Below are positions 1 to 64,000 of a DNA stretch of 64,000 nt, one piece after another. Where the stretch lies: IMG/VR virus record IMGVR_UViG_3300031576_000025, positions 1 through 64,000 of that record. One strand, given 5' to 3'. This stretch comes from a virus. The stretch's first letter is position 1. Every line of letters starts with the position of its first letter. Under the pieces are notes generated by a model. It saw only the letters and a list, made by a program, of their open reading frames with translations, did not search any database and was not told the origin of the DNA. A program made the position numbers and the translations under genes.

Positions 1-46
1 GCCGCTGTTAACGGCAAGGTTCCAGGTTCGAGTCCTGGTGCCCCAG
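1..46 (+). tRNA. tRNA-Asn(GTT), 3' portion; truncated by window start
   Basis: Anticodon arm GCCG-CTGTTAA-CGGC (anticodon GTT), short variable loop, T-arm CCAGG-TTCGAGT-CCTGG, acceptor strand TGCCCCA and G discriminator; no encoded CCA. Confidence 0.88.
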
Positions 47-130
47 TCGCGGGCCCGGTCAACAGCAGGGCGTTGTCCGCGCACGACGGGACGGCGTGGG
101 TGGATTGGCTGGACACCGGGGTGGCGGCGC

Positions 131-358
131 ATGGGTGACAACGCGGCGGAAGTGGCGCGGGCGGTGGCTGCCGACAAGGACCGCGTGCTGGCGGCCGTGC
201 TGCGCGTGGTGGAAGGCGACCCGCACCTGTGGGGCTTGCGTCCGTGCCAATCCTGCCAGGCCGTCACGGACTTGGCCGGGCGGCCGTTCGGCTGCAACGT
301 CAAGGCCGCGCACGCGGCACGGGCCGGTGACGGCCGGACGCCGGGGGCGGACGGGTGA
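131..358 (+). CDS. hypothetical protein with CxxC
   Basis: ATG at 131 in ORF 38..358; GTGA overlap with next gene. Confidence 0.55.
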   Translation: MGDNAAEVARAVAADKDRVLAAVLRVVEGDPHLWGLRPCQSCQAVTDLAGRPFGCNVKAAHAARAGDGRTPGADG

Positions 359-633
359 AGCCGGGGCGCGACATGGCGGAAGGCTGCATTGCCGTTGTGG
401 TCCTGGCGTTCTTTGCCTGGCTTGCTGGCCTTGGGTTTCAGGAAATGCAGGACGTGCAGCAGCGGCAGCGCAACGCGCGCCGCGCCGAAGCCATGCAGCC
501 GCGCAGCACGGCCGCGTCCTGGGCGCTGTCCCCGGTCAACCCGGCTGGCTTGCTGCGCCCGCGGACGGCCGCGCCAAGCGCCCCGGCGCGCAGCCCGGCA
601 CGGTCCTACAGGATTTTGCGGGGGTACCACTGA
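355..633 (+). CDS. hypothetical membrane protein
   Basis: N-terminal hydrophobic helix; overlaps both neighbours. Confidence 0.55.
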   Translation: MKPGRDMAEGCIAVVVLAFFAWLAGLGFQEMQDVQQRQRNARRAEAMQPRSTAASWALSPVNPAGLLRPRTAAPSAPARSPARSYRILRGYH

Positions 634-992
634 TGGCCGACAAGGCGGACGTGGCGCGCAAGGTCAAGGCGCTGCTGGCAGTGGCGGCAGACGGCAGCGG
701 GGCTACACCGGCTGAAGCCGCCACGGCGGCGGCGCTGGCCGCCAAGCTGACGACGCAGCACGGGCTGGTGTCGGACGATTTCAAGGACGCGCCGCGCGCC
801 GCGCGCGCCCCGCGGCGCGAACCGCACATGGACCCCAGCATGGCCCCGCACGTGTTCGTGCGCGTGGTCTTGCAGGACGCGGGCATTGACCCGGCGGACC
901 TGTTCGGAAATGGGTCAAACGCGACGACCAGCAGCGGTTTCTTCGGAATCTTCACCGGGGAGCGCGGCGGCTGGTGGACCGGCGAATGGTAG
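633..992 (+). CDS. DUF2786-like protein
   Basis: KVKALLAVA...ATPAEAATAAALAAKLTTQHGL resembles the DUF2786 helical motif. Confidence 0.7.
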   Translation: MADKADVARKVKALLAVAADGSGATPAEAATAAALAAKLTTQHGLVSDDFKDAPRAARAPRREPHMDPSMAPHVFVRVVLQDAGIDPADLFGNGSNATTSSGFFGIFTGERGGWWTGEW

Positions 993-1303
993 GCACTGCG
1001 GGCTACGTTCTGGCGGGGGCGCTGGGGGCGCTGGCGTCAATGGCGGTGGTGTGGTTCACGGGCTGGCTGAAAAGGTCCGCCAATGGCGTGTCCAGCTGCC
1101 CCCTATGCCACGGGGCCGGGGTGGTGCCGGAAATGACCAAGCTGCGCCGGGTGCCGCTGCGCGAAGCCCTGCGCGGCCCGCTGCCGGACCCCGGGCCGCC
1201 GCCTGACCGCCCGCACAACATGCTGCCGTCGGATTTGGTGCCCAAAAAGCCTTGCAACAGTTTTTCAAGCTGTTGCGGCGGGAAAGGACCGTGTTCTGGC
1301 TGA
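986..1303 (+). CDS. membrane-anchored protein with CxxCxGxG zinc motif
   Basis: N-terminal TM helix, then CPLCHGAG. Confidence 0.55.
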   Translation: MVGTAGYVLAGALGALASMAVVWFTGWLKRSANGVSSCPLCHGAGVVPEMTKLRRVPLREALRGPLPDPGPPPDRPHNMLPSDLVPKKPCNSFSSCCGGKGPCSG

Positions 1304-1819
1304 TTTTCAAGGGTTGGCGAAGGCGGCACGTGGCGCGCTGCAACGTGGAACTGCGCTGGTGCTGGACCTGCGACGGCGGCAGGCGCTACTACGGCCCGGC
1401 GGCGCTGCTGGACTTGGCGGTGGCCGCCGCGGGCGTGTACGCGGCCTGGGCCAAGGCGCTGGGCCCGGTGACGCAATGATGGCGGCGCTGCTGGTGCTGG
1501 GCGCGGTGGTGGCCCTGGGCGTGGTCATGTCCGGGCGGTGCTGGACCTGCGGCGGCCACGCGCACAGCCACGCCATGGCGCGCTGGCTGGGGCCTATCAA
1601 GGCGTGGGGCGACGGCAGCGGCGCGCCCGGCCGCTGGTGCGGGGTCTACCTGGGGCCGCTGCGGCTGCACCGGAAGTGGCAGGACGACCTGCCCGCGGAC
1701 GCCCAGCCGTGCTTGGTGGCGCACCTGGAAACCGGCGACAGCTGCCGCCGGGTGGCGGCGCTTTACGTGCGGGGGCTGGGGCCGGTGGAAACACAGCCGT
1801 CCTGGTGCGGCGGTCGGAA

Positions 1820-2341
1820 ATGACCACGGACCTGCACGCCTGCTGGGAACGCGGCTTGGTGGGCTATCGCAATGGCCGCGCGCTGCACCACCCTGGCCAT
1901 GGCGGGCGCGTGCTGTGCGAGGGCTGGGGGTCCGGCTGGCACGCGGCCCAGGCCAAGGCCGCCAAGCGCGGCAACCCATTCCCCGCCGGTGACGGCGCGC
2001 ACACCGCGGATGCCGCCTGCGGGGTTCCGCCGTACCTGGCGTGCCCGTTCTGCTGGGAGGACGATTTTGACCAGGTGGGCTTAAAGGGCCACCTGACCAA
2101 CGGCTGGTGCGAACCCTACAAGGACTTGGACGTGCGACCAGCGCCGCTGTCGGCTGCCGCGGCGGCCGACGAAACGGGCGTGCTGCGGGTGAACAACGCG
2201 GAACTGCGCGCGGTGCTGGAATCGGAAGCGCCCTGCACCTGCCGACCAAACGGCTTGGGGCCAGGCAAGCCGCTGCGCTGCCTGCGCTGCCGACTGCTGC
2301 ACCCGCAAGAATCCGACCCCATGCGGGACGGGACGCAGTAA
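1820..2341 (+). CDS. hypothetical protein, Rmf/CrpP-like W-x-x-G-W motif plus zinc finger
   Basis: CWERG...GWGSGWHAA; CPFC...H...C; ATGA coupling. Confidence 0.6.
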   Translation: MTTDLHACWERGLVGYRNGRALHHPGHGGRVLCEGWGSGWHAAQAKAAKRGNPFPAGDGAHTADAACGVPPYLACPFCWEDDFDQVGLKGHLTNGWCEPYKDLDVRPAPLSAAAAADETGVLRVNNAELRAVLESEAPCTCRPNGLGPGKPLRCLRCRLLHPQESDPMRDGTQ

Positions 2342-2351
2342 AAAGCCTGGC

Positions 2352-2379
2352 TTGACAATTACCAGTAACAGGCTATAAT
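2352..2379 (+). promoter_or_regulatory. sigma70 promoter with operator TTACCAGTAA
   Basis: TTGACA-16 nt-TATAAT; 27 bp identical to 46692-46718. Confidence 0.85.
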
Positions 2380-2386
2380 GTCCAGC

Positions 2387-2608
2387 ATGGGGCCTGTCTG
2401 TTGCGCGTGCCTGTTCCGGGTCTTTTTCTTCGCGCTGCCGGTGTCGGCCATGTTCGTGCTGGCGTCCACAGAAAATGAAATGCGGTGGCTTGCGCCAAAC
2501 GTCCGCACCGTCGGCGGGCCGCTGCTGTTCTTGAACATGCTGGTGGCCGTCTGGCAGGCACGCGCAGGCGTGCTGCACCTGGACACCCACGCTTCGGCGG
2601 CGCGTTAA
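2387..2608 (+). CDS. small two-TM membrane protein, probably leaderless
   Basis: ATG 7 nt after the -10 box; two hydrophobic segments. Confidence 0.5.
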   Translation: MGPVCCACLFRVFFFALPVSAMFVLASTENEMRWLAPNVRTVGGPLLFLNMLVAVWQARAGVLHLDTHASAAR

Positions 2609-2859
2609 TGGACGGGGTGAAGGCGGACACGCGCAACGGCTGGCAGGTTTCAAAAAAGCTGGTCCACCTGTGCTTGGCCACCCACGTGCCGACCAAGTGG
2701 GTGGCCGTTGACCTGGAAACTGGGCACGTGTGGAACGCCAATCAGGACGGCTGCTGGGTCACGCCGGATTTGCCGACGGCGGAAGAAACCCTGGCGAAGG
2801 TGGCGCGGGCTTGCCTTGAAGCGCGGGCAAAATCGGCCGGGCCGCTGCCGCCCCCATGA
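2608..2859 (+). CDS. hypothetical protein
   Basis: TAATG coupling; typical codon usage. Confidence 0.6.
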   Translation: MDGVKADTRNGWQVSKKLVHLCLATHVPTKWVAVDLETGHVWNANQDGCWVTPDLPTAEETLAKVARACLEARAKSAGPLPPP

Positions 2860-3221
2860 CGCCCCCGGAGACCTGCTGGAGGGCCGGGTGGGACGGCCAC
2901 GCGGCGAAGCTGGACACGGCGGCGCGCGCGGAAGCGGCGTGCTGCGCGGCCTGGGACAGCGGGTGGGCCGCCGCTGCGGGCGGCACGCTGCGGGACGCCA
3001 ACCCGTACGTGAAGAAAGCCCACGGCCTTGGCGGTCTGCCCGACGACGCCCACGCGCCGTCCATGTGCTGGGCCGCGGGTTGGTCCTACTACATGGCGGG
3101 GGGCGGGCAGAACGACCGTGACGGCTGGAACTGCGCGGATTGGCTTGCGGGCTGGAATGCGGCGGCGGGCGGCAATCGCAAGGAAGCGAACCCGCACGCA
3201 GCGGTGACGGTGGGCCCGTGA
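2856..3221 (+). CDS. tandem Rmf/CrpP-like repeat protein
   Basis: Two repeats of CWxAGW...WxxGWxAAAGG...ANP[YH]. Confidence 0.65.
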   Translation: MTPPETCWRAGWDGHAAKLDTAARAEAACCAAWDSGWAAAAGGTLRDANPYVKKAHGLGGLPDDAHAPSMCWAAGWSYYMAGGGQNDRDGWNCADWLAGWNAAAGGNRKEANPHAAVTVGP

Positions 3222-3652
3222 CGCAGTACGCGCGGAACACGACGGTGTCGTGCGAAAAGTCAAAGGTGGAAATCGAACGGACGCTGACGCGCTACGGGGC
3301 CACGCACTTTTCCTACGCCACCATGCCCGAAGGCGCTGTGGTCCAGTTCGTCAAGGGCGGCAAACGAATCCGCTTCCTGGTCCCCATGCCCGCGCGGCCG
3401 GACGAAGGCGTGCGCGGCGGACCAGCGGCGTTCGTGCGGTGGGAAAAATCGCAGCGCCAGAAATGGCGCGCGCTGGGGCTGGTGATAAAGGCGAAGCTGG
3501 AAGCTGTGGCGTCGGGGATTTGCACGTTCGAGGAGGAATTCTTGGCGCACATAGTCCTGCCGAACGGGCAGACGGCCGGGCAGCACGTCATTCCGCTGAT
3601 AGAACGGGCCTACGAATCCGGGGAAGTGCCTATGCTTGGCTGGGGGGGGTGA
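3218..3652 (+). CDS. conserved phage hypothetical protein
   Basis: YARNTTVS.EKSK.EIERTL.RYGA...WRAL.LVIKAKLEAV.SGI.TFEEEFLAHIVLP, a family I recall as common in phages. Confidence 0.8.
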   Translation: MTQYARNTTVSCEKSKVEIERTLTRYGATHFSYATMPEGAVVQFVKGGKRIRFLVPMPARPDEGVRGGPAAFVRWEKSQRQKWRALGLVIKAKLEAVASGICTFEEEFLAHIVLPNGQTAGQHVIPLIERAYESGEVPMLGWGG

Positions 3653-3653
3653 A

Positions 3654-4112
3654 ATGCTGAACGACAAGCAGCTGGTGGGTGTAACCGTGCTTAAGGGTGG
3701 GACGGTCAACGCTTGGGCGGTGCTGGCCTGGACCCCGGCCGCGGCGGTCCTTGGCGCGCTGGTCTTGCTGGCCGTCAGGGGCTTACCGGCCGACGTGACG
3801 GGGCCAAACGGCGAAGCCCTGGGGTGGGACGTAATCGTTTTGCTGGGGCTGCTGTGCGTGGTGCTGGTCAACGCGGTGCTGGCGCTGGCGGCCGATTTCT
3901 TACCCCCCGACAAAGACCTGGCGGCGCGCGGCGCGCTGCTGGAACCCGTGAAGCTGGCTTGCATAGGCATGACGCTGTGGGTGGCTTTCCGGCTGGTGGT
4001 GTTGTGGTCCTTGGCCATGTCCGAATTGACCGGCCTGGCGACCCACGACCAGGTGCGGCGCGCGGCTGGCGGACCAGGGGACGCCGTGCAGCCGGTGGTG
4101 GCTGCGCCATGA
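3654..4112 (+). CDS. multi-pass membrane protein
   Basis: Three hydrophobic helices; G-run RBS. Confidence 0.65.
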   Translation: MLNDKQLVGVTVLKGGTVNAWAVLAWTPAAAVLGALVLLAVRGLPADVTGPNGEALGWDVIVLLGLLCVVLVNAVLALAADFLPPDKDLAARGALLEPVKLACIGMTLWVAFRLVVLWSLAMSELTGLATHDQVRRAAGGPGDAVQPVVAAP

Positions 4113-4669
4113 CGCCGCCGGAAGGCGCGGTGCCGGGGGACGGCGCGCAGAAGCCGTCGGCTGCCGTGATTCGCCAGCGGCTTGACGAACACGACGCTGA
4201 CGCGCGTTCGTGGTTGGAAACCGTCACGCCGCGCGACGTTCGCCACCTCCTCGACGAACTGGACGCGCGCAACGCCAGTTGTCTAAAGCATGAAGGTCAC
4301 GAGCATTGCGTTACGCCGTGCGATTCCATCAGGATTCAGGAGGCGAATCACAACGCCTACCTGACCGCGAAGGACCGCGCCGACGACCTTGAATCCGAAC
4401 TCACCTTGGTCCGGGCGGCCCTTCAGACCGTCGTAGCCCGTTGGACAACACCGGGCGAGCCTGACTTTTCGGAGCTGGATTTGTCTATGGCAAAGGACGC
4501 CCTATCCAGACCCGCCCGCGCCACCAACGACAGGGCTGCGCTGGAAGCCGTGTTCCAGGCCGCGTGGAACCTGAACCATGGGAAGCACGACGGGCACGAC
4601 GGGAAGGCGGAAGTGGCGCTGGCCGAATCCGTCGCAAAGGTCAAGGCCATACGCGGTGGGAAACCGTGA
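4109..4669 (+). CDS. hypothetical protein (coiled)
   Basis: ATGA coupling; helical composition. Confidence 0.6.
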   Translation: MTPPEGAVPGDGAQKPSAAVIRQRLDEHDADARSWLETVTPRDVRHLLDELDARNASCLKHEGHEHCVTPCDSIRIQEANHNAYLTAKDRADDLESELTLVRAALQTVVARWTTPGEPDFSELDLSMAKDALSRPARATNDRAALEAVFQAAWNLNHGKHDGHDGKAEVALAESVAKVKAIRGGKP

Positions 4670-4983
4670 CGAATCCGAAGGGGGCCGTTGGTGGCGCGCA
4701 GAAGGGGCTGTACGTTTCATGCGCCGCCTTGCACGTGGACGCGCGCGGGAATCGTGTCCAGTGCCCGGACGGCAAGCCCCCCAGGGAACCCGTGGTTCTG
4801 TTGTGCCCGAAGTGCGGCAACGACATGAAACCAGGAAGGACGCCGCCCTGCGACACATGCGACTGTCCGAAGCCGCAGCTTGCGCCGCAAATGTGCGGGC
4901 AATGCGGACAGGCGATTTCAGCGGCGGCCTGCGGCCCGACCCACGCCGCTGCGGCCCGCGGGGCGGGGCTGGACGCGCCGTGA
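4666..4983 (+). CDS. Cys-rich hypothetical protein
   Basis: Several CxxC motifs; GTGA coupling. Confidence 0.55.
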   Translation: MTNPKGAVGGAQKGLYVSCAALHVDARGNRVQCPDGKPPREPVVLLCPKCGNDMKPGRTPPCDTCDCPKPQLAPQMCGQCGQAISAAACGPTHAAAARGAGLDAP

Positions 4984-5222
4984 CGCCAGCGGAACAGGCG
5001 GTGTTGGTGCTGGTGGTGGCCGTCGTCGTTGACGGCTTGGTGGCCTGTGGCCGGGCGCGGGCGGCGCGGGCGGCGCTGGCGGCGCGGCGCGGACCATGGG
5101 GCAAGCTGCTGTGGCGGTGGGCCGGTGGCTGGCGGCGCGACGGCCCCGCCTTGGCCGCGCTGGCGCAGGTCTACCACGACCGGGCGCGGCAACAGGACCG
5201 GACGAACCGCGGGGACGGCTGA
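4980..5222 (+). CDS. small membrane protein
   Basis: GTGA coupling; hydrophobic N-terminus. Confidence 0.45.
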   Translation: MTPAEQAVLVLVVAVVVDGLVACGRARAARAALAARRGPWGKLLWRWAGGWRRDGPALAALAQVYHDRARQQDRTNRGDG

Positions 5223-5681
5223 CGGTGACCCGCAGACCCAACGACTATGCGACTGGAAACGCCAGACCAAACGGCTGGCCCAGGGTGCAGAAGCGGGCGG
5301 TTGCCCCAGGCGCGTGCCCCCGGCGTACGCAGCCTGGACGGCCGACCGAACAAGAACACCGGCATGACGCCGGTAAGGGCATAGCCCAAAACAGCCTGAC
5401 CCGCCACCGGCCTGGTGACCGCGCGGAACGCGACCGCGCGCCGAACGGCCCGGACGGCGGGCAGGCCCAGGGCGCGCTTGGCGGCTGTCGCTGGTGGCTG
5501 CCGTAGCAGCGGCGCGGCATTGCGGGCGCTACGGCCCCGCGGCGCGCGCCACAGCGCCCGCTGGCGCGCCTGCCGCGGCGGGGCAGCCGGACGCAGCCCA
5601 TGGCCGCCCCAGCGCCCCCAGGAAGGCCCGCCAGCGGCCCGCGGCGCGCCCGGCGGCCACCAAGCCCGGCACCGGCCGCCC

Positions 5682-5963
5682 GTGACCGTCCTGCTGGTGT
5701 TCTGCCCAGCCTGCGGCACCGGGGAAGCCGTGGACGCCGACCGCCACCCGTCACCGGACCTGCAATGCGACGGCTGCGGCGGCGCGCGCGAAGCCTTCCT
5801 GCTGACCCAGCCATGCCCAGCGCAACAGCCCGGCCGCCCCAAAAGGAACGGCTGCGGGAAGCCCCAACAGCTGGCAGAAAACGACCAGGATTTGACCCCC
5901 AAAAAAGCCCCGGTTTCCAGCCCCCGCCGGACCAAGAAAAAGACCCGGCGGACGGGTCCGTGA
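5682..5963 (+). CDS. zinc-ribbon protein
   Basis: CPACG...CDGCG; start uncertain. Confidence 0.45.
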   Translation: MTVLLVFCPACGTGEAVDADRHPSPDLQCDGCGGAREAFLLTQPCPAQQPGRPKRNGCGKPQQLAENDQDLTPKKAPVSSPRRTKKKTRRTGP

Positions 5964-5974
5964 AACGACCAGCT

Positions 5975-6259
5975 ATGCTACAAGCATTGCTTAAGCATTG
6001 CTTAAGCATATGCTACAAGCATTGCTTAAGCATTGCTTCAAGCATAGATTTGGCCATGCTACAAGCATTTTAAGCATAGAAAAAAGGGGGGGTAAATGAC
6101 ACCGAAGGCTTGGCATGTAAATTGCCAGGAATTGCTTAAGCCTGCCACCGATGTAGGAAATTCCACACTCACGGAATGCTTCAAGCATTGCTTAAGCATT
6201 GCTTCAAGCATAAAACGGGGGGGCCATGCTACAAGCATTGCTTAAGCATGTTTTAGCAT
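5975..6259. repeat. array of about 15 palindromic 11-13 bp repeats (iteron-like)
   Basis: TGCTTAAGCAT / ATGCTACAAGCAT / TGCTTCAAGCAT in tandem clusters in an AT-richer intergenic region. Confidence 0.9.
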
Positions 6260-6543
6260 GAAAAACCGCAAAAGCCGGGCGACTATATAAAGACTCTGTA
6301 CGCCGTTAATGCCGGTTGTGCAAGCCGTTGAGAAAAAGAGAGAGATAAAAAAACGAACGGACTCTCTCGTCCCCTTCAAAAAACGACCCGAAATCCACCA
6401 CCCGAAACCCAACGGAACCACCCAAAAACCACATGGACCTGCACCCACAAAATGACCACACGGAACTGCTGCCCAAACAGCCCCATTTCAACCCTTCCCT
6501 TTCGGCACTGGATTCCTGGTACGTCATGCTGCTAAACTACCCC

Positions 6544-6780
6544 CACGGCCGGACCAGGTCAACGAAAGCCGAACGCCGGAAAGACCGTTACGAAGTCTTG
6601 AACGAAGCCGGTCAAGGTGACCGTCAAGGCACTGTTCGACTTGGACCTGGAACAGTCCAGCTGCCGGAAGGTCCGAACGCTGGAATGTCGAAACGCCCGA
6701 ACACCGCAAAGCCTGAATGTCGGGAAGTCGGTGCGCTGGTCGGCTGGTGCTTTGGTGTTGACGTGGACTTGTCCGCAGTG
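6544..6780 (+). ncRNA. candidate structured non-coding RNA
   Basis: 5' and 3' ends pair; four internal hairpins; extended -10 TGCTAAACT at 6530-6538. Confidence 0.4.
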
Positions 6781-6807
6781 GTAGACCGCAAAGGCAGGTG
6801 AACGAAC

Positions 6808-7449
6808 ATGGGCCAGGCAGAAGGCAAGACGCAGAAGGTCGGCAGCAGGTACCCGCGTGAGCTGGTGCTGCGCGCTATCCAAGCGGTCAACGAAGGCGCG
6901 ACCCTGACGACGGTGGCCAAGGATTTCAAGGTGGCCCCGAACGTCGTCAAGTATTGGGTGGACAACGCCGACAGGTTCATGGGCCCGGCTGGCATGAAGG
7001 CCCTGACCTTCGGCACCGGCCTGGACGACCACACGCGCCAGCAGTTCCACCGCATAGGCTGGCAGTCCGTCTACCTTGCCCTGCGCGTGGCGCGCGTGAA
7101 GTTCAAGACGGCAACGCTGACCGAGATTTCAACCTTCATTGCCAACACCGTTGACCGCCTTGGCAAGCACGCCAGACCGACCGACGAAGAACGCCGCAGC
7201 GGCGACGGTGGCGAATCACCTATCAAGTCCGCGGCAAGCCGCGAAGCAGGGCGTGCCTTCAGCCAAGTGGAAGCCATGGTGGTGCGCATGACGCAGCAGC
7301 GGGAAGGGCCGGTGGAAGAACCCCAAGGTGAGCGCGAAGAGCCAATAGACGCTACCACACCGACGCCTGCGGAACCGGAACCAGCAGCGACGGACCCGGC
7401 CACCACGACGGACAACAAACACAACACCGACGAACCACCCTTGACCTAA
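6808..7449 (+). CDS. HTH protein, possible terminase small subunit
   Basis: N-terminal HTH (GATLTTVAKDFKVAPNVVKYWV), helical middle, acidic tail; RBS AGGTGA; about 5 kb upstream of terL. Confidence 0.6.
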   Translation: MGQAEGKTQKVGSRYPRELVLRAIQAVNEGATLTTVAKDFKVAPNVVKYWVDNADRFMGPAGMKALTFGTGLDDHTRQQFHRIGWQSVYLALRVARVKFKTATLTEISTFIANTVDRLGKHARPTDEERRSGDGGESPIKSAASREAGRAFSQVEAMVVRMTQQREGPVEEPQGEREEPIDATTPTPAEPEPAATDPATTTDNKHNTDEPPLT

Positions 7450-7467
7450 TAGCCCATTATGTCAAGG
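7439..7467. other. dif-like Xer recombination site
   Basis: CCTTGACCTAA-TAGCCCA-TTATGTCAAGG: 11-bp inverted arms, XerD-like TTATGTCAA, 7-nt centre. Confidence 0.55.
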
Positions 7468-7551
7468 CGCATGAAGGGACATTGCCCAGGGTGAATGATG
7501 GAGGCCGGAAAAATGAGGCGTCGGAGGCGCATACTCCTGCTGACCACAATT

Positions 7552-7600
7552 TTTTCATTTGCAAATCTGATATTTTCATTTGAAAATTTTATTTGAAAAA
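7552..7600. repeat. three AT-rich direct repeats TTTT(C)ATTTG(C/A)AAA
   Basis: Copies at 7552, 7573 and 7587. Confidence 0.6.
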
Positions 7601-8855
7601 GCCGGTCCAGAAATCCTTTGCAAACAGTTGCAGCCGTCCATTCTTTCAACCCCCACCGTCTTAAAGCCTTGAACTTCGATTGCGACCCTGGTACCATAGC
7701 GTCCGTGACCAGTCCTGGTGTGGGAAACGCGGGGTGCAGTTCCATGTTGAAGTGCGGACGTTCAGGCCGGTCAACGGTCCAAAAAAAAATCCGGTCGGAA
7801 CGGCTGGGTGGTGTTCGTCCCGTGGCGCGGGGCGGTGGCGTCCGTGGCGGGGCGTGCGTTCTTTCGTGGTGCCAGGAATCGGACGGCGGCGCGGCGTTCG
7901 CGCTGGCGGACGTGGGTGTGCGGGGGGGCTGGGCCGCGGGAAAAAAAATCCGAACGGCGGCGGGGCGCGGCGGGCCGCTGGTCCCGCGGGGCGCGCTGGC
8001 TGGGGTGGCGTTCGTGGTGACCGGCTGCCGGGTGGCCGCGTTCCCGGTCCCCGGTCCCGCGGCGCTTGGTCGGCTGGCCGCGCGCTTGAAGCCGCGGCGG
8101 CGCGCGGGGTGCGCATGAAGCGGCTGGCGGTGCGGCCGGTGCGCGGCGCGCGCGGGCGGCTGGTCCTTGGGCTGGACATGGGCTGCGGCCGGGACAGGGC
8201 GGCGGCGGTGGTGGTGGCCCGCGCGCTGGTCAACGGCAAGCCCGCCTGGTCGGTGGTGCGCTTCGGGGTCGGTCAGGCCGCGGCGGCCCGGGTGACCCGG
8301 TGGTGGGCGGCCCGCGGGCGGGGCGGCGCGGTGCCGCGCGGGGCCGCGGCGCTGGCGCGGCGGGCGGCGGCGTCCGCCGCCGGGTCGCGCCATTCCCTGG
8401 CCCGGGCCGTGCGGCTGGCGCGCGCCCCAGCGTGGGCGGCGGCATGACCGCGCGCTGCGGACACGAAGCCTGCGGCCGGGCAGCCAAGACCATGACGCCC
8501 CGGGTGCCGCGCTGGCTGCCGGTCCTTTTCGCCGGGGTGTTCTTCGGCGGCGTGGCCGGGCTGGCGGTGCGGACCTTCACGGACCACGGCCCGGGGCGCG
8601 TGGCCGGTGCGCTGGCCGCGGCGCTGCTGCTGGGCTGGGCCGTTAGGGGGGCCAGGTGAACCACGCCCGGGTGCTGCTGGTTGACGACACGCGCCTGTCC
8701 CCAAGCGCCGCGGCGCTGGCCTTCGCCGTCGTCCACGCGGTCCACGCCGCGCCGCCCGCGCCGCCGGTCCCTGGTCTGCCGGACGCCACCGGCCTGCCAG
8801 CGAAAGCGGCGGCACGGGCGCGGCGGGCGCGCGCGAAAACCGGGTGGGGGGTGCC

Positions 8856-8993
8856 ATGGACCCGTCCATAAAAGAACTGGTGTCCTGGTGGAACGCCCAG
8901 CCAGAAACCTTCCGCGCCGCCTGGCGCGAACGCAGCCCGGACGTGCCATTTTTGAAAGCCGTGCGCGCCGACTACGCGCGGCGGGCGGTCTGA
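8856..8993 (+). CDS. small hypothetical protein (45 aa)
   Basis: G-run RBS; MDPSIKELVSWW...; below the ORF-track cutoff. Confidence 0.55.
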   Translation: MDPSIKELVSWWNAQPETFRAAWRERSPDVPFLKAVRADYARRAV

Positions 8994-8996
8994 CCC

Positions 8997-9377
8997 GTGG
9001 CTGGCAAGCACACCTGGTCCTTGCACTGGTGGACGGGCGGCGACAGGGCCATGTGCAAGCGGCTTCTGCCGGACGTGCCGAACTTCCCGGTGGCGCTGCA
9101 ACGGGACGATTCCACCTGTTACGATTGCCTGACCGCGAAGCTGCCGAAGCCAGACATTTTCCACTGGCAAATGCGCACCGGCAAGGCCATGTGCGGAATC
9201 AAAATCAACCTGGAAAAGCACCTGATTTCCTTCGACATAGAAACCGTCACGTGCATGAAATGCGTGGCAGGAATCGAACGCTGGCGGGATAAGGGCATTG
9301 CCCGCTGGAAGAAAAAGCGTTGGCTGCGGCAGCGGCACGCGCGGACGGCGCGGGGGCGGTTCGGGGTGCAGGCATGA
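8997..9377 (+). CDS. double zinc-finger protein
   Basis: Two H-x8/9-C...CxxC units. Confidence 0.7.
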   Translation: MAGKHTWSLHWWTGGDRAMCKRLLPDVPNFPVALQRDDSTCYDCLTAKLPKPDIFHWQMRTGKAMCGIKINLEKHLISFDIETVTCMKCVAGIERWRDKGIARWKKKRWLRQRHARTARGRFGVQA

Positions 9378-9727
9378 AACGACGCGCGGCCGTTGGACCC
9401 AAAACCAAAAAATCCGCTCGAACGGCCCCAGGCGCGCATTCGGCCGGGCGCGCGCGGCGCGCGCCGCCGGGCTTGGTGGCGCGCGCCGCGCGGGACCTGC
9501 TGGACGCGGCGGTGGCGCGCGTGGCGGCGGCGGCCGTTGACCGGGCGCTGGCTGGCGGGCCGTTCCATTACGGGGAACCGGGGGGCTTGTCGCTGTGCGG
9601 CAAGCGGCTGGACAACCTGGTGGACCGGCACACCAAGCTGGCGCAAGCCGTGTCCTGCGCCCGGTGCCGGGCCGCCCGGGATTGGGGCGCGGCGGTGGCG
9701 GCGGCTGTGGCCGGGGGGTGGCGGTGA
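9374..9727 (+). CDS. zinc-finger protein
   Basis: HYGEPGGLSLCG...VSCARC. Confidence 0.6.
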   Translation: MKRRAAVGPKTKKSARTAPGAHSAGRARRAPPGLVARAARDLLDAAVARVAAAAVDRALAGGPFHYGEPGGLSLCGKRLDNLVDRHTKLAQAVSCARCRAARDWGAAVAAAVAGGWR

Positions 9728-10179
9728 AGCCAGGCGGCGTGCCGGTCCCGCTTGGCGCGCGCGGCCCGGGGGGCTACCGGCGCGGCGCGGCGCGCGTGAC
9801 CGTGACGCTGCGTGGGGTGGGGCTGCCGTTCCGCGAAGCGGCGCGCCGCGCCCTGGTCATGCGCATTGACGCGGCCACCCGGGAAGCCGTGGCCAAGGTT
9901 CTGGCGGGCTGCCAGTCCCCCCGCCGCAGCATGTCGGACTACGTGCGCGCGCGGCGCGCGCTGAACCATGCCCACTACGCCGGGACCAGGGATTGGTTTT
10001 CGGCGTGCGGCCGGGGGCTGTCGCCGCTTTGGGACAGCGTGACGCCGGACCACGCCGCGGTGGACTGCAAATCATGCCGCCGGACCAAGGCGTGGCGGCA
10101 AGCAGCGCGGCCAGGCCCCGCGGCGGCGCGGCCGGTCGCGCGGCACGCGCGCCACAACTGGGGTGGACCTTGTGCCTGA
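9724..10179 (+). CDS. zinc-finger protein
   Basis: HYAGTRDWFSACG...VDCKSC. Confidence 0.6.
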   Translation: MKPGGVPVPLGARGPGGYRRGAARVTVTLRGVGLPFREAARRALVMRIDAATREAVAKVLAGCQSPRRSMSDYVRARRALNHAHYAGTRDWFSACGRGLSPLWDSVTPDHAAVDCKSCRRTKAWRQAARPGPAAARPVARHARHNWGGPCA

Positions 10180-10831
10180 AAAATTGACCACAGCCGCGCT
10201 GTCTGAAATCATGGCCCGCCGCCTGGCCGTCACCGGCCGCGACACGGGGCTATGGTCCTTCGACCCCGAACGTCTACAGGGGACCACGTGGGTGGACGCG
10301 GTGGTGTGCAAAAGCCAGAACGGCGACCAGTTCAAGGTTGCCGAAATAATGCGCCCGCATGACGGCTATTTTATTGCCCATGCCCATGCGGACATTGTGG
10401 CCCTGCTGGAAGAACTGGCGGCCGTGAAGCTGGAACGCGACGTGGCCAACATGAAAACAGGGATTGCCACCGCCCTGCGCGACCTGTCGGCCCGCAGCGC
10501 GGACGACGCAAAGAACGAATTGGCGGCCGTGCTGCAAGCGATTCAACCGCCGCCCGGGCCGGACGATTACCAGCCGCAGGTCCCGACGGAACCGACGCCA
10601 GCGGCGCTGGCTGTAAAAAACGGGCGCTGCCCGGCCCATGGGGCCAATGCGCACCAGGGCTGCGTGGCCTGCGCCCTGGCGCACGCGCTGCGCGGCGTGC
10701 AGCACCGCCTGCTGGTAGCGGACAAAGCCTGCATGGATTTAGCCGACAAGTGCGCCAGGCTGGAAAGCCAGCTGTCGGAAATACGCGCGCTGCGCGCGGC
10801 GCAGAACGCCGCGCGGCCGGTCGGCGGGTAG
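10163..10831 (+). CDS. Ead/Ea22-like coiled-coil protein
   Basis: DGYFIAHAHADIVALLEELAA motif followed by coiled coil. Confidence 0.6.
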   Translation: MDLVPEKLTTAALSEIMARRLAVTGRDTGLWSFDPERLQGTTWVDAVVCKSQNGDQFKVAEIMRPHDGYFIAHAHADIVALLEELAAVKLERDVANMKTGIATALRDLSARSADDAKNELAAVLQAIQPPPGPDDYQPQVPTEPTPAALAVKNGRCPAHGANAHQGCVACALAHALRGVQHRLLVADKACMDLADKCARLESQLSEIRALRAAQNAARPVGG

Positions 10832-10848
10832 ACGGGACGGGGGGGGAA

Positions 10849-11169
10849 ATGGACGACAGGGTGAAGTTCAAGGTGGGGGACATGGTGTGCTGGACCAGCA
10901 GCAGCGCCGGGACGACGCGCAACAAAACCGGCCGCGTGGTGGCGGTCATGTCCCCAGGGGTGAAACCGCAGCGCAGCAATTTCTATTCCGACCAACGGTA
11001 CAACCACACCGGGTTCGGTCTGCCGCGGGGTAGCTTCAGCTTCCTGGTGGCGGTCCTGCGCCGCGGCGCGCGCGGGCAGTCCTTGAAGCCGACCTTGTAC
11101 TGGCCGCGGGTTTCCGCGCTGCGCGCGGCGGCGGTGGCACCAATGCCGGTTCCCGGGCTGCTGGCATGA
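10849..11169 (+). CDS. hypothetical protein (SH3/KOW-like)
   Basis: FKVGDMVCW...GRVVAV; G-run RBS. Confidence 0.65.
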   Translation: MDDRVKFKVGDMVCWTSSSAGTTRNKTGRVVAVMSPGVKPQRSNFYSDQRYNHTGFGLPRGSFSFLVAVLRRGARGQSLKPTLYWPRVSALRAAAVAPMPVPGLLA

Positions 11170-11372
11170 CCGACAAAAAGCGCGGCTTGGCGCAGGCGTG
11201 CGTCGTAATCGGCGGCTGCGTAGGAATTCTGGCCGTTGGCGTAACGGTGGCCGGGCAGCCGTTGTGGGTGCAGGTGTTCGTCGGCGCGGCGGCGGCGTCC
11301 GCGGGTGTTGTCGGCCTGGCTTGGCTGGCCGATTATACGACGCGGGGACCGCTGCCGGGGACGCGACCTTGA
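11166..11372 (+). CDS. small two-TM protein
   Basis: Two hydrophobic helices; ATGA coupling. Confidence 0.55.
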   Translation: MTDKKRGLAQACVVIGGCVGILAVGVTVAGQPLWVQVFVGAAAASAGVVGLAWLADYTTRGPLPGTRP

Positions 11373-11855
11373 CCTGGTACCTTCTGCTGGCCGCTGCCGG
11401 GCTGGTCATAACAACGGACCCCGGCGAAGCCTGCCGCGCGCTGCGCGCGCCCGGGAAGGAACCGGCGCGCGTGGTGGAAGTCACGGTGACCATGACGACC
11501 TGCGGGTGCCCGGCGTCCGCGCCGTTCTGCACGATTGCCTGCGGCGACAACAGGCCGCAGCTGTCGGCGCGGCTTGTGAAATCGTGCGCTTACGCCGAAG
11601 GCCACGCTGTCACCAGCGTGCCGCAGCCGGTCATATCCTGGGAACCCGGGCGGTGGGTGTTCGACCAATGAAGGCGCTTTCTTCCAACGGCCGCCGCGTG
11701 CGCGTGCTGCATGTCGGCGCGGGTGGCGTGGCGCGCGCGGCCGGGCTGCTGGCCGCGGCCGGGGCCGCCGCGGCGCTGGGCTACAGCGGCACGGCCGCGC
11801 GCGCCGCGGGCGCGGCGTTCATGGCGGCGCGCCTTTGGCTGGCCGGTGGCTGGGC

Positions 11856-12308
11856 ATGACCACGCACCTGGTAGCCCTGGCGACTAAGCCGCTGCTGGTC
11901 GGTGAATTCAACCCCTACGGCACGGGCCCGGATTTCGCGCTGTACCCGGCACCGTCCGGGTGCGCGGGCTGGCGGCTGTGCTGCAAAATCTTGGACATCG
12001 CCCCGTCCGACTACCTTGCCCGCTTCGACCGCGCCAACCTATGCGTCGGGCGCTGGTCCATACGCGAAGCGCGCCTGGAAGCCGCGCGCCTGCTGACGAC
12101 CGGCACGGGCCCGGTGGTGGTGCTTGGGGCGAAGGTGTCCGCGGCGTTCGGCCTCGCGTTTGAACCCTACGCCAACACCACCCTGGGCGACCCGGTGCGC
12201 GCCGCCGTAATCCTGCCGCACCCGTCCGGCCTTTGCCGCCTTTGGTGGGAACCCGGCGCGTACGAACGCGCGCGGCGCGCGCTGAACATTGCCAGGGTGA
12301 ACCTGTGA
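11856..12308 (+). CDS. uracil-DNA glycosylase superfamily protein
   Basis: LLVGEFNP, SGCAGWRL, VVVLGAKV and ILPHPSG motifs. Confidence 0.75.
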   Translation: MTTHLVALATKPLLVGEFNPYGTGPDFALYPAPSGCAGWRLCCKILDIAPSDYLARFDRANLCVGRWSIREARLEAARLLTTGTGPVVVLGAKVSAAFGLAFEPYANTTLGDPVRAAVILPHPSGLCRLWWEPGAYERARRALNIARVNL

Positions 12309-13789
12309 CCAACGCCACCACCAGCAAGGACCGGCCGCACGCGGCGCGGCTTGCCGCGGCGTACTACCTGGGCAAGCACACGCTGGGGTACGACCGCTTC
12401 ACGGAACTTCACGCGGGCTGGCTGGACCTTCTGCTGCGCCATAAAAAAATCGTGCTGGTAGCGCCGCCCGGCCATTACAAATCCACGGTGGCGACAATCA
12501 CCTATCCGCTGTTCAGGTTGACGGAGGACAGGAACCTGCGGATTATGATTATCAACGAAGTCCTCGAAAACGCCAAGGCGTTCCTTTCGGAAATCAAGGG
12601 GCACCTGCGGGACAATGAAGAATTCCGTGCGGCGCACGGGACCTGGCACATGGACGCGGACGCCTGGACCGCGGACAAGATTCAGCTGCGCCGCGACGTA
12701 ATCCGAAAGGAACCGACGGTGGCCGCGGTCGGCGTGCTGGGCACGCTGGTGTCCCAGCACCCCAACCTGATAATCGTTGACGACCCGTGCAGTGGGCGCA
12801 ACACGCAGACCCACAGCCAGCGGGAAAAAGTCTGGCAATGGTGGCGGCGCGACCTAATGCCCCGCCTTGACGCCAACGACCCTGAAGCGCAAATAATCGT
12901 CGTGTCCACCCGCTGGCACCGCGACGATTTGGTGGGCCGGATAAAAGCCGACGAAGGGTACAAGGATTGGAAGATTGTTGAACTGGCCGCCGAATGGAAG
13001 GACAAGGCTGGAAAGCAGCAAATCCTTTTCCCCGAAAAATTCACGCCCAAGACGCTGACCGACCTGCGCGGGACGTTGGGCACGGCGAACTACCATTGCA
13101 TTTACGGCAGCAGCCCGGAATCGGTTTCCGGCACAGACTTCAAGCCCGCGTGGCTGGAACAGGGCCGGTATGATAAACTTCCCCCGGACTTGACCGTGTT
13201 TGCTGGCGTTGACTTGGCCATCGGCAAGACGCAGCGAAACGCGGCCTTCGCCTGGTGCGTGCTGGGCGTGGACATGAAGCGCGGGGACGGGTACGTGATA
13301 GAAGCGTACCGGGACAGGCTGCCGTTTGCGGAACAGCTGAAGGCGGTCAAGCGGCTGAACCGGCTGCACCACCCGCGGTGTATTATAATCGAGTCCAACG
13401 CCTATCAGGCGGTGTTCACGGAGGTTTTACGGACGGACAAGGAATCGCGGCTGCTGCCGTTCAAGCCGTACAACACGGTGGGCGACAAGCACGCCCGGCT
13501 GCGCGGGCTGGCACCGCTGTATGAAGCGGGCGCGCTGCGGCACCCGCGGACGAACGCCGATTGGCTGGACAACCTCGAGCAGGAAATGTTGGGGTTCCCT
13601 GACGGGACGCTGGACATGATGGACGCGGAATGGCTGGCGTTGCAGGGCGTGGAATTGCAGCGCAACGAACCGCGCATAGGCCATGCCGACGACACCGACG
13701 ACATGGACAAAGACGACGACGGGGAAGGCGCAGGGCGCGGGCAGGCCGACAGGCACACGGCCGGGCACGGCGCTGGTGCGGGGGTATAA
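12305..13789 (+). CDS. terL: terminase large subunit
   Basis: APPGHYKST (Walker A-like), LIIVDDP (Walker B), STRWHRDDL, nuclease GVDLA...IESNAYQ...DMMDA. Confidence 0.93.
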   Translation: MTNATTSKDRPHAARLAAAYYLGKHTLGYDRFTELHAGWLDLLLRHKKIVLVAPPGHYKSTVATITYPLFRLTEDRNLRIMIINEVLENAKAFLSEIKGHLRDNEEFRAAHGTWHMDADAWTADKIQLRRDVIRKEPTVAAVGVLGTLVSQHPNLIIVDDPCSGRNTQTHSQREKVWQWWRRDLMPRLDANDPEAQIIVVSTRWHRDDLVGRIKADEGYKDWKIVELAAEWKDKAGKQQILFPEKFTPKTLTDLRGTLGTANYHCIYGSSPESVSGTDFKPAWLEQGRYDKLPPDLTVFAGVDLAIGKTQRNAAFAWCVLGVDMKRGDGYVIEAYRDRLPFAEQLKAVKRLNRLHHPRCIIIESNAYQAVFTEVLRTDKESRLLPFKPYNTVGDKHARLRGLAPLYEAGALRHPRTNADWLDNLEQEMLGFPDGTLDMMDAEWLALQGVELQRNEPRIGHADDTDDMDKDDDGEGAGRGQADRHTAGHGAGAGV

Positions 13790-13790
13790 C

Positions 13791-16058
13791 ATGGGCTTGC
13801 GCATGACGATTTCAAAGGCGCTTGACCGGCTGCTGCCGGGCGCGCCTGCCGCGCCGGACATTGCGCTGGCCGCCGAAGCGCCTGCCCGCGCCCGCACCTT
13901 CCACGCCACGACCGACGGCGGCCAGGACCACGCCGCGGCGCTGGCGGTTCTGGAACCGCTGCGCGCCGAACTGGTGAAGCAGGGCAAGGGCCAGCAGACT
14001 TTGGCGGCCACCAGCATGGGCATGAACCTGGGCGTGGAACCGGACATGCCTTTCAAGGTGCTGGACGAAATGCACGAGCAGTCCAGCTGGGTGCGCGCCG
14101 TGGTCAGCGTCATTGTCCGCGCGGTCACCGCCAAGGGCTGGACGCTGCGCCCGCTGACCACGGACGCTTCGCCGGAAAACGAAAAGGTGCTGCGCGCGTT
14201 CTTCAACAACCCCAACCCGCAGGCCACGCTGGTGGAACTACTGGACGACGTGACGCGCGATTGCCACGTGTACGCGAACGCCTTTTGGGAACTGGTGCGC
14301 GGGACGGACGGAAAGCCGCGCGAACTGTGGACGCTGGACGCCACGACCATGCGCGTGCGCATTGACAGCCACGGCCTGGTGACGGGCTACGTGCAGGTGC
14401 CCGGCCTGTCCACGCAATCTGGCGCTGGCGTAACCGTGGAGTTCGTGCCCAATGAAGTCATCCACGTGGCCCTTGGCACCAAGGGGTCAAGCGTCTACGG
14501 CCACCCGCAGCTGGCGTCCTTGGTCCTGCCTATCACCGTGGACAAGTTGGCCCAGGTCTACAACCGGGCCTTTTTCAACAACGGCGCGAAAATCCGGGTG
14601 GCGTACGTGATGAAGGATGCGACACCGGAACAGGTGGAGCGGAACCGGGATTACCTGCGCGCGCGCGCCAAGAACCTGGACATGGCCCAGGCCGACCTGG
14701 TGCTGGAAGGCCAGGTGGAAGTCAAGCTGGTGGGGACCACGCAGAAGGACATGGAATTTCTGGAACTGCGCGTGTTCACGCGGGACGAAGTTCTGGCCGT
14801 CTACGGCGTCCCCCCCTCCATGGTTTCCATCATCGAAACCGGCAACATCGGTTCCGGCACCGGCGACACACAGCGGCAGAACTTCTACGAGGAACTGGTG
14901 GGGCCGTTCCAGCGGCGAGTGGCGGAACGCTTGACGAAGGCCGTCATACGCGAAGGCTTCGGATTCCACGACTGGGCCTTTGAATTCAACGCCCGTACCA
15001 TAGACGAAAAAGCCCAAGCCGAAATCTTCGGCCTGTATATCAGCAGCGGCGTGCTGCGCGCGGAAGAAGTCAGGCCGCTGGTTCTGGCCAGCCTGCCGCA
15101 GCTGCGCAAGGCCATGGGCATTGGCGAATCGCACGGCGAAATCACCAAAGCGTCTATCCCCCCCGCCAAAACCCTGGCCAACGCCACGCGCGCGGTGGTG
15201 CGGACAGAGGACAGCTACGCGAAGGCGCTGCGCAAGCTGTTCAAGGACTGGACCGAAGGGATTGCCACGAGCCTGCCGAAGCTGAAGGCGGACGAACTGC
15301 GCGGCAAGCTGGCCGGGCTGGACGTTTCTTTCCTTCAGGCGCGCACCCCAGTAGAAATGCTGGCCGCCGGGCGGTCGCGGCTGGTGGCCAGGCCGCGGGT
15401 GGTGACGGCCAGCGTGCAGAAGGCGCTGCCCGAATTGGAAGTAATCGTGGAAAGCGTGGACGGTGACGCGCTGCGGGAAACCCTGCTGCGGTTCAACATG
15501 AAGCTGGCCGCGCTGGGGGCCAAGCACGGCGCGCAGCGCGCGGGCGACCCGGAAGCCGCGGCGGTGTCCACGGAACTTGAGGACTTCCTGAAGGCGACCA
15601 GCACGACCGTGGCCGCCAATATCGCGGGCAGCCTGCGCGCCGACCTGCGCGCCGAACTGGTGGAAGGCATCAGCAACAACGAAACCATGGCCCAGCTGCG
15701 CGACCGTCTGGCCGCCCGCCTGGACAAGTTCTTGTCCGTGAAGGTGTCCGGCGCGGTGCGCGCGGACGGCACGCCGCACCAGTCGGCCTACACCAAGCTG
15801 CTGACCGCAGACGACGTTGCCGAATCTATCGCCCGCACCGAAGCGAACCGCGCCTACAACCTGGGCCAGCTGGACGCGCTGGAAGGGGCCGGGGTGGTGG
15901 AAGTCCAATTCCTGCTGGCGTCGGACGCCTGCGAAATCTGCCGGGAAGTTTCGGAAACGCTGCCTGGGGAAAAGCTGGGCAAGACGTTCACGCTGGAGGA
16001 GGCGCGGGAAATCGTGCCGGTCCACACGCGCTGCCGCTGCACCTGGGTTGTTGGGTAG
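13791..16058 (+). CDS. portal protein fused to MuF-like minor head protein
   Basis: HK97/PBSX-type portal motifs (ANAFWELVR, YGHPQL, FFNNGA, LAVYGVPP); C-terminal IARTEANRAYN...CEIC...PVHTRCRC. Confidence 0.9.
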   Translation: MGLRMTISKALDRLLPGAPAAPDIALAAEAPARARTFHATTDGGQDHAAALAVLEPLRAELVKQGKGQQTLAATSMGMNLGVEPDMPFKVLDEMHEQSSWVRAVVSVIVRAVTAKGWTLRPLTTDASPENEKVLRAFFNNPNPQATLVELLDDVTRDCHVYANAFWELVRGTDGKPRELWTLDATTMRVRIDSHGLVTGYVQVPGLSTQSGAGVTVEFVPNEVIHVALGTKGSSVYGHPQLASLVLPITVDKLAQVYNRAFFNNGAKIRVAYVMKDATPEQVERNRDYLRARAKNLDMAQADLVLEGQVEVKLVGTTQKDMEFLELRVFTRDEVLAVYGVPPSMVSIIETGNIGSGTGDTQRQNFYEELVGPFQRRVAERLTKAVIREGFGFHDWAFEFNARTIDEKAQAEIFGLYISSGVLRAEEVRPLVLASLPQLRKAMGIGESHGEITKASIPPAKTLANATRAVVRTEDSYAKALRKLFKDWTEGIATSLPKLKADELRGKLAGLDVSFLQARTPVEMLAAGRSRLVARPRVVTASVQKALPELEVIVESVDGDALRETLLRFNMKLAALGAKHGAQRAGDPEAAAVSTELEDFLKATSTTVAANIAGSLRADLRAELVEGISNNETMAQLRDRLAARLDKFLSVKVSGAVRADGTPHQSAYTKLLTADDVAESIARTEANRAYNLGQLDALEGAGVVEVQFLLASDACEICREVSETLPGEKLGKTFTLEEAREIVPVHTRCRCTWVVG

Positions 16059-17756
16059 GTGGCGGCCATGGGGAACGCCGCCGACCTGCTGAAGTTCGAC
16101 CTGGCCGAACTGGGGGACCTGTTCCGCAGGAAGCCAGACGACCTGCCGGACCAAGACCTGCTGGCCATGGACTTCATGCTACACCGCGCGTGGTCTATCA
16201 AACGCGACGGCGGGAACGTCCACCTGGGGGAAAAATCCTGGTCCTTCGAGGACATGCTGGACCTGCACGCTTTGGTCAAGCAGACCATGGCGGCGCGCGG
16301 TTTCAAGCACGTGACGAAGGACGAATTGGACACGGCGACCGACCGGCTGCTGGCCGAACAGGCCGCCGCGGCTGCTGCCGCGCCCGCGGCGAAGGCCGCC
16401 GACCAGGCCGCGCCGCCGACCGCGGAAGCGCAGCTGGTGGGGATTGTCCTGGCGCGCCGCGGCGCGGCCGGGGCCTGGTCCTACACCTACGGCCTGGATT
16501 TCCAAAGCCAGCGCGTCCCCGGCAACGCTATCCGTTCCCACGCCTGCCGAATGTACTACGCGGTGGGGGACACGCCGCCGGACGCAACGGAGCTGGAAAT
16601 AGGGGACATGGTGGCCGTCGGATACGCCACCCTGGACATGGCCCGCGCCAGCGGCGGCGTGGTGGCCCTGTCGGTCGGCGGGGCCCGCGTTGCGGGCGGC
16701 AACGGCCGCCCGCGGCCCATGTCCATTGGCGAAGCGGTGAAGGCGGCGCGCAAGGCCGGGGCCTACCTGCCGGATAACCCCGGGCACGTCCCCATGCCGC
16801 CAGCCTCGGCAGACGACGGCGCGCCGGTGTCGAAAGCGGCCACCCCGGCCGCGGCGTTCGCGGACAACCCGCCAGAAGGCGGGCGGTACAAGTACGTCCT
16901 GCAAAGCCACTGGCGCGGCAAGACGGTCCACCACGACCTGCGCCTGCAAACGCGGGAAGCCGGGGCGCTGGTCGGGTGGACGCTGGCCAGCGAAATCCCG
17001 GGCGTCGTGAAGGACCCGGTGGAAACGCTGGCTGCCGCCGCGGAATGGTCAAGGCGCGGGGACGCCTACAAGCTGGACCTGGCGGCCGGGTCCTTCAAGG
17101 ACCGCCGAAACGCGGCAGGCAACGTCGTGCCAGCCCAGCTGCGCGCCTTCCCCAAAGCCGTGCAGCCAGCGGCCTGGCTGGGGGTGGAGGGCGTCACGGG
17201 GCCGTGGCCAGCGCCGGGGTCCACGCAGCAGTTCCGCGGCGTGTTCCGTATTGACGACGCAGGGGCCGTCGAATACGGCGCGCAGAAAGACGACTCGCAC
17301 GAATACTTCCTGCACGGAAAAATGCGCGGGCGCATTGTCTTTCACCGCTTGAACAGGTCCGCGCTGAAGGCAGCCGTTGACGGCGGCCAACTGGTCCCGC
17401 CGCTGGGTGCTGACGACACCTATGCCTGCATGGGCGACCTGGAAAAGCTGCTGCCGCCAAGCGAAGGCGACGAAGGCGGGGACGCTGGAACGGCGATTTG
17501 GACGGCGATAAAGCCGGTTGACCAGCGGCCAGTGGTGCTGTCGGACGGGGCGGTGAAGAAGCGGTGGGTCCCGCCAGCTGGTGTGTCCGCGTTGCCAGCT
17601 TCGGTGCGTGACCGCGTGCCTGGTGGGCTGCGGTATTGGTCCGAAACAGACGCCGCGGAAAGGCTGGCGGTGCGCGACGAATTGGTGGCCGCGCTGGCGG
17701 ACGGAAATGTGAAGCTGGACTTTGCCGCGTTGGTCGGCCCGACGACAGAAAAATAA
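16059..17756 (+). CDS. head-module protein with LigD 3'-phosphoesterase-like domain
   Basis: YVLQSHWRGKTVHHDLRL...GWTL...FLHGKMRGRIVF matches the LigD PE layout. Confidence 0.75.
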   Translation: MAAMGNAADLLKFDLAELGDLFRRKPDDLPDQDLLAMDFMLHRAWSIKRDGGNVHLGEKSWSFEDMLDLHALVKQTMAARGFKHVTKDELDTATDRLLAEQAAAAAAAPAAKAADQAAPPTAEAQLVGIVLARRGAAGAWSYTYGLDFQSQRVPGNAIRSHACRMYYAVGDTPPDATELEIGDMVAVGYATLDMARASGGVVALSVGGARVAGGNGRPRPMSIGEAVKAARKAGAYLPDNPGHVPMPPASADDGAPVSKAATPAAAFADNPPEGGRYKYVLQSHWRGKTVHHDLRLQTREAGALVGWTLASEIPGVVKDPVETLAAAAEWSRRGDAYKLDLAAGSFKDRRNAAGNVVPAQLRAFPKAVQPAAWLGVEGVTGPWPAPGSTQQFRGVFRIDDAGAVEYGAQKDDSHEYFLHGKMRGRIVFHRLNRSALKAAVDGGQLVPPLGADDTYACMGDLEKLLPPSEGDEGGDAGTAIWTAIKPVDQRPVVLSDGAVKKRWVPPAGVSALPASVRDRVPGGLRYWSETDAAERLAVRDELVAALADGNVKLDFAALVGPTTEK

Positions 17757-17809
17757 CACTTCAAATAGTCTATAGACATTGCGGAAGAAATGTGGTCAAA
17801 ATATCCGCG

Positions 17810-19039
17810 ATGAAAGCCGCGACCCTGTTAAGCAAGCAAGTTGCGTTCACCTTCCCGGTGGACATTCTGAAGCAGGACACAACCCCGGACGGCGAATTTC
17901 ACATCGTAGGGTACGCGGCCACCGTTGACTTCGACAACCAAGGCGACGTAATCACGGCCGAAGCCCTGCGTGACGCGCAGGGCGACCTGCTGAAGAACAG
18001 CACCGTCCTTCTGAACCACGACATGACCCGGCCTATCGGCCGCGTGGTGTCCGTCAAGTTCGACAAGCGCGGCCTGCTGGTTGACGTTCTCATCAGCAAG
18101 ACCGAGCCGGACACCATCCAGAAAATCAAAGAAGGCGTCCTAAACAAGTTCAGCATCCGCGGCATGGTTCTGGAACGGGAACGGTCATACGACAAGGAAA
18201 AGGACCTGACCGTGAATTACATCAAGCGCGTTTCCCTCGTCGAAGTTTCCCTGGTGTCCGTCCCGGCCAACCCCGAAGCCAAGGCCATGGGGTGGTACAT
18301 AAAGAAGGCCCTGGAAGAGCAGGGCAAGCAAGAGGAGCAAACCATGGACCCTATCAACCCCACCGCCGCCCCTTCGCCCGCCGTCGCCACAGTCACCCCG
18401 GCCGCCGCCGCGCCCGTCCCCACCGTCAAGAACGACACCCCGGCCGCGCCCGCCGCGGCACCGGCCGCCGCGCCCGCCGCCGCCACGACCCCGGCCCCGC
18501 TGTCCAAGGACATGCACGGCCACATGCAGGCGGCGCTGGACGCGCTGGCCGCGATTTCCGTGAAGGGGGACGCCGACATCAAGGCCCTTGCCGCCGTCGC
18601 CATGGACAACATCATGGCCGCCCAGGCCGCCATGGACAAGTCCCACAGCGCCGCGCCGCCCGCCGCCGCCCCTGCCGCGCCGGTGGTGGCGAAGGCCGCC
18701 GAACCGGCCCCTGCCGTCCCGCCAGCCGCCGCGCCCCAGGCGGTCCCAGCCCCGGCCCCCGCGCCCGCCGCGCCGGTCCCGGCCGCGGAAGCGCCGCTGT
18801 CCAAGTCGGACGTGCAGAAGTTGGTGGACGCCGCCGTGTCCGCCGCGACCGCCCAGCTGGAAGCCCGCATCCCCACCCTTCGCAAGGGCGTCGTGCCCGG
18901 TGCCCCCGCGGCCGACCCGGCGGCCGCCGTTCCGCCCGCGGCCGGGTCGGACGTTTTGAAGGCGTACGAGAAGCTGCCGCCGGGCGAGAAGCTGCGCACG
19001 CTCATCGCCCTACAGCATTTGCAGGACGGCGTGGCCTAG
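17810..19039 (+). CDS. HK97-family prohead protease with C-terminal scaffold
   Basis: IVGYAAT, LLNHD, FSIRG, EVSLVSVPANP; Ala/Pro-rich tail; internal GAGGAG RBS and ATG at 18344. Confidence 0.92.
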   Translation: MKAATLLSKQVAFTFPVDILKQDTTPDGEFHIVGYAATVDFDNQGDVITAEALRDAQGDLLKNSTVLLNHDMTRPIGRVVSVKFDKRGLLVDVLISKTEPDTIQKIKEGVLNKFSIRGMVLERERSYDKEKDLTVNYIKRVSLVEVSLVSVPANPEAKAMGWYIKKALEEQGKQEEQTMDPINPTAAPSPAVATVTPAAAAPVPTVKNDTPAAPAAAPAAAPAAATTPAPLSKDMHGHMQAALDALAAISVKGDADIKALAAVAMDNIMAAQAAMDKSHSAAPPAAAPAAPVVAKAAEPAPAVPPAAAPQAVPAPAPAPAAPVPAAEAPLSKSDVQKLVDAAVSAATAQLEARIPTLRKGVVPGAPAADPAAAVPPAAGSDVLKAYEKLPPGEKLRTLIALQHLQDGVA

Positions 19040-19085
19040 GTCCGCGGAAAGCGGCCAGCCAAGACGCATAAGGAGAACAACCGAA

Positions 19086-20009
19086 ATGAAGAACGACCTC
19101 GAAGAGCTCAAGAAGGCCCTGGACACGGCCGCGGCCGGGTCCGCCCTCAACCAGCCCGCCATCGACAAGGTGCTGGCGGAAATCATCGAGCGGAACAACC
19201 CGCTGCGCATGAACTTCCCCCGCAAGCCCGGCAGCGGCAGCGCGTCCATCCACAACCAGCGCACCGCGCGCACGGACACCGGCGAGGACGGGGCCAAGTT
19301 CGTCAACGACACCGAGGAGCCGACCGAGTCCCGGGGCGTCTACGGCCAGGCGTCTTTCGCCTACAAGACCATCCTGCGCCGCGGCAAGGTCACCCGCAAG
19401 CTGCAAGCCCAGGGCAAGTCCCTGCTGGACATCGAGGCCGAAGAAATCGAGAACGCGCTTCAGGACGTGCGCGACATCGAGGAGCAGAACCTCATCGTGG
19501 GCGACAGCGCCGCGAACGCAAAGCAGTTCGACGGCCTGCGCAAGCTGGTCCCGGCCGGGCAGCAGAAGGCCGCGGGCACGAACGGCGGCGCGCTGTCGCT
19601 GAAGCTGCTGGACGAAACCATCGACCTGGTCATCGGGAACCCTTCGATGATTATCATGTCCAAGGCCATGTCGCGCGACCTGAACGCGCTGCTTCAGGCG
19701 CAGCAGCGGTTCCAGGAGACGGCGGAAGTCAACGGCGGGTTCCGGGTCCCGACCTACCAGGGCATCCCCATCTTCAAGACCATCTGGCAGCCCACCAACG
19801 AGGTGCAGGGCACGTCCAGCGTCACCCAGTCGCTCTACGTCCTCGAAACCGGCCCCGACCTGTTCACGTCGGTGCTGACGGAGCTGACGATGGAACGGCT
19901 GGCGAAGAAGTCCAGCCAGGGCGCGGAATTCGACATCTTCGAGGACCTGTCTTTGGTCCTGAAGAACCCGTTGAAGGCCGCGCGCCTCAAGGGCCTGACG
20001 CTCGCGTAA
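19086..20009 (+). CDS. major capsid protein (HK97 fold)
   Basis: Follows protease; AAGGAG RBS; GDSAANAKQFDGL and YQGIPIF motifs; strong codon bias. Confidence 0.9.
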   Translation: MKNDLEELKKALDTAAAGSALNQPAIDKVLAEIIERNNPLRMNFPRKPGSGSASIHNQRTARTDTGEDGAKFVNDTEEPTESRGVYGQASFAYKTILRRGKVTRKLQAQGKSLLDIEAEEIENALQDVRDIEEQNLIVGDSAANAKQFDGLRKLVPAGQQKAAGTNGGALSLKLLDETIDLVIGNPSMIIMSKAMSRDLNALLQAQQRFQETAEVNGGFRVPTYQGIPIFKTIWQPTNEVQGTSSVTQSLYVLETGPDLFTSVLTELTMERLAKKSSQGAEFDIFEDLSLVLKNPLKAARLKGLTLA

Positions 20010-20015
20010 GCGCCC

Positions 20016-20312
20016 ATGCCTGAACCTACGGGGCCGTTCTACCTGCGCAAGAAGCACCCGCCGTTCGGTACGCCCGCCTCCCCGTTGTGGGAGTTCGCGT
20101 ACGACGAGCGGGTGAAGGTGGAGGGGGGACTGGCACGGTGCCAGTCCCCCGCCACCCGCGACCGGCTGGTGCGGATGGGGTACGAAGTGGTGGGGCCGGA
20201 AGCGCCGCCGCCCGCGGGCAAGATGTACGCCCCGGACTGGTGGGGCAAGCCCGCGGAAAAGCCCGCGGGTCCAGGCACGCCGCCGAAGCCGCCTACCCCG
20301 CCCGCGCCTTAA
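20016..20312 (+). CDS. hypothetical virion-associated protein
   Basis: Directly after MCP; Pro-rich tail. Confidence 0.6.
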   Translation: MPEPTGPFYLRKKHPPFGTPASPLWEFAYDERVKVEGGLARCQSPATRDRLVRMGYEVVGPEAPPPAGKMYAPDWWGKPAEKPAGPGTPPKPPTPPAP

Positions 20313-20351
20313 GGCGTCCCCAAGGGGGCGCACGACGGATAGGGGGTAAAG

Positions 20352-20774
20352 GTGGGCCAGTTTCCGCTTCCGCACCCGCCCACGTTCCGGGTGTCGGAAT
20401 CCAGCCCGGGGCAGGTCAAGCTGGACTGGGGGGACTACCCACCGGCCGTGAAGGCCGGGCACAGCCTGAAAGGGTACCGCCTGTACCGCAGCCCCACCAA
20501 GGACGAGGTGGGGGTGCGGTTGGCGGACGAGGCGGTGCTGGGCCAGTCCACCTTCCAGTTCATAGACACCACCCCCGGGGCCGGTGCCACGCAGCATTAC
20601 CTGCTGGTGGCCGTGGAGGACTGGGGGCACGGTGCCCAACCTTTCGGGGAATCCCCCTACGGGTCCCAGGACCACACCGGCCTGGGACTTGTGCCGTTCG
20701 TACGCCGCGGCATGGGCAGCCCGCGGCGCGGCTGGGGCGAAGCGGCGGTGGGGCAAGACGGTTTCGGGTTGTAG
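20352..20774 (+). CDS. FN3-like domain protein
   Basis: VKLDW...GYRLYRS...FIDT...HYLLVAV. Confidence 0.7.
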   Translation: MGQFPLPHPPTFRVSESSPGQVKLDWGDYPPAVKAGHSLKGYRLYRSPTKDEVGVRLADEAVLGQSTFQFIDTTPGAGATQHYLLVAVEDWGHGAQPFGESPYGSQDHTGLGLVPFVRRGMGSPRRGWGEAAVGQDGFGL

Positions 20775-20784
20775 CGGGGGAAAA

Positions 20785-23727
20785 ATGGCGCGCACCAACA
20801 CGGCCGGACTGAAGCTCGCAAAGCGCGACGTAGGGGACTTGAACTGGGGCGGGGATTTCAACGAATCCCTGGACGTTCTTGACGCCCACGCCAAGGGCCT
20901 GCTGCGCGCCCCCCGGACCATTGCCGCCGCGCTTGGCGCTGGCGCTGTCGGCCCCAACCTGTCCGCGTCCACCACCTACACCTACCGCATCACCGCGCTT
21001 CTCGACGCCAAGGAATCCAACGTCAACATTTTCCCGTCCACCACCCAGTCCGCCGTCACCCAGGGCGGCACGGCCGTGCCCGTGGCCCTGGCCTGGGAAG
21101 CGACGGAAGGCGCGACCGGCTACCGGATTTACCGCGCGGTGGGGGCCGGGGCGTACGAGCGAATTAAGGAAATCGGCAGCGGTGCCACCGTGGTGTACAC
21201 GGATTCCGGCAACGACGCCCCGCAGACCGGCGTAAACCCGCCTGCGGTCAACGACGCCGCGGCCGTGGTCCTGGGCATTCGCAAGCAGGGCGAGGCGCTG
21301 TTCATTCGCGGCGCGCTGGAAATCATCGCCGGTGCCAACGTCACCCTCACCCAGGACAACGTCAACCGCGCCATCACCATCGCCGCCACCGGCGGCGGCT
21401 CCCCCGCCGACGCCAGCAGCACCGTCAAGGGAATCACCAAGCTGTCCGTGGACCCGGTCAGCCCCACCGAACCCATCGCCGCCGGGACCAACGACAACAG
21501 AATCCCAACCCAGGCCGAGAACGACGCGCTGGCCGGTACCAGCGGTTCGCCGTCCAGCACCAACAAGTACATGACGGACGAGGACCCGCGCAACACGAAC
21601 TCGCGCACCCCGACAGCGCACGCGCTGGGCGGCGCGGCCCACAGCACTGACACCTTCGCCAACCTGTCCGCAAAGGTTTCGGACGCCACCCTGGTACACA
21701 GCTTGCAGGTCATCCTGCAAACCCTTGCCGACGCCAAAGGTGACATCATCGCCGCGTCCGCCGCGGACACCTGGGGCCGCCTGGCCGTTGGTGTCAACGG
21801 CCATGTGTTGCAGGCGGATAGCACGCAGGCGTTGGGCGTGAAGTGGGCCGTTGCCCCCGTCACCGCGCACGCCATTGGCGGTGCCGAGCACACCGCTTCA
21901 ACATTCGCAACGTTGGCCGCCCTGGTCAATGACGCCACCCTGGTTCACGCCGCGCAGGTCATTCTTCAGACCCTTGCCGACGCGAAAGGCGACCTCATTG
22001 CCGCCACCGGCTCAGACGCCTGGGCGCGCCTGGCAGTCGGCGCGGACGGGCAGGTGTTGCAGGCGGACAGCACGCAGGCGTTGGGCGTGAAGTGGGCCAC
22101 CGTAGCCGGTGGCGGCGGCTACGCCACGCAGGTGGTGGCCGCGCCAACTGGCGTGGCGGCCACAGACACCGCCGCCATAAACGCCGCCATAGCGGCGCTG
22201 CCCGCGGGCGGCGGCATGGTGGCGCTGCGCGAGGGCGTGTACGTGGTCAACGCCAGCATCGTGCTGCCCGCTGGCAAGCCAATTGCGCTGGTGGGCCAGG
22301 GCAAGGCGTCCATTATCCGCAGCACCGCCTCCAATATCAACATCGTGGACGGCCCAGCGTCCGGCGGCGTCCTGTCCCGGTCACTTATCGCCAACCTTTC
22401 CATCGAGTCCCCGTCCAGCGGCACCAGCACCGGCTTAAAACTGGCCCCCGCCGGTGGCGTCACCTGGTCCGATATCACCGTTTCCAACGTCCGCTTCCAC
22501 AACCTCGACATCGGCATCATGGTGCAGGCCCAGGCGGACGGAACGGTGCAGGACCTTTACGTGCTGGGCTGCACGTTCACCAGCATGAACGACGCTATCA
22601 AGATGGACAGCGGGACGCTCAACAACCAGCTGCGCACCTACTGCCGCGGCAACACCGTGCTGGGCGGGCGGGTCCGGCTGTCCGGGGTGGACACCAAATT
22701 CCAGGCCAATTATCTTGAGCCCGGACTGGCCGCTGGCAGCCCCGTGCTGTTCGTGTCGCAGTCCGTGTCCCCGGAAAACGCACGGCTGTGCATCGAGGGC
22801 AACACAATAAAAAGTGGCGAAGGCATCCTCATCAGCGGCAACACGCCGGACGCGCTCATCGCCAACAACAACATCGTGCCGGACGGCGCGGCCACCAACG
22901 CCGTCAACGTCACCGCCGCGCTGTCCAACAGCCTCGTGTCTGGCAACCGCTTCACCAAGCCGTTCACGCTGGCCCTGAACGCGGGCACGACAGGCAACAT
23001 AATCACCGGCAACAGCGGCACGGTGACGGACAACAGCGGCCAATCGAACATCATCAGCCGGGACCCGGTGGACAAAACCATCGTGAACGCCAAGGGCGAC
23101 CTCATTGCAGGCACCGCGGACAACGCGGTGAGCCGCCTTGGGGTGGGCACCAACGGGCAGGTGTTGACGGCCGACAGCGCGCAGGCCACGGGCATGAAGT
23201 GGGACACGCCGCAGGCTTCCCCATGGGTCAAGCTGGCGGACCAAACGCCCAGCAGCACCAGCGCGTTCCCGCAGGTGTCAGGCCTCAGCTGGACCACGGC
23301 CAAGGTATACAAGCTGTTCATCCACGTCAACAACAACACCGGCGGCGGGGGAAACGTCCTGCTTGTGGCTAACGCCGACGGGGCAGCGAATTACAGCTAC
23401 CAAAAGTTCAGCGTGGATGGCGCGACGGTGGCCGGGTCCAGGGTGCAGTCAACCTCGCCTGTGGTGGCGGAAATCCCAGCGGACACCAGCGTTGGTATCG
23501 AAATAACGGTTGTGCCACTGTACAATGGCAGCACCAACAACCCGGGCGCATATATCGCCTACGCCCGCGTGTTCGTGTCTGACCGCGGCTTTCCGGCCAC
23601 GCCAAAGATGCTCAAGTACGTGACCTCGTACTACCTTCACGGTGGCGACCTGACCAGCTTGCAGGTCCAGGCGTCAGCTGGAATTTTCGTCACCGGAAGC
23701 AAGGCGCTGCTGTTGCGGTTGGCGTAA
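20785..23727 (+). CDS. fibre protein with right-handed beta-helix (pectate-lyase-like) domain
   Basis: FN3-like N-terminus, repeated KGD.I......RL.VG..GQVL.ADS....G.KW units, DTAAINAAI...GG.V.L..G.Y glycosidase-like start, Asn-ladder beta-helix. Confidence 0.8.
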   Translation: MARTNTAGLKLAKRDVGDLNWGGDFNESLDVLDAHAKGLLRAPRTIAAALGAGAVGPNLSASTTYTYRITALLDAKESNVNIFPSTTQSAVTQGGTAVPVALAWEATEGATGYRIYRAVGAGAYERIKEIGSGATVVYTDSGNDAPQTGVNPPAVNDAAAVVLGIRKQGEALFIRGALEIIAGANVTLTQDNVNRAITIAATGGGSPADASSTVKGITKLSVDPVSPTEPIAAGTNDNRIPTQAENDALAGTSGSPSSTNKYMTDEDPRNTNSRTPTAHALGGAAHSTDTFANLSAKVSDATLVHSLQVILQTLADAKGDIIAASAADTWGRLAVGVNGHVLQADSTQALGVKWAVAPVTAHAIGGAEHTASTFATLAALVNDATLVHAAQVILQTLADAKGDLIAATGSDAWARLAVGADGQVLQADSTQALGVKWATVAGGGGYATQVVAAPTGVAATDTAAINAAIAALPAGGGMVALREGVYVVNASIVLPAGKPIALVGQGKASIIRSTASNINIVDGPASGGVLSRSLIANLSIESPSSGTSTGLKLAPAGGVTWSDITVSNVRFHNLDIGIMVQAQADGTVQDLYVLGCTFTSMNDAIKMDSGTLNNQLRTYCRGNTVLGGRVRLSGVDTKFQANYLEPGLAAGSPVLFVSQSVSPENARLCIEGNTIKSGEGILISGNTPDALIANNNIVPDGAATNAVNVTAALSNSLVSGNRFTKPFTLALNAGTTGNIITGNSGTVTDNSGQSNIISRDPVDKTIVNAKGDLIAGTADNAVSRLGVGTNGQVLTADSAQATGMKWDTPQASPWVKLADQTPSSTSAFPQVSGLSWTTAKVYKLFIHVNNNTGGGGNVLLVANADGAANYSYQKFSVDGATVAGSRVQSTSPVVAEIPADTSVGIEITVVPLYNGSTNNPGAYIAYARVFVSDRGFPATPKMLKYVTSYYLHGGDLTSLQVQASAGIFVTGSKALLLRLA

Positions 23728-23740
23728 GGGGGAAGGCGAC

Positions 23741-25072
23741 ATGGCAACGATTGAAAGCCAGCTATCAGAGCAGGTAGTCGGGGCCCTGGCCGCTGACGCC
23801 CTGGCCCCAGCGCCACCCGTCCTGGGCCTTATCCAGGCGGACAGCGTGGTGGACGGCCCGAACCCCAAGGGGCGCACGCGCGTGACGCTGAACTGGACCG
23901 CGCCGACGCGCAACGAGGCGCTGGGCGGGGAAATGTTCAGGCTGCTGGACGAAAGCCCCGACCTGGCTGCCGGGACCAACGGGGCCAGCCACGAAACAGA
24001 ATTTGACCCCGTGGTGGCGGCCACGTACCAGGTCTACGAGCGGACGGCGACGGACAGCGTTGGCGCCACGCTGACGGCCAGCACGCTGCACGGCGAACGC
24101 AAGGCGTTCGTGCAGACCCCGGTTCCCGCGGCCATTGTGACGGGGGCGTGGGTTGTCGTTGAGGACACGGTGAACGCGAAGGAGGAATACGCGAAGCTGA
24201 AGGCGGTCAACACGGGCACCGGCGAGCTGACCTTCGAGGACGGGCTTTTCTTCACGCATTCCACCGGCGCGGCCGTCAAGCAGGTGACGCTGACGGTCAA
24301 GACCGAGGCGACCCACTACAACATCGCCCTGTCCACCGGCGTCCTGACAGAACTGACCAGCGGCTTCACCGCCAGCAACAAAATCGTCATCCGCTATCAG
24401 ACGACCTTGCAAGACCTGACCAAGTACGAGCTGTACAGGGTGCCAGGCAACGCCCCAGTGACGAACCCGACGCGCGCAAACGTCCTTGCCGCGTCCGGCC
24501 TGGTCACCGTGGACAACAACATCAGCGGGGCTTCCACCAGCAAGCAAGACGCCCTGCCCGTCCAGGCCGACGCTGGCAAGGACTTCACGTACTACCTTTT
24601 TGCCGCGGACAGCCAGGGCAACCCGTCCAGCCTGTCGCACGAAACCATGACGCTGAACAACCACCTGGTTTTCGTGGAGTTCATGCCGTCGGTGCCCACG
24701 TCCATGGCCGTGCAGACCAGCACCAACAAAGTGGTGGTGTCGTGGGCCGCGGCCACCGACCCCAACCCCAACGGCTACAACATCTACCGAACCGTGGGCG
24801 CGGTGTTCAACCCGGCCACGGCCGTCAAGCTGAACAGCCTGCTGATTCCGAAGGGCAGCGGCACCATTTCGTTTGACGACAGCGCCATGAACGTGACCAA
24901 CCGCGTGTCCGCGGCCACCGCCCCGTTCCCGTTGGACGGGCAGACGTTCAGCTACAAGGTGGAGACTGAGGACACGGTGACGTTTTGGGGCGACGGGACC
25001 AGCAACGTGCCTTCCTTGGACATCACCGCCAGCAAGACCGCTGGCGTTGGGGACGGCACGGGGGGCCGCTAG
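23741..25072 (+). CDS. virion structural protein with FN3-like domains
   Basis: VTLNWTAP; VVVSWAA...GYNIYR; beta-rich. Confidence 0.7.
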   Translation: MATIESQLSEQVVGALAADALAPAPPVLGLIQADSVVDGPNPKGRTRVTLNWTAPTRNEALGGEMFRLLDESPDLAAGTNGASHETEFDPVVAATYQVYERTATDSVGATLTASTLHGERKAFVQTPVPAAIVTGAWVVVEDTVNAKEEYAKLKAVNTGTGELTFEDGLFFTHSTGAAVKQVTLTVKTEATHYNIALSTGVLTELTSGFTASNKIVIRYQTTLQDLTKYELYRVPGNAPVTNPTRANVLAASGLVTVDNNISGASTSKQDALPVQADAGKDFTYYLFAADSQGNPSSLSHETMTLNNHLVFVEFMPSVPTSMAVQTSTNKVVVSWAAATDPNPNGYNIYRTVGAVFNPATAVKLNSLLIPKGSGTISFDDSAMNVTNRVSAATAPFPLDGQTFSYKVETEDTVTFWGDGTSNVPSLDITASKTAGVGDGTGGR

Positions 25073-25089
25073 ACGCAAAGGGGGCAGGA

Positions 25090-25440
25090 ATGGACGCCGG
25101 GAACGAAGGGCAGGCCGCCGTAGCGCAGAAGCCGGGGACCGACAGCACGCCGCCGACCGCAACCGTGGTGGGTGGCAACCGCTACACGCGGCCTTTGTCG
25201 CGGGCCGAAGTCAAGCGGGCCCGCTACCTGACCAACCTGCGCGCCCAGCACAACGCCTTCAAGGAATCGCTGGCCCACGCCCAGCATTTCTTCACCGTCA
25301 CCGAGCTGCCCGCAGAAAACCGGGCCGAAATCCAGGCGGCTCACGACCGCGCCATTTCCGCCATCGAATCCATCATCGCTGCCAAGCTGGCCGAATACGA
25401 CAAGCGCGCTGGCACCGCCGCGCCGGGGGCGTCCGCCTAA
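25090..25440 (+). CDS. hypothetical protein
   Basis: Helical protein; TAATG coupling to next gene. Confidence 0.6.
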   Translation: MDAGNEGQAAVAQKPGTDSTPPTATVVGGNRYTRPLSRAEVKRARYLTNLRAQHNAFKESLAHAQHFFTVTELPAENRAEIQAAHDRAISAIESIIAAKLAEYDKRAGTAAPGASA

Positions 25441-26048
25441 TGGCCCACCTGGTCAGCCAGCTTTCCACCGGCCCAACCGTCACCCTACTGCCGCTGGTCT
25501 ACACCACGGCCATGCTGGTGTCGGAAGCCACGGACGGGGAAATTCTGGAAGCCGACGTGATGCCGGAATGGATACAGGCGGCGCGCGACGAAGTGGACCG
25601 GCGCAGCGGGCTGTCCTTCCACCTTGAGGAATTCACGGACCAGCTGGACGGTGGCGGCCTGGACACGCTTTTTGTGCGGAAGTTCCCGGTGCTTGAGGTA
25701 AACGAAATAAAGATTGACGGCGTGGTGTTCGACGCGCTGCCGCTGACCAGGACGGTTTTCAACCCCCGCACCGGGGCGCTGCGGCGCAAGGACCTTGAGG
25801 TGTGGCAGGACGGATTGCAGAACATCACGGTGCGCTACCACGCGGGCAGCCTTATTATACCCCCCCTGGTCACCCGCATTGCCACCCTGCTTGTGGTCAA
25901 GACCGCCCTGAACGCGAAGCACGGCGCGGACGTGGACAGCACCCGCGTTGGGAACTTCAGCGAGTCCAGGTCATACGCCAAGCTGAACGACGAATTGGAC
26001 CGGGCGTGGTCGGCGCTGGGGACGCGGCGGGAGTTGCATTTCGCATGA
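25440..26048 (+). CDS. head-tail adaptor protein
   Basis: Position; G.QNITV.Y.AG...IPP.V motif. Confidence 0.75.
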   Translation: MAHLVSQLSTGPTVTLLPLVYTTAMLVSEATDGEILEADVMPEWIQAARDEVDRRSGLSFHLEEFTDQLDGGGLDTLFVRKFPVLEVNEIKIDGVVFDALPLTRTVFNPRTGALRRKDLEVWQDGLQNITVRYHAGSLIIPPLVTRIATLLVVKTALNAKHGADVDSTRVGNFSESRSYAKLNDELDRAWSALGTRRELHFA

Positions 26049-26401
26049 GCCATGACCTTGCCGCGCGTCTGCTGAACGCCAGGGTGACGGTGAAGGCGGT
26101 CCAGCACACCAACGTGGGGACCGGGACGCTGCGCCCGACCTACAAGCACGTGTCTGTGGCCACCGACGTTCCAGCGCGCTTCGACCCAATCAACGTGTCC
26201 GAACAACGCGGCGTCATGGGCAACGTGCCAAAGGGTTCCTTCCGCCTGTTCCTGAACGTGCCGGTGCCGCCAGCCACGTGGACGCTGGACGAGAACTACC
26301 AGGTGGTGCGGCAATCGGACAGCAAGGTGTTCCACGTGTCCGAAGTGCTGGACTTCAACGGCCACCACCTGGAAGCGGTGGTGCAGGAGGTGAAGGCGTG
26401 A
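26045..26401 (+). CDS. head-closure (stopper) protein
   Basis: Position, size and beta-rich sequence ending GHHLEAVVQEV. Confidence 0.7.
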   Translation: MSHDLAARLLNARVTVKAVQHTNVGTGTLRPTYKHVSVATDVPARFDPINVSEQRGVMGNVPKGSFRLFLNVPVPPATWTLDENYQVVRQSDSKVFHVSEVLDFNGHHLEAVVQEVKA

Positions 26402-26925
26402 TTGTCGTTCACGTCCGCGGCTTCGACACCGTGAACGCCCAGTACGCTGGCATGGGCAAGCGCCTGCTGCTGGCCGTCGTGCGCGGCGTGACGGACGCCG
26501 CCATTGAATTTTGGTCCACGGCGAAGCAGCACGCCCCGGTGTTCCGCGGCCTGCTGCGGGAATCGCTGCTGTTCAACGTGTCCGTGTCAGAACGCGGGGT
26601 GATTGGCAAGGTCGGCAGCGGGCTGGTCTATGCCAGCGTTCTGGAATCCGGCCACGGCCCCGCGGGCAGCACGCAATGGTTCCCCAACCTGGACGAAATC
26701 AGGGTGTGGGCGCGCCGCAAGCTAGGCACCGACCGCTGGACCGGGAAGGGCGGCAAGACCGGGGACCTGGCGTACCTGGTCGCGCGCGCCATGTCGCGCA
26801 CGCCGCGGACGGCGCGGGTGCAGCCCTACATGGCCCCGGCATTCGCCAACGGCAAGGCCCGCCTGACGCTGCATATTTCCGACCGCCTTGCCGCGTTCGT
26901 CCGGGCAGAAGGGGGGACCGCCTAA
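26398..26925 (+). CDS. HK97 gp10-like neck protein
   Basis: AKQHAPVFRGLLRES...YASVLESG...QPYMAPAF. Confidence 0.85.
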   Translation: MIVVHVRGFDTVNAQYAGMGKRLLLAVVRGVTDAAIEFWSTAKQHAPVFRGLLRESLLFNVSVSERGVIGKVGSGLVYASVLESGHGPAGSTQWFPNLDEIRVWARRKLGTDRWTGKGGKTGDLAYLVARAMSRTPRTARVQPYMAPAFANGKARLTLHISDRLAAFVRAEGGTA

Positions 26926-27417
26926 ATGCCCGCCCCGCGCCTGCACGAAAACACCATTGCGGACAAGATTGTTGACCTCATCAAAACCAACCTCGCCGCC
27001 ACCATGAACCTGAAGGTCTGTTCCGTCGGCGCGCTGGAGCTTTTCCCAGGGCTGCCGAACCTGGCCGACAGCCTGCCAGCGGTCATGGTCCAGCCGGACC
27101 CCAACACGTCCCTGCGGCGAATCACCACTGCCGAAACGTACGAAATAACTTATAATTTCCGAATCGTTTTTGTGCGCGGCTTCGGGGACGACGAAGAACC
27201 CGTGGCGCTGAAGGTGGCGGATACGCAGAAGATTGCGGAACTGCTGATTGACAACGTGGACCTTGGCGGCTTGACGCTGACGGGCGGCTGCGTGAGCAGG
27301 ACGCTGGTGGCGTCAATCGAATGGCGACCGCCAGAGGACCTGCTGGTGGCGCAGCTGAACGCGCGGGCGACGGCTACGGCGATTTCTTTTGTCGTTATGA
27401 CGGTGGCACGGAAGTAG
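26926..27417 (+). CDS. tail terminator protein
   Basis: Position before tail tube; LPAVMV motif. Confidence 0.65.
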   Translation: MPAPRLHENTIADKIVDLIKTNLAATMNLKVCSVGALELFPGLPNLADSLPAVMVQPDPNTSLRRITTAETYEITYNFRIVFVRGFGDDEEPVALKVADTQKIAELLIDNVDLGGLTLTGGCVSRTLVASIEWRPPEDLLVAQLNARATATAISFVVMTVARK

Positions 27418-27427
27418 GGGGCCTACA

Positions 27428-28393
27428 ATGGCATTTCACACCATAGAAGCAAAGGTGTTCGGGTTCAAGGCGGAAGCCGCGCGCGGCGTGTCCGAAGCGG
27501 CCCCGGACAAGTTCTTGGCGACGGGGGCCGACGCCAACCTGGACGCCAACCACGTTCCGATTGAGGACAACAAAATCCGCGGCAGCAAGCTGCGGTTCGA
27601 GTCCCAGCCCGGCGTGAAGGGCGTCATCGGAAGCGTGCCCGACGTTCACGTGGAAGCCATGACCATCGGCCCCCTTCTGAAGGGCGTCCTGGGCAGCGTC
27701 GTTTCCACCCAGCCCGACAACATCGGCGCGCCCACCGTCTGGCAGCACGTCGTCACCCGCAGCGACAACCCGCAGCTGCCGTCCAGCACGTTCTTCATGG
27801 ACCGCGGCCTGGGCAAGAAGCGGTACCCCCTGGGCATCTGGAAAAAACTCAGCTTCGCTGGCCCGACCGAGGGCCCGGTCACGGTGTCGGCGGACGTGCT
27901 GGCGCAGAAGGAAGAAGTGGCACCGACGATTGCCCCGAGCTTCGACAGCCCCAAGCCGTTCCTGTTCCACCAAACGGACTTCAAGGTGAACGGGGTAGCC
28001 GACCTGGACGTGCGCTCCTGGGCCCTGGACATCGACAACAACGCTTCCTTCCTTCGCACCTTCAACCAATCCCAGGACCCCCGGGACATCGTTTCCAGGG
28101 GCAAGTTCAACATCGAAGGCAGCTTCGAGGTGTACTTCACGACCGAAGCGAACCGCGCCGCCTTCCTGGCGAACACGGCCGCGGCGCTGCAAATCGTCCT
28201 GACCGGGGCGACTATCACCGGGGCCCACAAGTTCAAGCTGACCCTGGACATCCCCGGGGCCCGCTACCTGGAATACCCCTACGCGAACCTGGACGAACTG
28301 CTGGGCGCGGAAGTGAAGTTCCGGGCCGAACGGGACGCCGTGGCGGGCTACGAGTTGCAGGCCACGCTGGTCAACACCCTGGCCGCCATCTAA
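27428..28393 (+). CDS. tail tube protein
   Basis: Position; LPSSTFFMDRG, SWALDIDNN, GSFEVYF. Confidence 0.85.
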   Translation: MAFHTIEAKVFGFKAEAARGVSEAAPDKFLATGADANLDANHVPIEDNKIRGSKLRFESQPGVKGVIGSVPDVHVEAMTIGPLLKGVLGSVVSTQPDNIGAPTVWQHVVTRSDNPQLPSSTFFMDRGLGKKRYPLGIWKKLSFAGPTEGPVTVSADVLAQKEEVAPTIAPSFDSPKPFLFHQTDFKVNGVADLDVRSWALDIDNNASFLRTFNQSQDPRDIVSRGKFNIEGSFEVYFTTEANRAAFLANTAAALQIVLTGATITGAHKFKLTLDIPGARYLEYPYANLDELLGAEVKFRAERDAVAGYELQATLVNTLAAI

Positions 28394-28875
28394 TGGAGGG
28401 CAAGGGGACTGCGGCGGTTGTGGACAAGGACGCGGCGGCTGCGCCGCCGGACGCGGAAGCGCCCGGCGCGCCGCCAGCGGACGCCACTGACGCCCCGCAG
28501 CCGGAAGCGGTAAAGCCGGTCCTTGCCGACGCCGCGGCGCTGAAGGCCAGGCTGGCCACGGCCGTGCAGCTTGTGGTCGGGGGGGCGCTGTACCGGGTGC
28601 GCCCGGTGTCCATGCTGCTGTTCGTGCAGGACCCCACCGCCATGTGGCAGGCGGCGCGCAAGGACAAGGCGCTGCTGGACCGGATGATAAAGGACGCCAT
28701 GGCGAACCCGTCCATGGACCAGCTGCGCCGGGTGCTGGTGTCGGGCATGGTCCACCCGCGGGTGGTGGCGGCGGAATCGCAGGAAACGCCAGGCAGCATT
28801 TGGGTGGACACGCTTTTGACGGACTACACCCTGGCAACGGAGTTGTACCTTGGGATAGCCAGGCAGTCCATTTAA
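28393..28875 (+). CDS. tail assembly chaperone
   Basis: Between tail tube and tape measure. Confidence 0.65.
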   Translation: MEGKGTAAVVDKDAAAAPPDAEAPGAPPADATDAPQPEAVKPVLADAAALKARLATAVQLVVGGALYRVRPVSMLLFVQDPTAMWQAARKDKALLDRMIKDAMANPSMDQLRRVLVSGMVHPRVVAAESQETPGSIWVDTLLTDYTLATELYLGIARQSI

Positions 28876-28887
28876 CAGGGGGGCCGT

Positions 28888-30921
28888 GTGGCCGGTATCG
28901 AGATTGAATTCGGGGTAGTTGACGCGGCCAGCCCCGTAATACAGCGCCTCAGCAAAGAACTTCTAGAGGCCGCGAAGTCCAGCGGACGATTTGCTTCTGA
29001 TGTTGCCGCCGCCAGCGGGAAGGCCGACGAGGCCCTGTCACGCATACCGTCAAAAGCTAAGGCGGCCGGTTCTAGCATGGGCGCTCTGGCGCAGGCCGGG
29101 GCTTCCCTTAAATCAGAAATAGCCGGGTTAGCTTCCGTGGCGGCTGTGACCGCGTTCTTCAAGGGCAGCGTGGAAGCGATTGCCGAAGAGGAACGCGCGC
29201 TGTTCCGTCTGACGCAAGCCCTGCGCCTGAACGGCGAAGCCAGCACCGCCAACATCACCAACCTAAAAGCATTTGCATCAGGATTGCAGGCCACCACCGG
29301 CGTGGCAGACGAACAGGTGATTGGCCTGCTGGCGCTGGCGCGGACCTACAGCACCAGCGTGGAAGGTGCGAAGCGGCTCGCTGAAGTTTCTATTGACCTT
29401 GCCGCGGCAATGGGGACGGAGCCGGTTGATGCACTGCGCAGCCTGGCTGGTGCGCAAGCAGGCATGGTGCGCGAGCTTGCCAAGCTGAACCCGGAAATAA
29501 AAAACCTGACAACCGAACAGCTAAAAGCCGGGTTCGCCACTGAATTGGTGGCGCAGAAAGTGCAAGGCACGGCCGTTGCGCTGCACCAAACCTTCAGCGG
29601 CGCACTGGCGGACGCGAAGAATCAGCTTGGTGAATTCCAAGAAGAAATCGGGGCCGGTTTAATCCCCGCGCTTCAGCCTTTGATTGCGAACCTGCGGAAG
29701 GTGTGGGAAACATTCAGGCTGCTGGGCACGTTCATAGCCGCATTCGGTGCCCAGCTCGTCGCTGACGTTGAACTTCATTTCACGCAGGCACAGGCGATAA
29801 TCAAGGGCACGGTTGAATTCATCGCCCTAACAGTGCGCGGTAAATTCGACGAGGCAACAGCAGCGGCCCAGCAGGCCATGTCTGGAATGTCGAATGCCAC
29901 GCGCGAACACGCGGACAAGACCGTTGTGATTTGGTCCGAGTTCGCCTCTGACGTGGCTGGCATCCAGGAAAAGTCCGCGGCAGCACAAGTTTCAGCTGCC
30001 GAAAGCACGGCACAGAAGGTTAATTTTATTGACGAGAAGATGCTGGAAAAGTTCAAAAAGAATAGGGAGGAAAGAGAACGGTCCATGCAATCTGCTAGTG
30101 ACAGGGTTGCCGCCCTTGAAATAGAAGCATTGCAATTGTCCGGTCAGGGTCTTGAAGCAGAAAAATTGCGGATACAGACAGAAAAGGAAGAACGTCTAAA
30201 GGCGTTGAATGAAATCGCGGCAGTAACCCCGCAAATAGAGGCCAAGATTAACGAGGCGCGCGTTCTGACCATGCAAAACGCCGCCCTAGCAGAACAAGCT
30301 GCTTTGGAGCAATTCGACGTAAGCGGTAAAGCAATCACCGCGCTTGGCGAGCAGGTGACCGGAAGCATAACAAGCGCATTCGGTGATGCATTCGCGGACA
30401 TGATTTTTGAAGGCAAGGACCTTGAACAAAGTTTATCAAATTCGTTTCGGCAGATTGCGAAGCGGGCCGTTGCGTCACTTATTGAAATCGCCATCCAAGC
30501 GGCCATAACGCAAGCAATAGTAGCTGCTGTCGGCGGCGGGGCTGGGGCCGGGGCTGGTGGCGGCGGCGGCGGCGGCGGTTTCATAAGCAAAATCATCGGC
30601 GGCCTACAGACCGGCGGCATCGTGGACAGGCCCACAGTCGCCCGCCTTGCGGAAGCAGGCGAACCCGAAGTGGTTGCGCCCGTGTCGCGCCTTATGACCA
30701 TGATAAAGGGGGCCGTCGGGGGCGGCGGCGTAGGCGGCGGTGTTGCCGTCACGGTCCACCAGCAAAACAATTTCACTTCGCCGCAGGGGTTCAGCGACGA
30801 GCAGGTGGCCCAGGTCATGCGCCGAATCGCGGCGTTCACGCGAAACGGTGCTGCCGAAGGCGGGGAATTGGTCAAGTCCATCCTTGCCCGCCAGGGCAAG
30901 GTGGAAGGGCAATCCGTGTGA
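28888..30921 (+). CDS. tape measure protein
   Basis: Long Ala-rich helical protein; C-terminal GGIVDRPT...AEAGEPEVVAP. Confidence 0.9.
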   Translation: MAGIEIEFGVVDAASPVIQRLSKELLEAAKSSGRFASDVAAASGKADEALSRIPSKAKAAGSSMGALAQAGASLKSEIAGLASVAAVTAFFKGSVEAIAEEERALFRLTQALRLNGEASTANITNLKAFASGLQATTGVADEQVIGLLALARTYSTSVEGAKRLAEVSIDLAAAMGTEPVDALRSLAGAQAGMVRELAKLNPEIKNLTTEQLKAGFATELVAQKVQGTAVALHQTFSGALADAKNQLGEFQEEIGAGLIPALQPLIANLRKVWETFRLLGTFIAAFGAQLVADVELHFTQAQAIIKGTVEFIALTVRGKFDEATAAAQQAMSGMSNATREHADKTVVIWSEFASDVAGIQEKSAAAQVSAAESTAQKVNFIDEKMLEKFKKNREERERSMQSASDRVAALEIEALQLSGQGLEAEKLRIQTEKEERLKALNEIAAVTPQIEAKINEARVLTMQNAALAEQAALEQFDVSGKAITALGEQVTGSITSAFGDAFADMIFEGKDLEQSLSNSFRQIAKRAVASLIEIAIQAAITQAIVAAVGGGAGAGAGGGGGGGGFISKIIGGLQTGGIVDRPTVARLAEAGEPEVVAPVSRLMTMIKGAVGGGGVGGGVAVTVHQQNNFTSPQGFSDEQVAQVMRRIAAFTRNGAAEGGELVKSILARQGKVEGQSV

Positions 30922-33680
30922 TTCCAGTTTCCGCCGGGTACCTGGCCGCGCAGGCGTCAAACGAATTCAAGGGCGCGCGCCGCATCACGCTATACCGCCG
31001 CAATTGGTCCGGCAGCGGTTGGGAAGGCGTGGGCATTGATATAACCAATGAAGTCATGTCCCCGCAGCGGTTGTCCGACAAGCTGGACACGGAAAAGCTG
31101 AACGAGTTTAAAATCGGGAACCTGGCGGTTTCGGTTGACAACAAGGACGGCCTGTGGGTCCAGGGCAGCACGCGGTTTCCAAACGGGACCTTCCTGCTTT
31201 TTAGGTCCAAGGTGGTTGTGGAATTGGGCATGGTTGTTGGCGGGGTGCCAGAGATTTTTCCGCGCTTCACCGGAATAATTGAGGACATGCCTGGTGGGGG
31301 GTCTACGCCCACCGTTAACCTGGACATTCGCAGCACCATGCAGATGCTCGAATCGGCGGATGCCGACAAAGCGGCGCTGACCGTTCTGGCTGAAAATCTT
31401 GGGACCGGCGATGGTGTGGCGGCTGAATTCTTAACTGACAACAGCGGGGTTGCCGAATTCAGAAACCTGGTTGTGGGCGGCAACCCGTTGCGGCCGGGGC
31501 AGCGGTGGAGCCAGGGACAGCTTGACGACCCAAACCTGCCAGGCAAAGTTTCATTCGCAAGCGAACCTGAAATTGGGGAATCCGTCTTGGCGGATTACCT
31601 GCGGTGGAAGCGGGACAAGCGCATAGAGGACGCGGTTGCTGACCTGGTGGCCGTGGTGGCGGACATGGGCGTGGACACCATACAGGCGGTGACTTTCACG
31701 CCGCCGCCCGTGCGTGAAATAGTCCACACCACCCAGGGCGACTTCATTGCCTACACGCAGAAGCGCACGCGCGTGCAGGCAGAGGCAGCGCCACCGCTTG
31801 GTGACGGGGTTATCACGCTGGACCCACTGGACACCAAGGCAGAATGGGACGCGCGCATCAATAGCAGCGGCGTCAACAACGGCAACCGCGTGCCAAACGG
31901 GCTGCACCCATTGTGGCGGCTGCAATACGAGGCCACGCACCTGCCAGAGGAAGAATATCACGCGGTAGAAGGTGTGCCGCTTCCATTTACAAGGTGGCAG
32001 GAAACGGTGTCGCTTGGTTCCACCCGCAGCGTGTCCAACAGCATCCTGACGTTCCACCATGCACCGGGTTTTGACAGTTTAATACACGGATTACTCAGCG
32101 GTGGCCCCGACGGAAACTACTTCAGCATCAGGGCCCGTATTGCCAGTAATGGTGGTAGCGCAATCTTGCATTACGCCGGATATTTTGGCAGCGGGCCACA
32201 AAAGGGGGCCACAATCCGCGTTACTGCCGGGCAAGTGGCACTGGAGTCCAGCATGGTGCAGACATTTGCCCTGGACACCGGCCAGTTCCACACCTATGAA
32301 GTATTCGTGGACACCGTTGCTGCGCAGGCTCGCCTAAAAGTTGATGGCGTGCAGGTGTTGTCCCAAGTCCTTGGGACCAGCAATCCCAACAATTTAGGCA
32401 TCAGCACGGTTGACCTATTGTTGCAAGACGCTGCTGGCTCCAGCACCTACGAGATTGATTTCATGCGGTTCAACAATGTGGAACCGCAGCCGCCGCTGCT
32501 GGATGCCACATTCGTGACGGACTATGACCCCCACCTTGGCGGCCTGACCAGCTTCTCGCTTATCACCACCCTTGGCCCATTTTTCGCCGTATTCCAAGGA
32601 GGGGCAAACAGCCCGGAGTTTTTTTGGTCCAGCAGCAACGACGGTATAAACTTCGGCCCGGAAACAGCCATCCCGCTTGGCGGAAACGTCGGGGCCTGGA
32701 CCGGAGCTGATTTTGTGCGCAAGGTGCGCCTGCGCGTCAAGTTCAGGGAAGGTGCGGACCCGGTGCCGGGTGCCATGACGCAGCTGTGGCTGCCAGGTAT
32801 TGCCCACCTGAAAATTGACGGCGGTACTGGCGTACAATCCTGGGACACGTGGACGCAGAAGGTGACGCCAAACAACGGGGCGGTCCAGGTGTTCACCGCT
32901 GGACACCACAACCTGACCAACACCGACAGCTTCTATGCGGCGCTTGGCGTAGGGGGCGCGATTCAGTCAGACAACGACCAATTTCTCGCCGGATTCGGGA
33001 TGCCAACGCACGTGAACTTCATCGTGCTTCTGAACACCGCAGGGTTGATTCTGCCGCAGCTGCGCGAGGGGATAATCAACCTGACGACCAACCAAATCCT
33101 GCTGACCCTTGCGAACTACGGCCGCGGGTCAAAGGTGCTGGCCGTGTTGCGCGAAATCACAGGAATCACCGACCGCGTTATTGGCGTGAATGGAAACGGG
33201 TCCTTCTTCTTTAAGGCCCGCACCGTGCCGGGCAGCCCGTCCAAGGTTCTGGACGACAGCAACGTATTGGAGCCACTGGCGTTTAGTCCCGGTTGGGAAG
33301 GCGTGTTCAATATCGTCCGCGCGACCTTCGGAAATTTCCGCGCGGTGGCGGACGCAGCCAGCGTGGGGGAGGGCAGCCCCACGTCAGAAAATCAGTTCGG
33401 GGACCGGCCGCTAGACTTGCCAGGCACCAGCTTGCTGTTCCAGAAGGACGTGGACCTAGCCACGGCGCTGGTCAAGAAGGCGCGCGAGCGCCTGCGGCTG
33501 CCCAAGCGGCGGCTGACCGTGCGCGTGCGGTGGATGCCAGAGGTGGAACTTCTGGACAGGGTGACCTACAATGTGGTAAAGCCGCGGCAAATCGGCCCGG
33601 CCAACCTGGACGCCATTGTGGCTGGGGCGACCCAGGACCCGGAAGGCTGGACAACGGAACTGGACCTACTGGAGATTTAA
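30918..33680 (+). CDS. tail tip/hub protein with lectin-like insert
   Basis: After TMP; FHTYEV...LKVDG LamG-like segment; hub-like C-terminus. Confidence 0.7.
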   Translation: MIPVSAGYLAAQASNEFKGARRITLYRRNWSGSGWEGVGIDITNEVMSPQRLSDKLDTEKLNEFKIGNLAVSVDNKDGLWVQGSTRFPNGTFLLFRSKVVVELGMVVGGVPEIFPRFTGIIEDMPGGGSTPTVNLDIRSTMQMLESADADKAALTVLAENLGTGDGVAAEFLTDNSGVAEFRNLVVGGNPLRPGQRWSQGQLDDPNLPGKVSFASEPEIGESVLADYLRWKRDKRIEDAVADLVAVVADMGVDTIQAVTFTPPPVREIVHTTQGDFIAYTQKRTRVQAEAAPPLGDGVITLDPLDTKAEWDARINSSGVNNGNRVPNGLHPLWRLQYEATHLPEEEYHAVEGVPLPFTRWQETVSLGSTRSVSNSILTFHHAPGFDSLIHGLLSGGPDGNYFSIRARIASNGGSAILHYAGYFGSGPQKGATIRVTAGQVALESSMVQTFALDTGQFHTYEVFVDTVAAQARLKVDGVQVLSQVLGTSNPNNLGISTVDLLLQDAAGSSTYEIDFMRFNNVEPQPPLLDATFVTDYDPHLGGLTSFSLITTLGPFFAVFQGGANSPEFFWSSSNDGINFGPETAIPLGGNVGAWTGADFVRKVRLRVKFREGADPVPGAMTQLWLPGIAHLKIDGGTGVQSWDTWTQKVTPNNGAVQVFTAGHHNLTNTDSFYAALGVGGAIQSDNDQFLAGFGMPTHVNFIVLLNTAGLILPQLREGIINLTTNQILLTLANYGRGSKVLAVLREITGITDRVIGVNGNGSFFFKARTVPGSPSKVLDDSNVLEPLAFSPGWEGVFNIVRATFGNFRAVADAASVGEGSPTSENQFGDRPLDLPGTSLLFQKDVDLATALVKKARERLRLPKRRLTVRVRWMPEVELLDRVTYNVVKPRQIGPANLDAIVAGATQDPEGWTTELDLLEI

Positions 33681-33681
33681 G

Positions 33682-36096
33682 GTGGCGCTAAAACAAATCC
33701 TAGACACCCCGGCAGCCTTCGCCGCCAACGTCGGCCAGTCCGGCATGGACCTTTCCGCCGTGCCCATAAAGCTGGTCACGGTCTTTACGCAGGTCCAGAT
33801 TGACGACTTCGAGGACGCGGTGCTGGACCCGAAGTGGCTGCGCAACGGCCAGCCGAGCAACTTCATCAGCTACCTGACCAACATAGACCAGGGCAGCGGG
33901 TCCTTCAACACCAGCAGCTTCCGCAAGGCGCAGACGTTCCAGACCGTGTCCAACACAAGCATTCGGCGCGCGTCCATGATTCTTTCCGCCAGCAACCCCG
34001 GCGCGCCACCGGGGAACCTGATTTGCGAAATCCAGACGACGACTGGCGCGCCAGGCAGTGAAATCCCGTCGGGCACGATTCTGGCTTCCAGCAACCCCGT
34101 CCCAGCCAGCAGCGTCCCCAACATAGGGCTTCCACCTTTCACGTTTTTCACCCATTTTGAATTCCCGACGCCGCCCGCGCTGACGGCCGGGACCAAATAC
34201 GCCATCGTCCTGCGCCAGACCGCCATCGGCGTGGACGGAATTTCAATCTACGGCGAAAAATCTTCCAGCGCAAACTACGCCGACGGGCGCGCGCTGTTCT
34301 ACACCGAATCAACGTCCACGTGGAACGTGGCCCTAAGTTTCTTCCCGTTCATTTATGACTGGTATTTCCGCCTGTGGGAACCGGACGCGGCCACGTTCCC
34401 AATTGAAACCGGCGGCGCGCTGCGGTTCGACTACACCAGCGCCACCGTCCCCATTCGCTTGGAAACCCAGTACAACGACAGCCCGCGCGATAGCTACGAG
34501 CTGGAAACGCGGTTCATTTGGAACCGCCTTGCAGCGTCCGGCGCTGCCGGTCTGAAGTTCAGCGTGGCGCTTCTGCAAGGCACAATCGCCCCGCTGCCGC
34601 TGTCCGAAGCCGACAAGGACGCCAAGCTGCTGCTGGAAATCCAGCTGCGCGGAAACCCCACCAGCGACGATTTCAGCATCCTGCCCATAATCGTGGACGC
34701 CAGCGGCAACAAGCGGGCCTACCCACCGTCCCCGGCGAACTGGAACGGGACGCCAGCGGACCCGGGCCATTTCCTGACCCCGTTCGGGGCCGCGTCCGGG
34801 GTCCCTATCACCGTGAAGGTGTCGCGTCAGGCGGACGGCGGGGTGATTGTCAAGGCGTGGAAGAACGACGACGAATCAGGCCAGACCATTTTCCTGACCA
34901 CGGCCAGCCCGCCGGTGCGCACCAACCTGACCGGCCTGGTCCACCTGAACATCGGCAACAGCCCCGACGTGTTCAGCAGCCGGTACGATTTCAGCTACTT
35001 TAAGCTGTCCGGCCCGACGGTGGAACCGCCGTCCGGGTTCGTCACGTTCCGGCGGCAGTTCGGTTCCCCCACCAAGGTGCAGTCCTTCAATTTCACCAGG
35101 ACCTTGCCGGTGGTTGGCGACGTAATAAACGTGCGCACCAGGACCGGGGACACGCTGGCCGCGCTGCTGGCCGCGACCTTCAGCGCGCCGCACCCGACCA
35201 CGACGGTTGGCAGCGTCGAAAGCGCCACGCCCTATCTGTCCCCCACCAAGTACATCGAATATCAGCTTGAATTCGTCCACGCCAGCCCCGGCCCCCTGCT
35301 GACCGGCTTCGACATCACCATGGCGGACGCCGCGGTTGTCGAAGATTCACCGACGATTTTTAGCCTGGACGCCAACGGGCCGGGCACCAGTTCTATCACC
35401 ACGACCGAAGGCGAAACGAACACGGCGAACACCAACAAGCTGAAGGACAACGACCCTGCCACCCAGTACGCCAGCACCAACGCCACCGACGGAACGGAAG
35501 TGGGAATCACCGTGTCCATTACCCCTTCCATTCAGCCGGTCAACTGCGTGCTGCTGCGCAACACCAACCTGAAGGGCGTCAGGGTGGAATGCCCGCCTGG
35601 GTCCACGGTCTTTGAGGGCGACTTGACGGCGGACGACGAACTGGTTACGTTCCCGCTGGTCAGCAGCCCGGGCGGCGTCAAGGTGGTGGGGAAGTCCACC
35701 AAGACGCCGAACCAAACCAAGCGCATCGGGGAAATCTATATCGGCGTGGTTCAGCTGGCGCTGCCCGGGTTCGACGAATACGCGCCCAACCGGCTGATTC
35801 GCCAGGGCGGCAGCTATGAAGCCCTGGGCGGCAAGCTGATAACCTTCAACGGGGTGAAAAAGTACGGCAGCACGTGGACGATTTCGCGCATCCCCGAAGG
35901 CACCCTGGCTGACCTGTTGACCATTTTTGAGGGGCAGCGCCAAGTGACGTTCTGGCCGGAACCCGGGGCGAAGCCGCGGGAGTTGTTTGACGTGGCGTGG
36001 GCGGTGGAAGAGATGCCGCACCCCTACAGCGAATTGGTCAAGACGGACGGCCACACAGTTGAAGGGGCCATGACGGAACTAGAAGGGCGCGTGTAA
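33682..36096 (+). CDS. tail protein with carbohydrate-binding-like domains
   Basis: AQTFQT...LTAGTKYAIVL beta-sandwich; distal-tail-like C-terminus. Confidence 0.7.
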   Translation: MALKQILDTPAAFAANVGQSGMDLSAVPIKLVTVFTQVQIDDFEDAVLDPKWLRNGQPSNFISYLTNIDQGSGSFNTSSFRKAQTFQTVSNTSIRRASMILSASNPGAPPGNLICEIQTTTGAPGSEIPSGTILASSNPVPASSVPNIGLPPFTFFTHFEFPTPPALTAGTKYAIVLRQTAIGVDGISIYGEKSSSANYADGRALFYTESTSTWNVALSFFPFIYDWYFRLWEPDAATFPIETGGALRFDYTSATVPIRLETQYNDSPRDSYELETRFIWNRLAASGAAGLKFSVALLQGTIAPLPLSEADKDAKLLLEIQLRGNPTSDDFSILPIIVDASGNKRAYPPSPANWNGTPADPGHFLTPFGAASGVPITVKVSRQADGGVIVKAWKNDDESGQTIFLTTASPPVRTNLTGLVHLNIGNSPDVFSSRYDFSYFKLSGPTVEPPSGFVTFRRQFGSPTKVQSFNFTRTLPVVGDVINVRTRTGDTLAALLAATFSAPHPTTTVGSVESATPYLSPTKYIEYQLEFVHASPGPLLTGFDITMADAAVVEDSPTIFSLDANGPGTSSITTTEGETNTANTNKLKDNDPATQYASTNATDGTEVGITVSITPSIQPVNCVLLRNTNLKGVRVECPPGSTVFEGDLTADDELVTFPLVSSPGGVKVVGKSTKTPNQTKRIGEIYIGVVQLALPGFDEYAPNRLIRQGGSYEALGGKLITFNGVKKYGSTWTISRIPEGTLADLLTIFEGQRQVTFWPEPGAKPRELFDVAWAVEEMPHPYSELVKTDGHTVEGAMTELEGRV

Positions 36097-36122
36097 CAGT
36101 TTAAAATTGGGTGCCGCCAGCA

Positions 36123-36131
36123 TGGTAGAAT
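36123..36131 (+). promoter_or_regulatory. extended -10 promoter candidate
   Basis: TGGTAGAAT in the short gap before the giant repeat gene. Confidence 0.4.
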
Positions 36132-36153
36132 CGCCAACGTGAGGACCAACCCT

Positions 36154-39100
36154 ATGAAAAAGCCCGCCGCCGTCGCCGTCGTCGCCGGTATCCTGCTTGC
36201 CGCGTTCGGCAGCCTGTGGCCGCTACGCGCCGAGGACGAATTGGCGCGCCGTGACGGCAACCGCACGCCGGTCATGCTGGGGGTGGTGGAAGGGACTGGG
36301 GAAATCCGCATGATTCGCACGACGCCGGACGGCGCGGTTATCATGTCCCCCGCTTCCGGCAGCCCTTCCCAGGCCGTGAACCAGGGCACGGCCGGGGCGC
36401 AGGAATGGCCGGTTAAGACCAAGAAGGGGACCAGCAGCATGGACGTTTCCGGGTCCACCGTTGGCGTCAGCGGGTCCACCGTCACCGTTCAAACCGACCC
36501 CGCCCACCCCATCAACGTCAACGTCGTTGCCGGGACCATAAACGCTGGCGTGTCCGGCTCCACCATCATCGTGACCGGCAGCACGGTCAACGTCGTCAAC
36601 GTCGTTTCCGCGCCCCTGCACGTCAACGTCGTGTCCGGGTCCATCAGCGCCGGGGTTTCCGGTTCCACGGTCCACGTCAAGAACGAGAACGGCGGGACGC
36701 TGGCCGTTTCTGCCAACAACCTGGACGTTCGGGACCTGTCCTTTGCCACCGACAAGGCCGACGTGACCGGCAGCGCCGTGCAGGTTTCCAACGCCGGTGG
36801 CGTGGCGGCCGTCAACGTGCAGGACGGCGGCAACGTGCTGTCCGTGGACGACGCCGGGGGAAGCCTGACCGTGGACGGGACCGTGGCCGCCACCCAGTCC
36901 GGTGCTTGGACGGTCACGGCCAATGCCGGGACCGGCACCCAGGCCACCGACCCCGTGGACCGGGCCGCCCGCGCGCTTGGCCGGGCCTTCCTGCGGGACC
37001 CCACCAACACCTTCAACATGGGCAGCGCCGCCGCGCCCGTGCGCGTGGACACGGTGGGCGTCACCACGGCCCCCGTCAGCGTGGACAGCCTGCCCCTGCC
37101 CGCCGGGGCGGCGACCGAAAGCACCCTTTCCACCATCAACGGCAAGCTGCCCGCCAGCGTGGCTGCCGACAGGACCGCCGCCGGGGCCCCGTCCGCCTCC
37201 CGCCTGTCGGACGGTGCCGCGTTCTACAAGGCCACCACGCCGTCCGACGTGCAGCCTATCAGCGCCACCGCGCTGCCCCTGCCCGCCGGGGCCGCCACGT
37301 CCGCGAACCAGGCCACTTCCAACGGCAGCCTTTCCTCCATAGACGGCAAGCTGCCCGCCACCGTCGCCGCCGACCGCGCCACGGCTGGCGCGCCCAGCGC
37401 CGCGCGGCTGTCCGACGGCACGGCCTTCTACAAGGCGACGACCCCAAGCGACACCCAGCCCATCAGCGCAGCGGCCCTGCCGCTGCCCGCGGGCGCGGCC
37501 ACCGAAACCACCGCCGCCACCATCGCCGGGGACACCACCAGCCTGGACGCCAAGGTGCCCAGCCAGGGCCAGGCCACCATGGCCGCGTCCCTGCCCGTGG
37601 CAATCGCCAGCGACCAGTCCGCCCTTCCTGTCACCCAATCCGGTGCCTGGGCCGTCACCGCGAACGCGGGCACGGGCAAGTTCAACACCACCGGGTCAAC
37701 GGTCAACGTGACGAACCAGGAGGGGACCAGCCTGGCGGTGAACGACGCGGGCGGGGCCTTGACCGTGGACGCCGTGAACCTGGACACCAGGGACCTGACA
37801 TTTGCCGCCGACAAGGTGGATGCCAGCGGGTCCACCTTGGGGGCCAACAACGGCGTGGATATCGGCAACGTCACCGTGGACAACACCGGCGGTGCCGGGG
37901 CCGTGAACGTCCAAGACGGGGGCAACAGCCTGACGGTGGACGACGGCGGAAGCAGCCTGACCGTGGACGGCACCGTGACGGCCAACGCGGGTACCGGCAA
38001 GTTCAATACGACCGGCAGCACCGTCAACGTGGCCAATCAGGAAGGCACCAGCTTGGCCGTGAACGACAACGGGGCCAGCCTGACGGTGGACGCCAGCAAC
38101 CTAGACGTGCGCGACCTGTCCAGCAGCCAGGACAGCATCAGCGCCGTGCAGTCCGGCGCTTGGACCGTCACCAGCCACCAGGGCACCGCCGCGGCGCAAT
38201 CGGGGCGCTGGCCCATGTTCCTGTCGGATGGGACCAACGAGCGCGGGACGGACACGCTGCCGCTTCGGGTGGACCCCACTGGCACCACGACCCAGCCTGT
38301 TTCCGGCACTGTCACGTCCAACGCCGGGACCGGCACCTTCAACGTGCAGGCGACCGCGGCCAGCCCGGCCGCCGCGCGCTTGTCGGACGGGGCGGCCTTC
38401 TACAAGGCCACCACGCCCGCTGACACCCAGCCCATCAGCGCCGCCGCCCTACCCCTTCCGTCTGGCGCGGCGACGGCGGCCAACCAATCCACCGCCAACG
38501 GAAGCCTGGCGTCCATTGACGGCAAGCTGCCTGCGGCCCTTACGGGGTCCGGCAACCTGAAGGTGTCCCTTGCGGAATCCACGGCCGTGCAGGCCGTGTC
38601 CCAGTCCGGCGCATGGACCGTGACCGCGAACGCTGGCACCGGGAAGTTCGACACGACCGGCAGCACCGTGTCTATCCACGGCTCAACCATCCAGGTCCGC
38701 AACGCCTTCGGGGAATCCCTGAATGTGGGCGACGGTTCCGGCCCGCTGACCGTGGACGGGACCGTGGCCGCCACGCAGTCCGGCAGCTGGTCCGCCGCCG
38801 TCAACAACGCCGCGGGCGCGTCCGCGGTGAACGTGCAGGACGGGGGAAACAGCCTGACCGTTGACGCGGCCGACCTTGACGTGCGCGACCTCACCAACGC
38901 TTCCGACAGCGTCACCTCCCACCAGGGCGGCGCTTGGACGGTCACGGCCAACGCGGGCACCGGGAAGTTCAACACCACCGGGTCCACCGTGAACATCGCC
39001 AACCAGGAGGGCACATCGTTGGCGGTCAACGACAACGGCGGCAGCCTCACCGTGGACGCTTCCAACCTGGACGTGCGCGACCTTTCCAGCGCCCAGGACA

Positions 39101-41121
39101 CCGTGGGCAGCGTCCAGTCCGGGGCTTGGGCCGTGTCCGTCAACAACGCGGCCGGGGCTTCCGCCGTCAACGTCCAAGACGGCGGCAACAGCCTGACCAT
39201 TGACGACGGCGGCGGCTCTATCACCGTGGACGGAACCCTGACCGCCACCGTTTCAGGCAGCACCATCGTGGTCCGCAACGGCATCGGGTCCGACGCGGTG
39301 AACGTGCAAGACGGCGGCAACAGCATCACCGTGGACGCCGCAAACCTAGACGTGCGCGACCTGGTATTTTCCACGGACAAAGTGGACGCCAGCGGGTCCA
39401 CCCTGGGGGCCAACAGCGGGGTGGATATCGGGGACGTGACCATCAACAACGCGGCCGGTGCCGCTTCGGTCAATGTCCAAGACGGTGGCAACAGCCTGAC
39501 GGTGGACGCTGCCGACCTTGACATCCGCAACCTTTCCAGCGCCCAGGACAGCGTGGCTGCCACCCAGTCCGGGGCGTGGGCCACGTCGGTCAACAACGCC
39601 GCTGGCGCTTCGGCCGTAAACGTGCAGGACGGCGGGAACAGCTTGACGGTGGACGCTGCGGACTTTGACGTGCGGGACCTTTCGAGCGCGCAGGACACGG
39701 TGGGGTCCGTGCAATCCGGTGCCTGGACCGTGACGGCCAACGCCGGGACGGGCAAGTTCAACACCACGGGAAGCACCGTGAATGTGGCGAACCAGGAAGG
39801 CACGAGCCTTGCCGTGAACGACAACGGCGGCAGCTTGACCGTGGACGGCGCGGTGACCGCCAACGCAGGCAGCGGGACCTTCGCCGTGGACAACGCCGCT
39901 GGCGCGTCCGTTTCTGTGGACGACAACGCGGGCAGCCTGACCACGGACACGCCGCAGCTTCCCGCCTCCCTCACCGGGTCCGGCAACCTGAAGGTTTCCT
40001 TGGCCGAATCCAGCGCGGTGCAGGCGGTGTCCCAGTCCGGCACCTGGAACGTGGGGCTGTCCGCCGGGTCCAACAACGTGGGCACGGTGTCCGGCAGCAC
40101 TATCGTGGTCCGAAACGGCATCGGCGTGGACGCGGTCAACGTGCAGGACGGCGGCAACAGCCTCACCGTGGACGGCACCGTGACCGGAAACCAGGGCACG
40201 GCCGCAGCCCAGTCCGGCCGGTGGCCTATGTTCCTTTCCGACGGGACCAGCGAACGCGGGACCGCCAGCAACCCACTACGCACCGACCCCACCGGGACCA
40301 CGCCGCAGCCTGCAAGCCAGTCCGGCACCTGGGTGCTTGGTTCCAACAGCGGGGTGGATATCGGGGACGTGACCGTGAACAACGGCAGCGGTGCCGGTGC
40401 GGTCAACATCCAAGACGGCGGCAACAGCGTCACGGTGGACGCCGTGGACCTTGACGTTCGGGACCTGGCCTTTGGCAGCGACAGCGTGACCGCGCACCAA
40501 GGCGGCGCGTGGTCCGTGTCGTTGGCTGGCGGCAGCGCCAGCATCGGCAACGTGTCCGGTTCCACTATCGTGGTCCGCAACGGCACCGGCGCTGACGCCG
40601 TGAACATTCAGGACGGCGGCAACAGCCTGACGGTGGACGCCACCAACCTGGACGTTCGGGATTTCGCCTTCGCCACCGACAGGGTGGACACCAGCGGCAG
40701 CACGCTGGGCGCGAACAGCGGCGTGGACATTGGCGACGTGACCGTGAACAACGCCGGTGGCGCGTCCGCGGTCAATATCCAAGACGGCGGGAACAGCCTG
40801 ACCGTGGACACCGCCGGTGGCGCGCTGTCCGTGGAAGGCCAGGGCTATACCGCCCCGGCTATCGGGACGTTCACCGTCACCACCAGCGCGTCGGCAATCT
40901 TCATTGCCAACGCCAGCGCGGTTGGGCGTGAAGTCTGCAACGAAGGTGGGGCGCAAATCCGAATCGGCACGGCCGCCACCCTGACCACGGCCGTGGGCCG
41001 CCTGCTGGACCCTGGGGCCTGCTACGTGCTGGACAGCCTGCACCGCTACTTCCGCGGCGCGCTGTCCGCCATCGCCGTGACGGGCACGGCCAAGGTGACG
41101 ACCACGGAGCTGACGCCGTAA
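36154..41121 (+). CDS. giant beta-strand repeat protein (about 1655 aa) with signal peptide
   Basis: MKKPAAVAVVAGILLAAFGSLWPLRA signal peptide; many VNVQDGGNSLTVD, LDVRDL, QSGAWTVTANAGTG and RLSDG.AFYKATTP repeats. Confidence 0.85.
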   Translation: MKKPAAVAVVAGILLAAFGSLWPLRAEDELARRDGNRTPVMLGVVEGTGEIRMIRTTPDGAVIMSPASGSPSQAVNQGTAGAQEWPVKTKKGTSSMDVSGSTVGVSGSTVTVQTDPAHPINVNVVAGTINAGVSGSTIIVTGSTVNVVNVVSAPLHVNVVSGSISAGVSGSTVHVKNENGGTLAVSANNLDVRDLSFATDKADVTGSAVQVSNAGGVAAVNVQDGGNVLSVDDAGGSLTVDGTVAATQSGAWTVTANAGTGTQATDPVDRAARALGRAFLRDPTNTFNMGSAAAPVRVDTVGVTTAPVSVDSLPLPAGAATESTLSTINGKLPASVAADRTAAGAPSASRLSDGAAFYKATTPSDVQPISATALPLPAGAATSANQATSNGSLSSIDGKLPATVAADRATAGAPSAARLSDGTAFYKATTPSDTQPISAAALPLPAGAATETTAATIAGDTTSLDAKVPSQGQATMAASLPVAIASDQSALPVTQSGAWAVTANAGTGKFNTTGSTVNVTNQEGTSLAVNDAGGALTVDAVNLDTRDLTFAADKVDASGSTLGANNGVDIGNVTVDNTGGAGAVNVQDGGNSLTVDDGGSSLTVDGTVTANAGTGKFNTTGSTVNVANQEGTSLAVNDNGASLTVDASNLDVRDLSSSQDSISAVQSGAWTVTSHQGTAAAQSGRWPMFLSDGTNERGTDTLPLRVDPTGTTTQPVSGTVTSNAGTGTFNVQATAASPAAARLSDGAAFYKATTPADTQPISAAALPLPSGAATAANQSTANGSLASIDGKLPAALTGSGNLKVSLAESTAVQAVSQSGAWTVTANAGTGKFDTTGSTVSIHGSTIQVRNAFGESLNVGDGSGPLTVDGTVAATQSGSWSAAVNNAAGASAVNVQDGGNSLTVDAADLDVRDLTNASDSVTSHQGGAWTVTANAGTGKFNTTGSTVNIANQEGTSLAVNDNGGSLTVDASNLDVRDLSSAQDTVGSVQSGAWAVSVNNAAGASAVNVQDGGNSLTIDDGGGSITVDGTLTATVSGSTIVVRNGIGSDAVNVQDGGNSITVDAANLDVRDLVFSTDKVDASGSTLGANSGVDIGDVTINNAAGAASVNVQDGGNSLTVDAADLDIRNLSSAQDSVAATQSGAWATSVNNAAGASAVNVQDGGNSLTVDAADFDVRDLSSAQDTVGSVQSGAWTVTANAGTGKFNTTGSTVNVANQEGTSLAVNDNGGSLTVDGAVTANAGSGTFAVDNAAGASVSVDDNAGSLTTDTPQLPASLTGSGNLKVSLAESSAVQAVSQSGTWNVGLSAGSNNVGTVSGSTIVVRNGIGVDAVNVQDGGNSLTVDGTVTGNQGTAAAQSGRWPMFLSDGTSERGTASNPLRTDPTGTTPQPASQSGTWVLGSNSGVDIGDVTVNNGSGAGAVNIQDGGNSVTVDAVDLDVRDLAFGSDSVTAHQGGAWSVSLAGGSASIGNVSGSTIVVRNGTGADAVNIQDGGNSLTVDATNLDVRDFAFATDRVDTSGSTLGANSGVDIGDVTVNNAGGASAVNIQDGGNSLTVDTAGGALSVEGQGYTAPAIGTFTVTTSASAIFIANASAVGREVCNEGGAQIRIGTAATLTTAVGRLLDPGACYVLDSLHRYFRGALSAIAVTGTAKVTTTELTP

Positions 41122-41144
41122 CGGGCGCTGATATGGGGGACACT

Positions 41145-41675
41145 ATGCGGCGTTACTTCATGCTGGCAGTCCTGGCCCTGACGTGCGCGGGGCAGGCGTG
41201 GGCGCTTGGCGGGCGCGCCAATCCTACGGACCTTGCGGACACGGCCTACAAGGCGGTGTCCGAGGCCGTCACCAACAGCAACACCCTACAGGATGACAAT
41301 GACCTGGTGGTGAACTTGGTGGCGTACAGCACCTACACGGTGGAAGGGCTCATCCTGTCAACCGCCGCGGCGGCGCAGCCCGATTTGAAAATATCCTTTG
41401 CCGTCCCGGCCGGGTCCACCATGTCCATCGCATACTTTGGGCCAGCCACCAATGACGGCACATTCCGCGGGGCCGTTCTCGTTGACAGCGGTGTTGCATC
41501 GGCAGAAATCCCGGCCACTGGCGGCTTCACCAGCGCGATGAATATCACCGGAACGGTGGTGACTGGGGCCAACAACGGGACCCTTACGCTGCGTTGGGCC
41601 CAGCAGACCGCTGACCTAAGCAGCACGTTCGTGCATGGCGGCAGCTACCTGCGGGTGGCGCGGAGGTTCCCTTGA
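41145..41675 (+). CDS. secreted beta-sandwich protein resembling a phage fibre C-terminal domain
   Basis: MRRYFMLAVLALTCAGQAWA signal peptide; TLQDDNDL...GTLTLRWAQ. Confidence 0.75.
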   Translation: MRRYFMLAVLALTCAGQAWALGGRANPTDLADTAYKAVSEAVTNSNTLQDDNDLVVNLVAYSTYTVEGLILSTAAAAQPDLKISFAVPAGSTMSIAYFGPATNDGTFRGAVLVDSGVASAEIPATGGFTSAMNITGTVVTGANNGTLTLRWAQQTADLSSTFVHGGSYLRVARRFP

Positions 41676-41844
41676 AGAACAACCTACTGGCTGGGGCATT
41701 GCTGGTGTTGCTGGGGACCAGCCTGGCGCTGGCGTGGACGGGCAGGCCCTCTACCTGCGCGCCCCGGACGGGCATTGCGTGACCCCGGCGGTGGACAACC
41801 TGAACGTGGTCACGTGGGGAACCGCGACCTGCCCGGAACCGTAG
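41672..41844 (+). pseudogene. possible frameshifted small secreted protein
   Basis: Signal peptide in the TTG-41672 frame; LYLRAPDGHC...TCP motif in the -1 frame. Confidence 0.35.
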
Positions 41845-41879
41845 GCGCATAGCCGTAAGACGCACAAAAGGGGGGGGCA

Positions 41880-42194
41880 ATGTCGCCAGAGGACCGCGCG
41901 CTGTTTCAGGAACTACGCCATGGGCTTGCAAACCTAGCACCGCTGCCGGGCATGGTGGCGCACCTGGACACCCGCCTAAACGGGGTTGACGCCACGCTGC
42001 GCGGCGTGCAAATCGCCGTGGCGGCCAAAGACGCCGAGCACGCCACGAAGCTGGACCAGCACGCCGGGGCCATTAAGACCTTGGGGGACCGCGTTCGGGA
42101 ACACGTTGGCCAGCACTGGACCTGGCTGCTTGCCACCGTCGGCCTGGTTGCGGCAATCATGGCCGCTGCGAAAATGCTTTCGGGGAAACCTTGA
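41880..42194 (+). CDS. coiled-coil protein with C-terminal TM (holin/XhlA-like)
   Basis: Coiled coil plus one TM helix; upstream of the endolysin. Confidence 0.65.
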   Translation: MSPEDRALFQELRHGLANLAPLPGMVAHLDTRLNGVDATLRGVQIAVAAKDAEHATKLDQHAGAIKTLGDRVREHVGQHWTWLLATVGLVAAIMAAAKMLSGKP

Positions 42195-42221
42195 AGTTCA
42201 GCGCGCCGTCGGCGGTGTCCC

Positions 42222-42536
42222 GTGGCCGCTAACGGGAACGGGCACAGCGACGGCAAGGTGACGGTGGCCGTTGCCGCCGTGGTGCTGCGTGGCAAGCGCC
42301 CGGCGCGGCTGGCGCAATGGCTGAAGATTTACGACCGCGAGGAGGACAGGTTTTTCTGTGTCCGCCCCGATTTCTTGGTGGTGCAAAAGGGCGACCTGGC
42401 CGCCCAGCTACACGCGCAGGTGGACGAATTCGTGGCGGGCATGGAAGCTGGCGGCCTTGCGTACATAGGCAGCCTGTCCTACGAATCCGAAGGTGACAAG
42501 ACGGCCCCGCGGAAGCCGGGGGAAGAAAGCACGTGA
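42222..42536 (+). CDS. hypothetical protein
   Basis: GTGA overlap with the endolysin. Confidence 0.55.
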   Translation: MAANGNGHSDGKVTVAVAAVVLRGKRPARLAQWLKIYDREEDRFFCVRPDFLVVQKGDLAAQLHAQVDEFVAGMEAGGLAYIGSLSYESEGDKTAPRKPGEEST

Positions 42537-43057
42537 CGGACTTCAATCTGTCCAAGCATTTAAAGTTCTACGAATTGACGACGACGGTGCGCGCTGGATT
42601 GCTGGCTGCGAACCGCGAAGGCGGCCTGCTGGTGGTGCCCAAGCTGTCGCTTCTGTGCGTCACCCTGCTGGAACCGTTGCGCCCCGTCGTCAACGCGCCG
42701 GTGTCAGTTTCAAACGGCTACCGCAGCGACGTGCTGAACCGGGCGGTTGGTGGCAGCCAGACCAGCCAGCACTGCAAGGGCGAAGCTGCCGACTGGGTGC
42801 CGGGCGACCTGCGGCGGGACAGGGCGGCCATGTGGTCCAGGTACCAGCTGTGCGCGAACTGGCTGCGGTCCAGCGGGTCCATGTTCGGCCAGTTTATTTT
42901 CGAGGAAAAGTCAGACGACAAGGGGCCGTACTTTTGGTTCCACCTGTCCCTTGGGTTCCCGTTCAGGCCGCTGGTGAAATGCGGGGAACTTATGACGTAC
43001 AATCAGCGGGACAGCTACAGGCTGCTGGAACGCATGGCGTTTCCGGGGTGGGCGTGA
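42533..43057 (+). CDS. endolysin, peptidase M15 family
   Basis: SNGYRS..LNRAVGGS..SQHCKGEAAD...WFHLS. Confidence 0.9.
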   Translation: MTDFNLSKHLKFYELTTTVRAGLLAANREGGLLVVPKLSLLCVTLLEPLRPVVNAPVSVSNGYRSDVLNRAVGGSQTSQHCKGEAADWVPGDLRRDRAAMWSRYQLCANWLRSSGSMFGQFIFEEKSDDKGPYFWFHLSLGFPFRPLVKCGELMTYNQRDSYRLLERMAFPGWA

Positions 43058-43202
43058 GCTTGTGGGCGAAGGCGTGGGGGCTGTTGTCCGGCAAGGGCTT
43101 CCATGTGACGCTGCTGCGCTTTCGTTTCGGCGGCCCGCCGCGCGACCAGCGGCCGGACGCCGTGAAGGGCAGGAACAAGGGCGGAAAGGGGGGGACGAAA
43201 CG

Positions 43203-43865
43203 ATGAACTTGTGCATGGGCTTGGGGCTGGTGCTGGTGGCGTTCGCTGGGCTGGTGACCGGCGGAGGGTGGGCGGTGCTGGCCGCCACGCTGCTGTTGAC
43301 CTTGGCGGCGCTGAACGGCCGCCGTGTCGCTTTCCCGTGGCTGGACCAGCGGCGCGTGCTGTCGTTGGCGTCCGTGACCGTGGCGCTGCTGGCGGCCTTG
43401 GCCGGTCCTGCGCTCGCCTGGTCCCCGCGGGACTACCACGTGGGCCTGCCGCTGGTCTTGCGCACGGACGCCGTGGGCGCGCGCGACCTGCAACGCGGGC
43501 AGTGGTTGTCCGGCGTCGGGGTGGACATGCTGTGGCTGCACCGCGAGGACGAAAAGCAGCCGATTTTCTACCTGTCCGGGCAGCACCTTTACAACGCCAG
43601 CGAGCAGGGTAAGGGCAGCCTGGGCGCGGCCTTCGGGGTCAACACCGGGAAGGCCGGGGAAGTGGTGCAGCGCGGCGCGGAACTGCTGCTGCCCGACCAG
43701 GCCCACCGCCTGAAGTGGCTCACCGCGCTTTCCAACTGGGTGTCCGTCGAAGCGTCCGGCGGGTACCGGGTGTTCGGCACTCCGCAAGGCCAAAGCCCGT
43801 GGGTCTACGCCGTGGGCGGCAAGGTCCGCATCCCCCTGGAACGCCTGTGGGGCGCGGCCTACTGA
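43203..43865 (+). CDS. membrane protein with amphipathic beta-strand C-terminal domain
   Basis: Three N-terminal hydrophobic segments, then alternating beta strands. Confidence 0.65.
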   Translation: MNLCMGLGLVLVAFAGLVTGGGWAVLAATLLLTLAALNGRRVAFPWLDQRRVLSLASVTVALLAALAGPALAWSPRDYHVGLPLVLRTDAVGARDLQRGQWLSGVGVDMLWLHREDEKQPIFYLSGQHLYNASEQGKGSLGAAFGVNTGKAGEVVQRGAELLLPDQAHRLKWLTALSNWVSVEASGGYRVFGTPQGQSPWVYAVGGKVRIPLERLWGAAY

Positions 43866-43866
43866 C

Positions 43867-44088
43867 ATGGGCCTTGTCCCCGACCATATCAGCGTAGGCG
43901 CTGACGCGGCCACGCTGACGGCCGCGCAAGGGCTGGTCACGCGCCTGTGTGGCAGCCTGGACGGGCTGCGTGACGCTGGCCTGAAGCTGGCGGACACCTT
44001 CAAGCAGGGCCGCCTGTGCATCACCGTGGACTGGGACGCCGCCAAGCGGACCCAGCCCGGCAACCCGGCCGCGCCGGGAACGACTTAG
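43867..44088 (+). CDS. hypothetical protein
   Basis: Compact ORF within the lysis operon. Confidence 0.55.
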   Translation: MGLVPDHISVGADAATLTAAQGLVTRLCGSLDGLRDAGLKLADTFKQGRLCITVDWDAAKRTQPGNPAAPGTT

Positions 44089-44098
44089 GGGGGGGCGC

Positions 44099-44338
44099 AT
44101 GAACATCAAGGAATTCCTGGAGTCCAAGAAGGCAAAGGGCTTCATTCTTGGCCTGCTTGGCCTGGGCCTGGCGCATTACGGCGGGTTCAGCCAGGAAGAA
44201 CAGAAGAACATCCTCTACCTCGCCGGGCTTTACCTGGGGTCCCAGGGCGTTGCGGACATGGGGAAGGAAAAGGCCAAGGTGGAAGCCGCAGCCGCCGCGC
44301 CGCAGCCCGGTGCGTCAGGCGCGCCCGGCGACGTGTAG
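44099..44338 (+). CDS. putative holin (two TM)
   Basis: ESKKAKGFILGLLGLGL...LAGLYLGSQGVAD. Confidence 0.7.
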   Translation: MNIKEFLESKKAKGFILGLLGLGLAHYGGFSQEEQKNILYLAGLYLGSQGVADMGKEKAKVEAAAAAPQPGASGAPGDV

Positions 44339-44382
44339 GACCCCGGCCACTGGCCGGGCAGTCACAACAACTGGGGGACGCC

Positions 44383-44541
44383 ATGAAGAAAGCCAGGCGC
44401 ACGACGCACCGCAGCAGCAGCGGCAAGAAGCTGCTGGCCAAGCGGGACAAGTCCGGCAAGTTCAGGGACATCCAGACCTGGAAAGGCAGCAGCAGCCGGG
44501 ACCAGCGCAAGAAGCACACCAAGTCCGACCGGGCGCGGTAG
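44383..44541 (+). CDS. small basic protein (52 aa)
   Basis: GGGGGA RBS; MKKARRTTHRSSSGKKLLAKRDKSGKFRDIQTWK; below the ORF-track cutoff. Confidence 0.7.
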   Translation: MKKARRTTHRSSSGKKLLAKRDKSGKFRDIQTWKGSSSRDQRKKHTKSDRAR

Positions 44542-44563
44542 TCGCTGCAAGACGTGCGCGCGT

Positions 44564-44697
44564 CCCGCCCGGTCAACGGGCGGGGCCCGCAGTGGGCCCC
44601 CGCACCCGAAACACCCTCCAGGCCCTGGGTGCCGGGGTCCACTGCGGGCAGCGGCCCTGCCTGCGGATTCCTCGCCGCAGACGGGGTGCTGCCCGCA
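44564..44697. terminator. cluster of GC hairpins between convergent genes
   Basis: Stems 44564-44584, 44585-44649 and 44643-44697. Confidence 0.55.
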
Positions 44698-44702
44698 ACC
44701 CG

Positions 44703-45581
44703 CTAGGCCCGGAAGCCCGGGTGCGCAGCGGCGCAGGCCGCCGCCAGGTGGGTGACGGAAACCCTGGTGTAACGCTGGGTGGTGGTGATGCTGGCGTGGC
44801 CCAGGTAGCCCTGAATCGTCCGAATGTCGGCCCCGCCTTCCAGCATGTGGGTGGCGGCGCTGTGGCGCAGCTGGTGCGGGTGGACCGGCGCGGACAGCCC
44901 GGCGCGCTGCGCAAGCTGGCGCAGCACCCACCACACCGCCGCCCGGTCCAGGGGCTTGCCCCTGGGCGACAGCATGAGGGCTTCGGCGGCCGGGTAGCGC
45001 GCGGCCCGCGCGGCCATGTAGGCCCGCAGGGCGGCCACGGCACGCGGCCCGACCGGCAGCAGGCGTTCCTTCCCACCCTTCCCCTTGACCAGCACCGTGC
45101 TGTGGTCCAGGTCCACGTTCACCACCAGCAGGCCGCAAAGTTCTGACGCCCGCAGCCCGGCCACGTAAAGGACCAGCAGCAGGGCCTTGTTCCGCAGTTC
45201 AATGAAGCGGGTCCCAAAGGACTGGCCCAGCAGGCGGTCCATGTCCGACTGGTCCAGGGACTTGGGCAGGGGCAGCTTCGGCTGCTGCACGGACAAGCCC
45301 ACCGTTGGGTCAACAGCGGCCAGGCCGCGGGCCAGCAGCCAGCGGTGGTACCCGGTGGCCACGGCGACGTCCAGGGCGACCGTGGCCGGGGCCTTCCCAG
45401 CCGCCTGGCGCACGGTCAGGTAGCCCACCACGTCCGAGTGGGCGGCCGTTTCGGCGGCCTTCCCATGGGCCGCCAGGTGGGCCTGGTAGGCCGTCAGCGC
45501 CCTGCTGTAGGTGTCCAGGGTGGCCGGGGAACGCCCGCCCGCCTTCAGGTCCGCCAGGTACGCCGCCAGGTGCCCGTTCAT
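44703..45581 (-). CDS. XerC/D-type tyrosine recombinase
   Basis: AGLRASEL, KGKGGKER, HPHQLRHSAATHMLEGGADIRTIQGYLGHASITTTQRY. Confidence 0.95.
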   Translation of the reverse strand: MNGHLAAYLADLKAGGRSPATLDTYSRALTAYQAHLAAHGKAAETAAHSDVVGYLTVRQAAGKAPATVALDVAVATGYHRWLLARGLAAVDPTVGLSVQQPKLPLPKSLDQSDMDRLLGQSFGTRFIELRNKALLLVLYVAGLRASELCGLLVVNVDLDHSTVLVKGKGGKERLLPVGPRAVAALRAYMAARAARYPAAEALMLSPRGKPLDRAAVWWVLRQLAQRAGLSAPVHPHQLRHSAATHMLEGGADIRTIQGYLGHASITTTQRYTRVSVTHLAAACAAAHPGFRA

Positions 45582-45778
45582 GCCCGCCCCCCGTGCAGCT
45601 GCGCAGCCGCCGCGTCCACGCACGCCAGGTCAGCCGCGGCAATGGACAGGGCGCGCGCGGGGTCCTTGGCCATGTCCACATGATACTGCCCGCGCAGGTA
45701 GCCGTCCAGGGCCAGCTGCGCGGTGGTGTACGACTGCCTGGCCAGCCTGGTCCGCCGGGTCACGGCAGCACCGTCCAT
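45578..45778 (-). CDS. hypothetical protein
   Basis: ATGA-coupled to the recombinase. Confidence 0.55.
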   Translation of the reverse strand: MDGAAVTRRTRLARQSYTTAQLALDGYLRGQYHVDMAKDPARALSIAAADLACVDAAAAQLHGGRA

Positions 45779-46266
45779 TCGCGGGTGCGCACCACGAACA
45801 ACTGCGCCCGGCCCTTCGGCTTGGTCTGCCGGATTTCCGCCGTCACGTTCCATTCGGGCATGGCGTCCTGAAGCGCGAACGCCCGGGCCTTCACCCAGTC
45901 CCCCGCCTTCAGCGCCGCCGACGCCGAACTGCTGCCGGTGACGGCCTGGGTGGCAATGACCTGGCTGCCGTTGCGCAGCGTCACGGTGTAGGTGGACATG
46001 CCAGCCACCAGTTCGCGGATTTTGGAAGCCATGGCCTCGATGGCCCCCGGGCTGCTGTCGCGGACGTGCGACCAGTCGCCGCCCATTTCTAAGGCCGCCG
46101 ACAGGGTAAGCGGGCCGAAGCCGTCGCCCAAGGAGTAAACTTCCCAGTGCTGCGCCGTCGTCAGGGTCTTGCGGTTGTCGCCGTTGAAGTGCAGGTGGGA
46201 CACCACCAGGTCCCAGTTCTTGTTCGCCGCTTCCAGAAGTTCCGACATCTTCGCTGCGCTGCCCAT
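45760..46266 (-). CDS. hypothetical protein
   Basis: G-run RBS; follows a consensus promoter. Confidence 0.75.
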   Translation of the reverse strand: MGSAAKMSELLEAANKNWDLVVSHLHFNGDNRKTLTTAQHWEVYSLGDGFGPLTLSAALEMGGDWSHVRDSSPGAIEAMASKIRELVAGMSTYTVTLRNGSQVIATQAVTGSSSASAALKAGDWVKARAFALQDAMPEWNVTAEIRQTKPKGRAQLFVVRTREWTVLP

Positions 46267-46309
46267 TTTCGCCCCCCGGCCGGGCCTTGCCCGGCTTGCC
46301 TACACCTTC

Positions 46310-46337
46310 AGTATAGCCTGTTACTGGTAATTGTCAA
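46310..46337 (-). promoter_or_regulatory. sigma70 promoter with operator
   Basis: TTGACA-16-TATACT; inverted copy of 46693-46720. Confidence 0.85.
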
Positions 46338-46406
46338 GACCCAAAAAGGTCCTATGCCGTCCCCGACGGCCCCCGGGCCACGCGGCCCAGGGGCGGGGAC
46401 CGGCGG

Positions 46407-46574
46407 CTACCCGCCCCCCCCTTCCTCCACTTCGGCCCCCGCTTCCAGGCGCGGCTTTTCGTCCGTCGTCGCCCGCATCAGCGCCGACTCAAGCAGCGCG
46501 GCGTCAATCTTCAGGTACGCCGCCAGCGCAACCAGCACCGCCTTGCCTTCCGCTTCCAGCTTCATCTTGTCCAC
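46407..46574 (-). CDS. small hypothetical protein (55 aa)
   Basis: MDKMKLEAEGKAVLVALAAYLKID...; own promoter, hairpin and G-run RBS. Confidence 0.6.
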   Translation of the reverse strand: MDKMKLEAEGKAVLVALAAYLKIDAALLESALMRATTDEKPRLEAGAEVEEGGGG

Positions 46575-46620
46575 TTTCCGACCCCCTGGCCCGACCTTGC
46601 CGGGCCTGCCCTACATGGAA

Positions 46621-46649
46621 AGTATAGACGGATTACTAGCCATTGTCAA
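46621..46649 (-). promoter_or_regulatory. sigma70 promoter with degenerate operator
   Basis: TTGACA-17-TATACT containing GCTAGTAA. Confidence 0.8.
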
Positions 46650-46692
46650 GACCCAGGCCGCCGGTCCATAGGACCTACGCAGAAATTGGGCC

Positions 46693-46720
46693 TTGACAAT
46701 TACCAGTAACAGGCTATACT
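46693..46720 (+). promoter_or_regulatory. sigma70 promoter with operator
   Basis: TTGACA-16-TATACT containing TTACCAGTAA. Confidence 0.85.
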
Positions 46721-46771
46721 TCGGGTATGGAAGCGAACGCCGCGGGCAAGGCCAGCGGAAAGGGGGCGAAC

Positions 46772-48037
46772 ATGGACGACGCGAAGAAGCTGGAAACGCT
46801 GGGCGAGATGTCGCACAGCGCGTGGTCGGGCCGCGGCACGTTGCAGCAGTTGGTGGACGAGCTGAAGCGGCAGGCGGCCAGCAAGGTGGATTTCGTGGCC
46901 GACACGCGCAGCCTGCGCGTGGACGCCGTGGCCGCGGTCCCCGCGGTGACGGAGGGCAAGAAGGTTGTCACGGTCGGGAAGCCCGGCAGCCTGCGCTTGG
47001 CCCCCGCGGACCTGCGCACGGGCGAATGGCTGCCGAAGGCGGGCCTGGGCATCCGGCCCAACGCCTTGGAGCAGCTGGGCCAGGCGCAGAACCCCGGAAT
47101 CCCCGGCGGCTTCCTAAAGGACCTGGCGGGACTTCGCCCGGCCCGCGCCGCCGACCTCCTGAACGGGCTCATGGCCGACGGCCCCAGCCGCCGGTTCATC
47201 CGCTGCCTGGACGGCAGCGTGCGCGCCGCCATGTCCGACCGCTACCGCGTGCTGGACAGCCTGGACATCGCCTTTCCCACCCTGGAAGCGGCGCGTTCCG
47301 TGGGCGCGGAGGTGCTGGAAGCCAACCTGTCGGAAACCCACATGCGCCTGAAGCTCATCTGCCGCAACGTGTGGGACGCCGTAGAAATGCGCCGCCAGCA
47401 GGGCGGCAGCTGGTACGCGGGCGGCCTGGGGAACCAGGACTACCTGCGCCACGTGTCCGCCAGGTCCGAGGGCGACCTGCCCGGCGGGCCCGGCACGGTG
47501 TACCCCGTCGTCACGGTGTCCAACAGCGAAACCGGAAACGGCGGCTTCAACGTCCGCATCGGCATCATGATGGGCATTTGCTTCAACCTGGCCACCGTCG
47601 AGGACGTGGTGGCGCGGGTCCACCTGGGCGAACGCCTGGACACCGGCATCTTCAGCGCGCAGACCATGGGCCTGGAGTCCAAGGTCATCCTCGCCAAGGC
47701 CCGGGACGCGGTGGTGGCGGCCTTCAACAAGGACGCCTTCGGCCGCATCGTGGCCGCGGCCCGCAAGGCGCAGGGGGACGCGGTGCAGGCCCCCACGGCG
47801 GCGGTGCAGAACGTGGTCAAGGCGGCCGGGCTGTCCGACAACGCCAAGGACGCCATCCTGGAGCACTTCCTGCGGGATTACGACCAGTCCCGCTTCGGGC
47901 TCGCCCAGGCCGTGTCCCGCCACGCGCAGGACACGCAGGACCCGAACACCGCGGACACGCTGGAGTCCCTGGCCGGGGACCTGCTGCGCGGCGGCAACAA
48001 GTATGCGCACGCCGCGCTGAACGCGGCGGCCAAGTAG
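46772..48037 (+). CDS. DUF932-like protein
   Basis: RAAMSDRYRVLD...VSNSETGNG...ICFNL; alternative start at 46727. Confidence 0.75.
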   Translation: MDDAKKLETLGEMSHSAWSGRGTLQQLVDELKRQAASKVDFVADTRSLRVDAVAAVPAVTEGKKVVTVGKPGSLRLAPADLRTGEWLPKAGLGIRPNALEQLGQAQNPGIPGGFLKDLAGLRPARAADLLNGLMADGPSRRFIRCLDGSVRAAMSDRYRVLDSLDIAFPTLEAARSVGAEVLEANLSETHMRLKLICRNVWDAVEMRRQQGGSWYAGGLGNQDYLRHVSARSEGDLPGGPGTVYPVVTVSNSETGNGGFNVRIGIMMGICFNLATVEDVVARVHLGERLDTGIFSAQTMGLESKVILAKARDAVVAAFNKDAFGRIVAAARKAQGDAVQAPTAAVQNVVKAAGLSDNAKDAILEHFLRDYDQSRFGLAQAVSRHAQDTQDPNTADTLESLAGDLLRGGNKYAHAALNAAAK

Positions 48038-48046
48038 CCGGGCTGG

Positions 48047-48075
48047 CGGCGGGGCCCCTAGAACGGGGCCCCGCC
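48047..48075 (+). terminator. GC hairpin after DUF932 gene
   Basis: GGCGGGGCCCC / GGGGCCCCGCC stem; no clear U tract. Confidence 0.45.
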
Positions 48076-48137
48076 TGCACAGCCGGACGCCTGCGACGGG
48101 GGGCGGGCGTCCAGCCGGGCAGGCCCAGGGGGACGAC

Positions 48138-48356
48138 ATGGCGCTCAAGGCGGGTGACGTGGTGCGCAGGGCGGCGCGGGCAGGGGACACCCTGGTGCCG
48201 TTGCTGGTGTACGGGCTGGTGGCGGACGACAGCGGCAGGCTGCGCGCGGAGTTGTTTATTCGCCTGCCGGGAGGCGCGCCCGGGTCCTGGGCCGGGTGCC
48301 TGTCGCTGCGCAGACTTCGGCCCTGGGACACCGCGAAGGACGGGCCGCTGGCATGA
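48138..48356 (+). CDS. hypothetical protein
   Basis: G-run RBS; coupled to next gene. Confidence 0.6.
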   Translation: MALKAGDVVRRAARAGDTLVPLLVYGLVADDSGRLRAELFIRLPGGAPGSWAGCLSLRRLRPWDTAKDGPLA

Positions 48357-48736
48357 AGCCGCGCACCAGGACATACGGGCCCGGGTGGGACGGGACCAGC
48401 AGAACCGAGCATTACGTCTGGCTGGACCGGGCCGGTCAGTCAACAACCTGGTCCGGCACGCGCTGGGCCATGATTCCTTTGCAGGTACGCCGCGCGCTGG
48501 TCCCGGTGCTGCCTATCCCTAATACGAACCACGGAAAGCGGCTTGTCAAGGTGGTGCTGACCGTGACCGAAGCGCGCGAGCTGCTGGGCGTTGCTGGCAA
48601 TGGCTACATGGACGGGGATTACTACCAGTTGAACAACGAAGGCCACCCGCCGACGGCAGAACAGAAGGCCGCGAACGAAGTATACAGCAGGGCGGAATCC
48701 AAGCTGCGCGCGGCCACCAACGGGACGGCACCATGA
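48353..48736 (+). CDS. hypothetical protein
   Basis: ATGA coupling on both sides. Confidence 0.6.
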   Translation: MKPRTRTYGPGWDGTSRTEHYVWLDRAGQSTTWSGTRWAMIPLQVRRALVPVLPIPNTNHGKRLVKVVLTVTEARELLGVAGNGYMDGDYYQLNNEGHPPTAEQKAANEVYSRAESKLRAATNGTAP

Positions 48737-49137
48737 GCGCAGCCACGGACGCGCTGGACCGCCTGTACAGCAAGCTGCCGCGGCTGGACTGCCAGGGCAA
48801 GTGTCAACAGTCCTGCGGCCCCATTGCCATGGGCCAGGCCGAACTCGCGCGGCTGACCAAGCGGCTGGGCTACGTGCCGCGGTGGCCGGGCGTGGTGGCG
48901 GCCGTGACGCTGGCGGTGCTGGGGGCGGAAAAGGCCCTGACCTGCCCACTGCTGGATAAGGGCACCGGGCGCTGCACCGTGTACGCCATCCGGCCCATGC
49001 TGTGCCGCCTATGGGGCCTGGTGCGCGCCATGGCGTGCCCATGGGGGTGCGTGCCTACGCGCTGGCTGACGGACGACGAGGCCACGGCGCTGCTGGGCGC
49101 GGCCAGGCGGGTGGTGCCGGACGGGGGCGGGGCGTGA
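48733..49137 (+). CDS. YkgJ-family Cys-cluster protein
   Basis: CQGKCQQSCG...CPLL...CTVYAIRPMLCRLWG. Confidence 0.85.
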   Translation: MSAATDALDRLYSKLPRLDCQGKCQQSCGPIAMGQAELARLTKRLGYVPRWPGVVAAVTLAVLGAEKALTCPLLDKGTGRCTVYAIRPMLCRLWGLVRAMACPWGCVPTRWLTDDEATALLGAARRVVPDGGGA

Positions 49138-49473
49138 CCGCCAAGCCCGAGGTGTCCTGGCTGGCCAGGCTGGTGTGCTGGTGGCGCGGGTGCAGCCGCT
49201 ACTTTATCGAGCAGCCGGACCCTGACCACTGGTGGGTCAGGTGCAGGCGGTGTGGGCGGGTAAGCTGATGGGGAAACGGCAGCGGCGGCGGCTGAGCGCG
49301 AACAGGCTGCGGCGCGGCCGGGAAGCCGTGCTGGCAGCCATGCGCGCGCCTGAACCACCGGCGGCGGTGAAGCCGGACTGTACGCTGTGCGGCAAGCCAA
49401 TGGACAGGCGGGGTGAACTTCCGTGGCACCGGCCGTGCGGGTTGGAAAACGGGGTGGAATTTTAGGGGGGCGC

Positions 49474-50352
49474 GTGGCAAAGGAACACTTCAAGGATTGG
49501 GACCCCAGCGACGGTTCGCAGGACCGTCTGGAAAAGGTGCTGGACGTGCTGGCCCAGTACGCGGGCATGGACCTGCGCATTACGCTGCGCCAGCTTTTCT
49601 ACCAGCTGGTATCCAAAAACTTCATCGCCAACAAGCAGCGCGAATACAAGAACCTTGGCGAGCTGCTGTCGCGGGCGCGGCTGGCCGGGTTGGTGGACTG
49701 GGGGGCCATCGAGGACCGCATCCGGCAGCCGGACAAGCACGCCGAATGGGCCGACATCCCCGACCTGGTGGAATCTGCCGTGTCGTCCTTCCGCCTGCCG
49801 CGCTGGTCTGACCAGGAATGCTGCGTGGAACTGTGGTGCGAAAAGGACGCGCTGACCAGCGTGCTGGAACCTATCACGAACGCGCTGCACGTCACCTTGA
49901 TGGTGAACCGCGGCTACAGCAGCCAATCGGCCATGTACGAAGCGGCGCAGCGGTGGGCGCGCTCCGCGGACGACGGCAAGAAAAACATCCTGCTGTACCT
50001 GGGGGACTTCGACCCGTCCGGGCAGGACATGGTGCGCGACGTGCGCGACCGTCTGGCCATGTTCGGGCAGGAAGTGGACGTGCGCAAGCTGGCGCTGAAC
50101 CCCGACCAGGTGGCGCGTTACGGGCTGCCGCCCAATCCGGCCAAGCTGACGGACAGCCGCGCCGCAGGATTCGTTGCGAAGCACGGCGGCAGCAGCTACG
50201 AGGTGGACGCGCTGCCGCCGGATGTGCTGGCGCAACTGGTGCGCGGGGCAATCGAGGACACCATGGACATGAAGCTGTACGCCGCCTGGCGGGCCCAGGA
50301 AAAGGTGCTGAAGGCCAAGCTGGTGGCGGTGGCGAAGGCTACGAAGTGGTGA
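49474..50352 (+). CDS. Toprim protein, Spo11/TopoVI-A/JetD-like
   Basis: TLRQLFYQL (winged-helix Tyr), WCEKDAL, RGYSS, YLGDFDPSG, EVDAL. Confidence 0.8.
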   Translation: MAKEHFKDWDPSDGSQDRLEKVLDVLAQYAGMDLRITLRQLFYQLVSKNFIANKQREYKNLGELLSRARLAGLVDWGAIEDRIRQPDKHAEWADIPDLVESAVSSFRLPRWSDQECCVELWCEKDALTSVLEPITNALHVTLMVNRGYSSQSAMYEAAQRWARSADDGKKNILLYLGDFDPSGQDMVRDVRDRLAMFGQEVDVRKLALNPDQVARYGLPPNPAKLTDSRAAGFVAKHGGSSYEVDALPPDVLAQLVRGAIEDTMDMKLYAAWRAQEKVLKAKLVAVAKATKW

Positions 50353-50570
50353 CCGACGACGGCGGCGCGCAGCCGCCACGCCAGCGGCGGCACAGCTGGC
50401 GCTACGCTAGGGTGTGGGACTCCCGCTATGGCTGCCACCGCTTGACGTGGCAGGCCACCTGCCGCGCGTGCGGACTGACCATGTGGCGCAAGCATTTGCA
50501 GGGCCGTGGGCCGGGCGAGCCATGCCCCGGGTGGGTCTAAAGACCCGGGCCGCATGGGTCCTTGTGGGCC

Positions 50571-50598
50571 TTGCGCTTTACTGGTAGAAGGCTAAACT
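50571..50598 (+). promoter_or_regulatory. promoter with operator in reverse orientation
   Basis: TTGCGC-16-TAAACT containing TTACTGGTA. Confidence 0.6.
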
Positions 50599-50639
50599 GT
50601 GGGTGTGTGGCGGGCAAGGTCCGCCGGGGGGAAGCTGGA

Positions 50640-50861
50640 ATGGACGCTATTGGCGCGGTGTTCGACGTGGTACGGAAGGACTGGCGCGCGTACTTCGGCG
50701 CGCCGGTGCGGTCCATGACGCTGCGCGCGGCGGCTTGCGCACGGGAACTGCTGTGCCCCCGGTGCAAGGTGGCCATGTCCGGGCTGACGCACGCCGGGCT
50801 GCTGGGCGCGGAATGTCGCACCTGCCGCAGCGTGTTTATTCAGCCGGTTGGGACGGCCTGA
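50640..50861 (+). CDS. small zinc-ribbon protein
   Basis: CPRCK...CRTCR; hairpin and G-run RBS upstream. Confidence 0.6.
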   Translation: MDAIGAVFDVVRKDWRAYFGAPVRSMTLRAAACARELLCPRCKVAMSGLTHAGLLGAECRTCRSVFIQPVGTA

Positions 50862-50868
50862 CGGCGGC

Positions 50869-50898
50869 TTGACTTGGGCTAGTAACCTGCTGTACCAT
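50869..50898 (+). promoter_or_regulatory. promoter of HTH gene with operator half-site
   Basis: TTGACT-18-TACCAT containing GCTAGTAA. Confidence 0.55.
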
Positions 50899-50936
50899 GG
50901 GTGCAGCGGGACAACACAAAGGACGGAGGACTGGCG

Positions 50937-51170
50937 ATGGCAAAGACGGCGAAGCACGAGTACACAACGGCGCAGCGCAAGCGCGGGAAGGAATTTCTGG
51001 ACTGGCTGAACGGCAAGGGCTGGACGCAGGATTCCTTCGCCCGCGACACCGGCATAAGCGTGGACACCATCCGCAAGTGGTGCGGCGGCACCGACCCGGA
51101 CAACATGGCCCGCATCGTCCTGCGCAACCGCTGCCCCGACTGCCCGCTGCTGGTCCAGAAGGTCGCCTAG
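50937..51170 (+). CDS. XRE/Cro-like HTH regulator
   Basis: GWTQDSFARDTGISVDTIRKW; GGAGGA RBS. Confidence 0.85.
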   Translation: MAKTAKHEYTTAQRKRGKEFLDWLNGKGWTQDSFARDTGISVDTIRKWCGGTDPDNMARIVLRNRCPDCPLLVQKVA

Positions 51171-51213
51171 ACCAAGGAACCAGTGCCGCAGTCCAGCAGC
51201 GCCACCACAGGAC

Positions 51214-51256
51214 CGGCGCGCCCGCGTGACCATAAGCGGGCGCGTACCGTTTTTTT
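51214..51256 (+). terminator. intrinsic terminator
   Basis: GCGCGCCCGC / GCGGGCGCGT stem followed by T7. Confidence 0.7.
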
Positions 51257-51289
51257 GCCACCCCTGACCAACCAAAGGAGAACCCGACA

Positions 51290-52252
51290 ATGGGCGAAGA
51301 ACTAGAGACAGCGCCGGAACAGCAATTGGAAACGGTGCCCACGGACAAGGCACCCATGACGTTCAACGAGGACCGCATCAACGCGCTGATTCACCTAGCC
51401 GAACGCAGCGAAGTGCTGGGCAAGGCGCTGGACACGCTGCGCGCGTTCGTGCTGAAGCGCGCGCTGCCCGGCGACTGGGTGAAGTTCGCGCAGGAAGGCG
51501 GGGACGCCTACCTCGAAATGGGCAGCGCCGGGGCCGACCGTATCGCCGCCGTGCTGGGGATTTCCTTCACTGGCTGGTCCAGCGAAAAGGTGCTGGGCAG
51601 CGACGACTACGGGGCCAAGTTCGATTGGTGGTACCGCTGCAACGTCCACTTCCAGGGCCGCACCATCGAAGGCATCGAAGGCCGCTGCGGCAGCCGGGAC
51701 AAGTTCTTTGGGTTCAGCCATGGGACCTGGAAAGACCTAAAGGACGTGCGCGAAACGGACATCCGCACGGCCGCCCGCCGCAACGCCATGAAGGAAGGCG
51801 TCAAGGTCATGCTGGGCATTCGGCGTCTGCCCATGCAGGACGCCATCAAGATGGGCCTGCCCGCGGACGTAATCAAGGGCCACACCTTCGCCAACAAGGC
51901 CGACCACGGCGGCACGCAGGCCGCGGCTGCCGGGGCCGCGGCGGGGTCCGGCGGCGGCAGCGCGGGGACCATGGAAGCCACCGAAGTGGTGGTGGACGTG
52001 ACGAACAAGACGGGCGGAACGCCCACGAAGCCATGGACCAAGTTCTTCATCAGGACCATGGGCGGCACCGTCTACAACACGTTCGATAAGGACTTCGCGC
52101 AGGCGGCCAAGGACGTGAAGGGCACCGGCCAGAAAGTCCTTATCAGCTTCATCGTGAACCAGTACGGCAGCGAGGTCAAGTCGCTGAAGGCCGCGCCGGA
52201 CAAGCCCGCGGGGGCCCCGGCCCAGGGCACGCTGCCGGGGACCGAAGCGTGA
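51290..52252 (+). CDS. probable ssDNA-annealing protein with C-terminal OB-like domain
   Basis: Directly upstream of the exonuclease; AAAGGAG RBS; family assigned mainly by context. Confidence 0.55.
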   Translation: MGEELETAPEQQLETVPTDKAPMTFNEDRINALIHLAERSEVLGKALDTLRAFVLKRALPGDWVKFAQEGGDAYLEMGSAGADRIAAVLGISFTGWSSEKVLGSDDYGAKFDWWYRCNVHFQGRTIEGIEGRCGSRDKFFGFSHGTWKDLKDVRETDIRTAARRNAMKEGVKVMLGIRRLPMQDAIKMGLPADVIKGHTFANKADHGGTQAAAAGAAAGSGGGSAGTMEATEVVVDVTNKTGGTPTKPWTKFFIRTMGGTVYNTFDKDFAQAAKDVKGTGQKVLISFIVNQYGSEVKSLKAAPDKPAGAPAQGTLPGTEA

Positions 52253-53283
52253 CCGACGCAGCCGCGCAGCCAGGCGCGGCAACAGAAGCCGACCCCGCCA
52301 CCACGGCGCTTTCCGTGGTGGCGGCGTTGGCGGCTGAAATCGAAACCAAGCGCAACGCCATGCTGCTGGCGACAATCACCAATCGCCCCAAGCAGAACAG
52401 CTGGGCCAGCCAGGTGTCCGCCTGCAACCGCCAAAACGTCTACAGCATCCTGAACTGGGAGGACCGGAAGCTGCACGACATACGCCTAGCGGCGCGGTTC
52501 AAGGCTGGCAACGACCAGGAAAGGATTATCCTGCGCGAACTGAACGAACTGGGCTTCGACGTTGTGGAAGGGCAGGCCACGCTGCCCACCGACATGACGG
52601 CCGCCTACCGGGTGTCCGGCCGGATTGACGGGAAGCTGCGCTACATGGGGCACCGAATCCCTTTTGAAGTGAAGTCCTGCCACCCGCGGATTTTCGCCAA
52701 GCTGGAAAGAATGTCCAACGCCGACGCGCTGGCGTTCATTTCCGCAGACCGCTACATATCCTCCCACCTTAAGCAGTTCAGCCTGTACCTGTTCGGGCAC
52801 AACGAGGAAGCGGGGCTGCTGCTGTACACGGACTGCATGGGCCATTGGAAGCTGGTCACGGTCACGCTGAACTACGCGCTGGCCGAATCCGTGCTGGACC
52901 AGCTGGACCTGGTGAAGCGGTACGTGGAGGCCAAGGAATTGCCAGACCGGATTCCTTACGACGAGGACCTGTGCGGCGGGTGCAGCTTCCTGCATATTTG
53001 CCTGCCGGACGTGGTGCGCGCGGAAACGCAGCTGGTGGACGACCCGGCCACGGTGGTTGCGCTTGACCGCCGCGCGCAGCTTTCCGCGCCCGCCGACGAA
53101 TACGAGGAACTGGACAAGGCGCTGAAGGAAAAATACCGCGGGACGACGCGGAAGATTTTGGGCGGGAAGTGGGTGGTGGAATCCAAGGAAGTGCTGGTGA
53201 AGGGCAAGCCGCAGTGGCGCACGACGTTCAAGGTTCTGGACCAGCAGGAAACGGCGGAAGCCGCGGACGCGCAGCAGGGATAG
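52249..53283 (+). CDS. Cas4-like PD-(D/E)XK exonuclease
   Basis: SACNRQ, SGRIDG...FEVKS, Q...Y, CGGCSFLHIC. Confidence 0.85.
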   Translation: MTDAAAQPGAATEADPATTALSVVAALAAEIETKRNAMLLATITNRPKQNSWASQVSACNRQNVYSILNWEDRKLHDIRLAARFKAGNDQERIILRELNELGFDVVEGQATLPTDMTAAYRVSGRIDGKLRYMGHRIPFEVKSCHPRIFAKLERMSNADALAFISADRYISSHLKQFSLYLFGHNEEAGLLLYTDCMGHWKLVTVTLNYALAESVLDQLDLVKRYVEAKELPDRIPYDEDLCGGCSFLHICLPDVVRAETQLVDDPATVVALDRRAQLSAPADEYEELDKALKEKYRGTTRKILGGKWVVESKEVLVKGKPQWRTTFKVLDQQETAEAADAQQG

Positions 53284-53373
53284 CCGCGGTCTTTCGGCGG
53301 CCTGGCCGCCAGTGGACCGCGGACGTGCGGTGGCAGCAAGGCTGCCGCCTTGGACGCAGCAACGGAGGAGTTC

Positions 53374-54105
53374 ATGTGGCAAGACAGAATAACCGTGGAA
53401 GTCGGGTACCCACGCCACCCCAAAACAATCACCCTGATTCAACGTCTTGGAAACGGTGCCGACGCCATACCCGTCCGGCTTTGGTGCTGGGCGGCCGAGT
53501 TCAAACCACAGCATGGAAAGCTGGGGAACCTGGACATGGACCCCAGCGAGGTGGAATCGCTGGTGGATTGGTGGGGGGAACCGGGGGCGTGCTTCAACGC
53601 CATGCTGGGGCTGTTCATTGACCGCAACGAGGACGGCTTCTACCTGCACGACTGGGGCGGACATCGGGGCCACGTCACGACCTACCACGAGCGCGCGAAG
53701 GTGGCGGCCAATACGCGCTGGGCGCGCCACAAAGCCATGAAGGCAGCCAAAGAAGAACGCGCCGCGGCCGGGCGCAAGGCTTCGCAGCCAGCGATAGACC
53801 TAGTGGACCGCCTGGTTGGGCTCATGCTGAAGAACGACCCCAATGCGCGCGTGCCTGGCAAACCGGCGGCATGGCAGCAGGATGCCGAAAAGCTGCTGAC
53901 GACGGACGGCCGCGGCGCGAAGGAAGCAACCGCGGTTCTGGAATGGTGCCAGCGGTCAACCTTCTGGCGCAGCAATATCCTCAGCATGGGCAAGTTCCGC
54001 GCCAAGTATTCGCAGCTATTGCTGCGGATGCAGGACGAGGGGAAGGAATCGGTAAATGGTCCCGTTGGGTCAGCAGCCCCGGTGGCGGGCAAGTATGCCA
54101 AGTGA
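53374..54105 (+). CDS. phage replication initiator protein
   Basis: HPKT..L...LWCWA...LHDW N-terminus; FWRSNILSMGKFRAKY C-terminus; precedes the loader. Confidence 0.8.
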   Translation: MWQDRITVEVGYPRHPKTITLIQRLGNGADAIPVRLWCWAAEFKPQHGKLGNLDMDPSEVESLVDWWGEPGACFNAMLGLFIDRNEDGFYLHDWGGHRGHVTTYHERAKVAANTRWARHKAMKAAKEERAAAGRKASQPAIDLVDRLVGLMLKNDPNARVPGKPAAWQQDAEKLLTTDGRGAKEATAVLEWCQRSTFWRSNILSMGKFRAKYSQLLLRMQDEGKESVNGPVGSAAPVAGKYAK

Positions 54106-54826
54106 AACCGGGGACCTGAAGGCCGCTGGGGACTGCCTCCCGGAAGATGCGCTGACGGCGCAGCCGGACGCGGTGGCGGTGGAATGCGGAGCGTGCGGCT
54201 ACCCGTTGCGGGTCGGCGTGTGCGAAAAGTGCGCCGAAGATAAGGACAAGGAACTGGCCGCGCAGCGGCAGCACATGGCCGACCTTGGCGGGCAACGTCC
54301 GTACAATTCCTTCACGCTGGACAAGTACCTGGTGACGGCGACGAACCGCGCGGTGGTTGACGCGCTGCGCGCCTTCGACCCGGCCAAGGACAACTTCTAC
54401 CTGCTTGGCCCGACCGGCACAGGGAAGTCCCACCTGGCCGTTGCCGTCGCCCGCCTGTTCTGGCCAAAGCTGCGCCCGCTGGTGCGCAAGCCCACCGAAG
54501 TGACCCGCGAAGCGCGGCCGAACGGGCGGCCGGGGACCAGCACCGAAGCCGACACGATAGGCAAGTATGCGCGCTGCCGCGTGCTGGTGCTGGACGACCT
54601 GGGCGTGGAACGGGACAGCCAATTCACCCACCAGGTCTTTTACGAAATCATCGAGGGCCGCTGCCTTGCCGAACGAAACGGCCTAATCCTGACCAGCAAC
54701 CTGGGCCTAAACGACCTGGCCAAGAAGCTGGGCGACGACCGCATAACGTCCCGATTGAACGGGCTGTGCAAGCTGCTGGACCTGACCGGGGAACCGGACA
54801 GGCGCGCGGCGTGGCAGGCGACGTGA
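54095..54826 (+). CDS. DnaC/IstB-like helicase loader ATPase
   Basis: GPTGTGKSHLA, LVLDDLG, LTSNL, DRITSRL. Confidence 0.9.
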   Translation: MPSETGDLKAAGDCLPEDALTAQPDAVAVECGACGYPLRVGVCEKCAEDKDKELAAQRQHMADLGGQRPYNSFTLDKYLVTATNRAVVDALRAFDPAKDNFYLLGPTGTGKSHLAVAVARLFWPKLRPLVRKPTEVTREARPNGRPGTSTEADTIGKYARCRVLVLDDLGVERDSQFTHQVFYEIIEGRCLAERNGLILTSNLGLNDLAKKLGDDRITSRLNGLCKLLDLTGEPDRRAAWQAT

Positions 54827-55015
54827 ATGCGGTTGCCAGCTGGATAAATCGGGACGGCAGCATGACCGTGCTGTGCATCGGCTGCGGGTTGACCGCCAAG
54901 GTTCTGAAACCAGTGCTTGACGCCATGCCGGACCAGGCCGCGCCGTTCGGGCCTGGGGAATTTGACCACGCTTGCAGGGCTGTGCTGCCAGGTTCCGGGC
55001 GGCCTGGGGGCAGCA

Positions 55016-56164
55016 ATGGGTGACCAATCCAGCATCGAATGGACGGACGCAAGCTGGATGCCGGTGCGCGGCTGCGTGCGCGTAAGCCCTGGGTGCGTGA
55101 ACTGCTATGCCGAACGCATGGCCGCCACGCGGCTGGCGCACACCGACGCCTACCGGGGGCTGGCGGCCATGACCAAGGACGGTCCACGGTGGACCGGGGA
55201 AGTGCGCCTGTCCCCGGGGGAACTGGACCAGCCTATCAGGTGGACGCGCCCGCGCAAGATTTTCGTTTGCAGCATGGCAGACCTTTTCCACAAGGACGTG
55301 CCGGACGATTACCTGGACAAAGTCTTTGCGGCGGCGGCCTTGGCCCCCCAGCACGTGTTCCAAATCTTGACCAAGCGGGCCGAACGCCTGCCGGAATACT
55401 TCAACGCGGAAGGCCGCCGGGGCGCGGTGTGCAGCGACGGCGTGGCCGCGCTGGGCTATGACGGCGAAGCACAGGAAGCCGCCTACGCCAACGTGGAAGC
55501 CGGGGGCGGGTGGCCGCCGCAGAACGTGTGGGTTGGGGTGTCGGCGGAGGACCAGGACAACGCGGTGCGACGGATTGCCCTGCTGACGCAGACCAAGGCC
55601 CAGGTGCGCTGGGTGTCCGCAGAACCGCTGCTGGGCCCGGTGGACCTGTCGCCGTGGCTGTGGGGCCCCAAGACACTTGGGCTTGGCGGCGTGCCGCGCA
55701 GCGGCCTTCTGCACTGGGTAGTGGCTGGCGGGGAATCCGGGCCCGGGTCACGACCCATGCACCCGGCCTGGGCGAAGCTGCTGCGCGACCAATGCCAGGA
55801 CGCTGGGGTGGCCTATTTCTTCAAGCAGTGGGGGGCCTGGACGCCGGAGGTTCCGAACGGCGCGCCCTACACGTCCCTGGCGCTGTTCAATCAGAATGAG
55901 AACGGGGACAAGCCCATCCTGATAAAGAACCTGGAAGCGGACAGGCGGGCTGACTGGACCGAAGGACAGGCGGACGACACGCTTATGTTCCACGCGAACA
56001 AGAAGGCCACCGGCCGTGTGCTGGAAGGACGGACCTGGGACGAATACCCGGCCATGAAGTGCATTCACTGCGCACAGCCAGCGCAGCCAGGGACGACGCT
56101 GTGCGGCCCGGCCTGCTTGTCGCAATGGCAGGCCGACCGGCGGGAGGCGGCGCGTGCTGACTAG
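55016..56164 (+). CDS. DUF5131 (phage Gp37/Gp68) family protein
   Basis: SSIEWTD.SW...GC.RVSPGC.NCYAE, FVCSMADLFH, ILTKR, SAEPLL, GGESG, FFKQWG. Confidence 0.93.
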   Translation: MGDQSSIEWTDASWMPVRGCVRVSPGCVNCYAERMAATRLAHTDAYRGLAAMTKDGPRWTGEVRLSPGELDQPIRWTRPRKIFVCSMADLFHKDVPDDYLDKVFAAAALAPQHVFQILTKRAERLPEYFNAEGRRGAVCSDGVAALGYDGEAQEAAYANVEAGGGWPPQNVWVGVSAEDQDNAVRRIALLTQTKAQVRWVSAEPLLGPVDLSPWLWGPKTLGLGGVPRSGLLHWVVAGGESGPGSRPMHPAWAKLLRDQCQDAGVAYFFKQWGAWTPEVPNGAPYTSLALFNQNENGDKPILIKNLEADRRADWTEGQADDTLMFHANKKATGRVLEGRTWDEYPAMKCIHCAQPAQPGTTLCGPACLSQWQADRREAARAD

Positions 56165-57164
56165 CGGCCACGACGGCCAGGGTGCCATGCCTGAAGATGC
56201 GCTGGCAGCGCAGCCTGACGCCGTGCCTGGACCGGCCAGCGCGGACGGCCAGAACGTGGACCTGTTCGGTGAACCAATAGACGACTTCAAGAGCGCGAAG
56301 GAACGATACGGCACCTGGCCGGTGACGGTGTGGGATTGCGACCTATCGGACCCGACCGTGCGCAAGATGAAGGACGCCATTGGGGACATTTGCAGCAGCC
56401 GCGCCGGGACCGGCAAGCTGGGCTACCAGTCCAAGTCCCGCGGCAGCGCGCGCGCCGGGTGCCTGCGCGAAGCGACGGACGACGCCAGCGTGTACGGCGG
56501 GAAAATAACGGAATCAATCTTCAACCCGGCCGTGGCCGCCTGGATTCTGAACCTGTATGCGCCGCGCACCAAGGACGCCATCTGCTATGACCCGTTCGCC
56601 GGGGGCGGCACCAGGGCAATCATGGCCGCCAAGCACGGCATGAAGTACATGGGCGTTGAAATCCGCCAGGCCGAAGTTGACGCGGTGGAACAGCGGTGCA
56701 AGGCGCTCGGGGTGGACAAGCAGGTGGGAATCATTTGCGGCGACAGCCGCACTGCCACCAAGGACCTTGAAGGCGGCTTCGCTGATTTCCTGCTGACCTG
56801 CCCGCCCTATTACGACCTGGAAACGTACGACGGCGGCCCCAACGATTTGAGCATGGCCCACACCTATGCCGAATTCGTGGCTGGTCTGAAGGACGTGGTG
56901 GAAGAATCCGCGCGCGTGCTGCGGCCAGGGGCGTTTAGCTGCTGGGTGGTTGGGCTGCACCGCAATGACGCCGGGGAAATCCTAGCCATGCACCACGACC
57001 TTGCGCGGCTGCACCAGGAAGCCGGATTCAGGTTCAAGGAAGAAGTGATTTTGCACCAGCGCAACAACGGGGCCATTCAGCGGGTGGGCCAGTTTGAAAA
57101 AGGGGACAAGCGGTTGGTGCGCATTCACGAATACCTGCTGGTGTTCGTGCGGGGGATTGAATGA
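56154..57164 (+). CDS. N4-C/N6-A DNA methyltransferase
   Basis: YDPFAGGGT SAM motif followed by TCPPYY catalytic motif. Confidence 0.88.
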   Translation: MLTSGHDGQGAMPEDALAAQPDAVPGPASADGQNVDLFGEPIDDFKSAKERYGTWPVTVWDCDLSDPTVRKMKDAIGDICSSRAGTGKLGYQSKSRGSARAGCLREATDDASVYGGKITESIFNPAVAAWILNLYAPRTKDAICYDPFAGGGTRAIMAAKHGMKYMGVEIRQAEVDAVEQRCKALGVDKQVGIICGDSRTATKDLEGGFADFLLTCPPYYDLETYDGGPNDLSMAHTYAEFVAGLKDVVEESARVLRPGAFSCWVVGLHRNDAGEILAMHHDLARLHQEAGFRFKEEVILHQRNNGAIQRVGQFEKGDKRLVRIHEYLLVFVRGIE

Positions 57165-57574
57165 CCAAGACTATCAAGGCCCTGTCGCTTAAGCAGCCGT
57201 GGCTGAACTGGGTGCGCGACGGACGCAAGACGATTGAAACGCGCACGTGGACTACCAAGCACCGCGGGCCGCTGCTGCTGGTTGCGTCCAAGTCCGTTGA
57301 CAACGAAGCGGCGCTGCTTGACGACGTGACCGCGGACCACGTGTATGTCACCGGCAAGTCTATCTGCCTGGTGGAACTGCTGGACGTTCGGCCAATGACC
57401 GAAGCGGACGTGGCCGCAGCCATGTGCCCGTGCAGCCCCGGCCGGTTCGCCTGGGTGCTTGGCCTGGTGCAGCCGATTGTCCCTGTGCCAGTGCGCGGCC
57501 AGCTGAACATATTTGACGTGCCGCTGACCGCTGACGTGGCAGCTATCATTGCGAACTGGGAGGACGGGAAGTGA
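57161..57574 (+). CDS. ASCH domain protein
   Basis: ALSLKQPW...GRKTIETRTW...HRGPLLL. Confidence 0.92.
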   Translation: MTKTIKALSLKQPWLNWVRDGRKTIETRTWTTKHRGPLLLVASKSVDNEAALLDDVTADHVYVTGKSICLVELLDVRPMTEADVAAAMCPCSPGRFAWVLGLVQPIVPVPVRGQLNIFDVPLTADVAAIIANWEDGK

Positions 57575-57918
57575 GCCAGAACCAGGCTGACGGTCGGACG
57601 CTGCCGCTTGCTGTCGAATACAACCCGCTGCGGGACGTGCTGATGGTGGACGGGGTGAAGTACGCTGGCACGCTGTTCCGCATGATTTCCAGCGGTCGGC
57701 TTTGGCGCGCCATGCGAATAATCGAACGGACGGAAGATGGGCAAGTCGTCATGCAGGACGTGCAGACGATTGCGGACGGCGTTGTGGACGCGGCAGAAAA
57801 CCTATTAAAGGAAGCCAGCGCGCTTCAGTCGGACGGTGCCGCGCCGCCGTTGCTGGCAGCGGCCATGGCCAACCTGCGGGCTGCTGCCGCGCGGCTTGGC
57901 GGGGCTGGTGGCACATGA
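57571..57918 (+). CDS. hypothetical protein
   Basis: Coupled ORF. Confidence 0.6.
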   Translation: MSQNQADGRTLPLAVEYNPLRDVLMVDGVKYAGTLFRMISSGRLWRAMRIIERTEDGQVVMQDVQTIADGVVDAAENLLKEASALQSDGAAPPLLAAAMANLRAAAARLGGAGGT

Positions 57919-58268
57919 GTAGGACGTTGACAGTGACGGTGAAAACCCCACAGGGTCCGAAGCACATAGGCACTTTCGGTGACGCCGTGCTGCGCAAGCG
58001 TGTGGCTAAATCCAAGCACTTCCTTTGGAAGCTGCGCGCATGGGGCATGGACGCCACCGCGCTGCGCGTGCTGTCTGAACGCGGCTGCGCGACGGTGGAA
58101 TATCTGGAAACGGAAAGCAAGACGGTGTACACCAGCACCATGACCGACTGGCAGGACAAGGGGCAGCGCGCCGATTTCGGGCACGGGCCGCAGGTGTTCC
58201 TGCCGCTTATGTATTGGACCAGCAGGCAGTTGGACCAGGCGCAGCTGGAACTTTTCAAGGGGGCGTGA
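57915..58268 (+). CDS. conserved phage hypothetical protein
   Basis: SKHFLWKLRAWGMD...DFGHGPQVFLPL. Confidence 0.7.
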   Translation: MSRTLTVTVKTPQGPKHIGTFGDAVLRKRVAKSKHFLWKLRAWGMDATALRVLSERGCATVEYLETESKTVYTSTMTDWQDKGQRADFGHGPQVFLPLMYWTSRQLDQAQLELFKGA

Positions 58269-58744
58269 TGAAGGAATTAACGACGACCGGGAAGCTGCGC
58301 GCGGCACGCAAAGCCATTGCGTACCACCTGGCGAATTCCGAAGCCATGCGTTCGGAAATCGCCCGGCTGACGCAGGTTGTGGCGCAGTACGAACTTTCCC
58401 TGAAGGTCGCCACGGAAAGAATGGTTGACGTGGAAAAATCCAATCAGCGTTTCATGGCAGAAACGCAGGCCGCCGGTGTCGTCGCCGCAGCCGCGCGCCA
58501 TGAATCCGACCTGCAACGCCGCGCAAAAAACCACGTGGAAATGTTGCTGCGGGAAGAACGGCAGAAGTCAACGCGCTACCAGCTTATGCTGGCGTGCAAG
58601 GACTTGGCGTTGGAAAAGGGGCAGGCCGCCATCCTGGTGGCCGTGACCAACGAGAACGGCTTAGACGGTGCCGACGGGGAACGGGTGGCGGTGCTTATGG
58701 ACGCTGCGCTGCACGCAGAAGTTCGCCTGTCGGAAGGGAAGTAG
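58268..58744 (+). CDS. coiled-coil protein
   Basis: Heptad-like helical sequence. Confidence 0.65.
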   Translation: MKELTTTGKLRAARKAIAYHLANSEAMRSEIARLTQVVAQYELSLKVATERMVDVEKSNQRFMAETQAAGVVAAAARHESDLQRRAKNHVEMLLREERQKSTRYQLMLACKDLALEKGQAAILVAVTNENGLDGADGERVAVLMDAALHAEVRLSEGK

Positions 58745-58769
58745 GTCTACCGACCCAACGTCCTGGGCC

Positions 58770-58798
58770 TTGACAGTTACCAGTAATACGCTTATACT
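58770..58798 (+). promoter_or_regulatory. sigma70 promoter with operator
   Basis: TTGACA-17-TATACT containing TTACCAGTAA. Confidence 0.85.
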
Positions 58799-58834
58799 CC
58801 TAGTACAGCCGCGTCAAGGACCGGCGGGGGAAAA

Positions 58835-59164
58835 ATGGACAAGACGACCAGGCAGGGGGGACTGAAGGTGGTGCGGACGACCGCCAGAGGTCCCGTGTAC
58901 GAGCTTTTCAAGGTGGTGTCCGACTTCGGCAGCCACGGCCTGCGCGGGCACAAGGACGCCGGGACCTTCTACCCGGCTGGCGATATGTTCGCCTTCCACA
59001 CGCAGGACGCCGCCGCGCAGCGCATGGCTGACCTGCGCGCCAACAAGGACGGCGGCCTGGACACCGGCCTGCTGCCCGCCTTGGCCAGCGCCAGCGGCGC
59101 GGCCCTTGCCGACAGCCTCCGCGTCATCAGCATATTCGACGGGCCCGGCCTGGGTGGCTTCTAG
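58835..59164 (+). CDS. hypothetical early protein
   Basis: Follows promoter, hairpin and G-run RBS. Confidence 0.7.
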   Translation: MDKTTRQGGLKVVRTTARGPVYELFKVVSDFGSHGLRGHKDAGTFYPAGDMFAFHTQDAAAQRMADLRANKDGGLDTGLLPALASASGAALADSLRVISIFDGPGLGGF

Positions 59165-59381
59165 TGGCCGCCGCGGGCTTCGACGAGCCGGGCTTCCTGA
59201 CCAGCGGACGGGCCTACCTTAACGGCCTGCTGGCGACCCACGCGCGGCCATTGCGGCCGGGCGAGGGCCTGGGCGGGCCGTGCTGCCAGCTGGCTGCCGC
59301 CGAGTACCTGCTGCCTGACGGCACCAAGGCGTGCCGGGCCTGCGCCAAGCTGCGGCTGCCTGCGCTGCTGGGGGTGGCGAC

Positions 59382-59816
59382 ATGACGCGCAAGCGCGGGG
59401 CGTTGGCCGCGCAGCTGGCGGCGGCTTCCGTGGCCAAGCTGGACCGTCGGGGCCTGGTGTCCCGGCTGGCGTCCAGCCCTTACCGGGTGTGGGCGGCCTA
59501 CTACGAGCTGCACTTCGCGGACAAAACCCTGTACCTGCACGTGCTGGTGGGCGCGCGGACCCACCGGGCCGCGTGCATGGCCTTCCTGTCCCAGCCGGTG
59601 CGCAAGCTGGGGCCTGTGACGGTCCAGCCCAAGGGGGTGCTTCCCAAGCCCGTGGCGCACCGGGACACCCGGGCCATGCTCATGGAGGTGGGCGGTGGGC
59701 TAGACCTGGGCACGGACGTGCTGCGCAAGCTGGCGGCGGACTTTGACCCGGACCATACGGACTTCGGTGGGCCGGTGGACGGCGCGCGGACCAACGGCCC
59801 GCGCAGGGGGGCGTGA
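59382..59816 (+). CDS. hypothetical protein
   Basis: ATGA-coupled ORF. Confidence 0.55.
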   Translation: MTRKRGALAAQLAAASVAKLDRRGLVSRLASSPYRVWAAYYELHFADKTLYLHVLVGARTHRAACMAFLSQPVRKLGPVTVQPKGVLPKPVAHRDTRAMLMEVGGGLDLGTDVLRKLAADFDPDHTDFGGPVDGARTNGPRRGA

Positions 59817-59987
59817 ACATGGCGAGCACTGGCGAGGTAAAGGAAAAGGCGGCGCAGGGGACGGTGGACATGCGGTACTACAAGGCGGACGTGCGGGCGG
59901 CCATCGCCAAGCGTGGGGCCTTCACGGACACCTTCAGCATGGGCGGCCTGCGCTGGACGGTGAAGGCCGAGCTGGCGGGGTCCTGAA

Positions 59988-60488
59988 ATGGCAACGACAC
60001 GGGCGGCGAAGGTGGCGGCGCAGTACCAGGGCGGGCTTTCGGACTGGGTGGCCAATGACCCGGGATTCATAGCCTACGCGGCGCGGGGGGCGGCCCCGGT
60101 CATGGGCTACGTGGGGCACCGCTGCCGCCGGAACTGGCTGGACGCCATCGTGGAGGAAGAGCTGCGACGGGCGGGCTGCACGGTGCCCGAAATCGTCGCG
60201 TGGCTGACCAGCACCGACGGGCGGCACACGGGCGACAGCCTGGAGGACTGCAAGGCCGCGGAAAGGATAGAAACGCGCCGCCTGGTGCGCCGCGGCTTCG
60301 GCAACATGAAGGACCGCCTTCAGGCGTGGGCCCACCCCAGCCACGGCGGCATGTGGTCGGACACCGTGCGCCTGCTGCACCAGCTGTTCCCATGGAAGTA
60401 CGACACCACGGGGCGGGTCCGGCCAGAATACGGGGGCACCGGAACGCCCCTGAAGGCCGCCGCGGACTGGGGCATCCGCCATGCGTGA
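59988..60488 (+). CDS. hypothetical protein
   Basis: Typical codon usage; overlaps next gene. Confidence 0.65.
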   Translation: MATTRAAKVAAQYQGGLSDWVANDPGFIAYAARGAAPVMGYVGHRCRRNWLDAIVEEELRRAGCTVPEIVAWLTSTDGRHTGDSLEDCKAAERIETRRLVRRGFGNMKDRLQAWAHPSHGGMWSDTVRLLHQLFPWKYDTTGRVRPEYGGTGTPLKAAADWGIRHA

Positions 60489-61194
60489 ATCCATAAACGC
60501 CTGGGAAGAACGAACCTTCCCGAAGCACTACGCGCTGCTGGTGCCGCCCCACCTGCGGGTGGCGCTGACGCACGCCTTGGGGCGGGCCCTGGGGGTGCCC
60601 GTCTACAACGTGGAACTGACCCTGCGCCGCAACGGCTGCGGCAAGTGCTTCCCGCGCGCGCGCCATATCCTGCTGCCCATCCCCAAATGCACCGTGTCCG
60701 TGGGCGTGATAACGCACGAACTGGCCCACCAGTACGCCTACGAGCACGGTTACGACGGGCACCACGGGCAGCCCTGGCGGTCGGCCATGTGCAGGCTGGC
60801 GGCCTTCACCAAGCCGGACGTGCCGGGCAACCCGCTGGAAAAGGCGTGGGCGGAAGCCACCGCGCAGGTCCAGCAGACCGCCGTTGCGCAGGTGGCCAGG
60901 GCGCAGAAGGTGTCAGCGCGGTTGCAGCGGGAAGCCGAACGCGCCGCGGCGACGAAGGCCGCGCGGTCCACGGCCGAAAACAGATTGGCCCAGGTCCGCG
61001 CGCGGATAAAGCGCCTGGAAACCAAGGTGCGCGGCCTGCAAACCAGGCTGAAGTCGGCGCGGCGCAGCGAAGCTGCCTTGGCGCGCGTCGTGGCTGCGCG
61101 GGTGCTGCGGGCCACGGCCCCAAGCGCGTCCGAAATCGCAGCGGCAGAAGCGCGCCTGGCGTCCGACACGGGAACGTACGGCGGGGGGACATAA
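60481..61194 (+). CDS. SprT-like zinc metalloprotease with coiled-coil tail
   Basis: THELAH...GHHGQPW. Confidence 0.75.
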   Translation: MRESINAWEERTFPKHYALLVPPHLRVALTHALGRALGVPVYNVELTLRRNGCGKCFPRARHILLPIPKCTVSVGVITHELAHQYAYEHGYDGHHGQPWRSAMCRLAAFTKPDVPGNPLEKAWAEATAQVQQTAVAQVARAQKVSARLQREAERAAATKAARSTAENRLAQVRARIKRLETKVRGLQTRLKSARRSEAALARVVAARVLRATAPSASEIAAAEARLASDTGTYGGGT

Positions 61195-61661
61195 TGGAAA
61201 CCATGCGGCGCGTCAGGAAATTGCTGCGGCCGGAAACCGGGGGCGGTGTGCTGCTGTACCTGGAATGCGGGCACACGCTGGCTTCCAACACGCACGGGGC
61301 CATGCCCGCGCTGGAAATCTTCGCGCTGTCGTTGTCCTGCGCGACCTGCGGAAGCCAAGACGCCAGCTGGGAACGGGGGCGCTTGGACGGGGTGGCGCTG
61401 GCGCGCAGCCACGCGGACGTGCGCACGCGCGAAGCGGCCAAGGAAATCATCCGCGGCGCGCACAAAACCCTGTTCCCCAAGGAAGGGCTGGGGGTGACCA
61501 GGAAGCGGTGGACCAAGGGCATGTACTTCGGCTACTGGCGCACCATGGTCAACGAAAACGGGGTGGCGGACGTGCCGTACCAGGGGGACCAGGACTTTGT
61601 GCCGGTGGGCGCGGACGGCGTGCGGCGCGCGCGGGCCGCGGGCCAGGGGCCGCTGGCATGA
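61194..61661 (+). CDS. hypothetical protein
   Basis: LECGH...CATC; G-run RBS. Confidence 0.6.
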   Translation: METMRRVRKLLRPETGGGVLLYLECGHTLASNTHGAMPALEIFALSLSCATCGSQDASWERGRLDGVALARSHADVRTREAAKEIIRGAHKTLFPKEGLGVTRKRWTKGMYFGYWRTMVNENGVADVPYQGDQDFVPVGADGVRRARAAGQGPLA

Positions 61662-61999
61662 GCTGGCCGCGTGAGCCGTGGCGCATGGGCTACAGGGACG
61701 GGTCCGGCAAGAATGTCCTGACGGCCAAGGTGGGCCGCAAGCGCACTGGCCTGCTGGTGGCGTGGTCAGGAAAGGGCTGCGGCTGCTGCGCGGGCGACAC
61801 GAAGCCGATAGAACAGGCTGCGCTGGAGCGCGCTGCTTCATGCGTCAACGCCTGTGCTGGTCTGGCGGACCCGTGCGCCACCATGAACCAGGCCCGGCAC
61901 GCGCTGCTGCTGACCAGGGCACGTGTCAAGCTGGCCTTGGACCCGGTGCTGGCAGAGGCCGTGTACAAGGCGTTGGGTGTGCTGGGGGTGAGCCCGTGA
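61658..61999 (+). CDS. hypothetical protein
   Basis: RAASCVNACAG motif; coupled on both sides. Confidence 0.6.
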   Translation: MSWPREPWRMGYRDGSGKNVLTAKVGRKRTGLLVAWSGKGCGCCAGDTKPIEQAALERAASCVNACAGLADPCATMNQARHALLLTRARVKLALDPVLAEAVYKALGVLGVSP

Positions 62000-62688
62000 A
62001 GCTGTACCACGGGACGGCCGCGGCGAACCTGGGGGCTGTTCGCGCCCGCGGCCTGGTGCCCCGTGGACGGTTCAACAAGCGCAGCAATTGGGAACACACC
62101 GCGCGCAGCCGCGCCGGGCACGTCTACCTGACCACGGCCTATCCGCTTTACTTTGCCCTGTGCGCCAGCGGTGACGAAAACGCGCTGGTGGTGGAAGTGG
62201 ACACCGACAGGCTGGACCCGCGGCGGATGTACCCGGACGAGGATTTCTTGGCGCACGTTCTGGCGCAGCAGGCTGTGGCCAGCAAGGCGCTGCACCGGCC
62301 GGTCCTAAATAAGCTGACGCAGACGGTCAACCTGGAAGCCAACCGCGACCTGTGGGGAAAATCGCTTGAGCTGCTGGGGACGTGCAGCTACTTCGGCCAT
62401 GTGCCGCCAGCGGCAATCACGCGCTACGCCACCGTGGACGTAATGGCGCGCCCCAGCCTGGCCATGCTGTGCGTGGACCCCACTATCACGCTGGCAAACT
62501 ACCGCTTCTGTGGCTGGAAGTACCGGCAGCTGGTGGCCTGGATTTTTGGGGACGCGCCGGACCTGCCGGGCGCGGTCCCGCCGGAACACATGGCGCAGCT
62601 TGGCGAACTGCCGGGCATGGCCGAAGCCGCTGCGGCCCTGGCTGCGGAATCCGTGGACCGCCGCGGCGTGGCGGTGCTTCTGCCGTGA
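61996..62688 (+). CDS. ADP-ribosyltransferase-fold protein
   Basis: LYHGT...GL.P...VYLTT...VVEVD. Confidence 0.7.
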   Translation: MKLYHGTAAANLGAVRARGLVPRGRFNKRSNWEHTARSRAGHVYLTTAYPLYFALCASGDENALVVEVDTDRLDPRRMYPDEDFLAHVLAQQAVASKALHRPVLNKLTQTVNLEANRDLWGKSLELLGTCSYFGHVPPAAITRYATVDVMARPSLAMLCVDPTITLANYRFCGWKYRQLVAWIFGDAPDLPGAVPPEHMAQLGELPGMAEAAAALAAESVDRRGVAVLLP

Positions 62689-62723
62689 TAATTTAGGCCC
62701 GGCAAGACCGGGCGGGGGGACGT

Positions 62724-63104
62724 ATGGACAACGTAAAGACGGGCCAGCAAACGCTGGGCAGGGCGCTGGCCAAGGTGCGCGCCGCCGGGCTTAAGGCTGG
62801 CCTTGACGCCGACAAGCTGAACGCTGCGCTGCTGGCCGCCACCAACAGCAGGGCCCTGCCCACGCTGAAGCGCCTGCCTTCTGAAGTGGCCATGCGCGCC
62901 TGCGCGCTGCTGCCCAATGCCGGTGACGCGGCCATCCTGGTGCGCCTGAAGAACGGCGGGGTCCGGGTCTACACCAAGGCCAGCCACCGCACCCTGGTGG
63001 AATCCGGGCGGCGCGCGGGCAAGGCGCTCGGCGGCAATCGCAACGCGGCCGGGAAGGGCCCCACGGAAACGGCTGGGCATATCCCCGCCAGTGGCGCGGC
63101 ATGA
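62724..63104 (+). CDS. hypothetical basic protein
   Basis: Hairpin and G-run RBS upstream. Confidence 0.6.
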   Translation: MDNVKTGQQTLGRALAKVRAAGLKAGLDADKLNAALLAATNSRALPTLKRLPSEVAMRACALLPNAGDAAILVRLKNGGVRVYTKASHRTLVESGRRAGKALGGNRNAAGKGPTETAGHIPASGAA

Positions 63105-64000
63105 ACATTAACCTGCACCCTGCGACAATCAAGCTGCTGAAGGGCAAGGGCATCAAGCAAATCGAAAGGCACCTGGATTTCCACAACGACGACGTGCTGG
63201 AATTCGACCTGGACAAGCTGACGGCCAAGGAACTTTCGGCGGTGAAGGACGCCCTTGGAAAGACGGCGGCCGGGCCGGACAGCACCGAACAGCGCAGCGC
63301 CGTCCGGTCCATTGGAATCATCGCCGCCGTGGCCGACGCCGACAACGCGCCGGGGGACAAGAAGGTTGCCAAGCTGGAACTGCTGGCGACCCTGCTGCGG
63401 TCCTATATCAGGACAGCCAATGGCTACCGGGTCTACAAGAAGGCCGACGACGACGACGCTTTCTTTTTGCCGCATATCGTCACCAAGGTGACCTACCACC
63501 CCCCGGAACGCAGCCGCAGCGGCGACACGTCGCCAGCCCACGTGTTAATGCAATTGGCCCACTACAGAAATGGGTCCGTCTGCAAAGACACCCACGCCTT
63601 CTATTCCCACCACACGCGCCAAAAAACGGTTGCGCAGATTTTCCACGCCGCCGGTTACGTCCTGGCTAACGACGACCTGGACAAGACCTATGAAAACGAC
63701 CTGAAGCTGTTTCGGGAAACCGAGCACCTGGTCGGTGTCCAGTTCTTGGCGGCCGGTATCGCCAGCACAGGGCGGCACCGCTGGGACCAGTTCAGTCTGC
63801 TGGTAGACGGCCAGCGGTCGCGCGCAGTGGTTGAAGAACGCACCGACGACAACGGGAAAAAGACCAAGGAAGCGGCCGTGGTGGACATGGCGTGGTGGAA
63901 CAACGCCAAGGGCGTGCGCGACGAGGACGACCTGGACGACGACCTGGACGACGCGGGGACGACTGACGACGACGGGGTGCCGCCGCTGCACCCCTACGTC
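63101..64000 (+). CDS. large protein, N-terminal part (runs off window); possibly AAA ATPase
   Basis: Open frame from ATG 63101 to window end; ends PLHPYV; the ATPase guess is from recall only. Confidence 0.6.
   Translation, partial: MNINLHPATIKLLKGKGIKQIERHLDFHNDDVLEFDLDKLTAKELSAVKDALGKTAAGPDSTEQRSAVRSIGIIAAVADADNAPGDKKVAKLELLATLLRSYIRTANGYRVYKKADDDDAFFLPHIVTKVTYHPPERSRSGDTSPAHVLMQLAHYRNGSVCKDTHAFYSHHTRQKTVAQIFHAAGYVLANDDLDKTYENDLKLFRETEHLVGVQFLAAGIASTGRHRWDQFSLLVDGQRSRAVVEERTDDNGKKTKEAAVVDMAWWNNAKGVRDEDDLDDDLDDAGTTDDDGVPPLHPYV

Follow-up and report, generated by a model that had tools for sequence, protein, structure and literature searches.

The described systems closest to the repeated early-gene cassette reported here are the PeSL cassettes and the DNA-plus-RNA control exercised by Aca1 and Aca2. 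PeSLs were described in the T4-type phages RB49 and phi1 (Arbiol et al. 2010, PMC2839356) and are also treated by Comeau et al. 2014 (PMC4122927). As summarised there, they are composite repeats of ~100 bp in the non-structural part of the genome that join a consensus sigma70 promoter, a GC stem-loop and, at the 3' end, a Shine-Dalgarno sequence with a start codon; they mostly precede ORFans, and near-identical copies could recombine (PMC2839356). All of these features are shared by the cassette. The PeSL stem-loop, however, lies between -35 and -10 or across -10 and was shown to terminate upstream transcription, with no invariant loop described in the sections of that account drawn on here (PMC2839356), whereas the cassette hairpin lies in the transcribed leader beside the ribosome binding site (RBS), has an invariant loop and covarying stems, and is accompanied by a palindrome in the promoter spacer. 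The upstream element is AT-rich in PeSLs and TGGGYC here, and the PeSL phages are given as virulent whereas the present phage is temperate (PMC2839356).

The Aca systems are bench-proven: as reported, Aca2 and Aca1 bind a promoter inverted repeat as well as a hairpin at the RBS of several neighbouring operons, with RNA motifs also found between genes of one operon, and they repress translation by blocking the RBS (PMC13551039). One HTH protein binds both DNA and RNA sites, and modelling in that report suggests that Aca1 grips the stem-loop like DNA (PMC13551039). In common with these systems, the cassette has a promoter inverted repeat (TTACCAGTAA, in four spacers) and a 5' UTR structure at the RBS, and its sites are laid out in an Aca-like manner, with six promoter-linked and two intercistronic hairpins. 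Unlike in Aca systems, its stems are unrelated to TTACCAGTAA and vary between copies, which would leave the loop as the feature to be recognised. The Aca systems are the nearest proven form of the two-layer regulon, a DNA operator plus an RNA tag, that a preliminary description of this DNA had proposed.

Three further systems resemble parts of the cassette. Lambda N/boxB has small GC hairpins with purine-rich loops on the early transcripts of a temperate phage, at the level of detail given in PMC11480772 and PMC9074901. The partner proposed for the cassette is also small with an Arg-rich N-terminus, but the cassette lacks boxA, no N-family protein was found among the proteins run against Pfam, PHROGs and NCBIfam, and terminator-like sites are not enriched. 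Instead of a GNRA-like pentaloop, the cassette hairpin probably has a triloop closed by C-G. Lambdoid phages carry two nut sites at varying distances, unlike the eight cassette sites, which are fixed beside RBSs. The SAS and ESAS repeats of Cluster K mycobacteriophages, whose function is given as still untested in 2025 (PMC12699233), also lie at the translation starts of a gene subset in the non-structural half of temperate phages, nearly all copies in one orientation (PMC3203893, PMC12699233). SAS is a linear word of 13 bp with the Shine-Dalgarno sequence inside it, and the inverted repeats of ESAS do not covary and are read by their authors as DNA sites in the portions of both papers used here (PMC3203893, PMC12699233), whereas in the cassette the loop is conserved and the arms covary. 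The SAS word as printed in PMC3203893 is absent from the cassette leaders, and the only RBS letters in common are the G-run. Like the stoperators of Cluster A mycobacteriophages, as outlined in PMC9283540, the cassette places a short DNA word at many promoters in a position to block RNA polymerase; it differs from scattered operator regulons in having two word classes, a fixed place in the spacer and no copies seen inside genes.

A divergent control region in a temperate cave phage

The window, the whole 64,000-nucleotide stretch analysed here, covers the initial 64 kb of a virus record 82,218 bp long (IMG/VR record IMGVR_UViG_3300031576_000025) whose source is a cave metagenome. A search of sequencing runs found one sole holder of the phage sequence, a cave-metagenome DNA run that is probably the source of the record, and no RNA holder. 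Since an integrase is encoded (Table 1), the phage is temperate. Comparison of the ORFs with Pfam, PHROGs and NCBIfam revealed no CI-like repressor; roughly 18 kb of the record, and a share of the genome put at 22%, lay outside this search. The 480 bp flagged in the preliminary description (46279-46758) are a divergent control region of this phage with three of the eight cassette copies inside. The repeated module of promoter, spacer motif, leader hairpin and RBS described there is real and was confirmed; its comparisons are between paralogous copies of one genome, which share ancestry.

Table 1. Coordinates of promoters, hairpins and associated genes (window positions; the last two rows lie outside the window)
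Feature	Position	Strand	Sequence features	Gene or context
Promoter P2352	2352..2379	+	TTGACA, 16-nt spacer, TATAAT; TTACCAGTAA at 2359-2368	Without hairpin
Tyrosine integrase	44703..45623	-	Phage_integrase E 1.2e-43	Downstream of P46337
Output of P46337	46266-45760	-	168-aa ORFan	Then integrase downstream (gene order)
Leader hairpin	46279..46295	-	7-bp stem, loop C-AAG-G; 32.0 bits; -13.7 kcal/mol	One base from G-run Shine-Dalgarno 46272-46277; ATG 46266
Promoter P46337	46310..46337	-	TTGACA, 16-nt spacer, TATACT; TTACCAGTAA at 46321-46330; 11/12 consensus letters	168-aa ORFan
Leader hairpin	46588..46606	-	8-bp stem, one G-U pair, loop C-AAG-G; 32.9 bits	One base from GGGGG 46582-46586; GTG start 46574
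Promoter P46649	46621..46649	-	TTGACA, 17-nt spacer, TATACT; GGCTAGTAA at 46633-46641	Drives 55-aa acidic ORF 46574-46407
Promoter P46693	46693..46720	+	TTGACA, 16-nt spacer, TATACT; TTACCAGTAA at 46700-46709	Drives DUF932-like gene 46772-48037
Leader hairpin	46740..46758	+	8 positions, one G-A mismatch, loop C-AAG-G; 28.2 bits; -9.9 kcal/mol	Three bases to GGGGG 46762-46766; ATG 46772
Arg-rich protein, candidate trans factor	49268..49465	+	65 aa; 77 aa from GTG 49232	P46693 operon
Weak cassette copy	50571..50598	+	TTGCGC, 16-nt spacer, TAAACT; one-mismatch palindrome TTACTGGTAG at 50578-50587	ORF 50640-50861
Leader hairpin	50608..50626	+	8-bp stem, loop C-AAG-G; 31.6 bits	Abuts G-run; ATG 50640
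ORF behind 50571 copy	50640-50861	+	73 aa, zinc-ribbon-like	Zn_ribbon_TFIIB E 2.5e-4, below cut-off
Weak cassette copy	50869..50898	+	TTGACT, 18-nt spacer, TACCAT; GGCTAGTAA at 50877-50885	Drives weakly HTH-like 77-aa gene 50937-51170
Intercistronic hairpin	53329..53349	+	9-bp stem, loop C-AAG-G; 28.3 bits	No promoter upstream; 14 nt ahead of GGAGG RBS; ATG 53374, replication-initiator-like gene
Promoter P58770	58770..58798	+	TTGACA, 17-nt spacer, TATACT; TTACCAGTAA at 58777-58786	Drives 109-aa ORFan 58835-59164
Leader hairpin	58808..58825	+	7 pairs, one bulged C, loop C-AAG-G; 25.1 bits; -7.8 kcal/mol	Abuts GGGGG 58826-58830; ATG 58835
Intercistronic hairpin	62697..62713	+	6-bp stem, 5-nt loop CAAGA; 29.9 bits; -11.1 kcal/mol	No promoter; 8 nt past upstream gene's stop codon; abuts GGGGGG; ATG 62724
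Eighth promoter	67471			Hairpin 67509-67527 behind
Leader hairpin	67509-67527			Behind eighth promoter 67471

Paralogous promoters carry one of two spacer words

The 82-kb record holds eight near-consensus, paralogous promoters of the host type (sigma70), seven of them in the window, and six members of the family across the whole record match at least 10 of 12 consensus letters. Between 44000 and 63900, seven promoter-like sites were counted, against 1.8 +/- 1.3 in shuffles. The common layout is TGGGYC-TTGACA, a 16/17-nt spacer and TATACT, with a word of 9-10 bp at a fixed place in the spacer that is either the palindrome TTACCAGTAA or GGCTAGTAA. All four exact copies of TTACCAGTAA lie in promoter spacers. 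The four exact operator copies listed in the preliminary description held up: TTACNNGTAA occurs at 2359, 46321, 46700 and 58777 in the window against a mean of 0.09, none of 100 dinucleotide shuffles reached four, and the promoters whose spacers contain them all read TTGACA-16/17-TATAMT. Allowing a single mismatch removes the enrichment of TTACNNGTAA, with 7 sites versus 7.6 +/- 3.0 in 30 shuffles.

The three sites previously listed as operator variants (46633, 50578 and 50876) are real and lie in promoter spacers, but two of them are exact copies of GGCTAGTAA, a distinct conserved word and not a degraded palindrome. GGCTAGTAA has three exact copies in the 82-kb record, each in a promoter spacer, one of them at 67479, outside the window. 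In total, seven of the eight promoters contain one of the two exact words, all seven at the same spacer register. At P58770 the palindrome is unchanged though five of the seven other spacer letters differ from P46693. Its two half-sites of 4 bp are only 6 bp apart centre to centre; in classical HTH-dimer operators the half-sites are farther apart.

P46693 and P46649 stand back to back. The product of the gene behind P46693 matches phrog_1362, and one homologue was named 'DUF932 domain-containing' by its source. P2352 is identical to P46693 over 27 nt, TTACCAGTAA included, and its mRNA is probably leaderless, because the ATG of its gene (2387; a 73-aa hydrophobic protein) lies only 7 nt past the -10 box. 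The weak copy at 50571 has 67% identity within the repeat family D19. Palindromes of the form GGTC...GACC occur at several promoters, along with an imperfect repeat that spans the -10 box, needs G-U pairs and is present in four of eight promoters.

P46337 and P46693 form a 35-nt inverted repeat (I1, 46310-46344 versus 46686-46720, 97% complementary) beside the integrase gene. One could imagine the tyrosine recombinase encoded next door using the arms as recombination sites to invert a 341-bp segment with P46649 and the 55-aa gene. We give this reading almost no credence. Each arm is an entire promoter that faces outward and has a leader, RBS and gene of its own, and the same 27 nt are found again at 2351, as well as with 78% identity at 58769, neither place being near a partner. 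A single source contig spans 45144-48091 in the reference orientation. The source contigs agree with the window over 44500-51500 and list no inversion joint in 46310-46720 and no cassette-to-cassette joints, although contigs show neither rare forms nor RNA ends.

Leader hairpins keep their loop while the stems diverge

Eight sense-strand hairpins were found in the record, seven of them in the window, in which the loop start C-A-A-G is invariant and GC stems have 6-9 pairs. The five C-AAG-G hairpins and the CAAGA variant reported before are all present, and 53329-53349 and 67509-67527 are new. The gap between hairpin and Shine-Dalgarno sequence is 0-3 nt in seven of eight copies. At 53329-53349, where the distance is longer, a 37-nt nested hairpin (53285-53321) lies upstream, and the fold of 53284-53373 has a z of -3.33. 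In the 62697-62713 copy the fifth loop letter is A, so that the closing pair is lost and C-A-A-G is retained; in the 58808-58825 copy U-A stands beside the closing pair, where the other copies have G-C or G-U. Hairpins linked to promoters start 9-19 nt past the -10 box and lack a T-run. Counted from the predicted 5' end, 7 nt past the -10 box, they begin after 3 to ~12 nt (~3 nt in three of six copies, 7-12 unpaired bases in the other three), and since this start varies, a role at the 5' end would not be uniform.

A covariance model scored the eight hairpins at 25.1-32.9 bits and everything else at 16.7 bits or less. In the eight-row alignment 87.5% of cells are paired, seven of eight pairs vary in both arms of the stem, and none of 500 shuffles scored as high as the alignment in pairing or in covariation; these pair counts are partly circular, the rows having been picked for forming hairpins. 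RNAalifold predicted the same helix. C, A, A and G are invariant in 8/8 rows, in line with the earlier observation that stems vary yet stay paired while the loop is kept. The alignment contains five G-U cells versus two A-C/C-A cells, an excess that favours RNA of the sense strand over DNA. The stems are GC-only, differ between copies, lack TTAC/GTAA and bear no likeness to the DNA palindrome.

Non-circular support comes from hairpin placement upstream of gene starts and from the link to independently defined promoters. All eight hits of at least 25 bits have the sense orientation and lie at most 45 nt upstream of the start of a gene, a space that makes up 2.4% of strand positions (P ~1e-13 if sites are independent). 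Six of the eight promoters, which were defined independently, have a hairpin within 30 nt, against 0.013 expected. Seven of the eight G-run-abutting hairpins upstream of gene starts have a CAAG loop by our own tally, the eighth, before 57161, having the loop TGCT. As to whether such hairpins are equally common at random positions, a question raised in the preliminary description, full model hits are confined to the space upstream of starts. The bare pentamer is not enriched, CAAGG being stem-flanked at 7 of 356 sites genome-wide (2.0%) versus 1.8% for all pentamers. One perfect 8-bp C-AAG-G hairpin lies in a late gene (24093-24111). When compared with shuffles, the seven short leaders that have a hairpin show no gain in folding (z -0.39 to -1.82); at 66% GC, stability by itself is therefore no proof. 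In every minimum-energy fold the G-run stays unpaired, apart from 1-2 Gs in each of the leaders 46267-46303 and 50606-50639 and two Gs in the leader of the 67471 promoter.

Two parts of the cassette as originally drawn have to be given up. The G-run RBS, listed there as a component, is the genome-wide form of the Shine-Dalgarno sequence, with GGGGG at 23 of 88 crude gene starts, late genes included. The hairpin is also not tied to the promoter: 53329-53349 and 62697-62713 have no promoter, and promoters 2352 and 50869 have no hairpin, the latter with a GGAGG RBS and an unstructured leader (-2.9 kcal/mol). Because two intergenic hairpins lack a promoter, the hairpin goes with the RBS and not with the promoter. 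The proposed two-layer control remains a reasonable architecture, for which Aca2/Aca1 are a precedent in the published account (PMC13551039), but its layers are separable, as these hairpins without promoters and promoters without hairpins indicate.

Possible roles of the hairpin

Given the elements seen, their positions and strand, the invariant loop and the covarying stems, we tentatively favour a repressor operator in the promoter combined with a loop-specific RNA docking site that would act on translation or stability at the adjacent RBS. This reading supposes transcription start sites upstream of the hairpins, an operator function for the spacer word, and a loop-binding protein whose binding has consequences for the message.

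A simpler account, which we consider possible but on the unlikely side, has no binder at all: a passive leader hairpin would protect the mRNA 5' end, or that of a processed downstream fragment, from decay and keep upstream sequence off the G-run, the loop being the same through module copying and because C(AAG)G is a good small loop. The position 0-3 nt ahead of the RBS in seven of eight copies, always on the sense strand, would suit such a role, as would the three of six promoter-linked copies that begin ~3 nt from the predicted 5' end and the mostly unpaired G-run (1-2 Gs paired in three leaders). The copies are, moreover, paralogous cassettes (repeat D19). C-G-closed triloops are described as having a stability bonus, and triloops as mostly purine-rich (PMC9074901); being thermodynamically favoured and common according to that source, they could explain part of the loop conservation without a binder. 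Shared-ancestry drift should, however, have hit the loop too, and the stems have diverged at seven of eight pairs while C-A-A-G is unchanged in 8/8, which counts against a passive hairpin. The CAAGA copy gives up its closing pair and retains C-A-A-G, and promoters 2352 and 50869 manage without a hairpin. In three of the six promoter-linked copies 7-12 unpaired bases precede the hairpin, too many for 5'-end protection where decay depends on the 5' end.

The hairpins could also be nut-type sites, at which an Arg-rich phage protein docks on nascent RNA and lets RNA polymerase read through early-operon terminators, as N does in lambdoid phages. The setting is suggestive: short GC stems with a purine-rich loop of 3-5 nt just past the early promoters of a temperate phage, one copy with an open 5-nt loop, strong GC hairpins between genes (e.g. 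48038-48137) and, in the rightward early operon, a small protein whose Arg-rich N-terminus is conserved in its one homologue. N proteins read boxB through an arginine-rich motif and a pentaloop, according to the parts of PMC11480772 and PMC9074901 used here. We nevertheless judge antitermination improbable. With a 12-nt boxA consensus, 14 matches with up to three mismatches were found versus 17.8 expected, none in the leaders, and no linear motif is shared ahead of the hairpins. Terminator-like sites, in a count blind to Rho sites, are not enriched (23 versus 17.7 +/- 4.4 in shuffles), and GC hairpins lacking T-runs occur between genes. Tight spacing to the RBS is not a known property of nut sites. 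There was no N-family match among the proteins run against Pfam, PHROGs and NCBIfam, and the zinc-finger-like C-terminus of the Arg-rich protein fits DNA binding equally well.

Alternatively, the units may be mainly recombination or termination cassettes that move ORFans, the hairpin mattering as DNA or as an upstream terminator, after the pattern of PeSLs, which flank ORFans and recombine (PMC2839356, as excerpted above). Identical promoter copies of 27-35 bp lie 44 kb apart and in both orientations (D19, I1, I4), and GGTC...GACC palindromes and an imperfect -10 repeat occur at several promoters. Nine genes immediately follow a cassette or hairpin; eight of them lack an above-cut-off Pfam-A or NCBIfam match, and of these eight, six also have no PHROG and one was not run against PHROGs. 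We think this account very improbable: the CAAGG hairpin, placed as it is past the -10 box, cannot stop upstream transcription before the promoter, and it has no T-run. Recombination sites need sequence identity, which the stems lack, and the 8/8 sense orientation with G-U exceeding A-C pairs points to RNA.

Three other readings were rejected. The GGA recognised by CsrA in hairpin loops, in the form of the CsrA/RsmA site given by the source consulted, is found in only one of eight copies. Against a DNA hairpin promoter of the N4 type stand the temperate nature of the phage, the failure to see a phage RNA polymerase, and the pyrimidine loop that the template strand would have. If the loop AAGG were to pair with the 16S rRNA tail as a split Shine-Dalgarno sequence, the geometry would be implausible. 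No partner RNA with a CCUUG loop was found, the 16 stem-flanked CCTTG sites being seven reverse strands of CAAGG sites plus nine scattered ones.

Candidate binders and searches for relatives

The candidate binders are the Arg-rich zinc-finger-like protein 49268-49465, the weak HTH protein 50937-51170, the zinc-ribbon ORF 50640-50861 and an ASCH protein (57161-57574); none has a family assignment at Pfam and NCBIfam cut-offs. The 49268-49465 protein combines an Arg-rich N-terminus with a C-x2-C...H-x2-C zinc-finger-like C-terminus, and both parts are conserved in its one homologue (69% identity, on a 582-bp ENA contig). It has weak profile matches to C2H2 zinc fingers (best E 5e-6) and no Pfam or NCBIfam family. 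The 50937-51170 protein, which the preliminary description had put forward as the binder of the palindrome, showed no link to it: its matches are weak (HTH_3 18.8 bits against a Pfam cut-off of 23, phrog_4779 E 2.4e-5), a PDB sequence search was uninformative, and its gene sits behind the one in-window early promoter lacking a hairpin.

More specifically, the C-AAG-G hairpins might be docking sites for the Arg-rich protein 49268-49465, forming a phage-wide post-transcriptional regulon in which antitermination or translational control would switch the leading gene of each early unit. It would be superimposed on a distinct regulon of DNA operators located in the same promoters and would exemplify a general, undescribed class of loop-tagged early leaders. 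We regard this fuller proposal as doubtful.

No cassette-bearing related phage was found in the viral_contigs, metagenome_contigs, Nitrospirota loci or cultured phages searched. In viral_contigs, a pattern of promoter plus palindrome gave 0 matches, promoter plus AGTAA gave 73 (all unrelated, mostly AT-rich promoters), and hairpin core plus G-run plus ATG gave 23, whose stems have 4-6 pairs and whose surroundings are in no case comparable. Promoter plus CAAGG matched 19 stretches of metagenome_contigs, with stems of 1-4 pairs and none with the hairpin. Single-sequence searches of viral_contigs with the 168-aa ORFan and the DUF932-like protein found nothing, as did an alignment of the Arg-rich protein. 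A homologue alignment of the DUF932-like protein, whose best homologues are ~60% identical, found 16 viral loci and three Nitrospirota genome loci, and the cassette is absent from their upstream regions by eye and by covariance model. Portal-protein relatives are at most 58% identical; four such records and one pattern match scored at most 16.8 bits with the covariance model. The test on relatives that the preliminary description had suggested thus gave no recurrence, the best score over 42 loci (419,656 bases) being 20.7 bits (E 0.063). Blastn against cultured phages returned only two matches at 2% coverage. Rfam yielded no family (two matches at E ~1, far below gathering scores), the ESM Atlas nothing usable for the 168-aa protein, and NCBIfam nothing above cut-off for ten cassette-linked proteins. 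No description of the C-AAG-G leader hairpin or the cassette was found in the literature searched, which did not extend to supplementary motif tables.

Discussion

The module looks like a shared control tag at early operons, judged from its sequence. In the operator-plus-docking-site reading that we favour, a protein on the spacer word would sit between -35 and -10 and shut the promoter off, and the scattered copies would form an operator regulon like the immunity regulons of large temperate phages; phage P1 carries many C1 operators. The hairpin would be a loop-specific docking site for a trans-acting protein, which, bound beside the RBS, would set the translation and/or lifetime of the first cistrons of the early units jointly.

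The module is compact, fitting promoter, operator, hairpin and RBS into ~90 bp, and its eight natural stem variants make reporter testing easy and could make it a useful orthogonal control part. If the hairpin is passive, the cassette is an ordinary though tidy case of cassette duplication. If it is a protein-read tag, one small RNA word could set the output of all early operons jointly after transcription, atop a classical operator layer, and would generalise what is proven only for anti-CRISPR (Aca) operons.

Genomic setting

The IMG/VR record is linear, 82,218 bp long and an estimated 78% complete, the window being its first 64,000 bases, and its G+C content is 66%. The sole public sequencing run holding the window is a DNA run from a cave metagenome, which is probably the source of the record. 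The phage is temperate, since it encodes a tyrosine integrase, and no DNA-level similarity to cultured phages was found.

Pattern scans of viral and metagenome collections found no second copy of the cassette, the combination of a sigma70 promoter with a conserved spacer word, a leader hairpin with a C-AAG-G loop and a ribosome-binding site. Homologues of the DUF932-like protein (identity up to 60%) and of the portal protein (up to 58%) come from elements without the cassette, and a closer relative is hinted at solely by one homologue of a small arginine-rich protein, 69% identical and encoded on a 582-bp ENA metagenome contig. Because no relative with the cassette was found, all comparative evidence is between paralogues in one genome.

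Other repeats were seen in the same stretch. A 1,660-aa ORF at 36139-41121(+), presumably a fibre-like late protein, is made of many diverged repeats, with a 33-nt unit present 20 times and units of 119-272 nt present 3-7 times (direct repeat families D1-D11). An AT-richer array of short palindromic repeats lies at 5975-6262 (D15), far from the replication-initiator-like gene. One 16-nt word is present in identical form on the + strand both inside an ORF at 4009 and at 45664, between the integrase gene and the 168-aa ORFan gene; one such match is about the chance expectation in 82 kb.

Coordinates of genes, promoters, repeats and hairpins in the virus record
Feature	Position	Strand	Remark
Late genes	12-44 kb	+	
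Tyrosine integrase	44703-45623	-	Phage_integrase, E 1.2e-43
Early and replication genes	46.7 kb onward		
DUF932-like gene	46772-48037	+	early/replication region
Replication-initiator-like gene	53374-54105		early/replication region
IstB/DnaC-like loader, DUF5131, DNA methylase, ASCH protein			early/replication region
Promoter family, -35 starts	2352(+), 46337(-), 46649(-), 46693(+), 58770(+), 67471(+)		67471 lies outside the window
Weaker promoter copies, same repeat family (D19)	50571, 50869	+	
GGTC/GGCC...GACC/GGCC palindromes	46663-46675, 50533-50546, 58744-58755, L097:3445-3456		
Inverted repeats across the -10 box	46299-46315(-), 46714-46730(+), 46606-46624(-), 50888-50912(+)		
C-AAG-G hairpin inside late structural gene	24093-24111	+	perfect 8-bp stem; 15.5 bits with covariance model
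Hairpins with one mismatch or bulge	46740-46758, 58808-58825		
CAAGA-loop hairpin copy	62697-62713		
G-run (at least 5 G) Shine-Dalgarno examples	23741, 26926, 27428, 41880, 44099, 44383		

A promoter family with a conserved spacer word

A consensus scan of the whole record returned 12 sites with at least 10 of the 12 consensus letters, six of which form one family. Between 44000 and 63900 there are 7 promoter-like sites, compared with 1.8 +/- 1.3 in shuffles. Alignment of the promoters gives the order TGGGYC-TTGACA, two letters, a word of nine letters, a further 5-7 letters and TATACT. Four promoters have TACCAGTAA as this word, the preceding T completing the palindrome TTACCAGTAA; three have GGCTAGTAA, and the weakest has TACTGGTAG. 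Four copies of TTACNNGTAA are present in the window against 0.09 expected, with no further exact copy in the whole record, where GGCTAGTAA occurs exactly three times; all seven exact copies of these two words fall within promoter spacers. The palindrome-bearing promoters seen in the preliminary description are real. With one mismatch allowed the palindrome is not enriched (7 versus 7.6 expected), so it is the exact copies and where they lie that carry the palindrome claim.

Promoters 2352, 46337 and 46693 are identical across 27-35 nt and have unrelated flanks (direct repeat family D19, inverted repeat families I1 and I4). The promoter P58770 keeps the palindrome intact while 5 of its 7 other spacer letters differ, which is the outcome expected from selection on the spacer word itself. 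On the strength of the exact copies, their placement in spacers and the conservation in P58770, we accept the word as a putative protein-binding site. Its plain reading is a putative repressor operator, since a bound protein would occupy the interval from the -35 to the -10 box; no CI-like repressor was found among the proteins compared with Pfam, PHROGs or NCBIfam. The inverted repeat of 35 nt (46310-46344 / 46686-46720) adjoins the integrase gene and might be read as an invertible switch, but this is highly improbable. Each arm is a full promoter facing outward, with a leader and gene of its own; 27 nt of the repeat turn up again at 2351 and, 78% identical, at 58769; and the source contig across 45144-48091 is in the reference orientation with no joint listed.

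Several further features surround these promoters. P2352 (2352-2608, +) lies 44 kb from the other copies, has a perfect TATAAT and precedes the gene for a hydrophobic 73-aa protein; its message is probably leaderless, because the ATG at 2387 is only 7 nt beyond TATAAT. Several cassette promoters have a short palindrome of the form GGTC/GGCC...GACC/GGCC 13-24 nt ahead of them, one such palindrome being central between the back-to-back P46649 and P46693, and a 37-nt nested palindrome of this type at 53285-53321 stands ahead of the intercistronic 53329 hairpin. The record contains 11 instances of GGTC-N3-5-GACC, and the palindromes could serve either as T-less terminators or as another site for a protein. 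At least four of the eight promoters contain an imperfect inverted repeat, with the -10 hexamer as its left arm and a right arm at approximately +1 to +8; since several pairs are G-T, the arms would pair in read-through RNA and not as a DNA palindrome.

Leader hairpins with a fixed loop

A search of the record on both strands for C-AAG-G loops with a closing stem of 7 pairs or more gave six sites, five directly before an early-region start codon and one inside a late gene, and allowing one mismatch or bulge added two more. Eight hairpins, including the CAAGA-loop copy, were aligned ungapped and anchored on the loop. C, A, A and G are invariant, and 87.5% of stem cells are paired with changes on both sides in 7 of the 8 stem pairs, pair counts that flatter the structure because the eight rows were picked as hairpins. 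None of 500 shuffles reached the observed pairing values, the signal was lost when partner columns were slid, and RNAalifold found the same helix independently. Five G-U cells versus two A-C/C-A cells lean towards sense RNA. With a covariance model made from the eight hairpins, these score 25.1-32.9 bits and the next best match only 16.7 bits (filters off, among the 83 matches listed), so the family is a discrete set of eight and not the top of a continuum. The invariant C-A-A-G and the pairs that vary on both sides uphold the earlier proposal of leader hairpins with a fixed loop and covarying stems.

In a genome of 66% GC stable hairpins come easily, and three results caution against taking the hairpins at face value. 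Across the genome, 7 of 356 CAAGG occurrences (2.0%) have at least 6 of 7 flanking pairs, no more than any pentamer does (1.8%). The seven short hairpin leaders do not fold beyond dinucleotide shuffles (z -0.39 to -1.82), and only the long 53284-53373 spacer folds better (z -3.33). The third is the copy in the late gene, which is taken as chance-level background. The case for the hairpins therefore rests on non-circular evidence, namely placement before starts, proximity to promoters and the loop found at G-run ribosome-binding sites. All eight model matches are sense-oriented and lie at most 45 nt upstream of a gene start, a zone covering 2.4% of strand positions when 88 crude starts are used. 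A hairpin lies within 30 nt of six of the eight promoters versus 0.013 expected, the promoters having been found without reference to hairpins. By our own reading of the list of upstream hairpins, seven of the eight abutting a G-run ribosome-binding site carry a C-A-A-G loop; the one exception, upstream of 57161, has a TGCT loop.

Downstream of the DUF932-like gene, the spacer at 48038-48137(+) holds two very strong GC hairpins, and 48038-48140 folds at -70.5 kcal/mol. A worn ninth hairpin copy, GGGCAGGCCC, which lacks one A and has a weak stem, lies directly before the ribosome-binding site of 48138.

Two parts of the proposed cassette were not borne out. The G-run ribosome-binding site is no specific component, as GGGGG lies within 17 nt of 23 of the 88 crude starts, late genes included, versus 1.6% of random windows, counts that are lower bounds because the gene starts are crude. 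GGAGG-like sites are present at just 7 of the 88. The G-run, being the usual Shine-Dalgarno form of the phage, says something about the host ribosomes or about pairing via G-U. Nor is the hairpin bound to the promoter: two copies, 53329-53349 and 62697-62713, are intergenic within long operons and have no promoter-like sequence upstream, and P2352 and P50869 have no hairpin. What the eight hairpins have in common is their place before the ribosome-binding site, at 0-3 nt from the G-run in seven copies and 14 nt before GGAGG in the remaining one.

Comparison with described systems

No description of a C-AAG-G leader hairpin was found in the searched literature, and it has no Rfam family. The nearest described architecture is the PeSL cassette of T4-type phages, in which a sigma70 promoter, GC stem-loop and ribosome-binding site are repeated before ORFans; there the stem-loop is placed within the promoter or spans it, and works as a terminator (PMC2839356). 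The start-associated SAS/ESAS repeats of Cluster K mycobacteriophages include inverted repeats that do not covary (PMC3203893), and their function was still untested in 2025 (PMC12699233).

Among proven systems, the Aca system comes closest to the "two-layer regulon" proposed in the preliminary description. It combines a promoter inverted repeat with a ribosome-binding-site hairpin before several neighbouring operons and has RNA motifs between genes too; translation or stability control via the site at the ribosome-binding site is shown for Aca2, and binding for Aca1 (PMC13551039). Unlike in the Aca system, the hairpin stems of this phage look nothing like the DNA word.

Candidate proteins and mode of action

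The 50937 protein, put forward earlier as the operator binder, has only sub-threshold HTH matches, and its gene lies behind the only early promoter in the window without a hairpin. The 10-bp palindrome has half-site centres 6 bp apart, an arrangement that classical HTH dimers are not known to read. The small protein at 49268-49465(+) is rich in arginine at its N-terminus and resembles a zinc finger (C-x2-C...H-x2-C) at its C-terminus, and no family assignment was found for it. That C-terminus gives weak profile matches to PDB entries of C2H2 zinc fingers, so the protein could equally be the DNA binder of the asymmetric AGTAA word. Further candidate binders are the zinc-ribbon-like product of 50640-50861, the ASCH protein (57161-57574) and the product of the 55-aa ORF.

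Antitermination through boxB-like hairpins would suit the hairpin form and the small arginine-rich protein that the rightward operon encodes, but it is unlikely, as no boxA was found and no N family among the proteins compared with Pfam, PHROGs or NCBIfam, terminator-like sites are not in excess and the spacing to the ribosome-binding site is fixed. With transcription starts taken as 7 nt after the -10 box, the predicted 5' end lies about 3 nt from the hairpin in the 50571, 58770 and 67471 copies and about 7-12 nt from it in the 46337, 46649 and 46693 copies. A passive 5' stabiliser or insulator, which we regard as possible but doubtful, accounts for hairpin position and strand, and C-G-closed purine triloops are favoured (PMC9074901). 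It leaves unexplained, however, why the loop letters are unchanged in eight copies while stems changed at 7 of 8 pairs, and why the CAAGA copy lost its closing pair and kept C-A-A-G.

A protein acting in trans that reads the loop would account for the fixed loop on drifting stems and for the C-A-A-G kept in the CAAGA copy. The leader-hairpin finding is real, tidy and testable, and its preferred reading is the hairpin as a putative docking site for such a loop-reading protein, which, because the hairpin adjoins the ribosome-binding site, would control translation or stability of the message.
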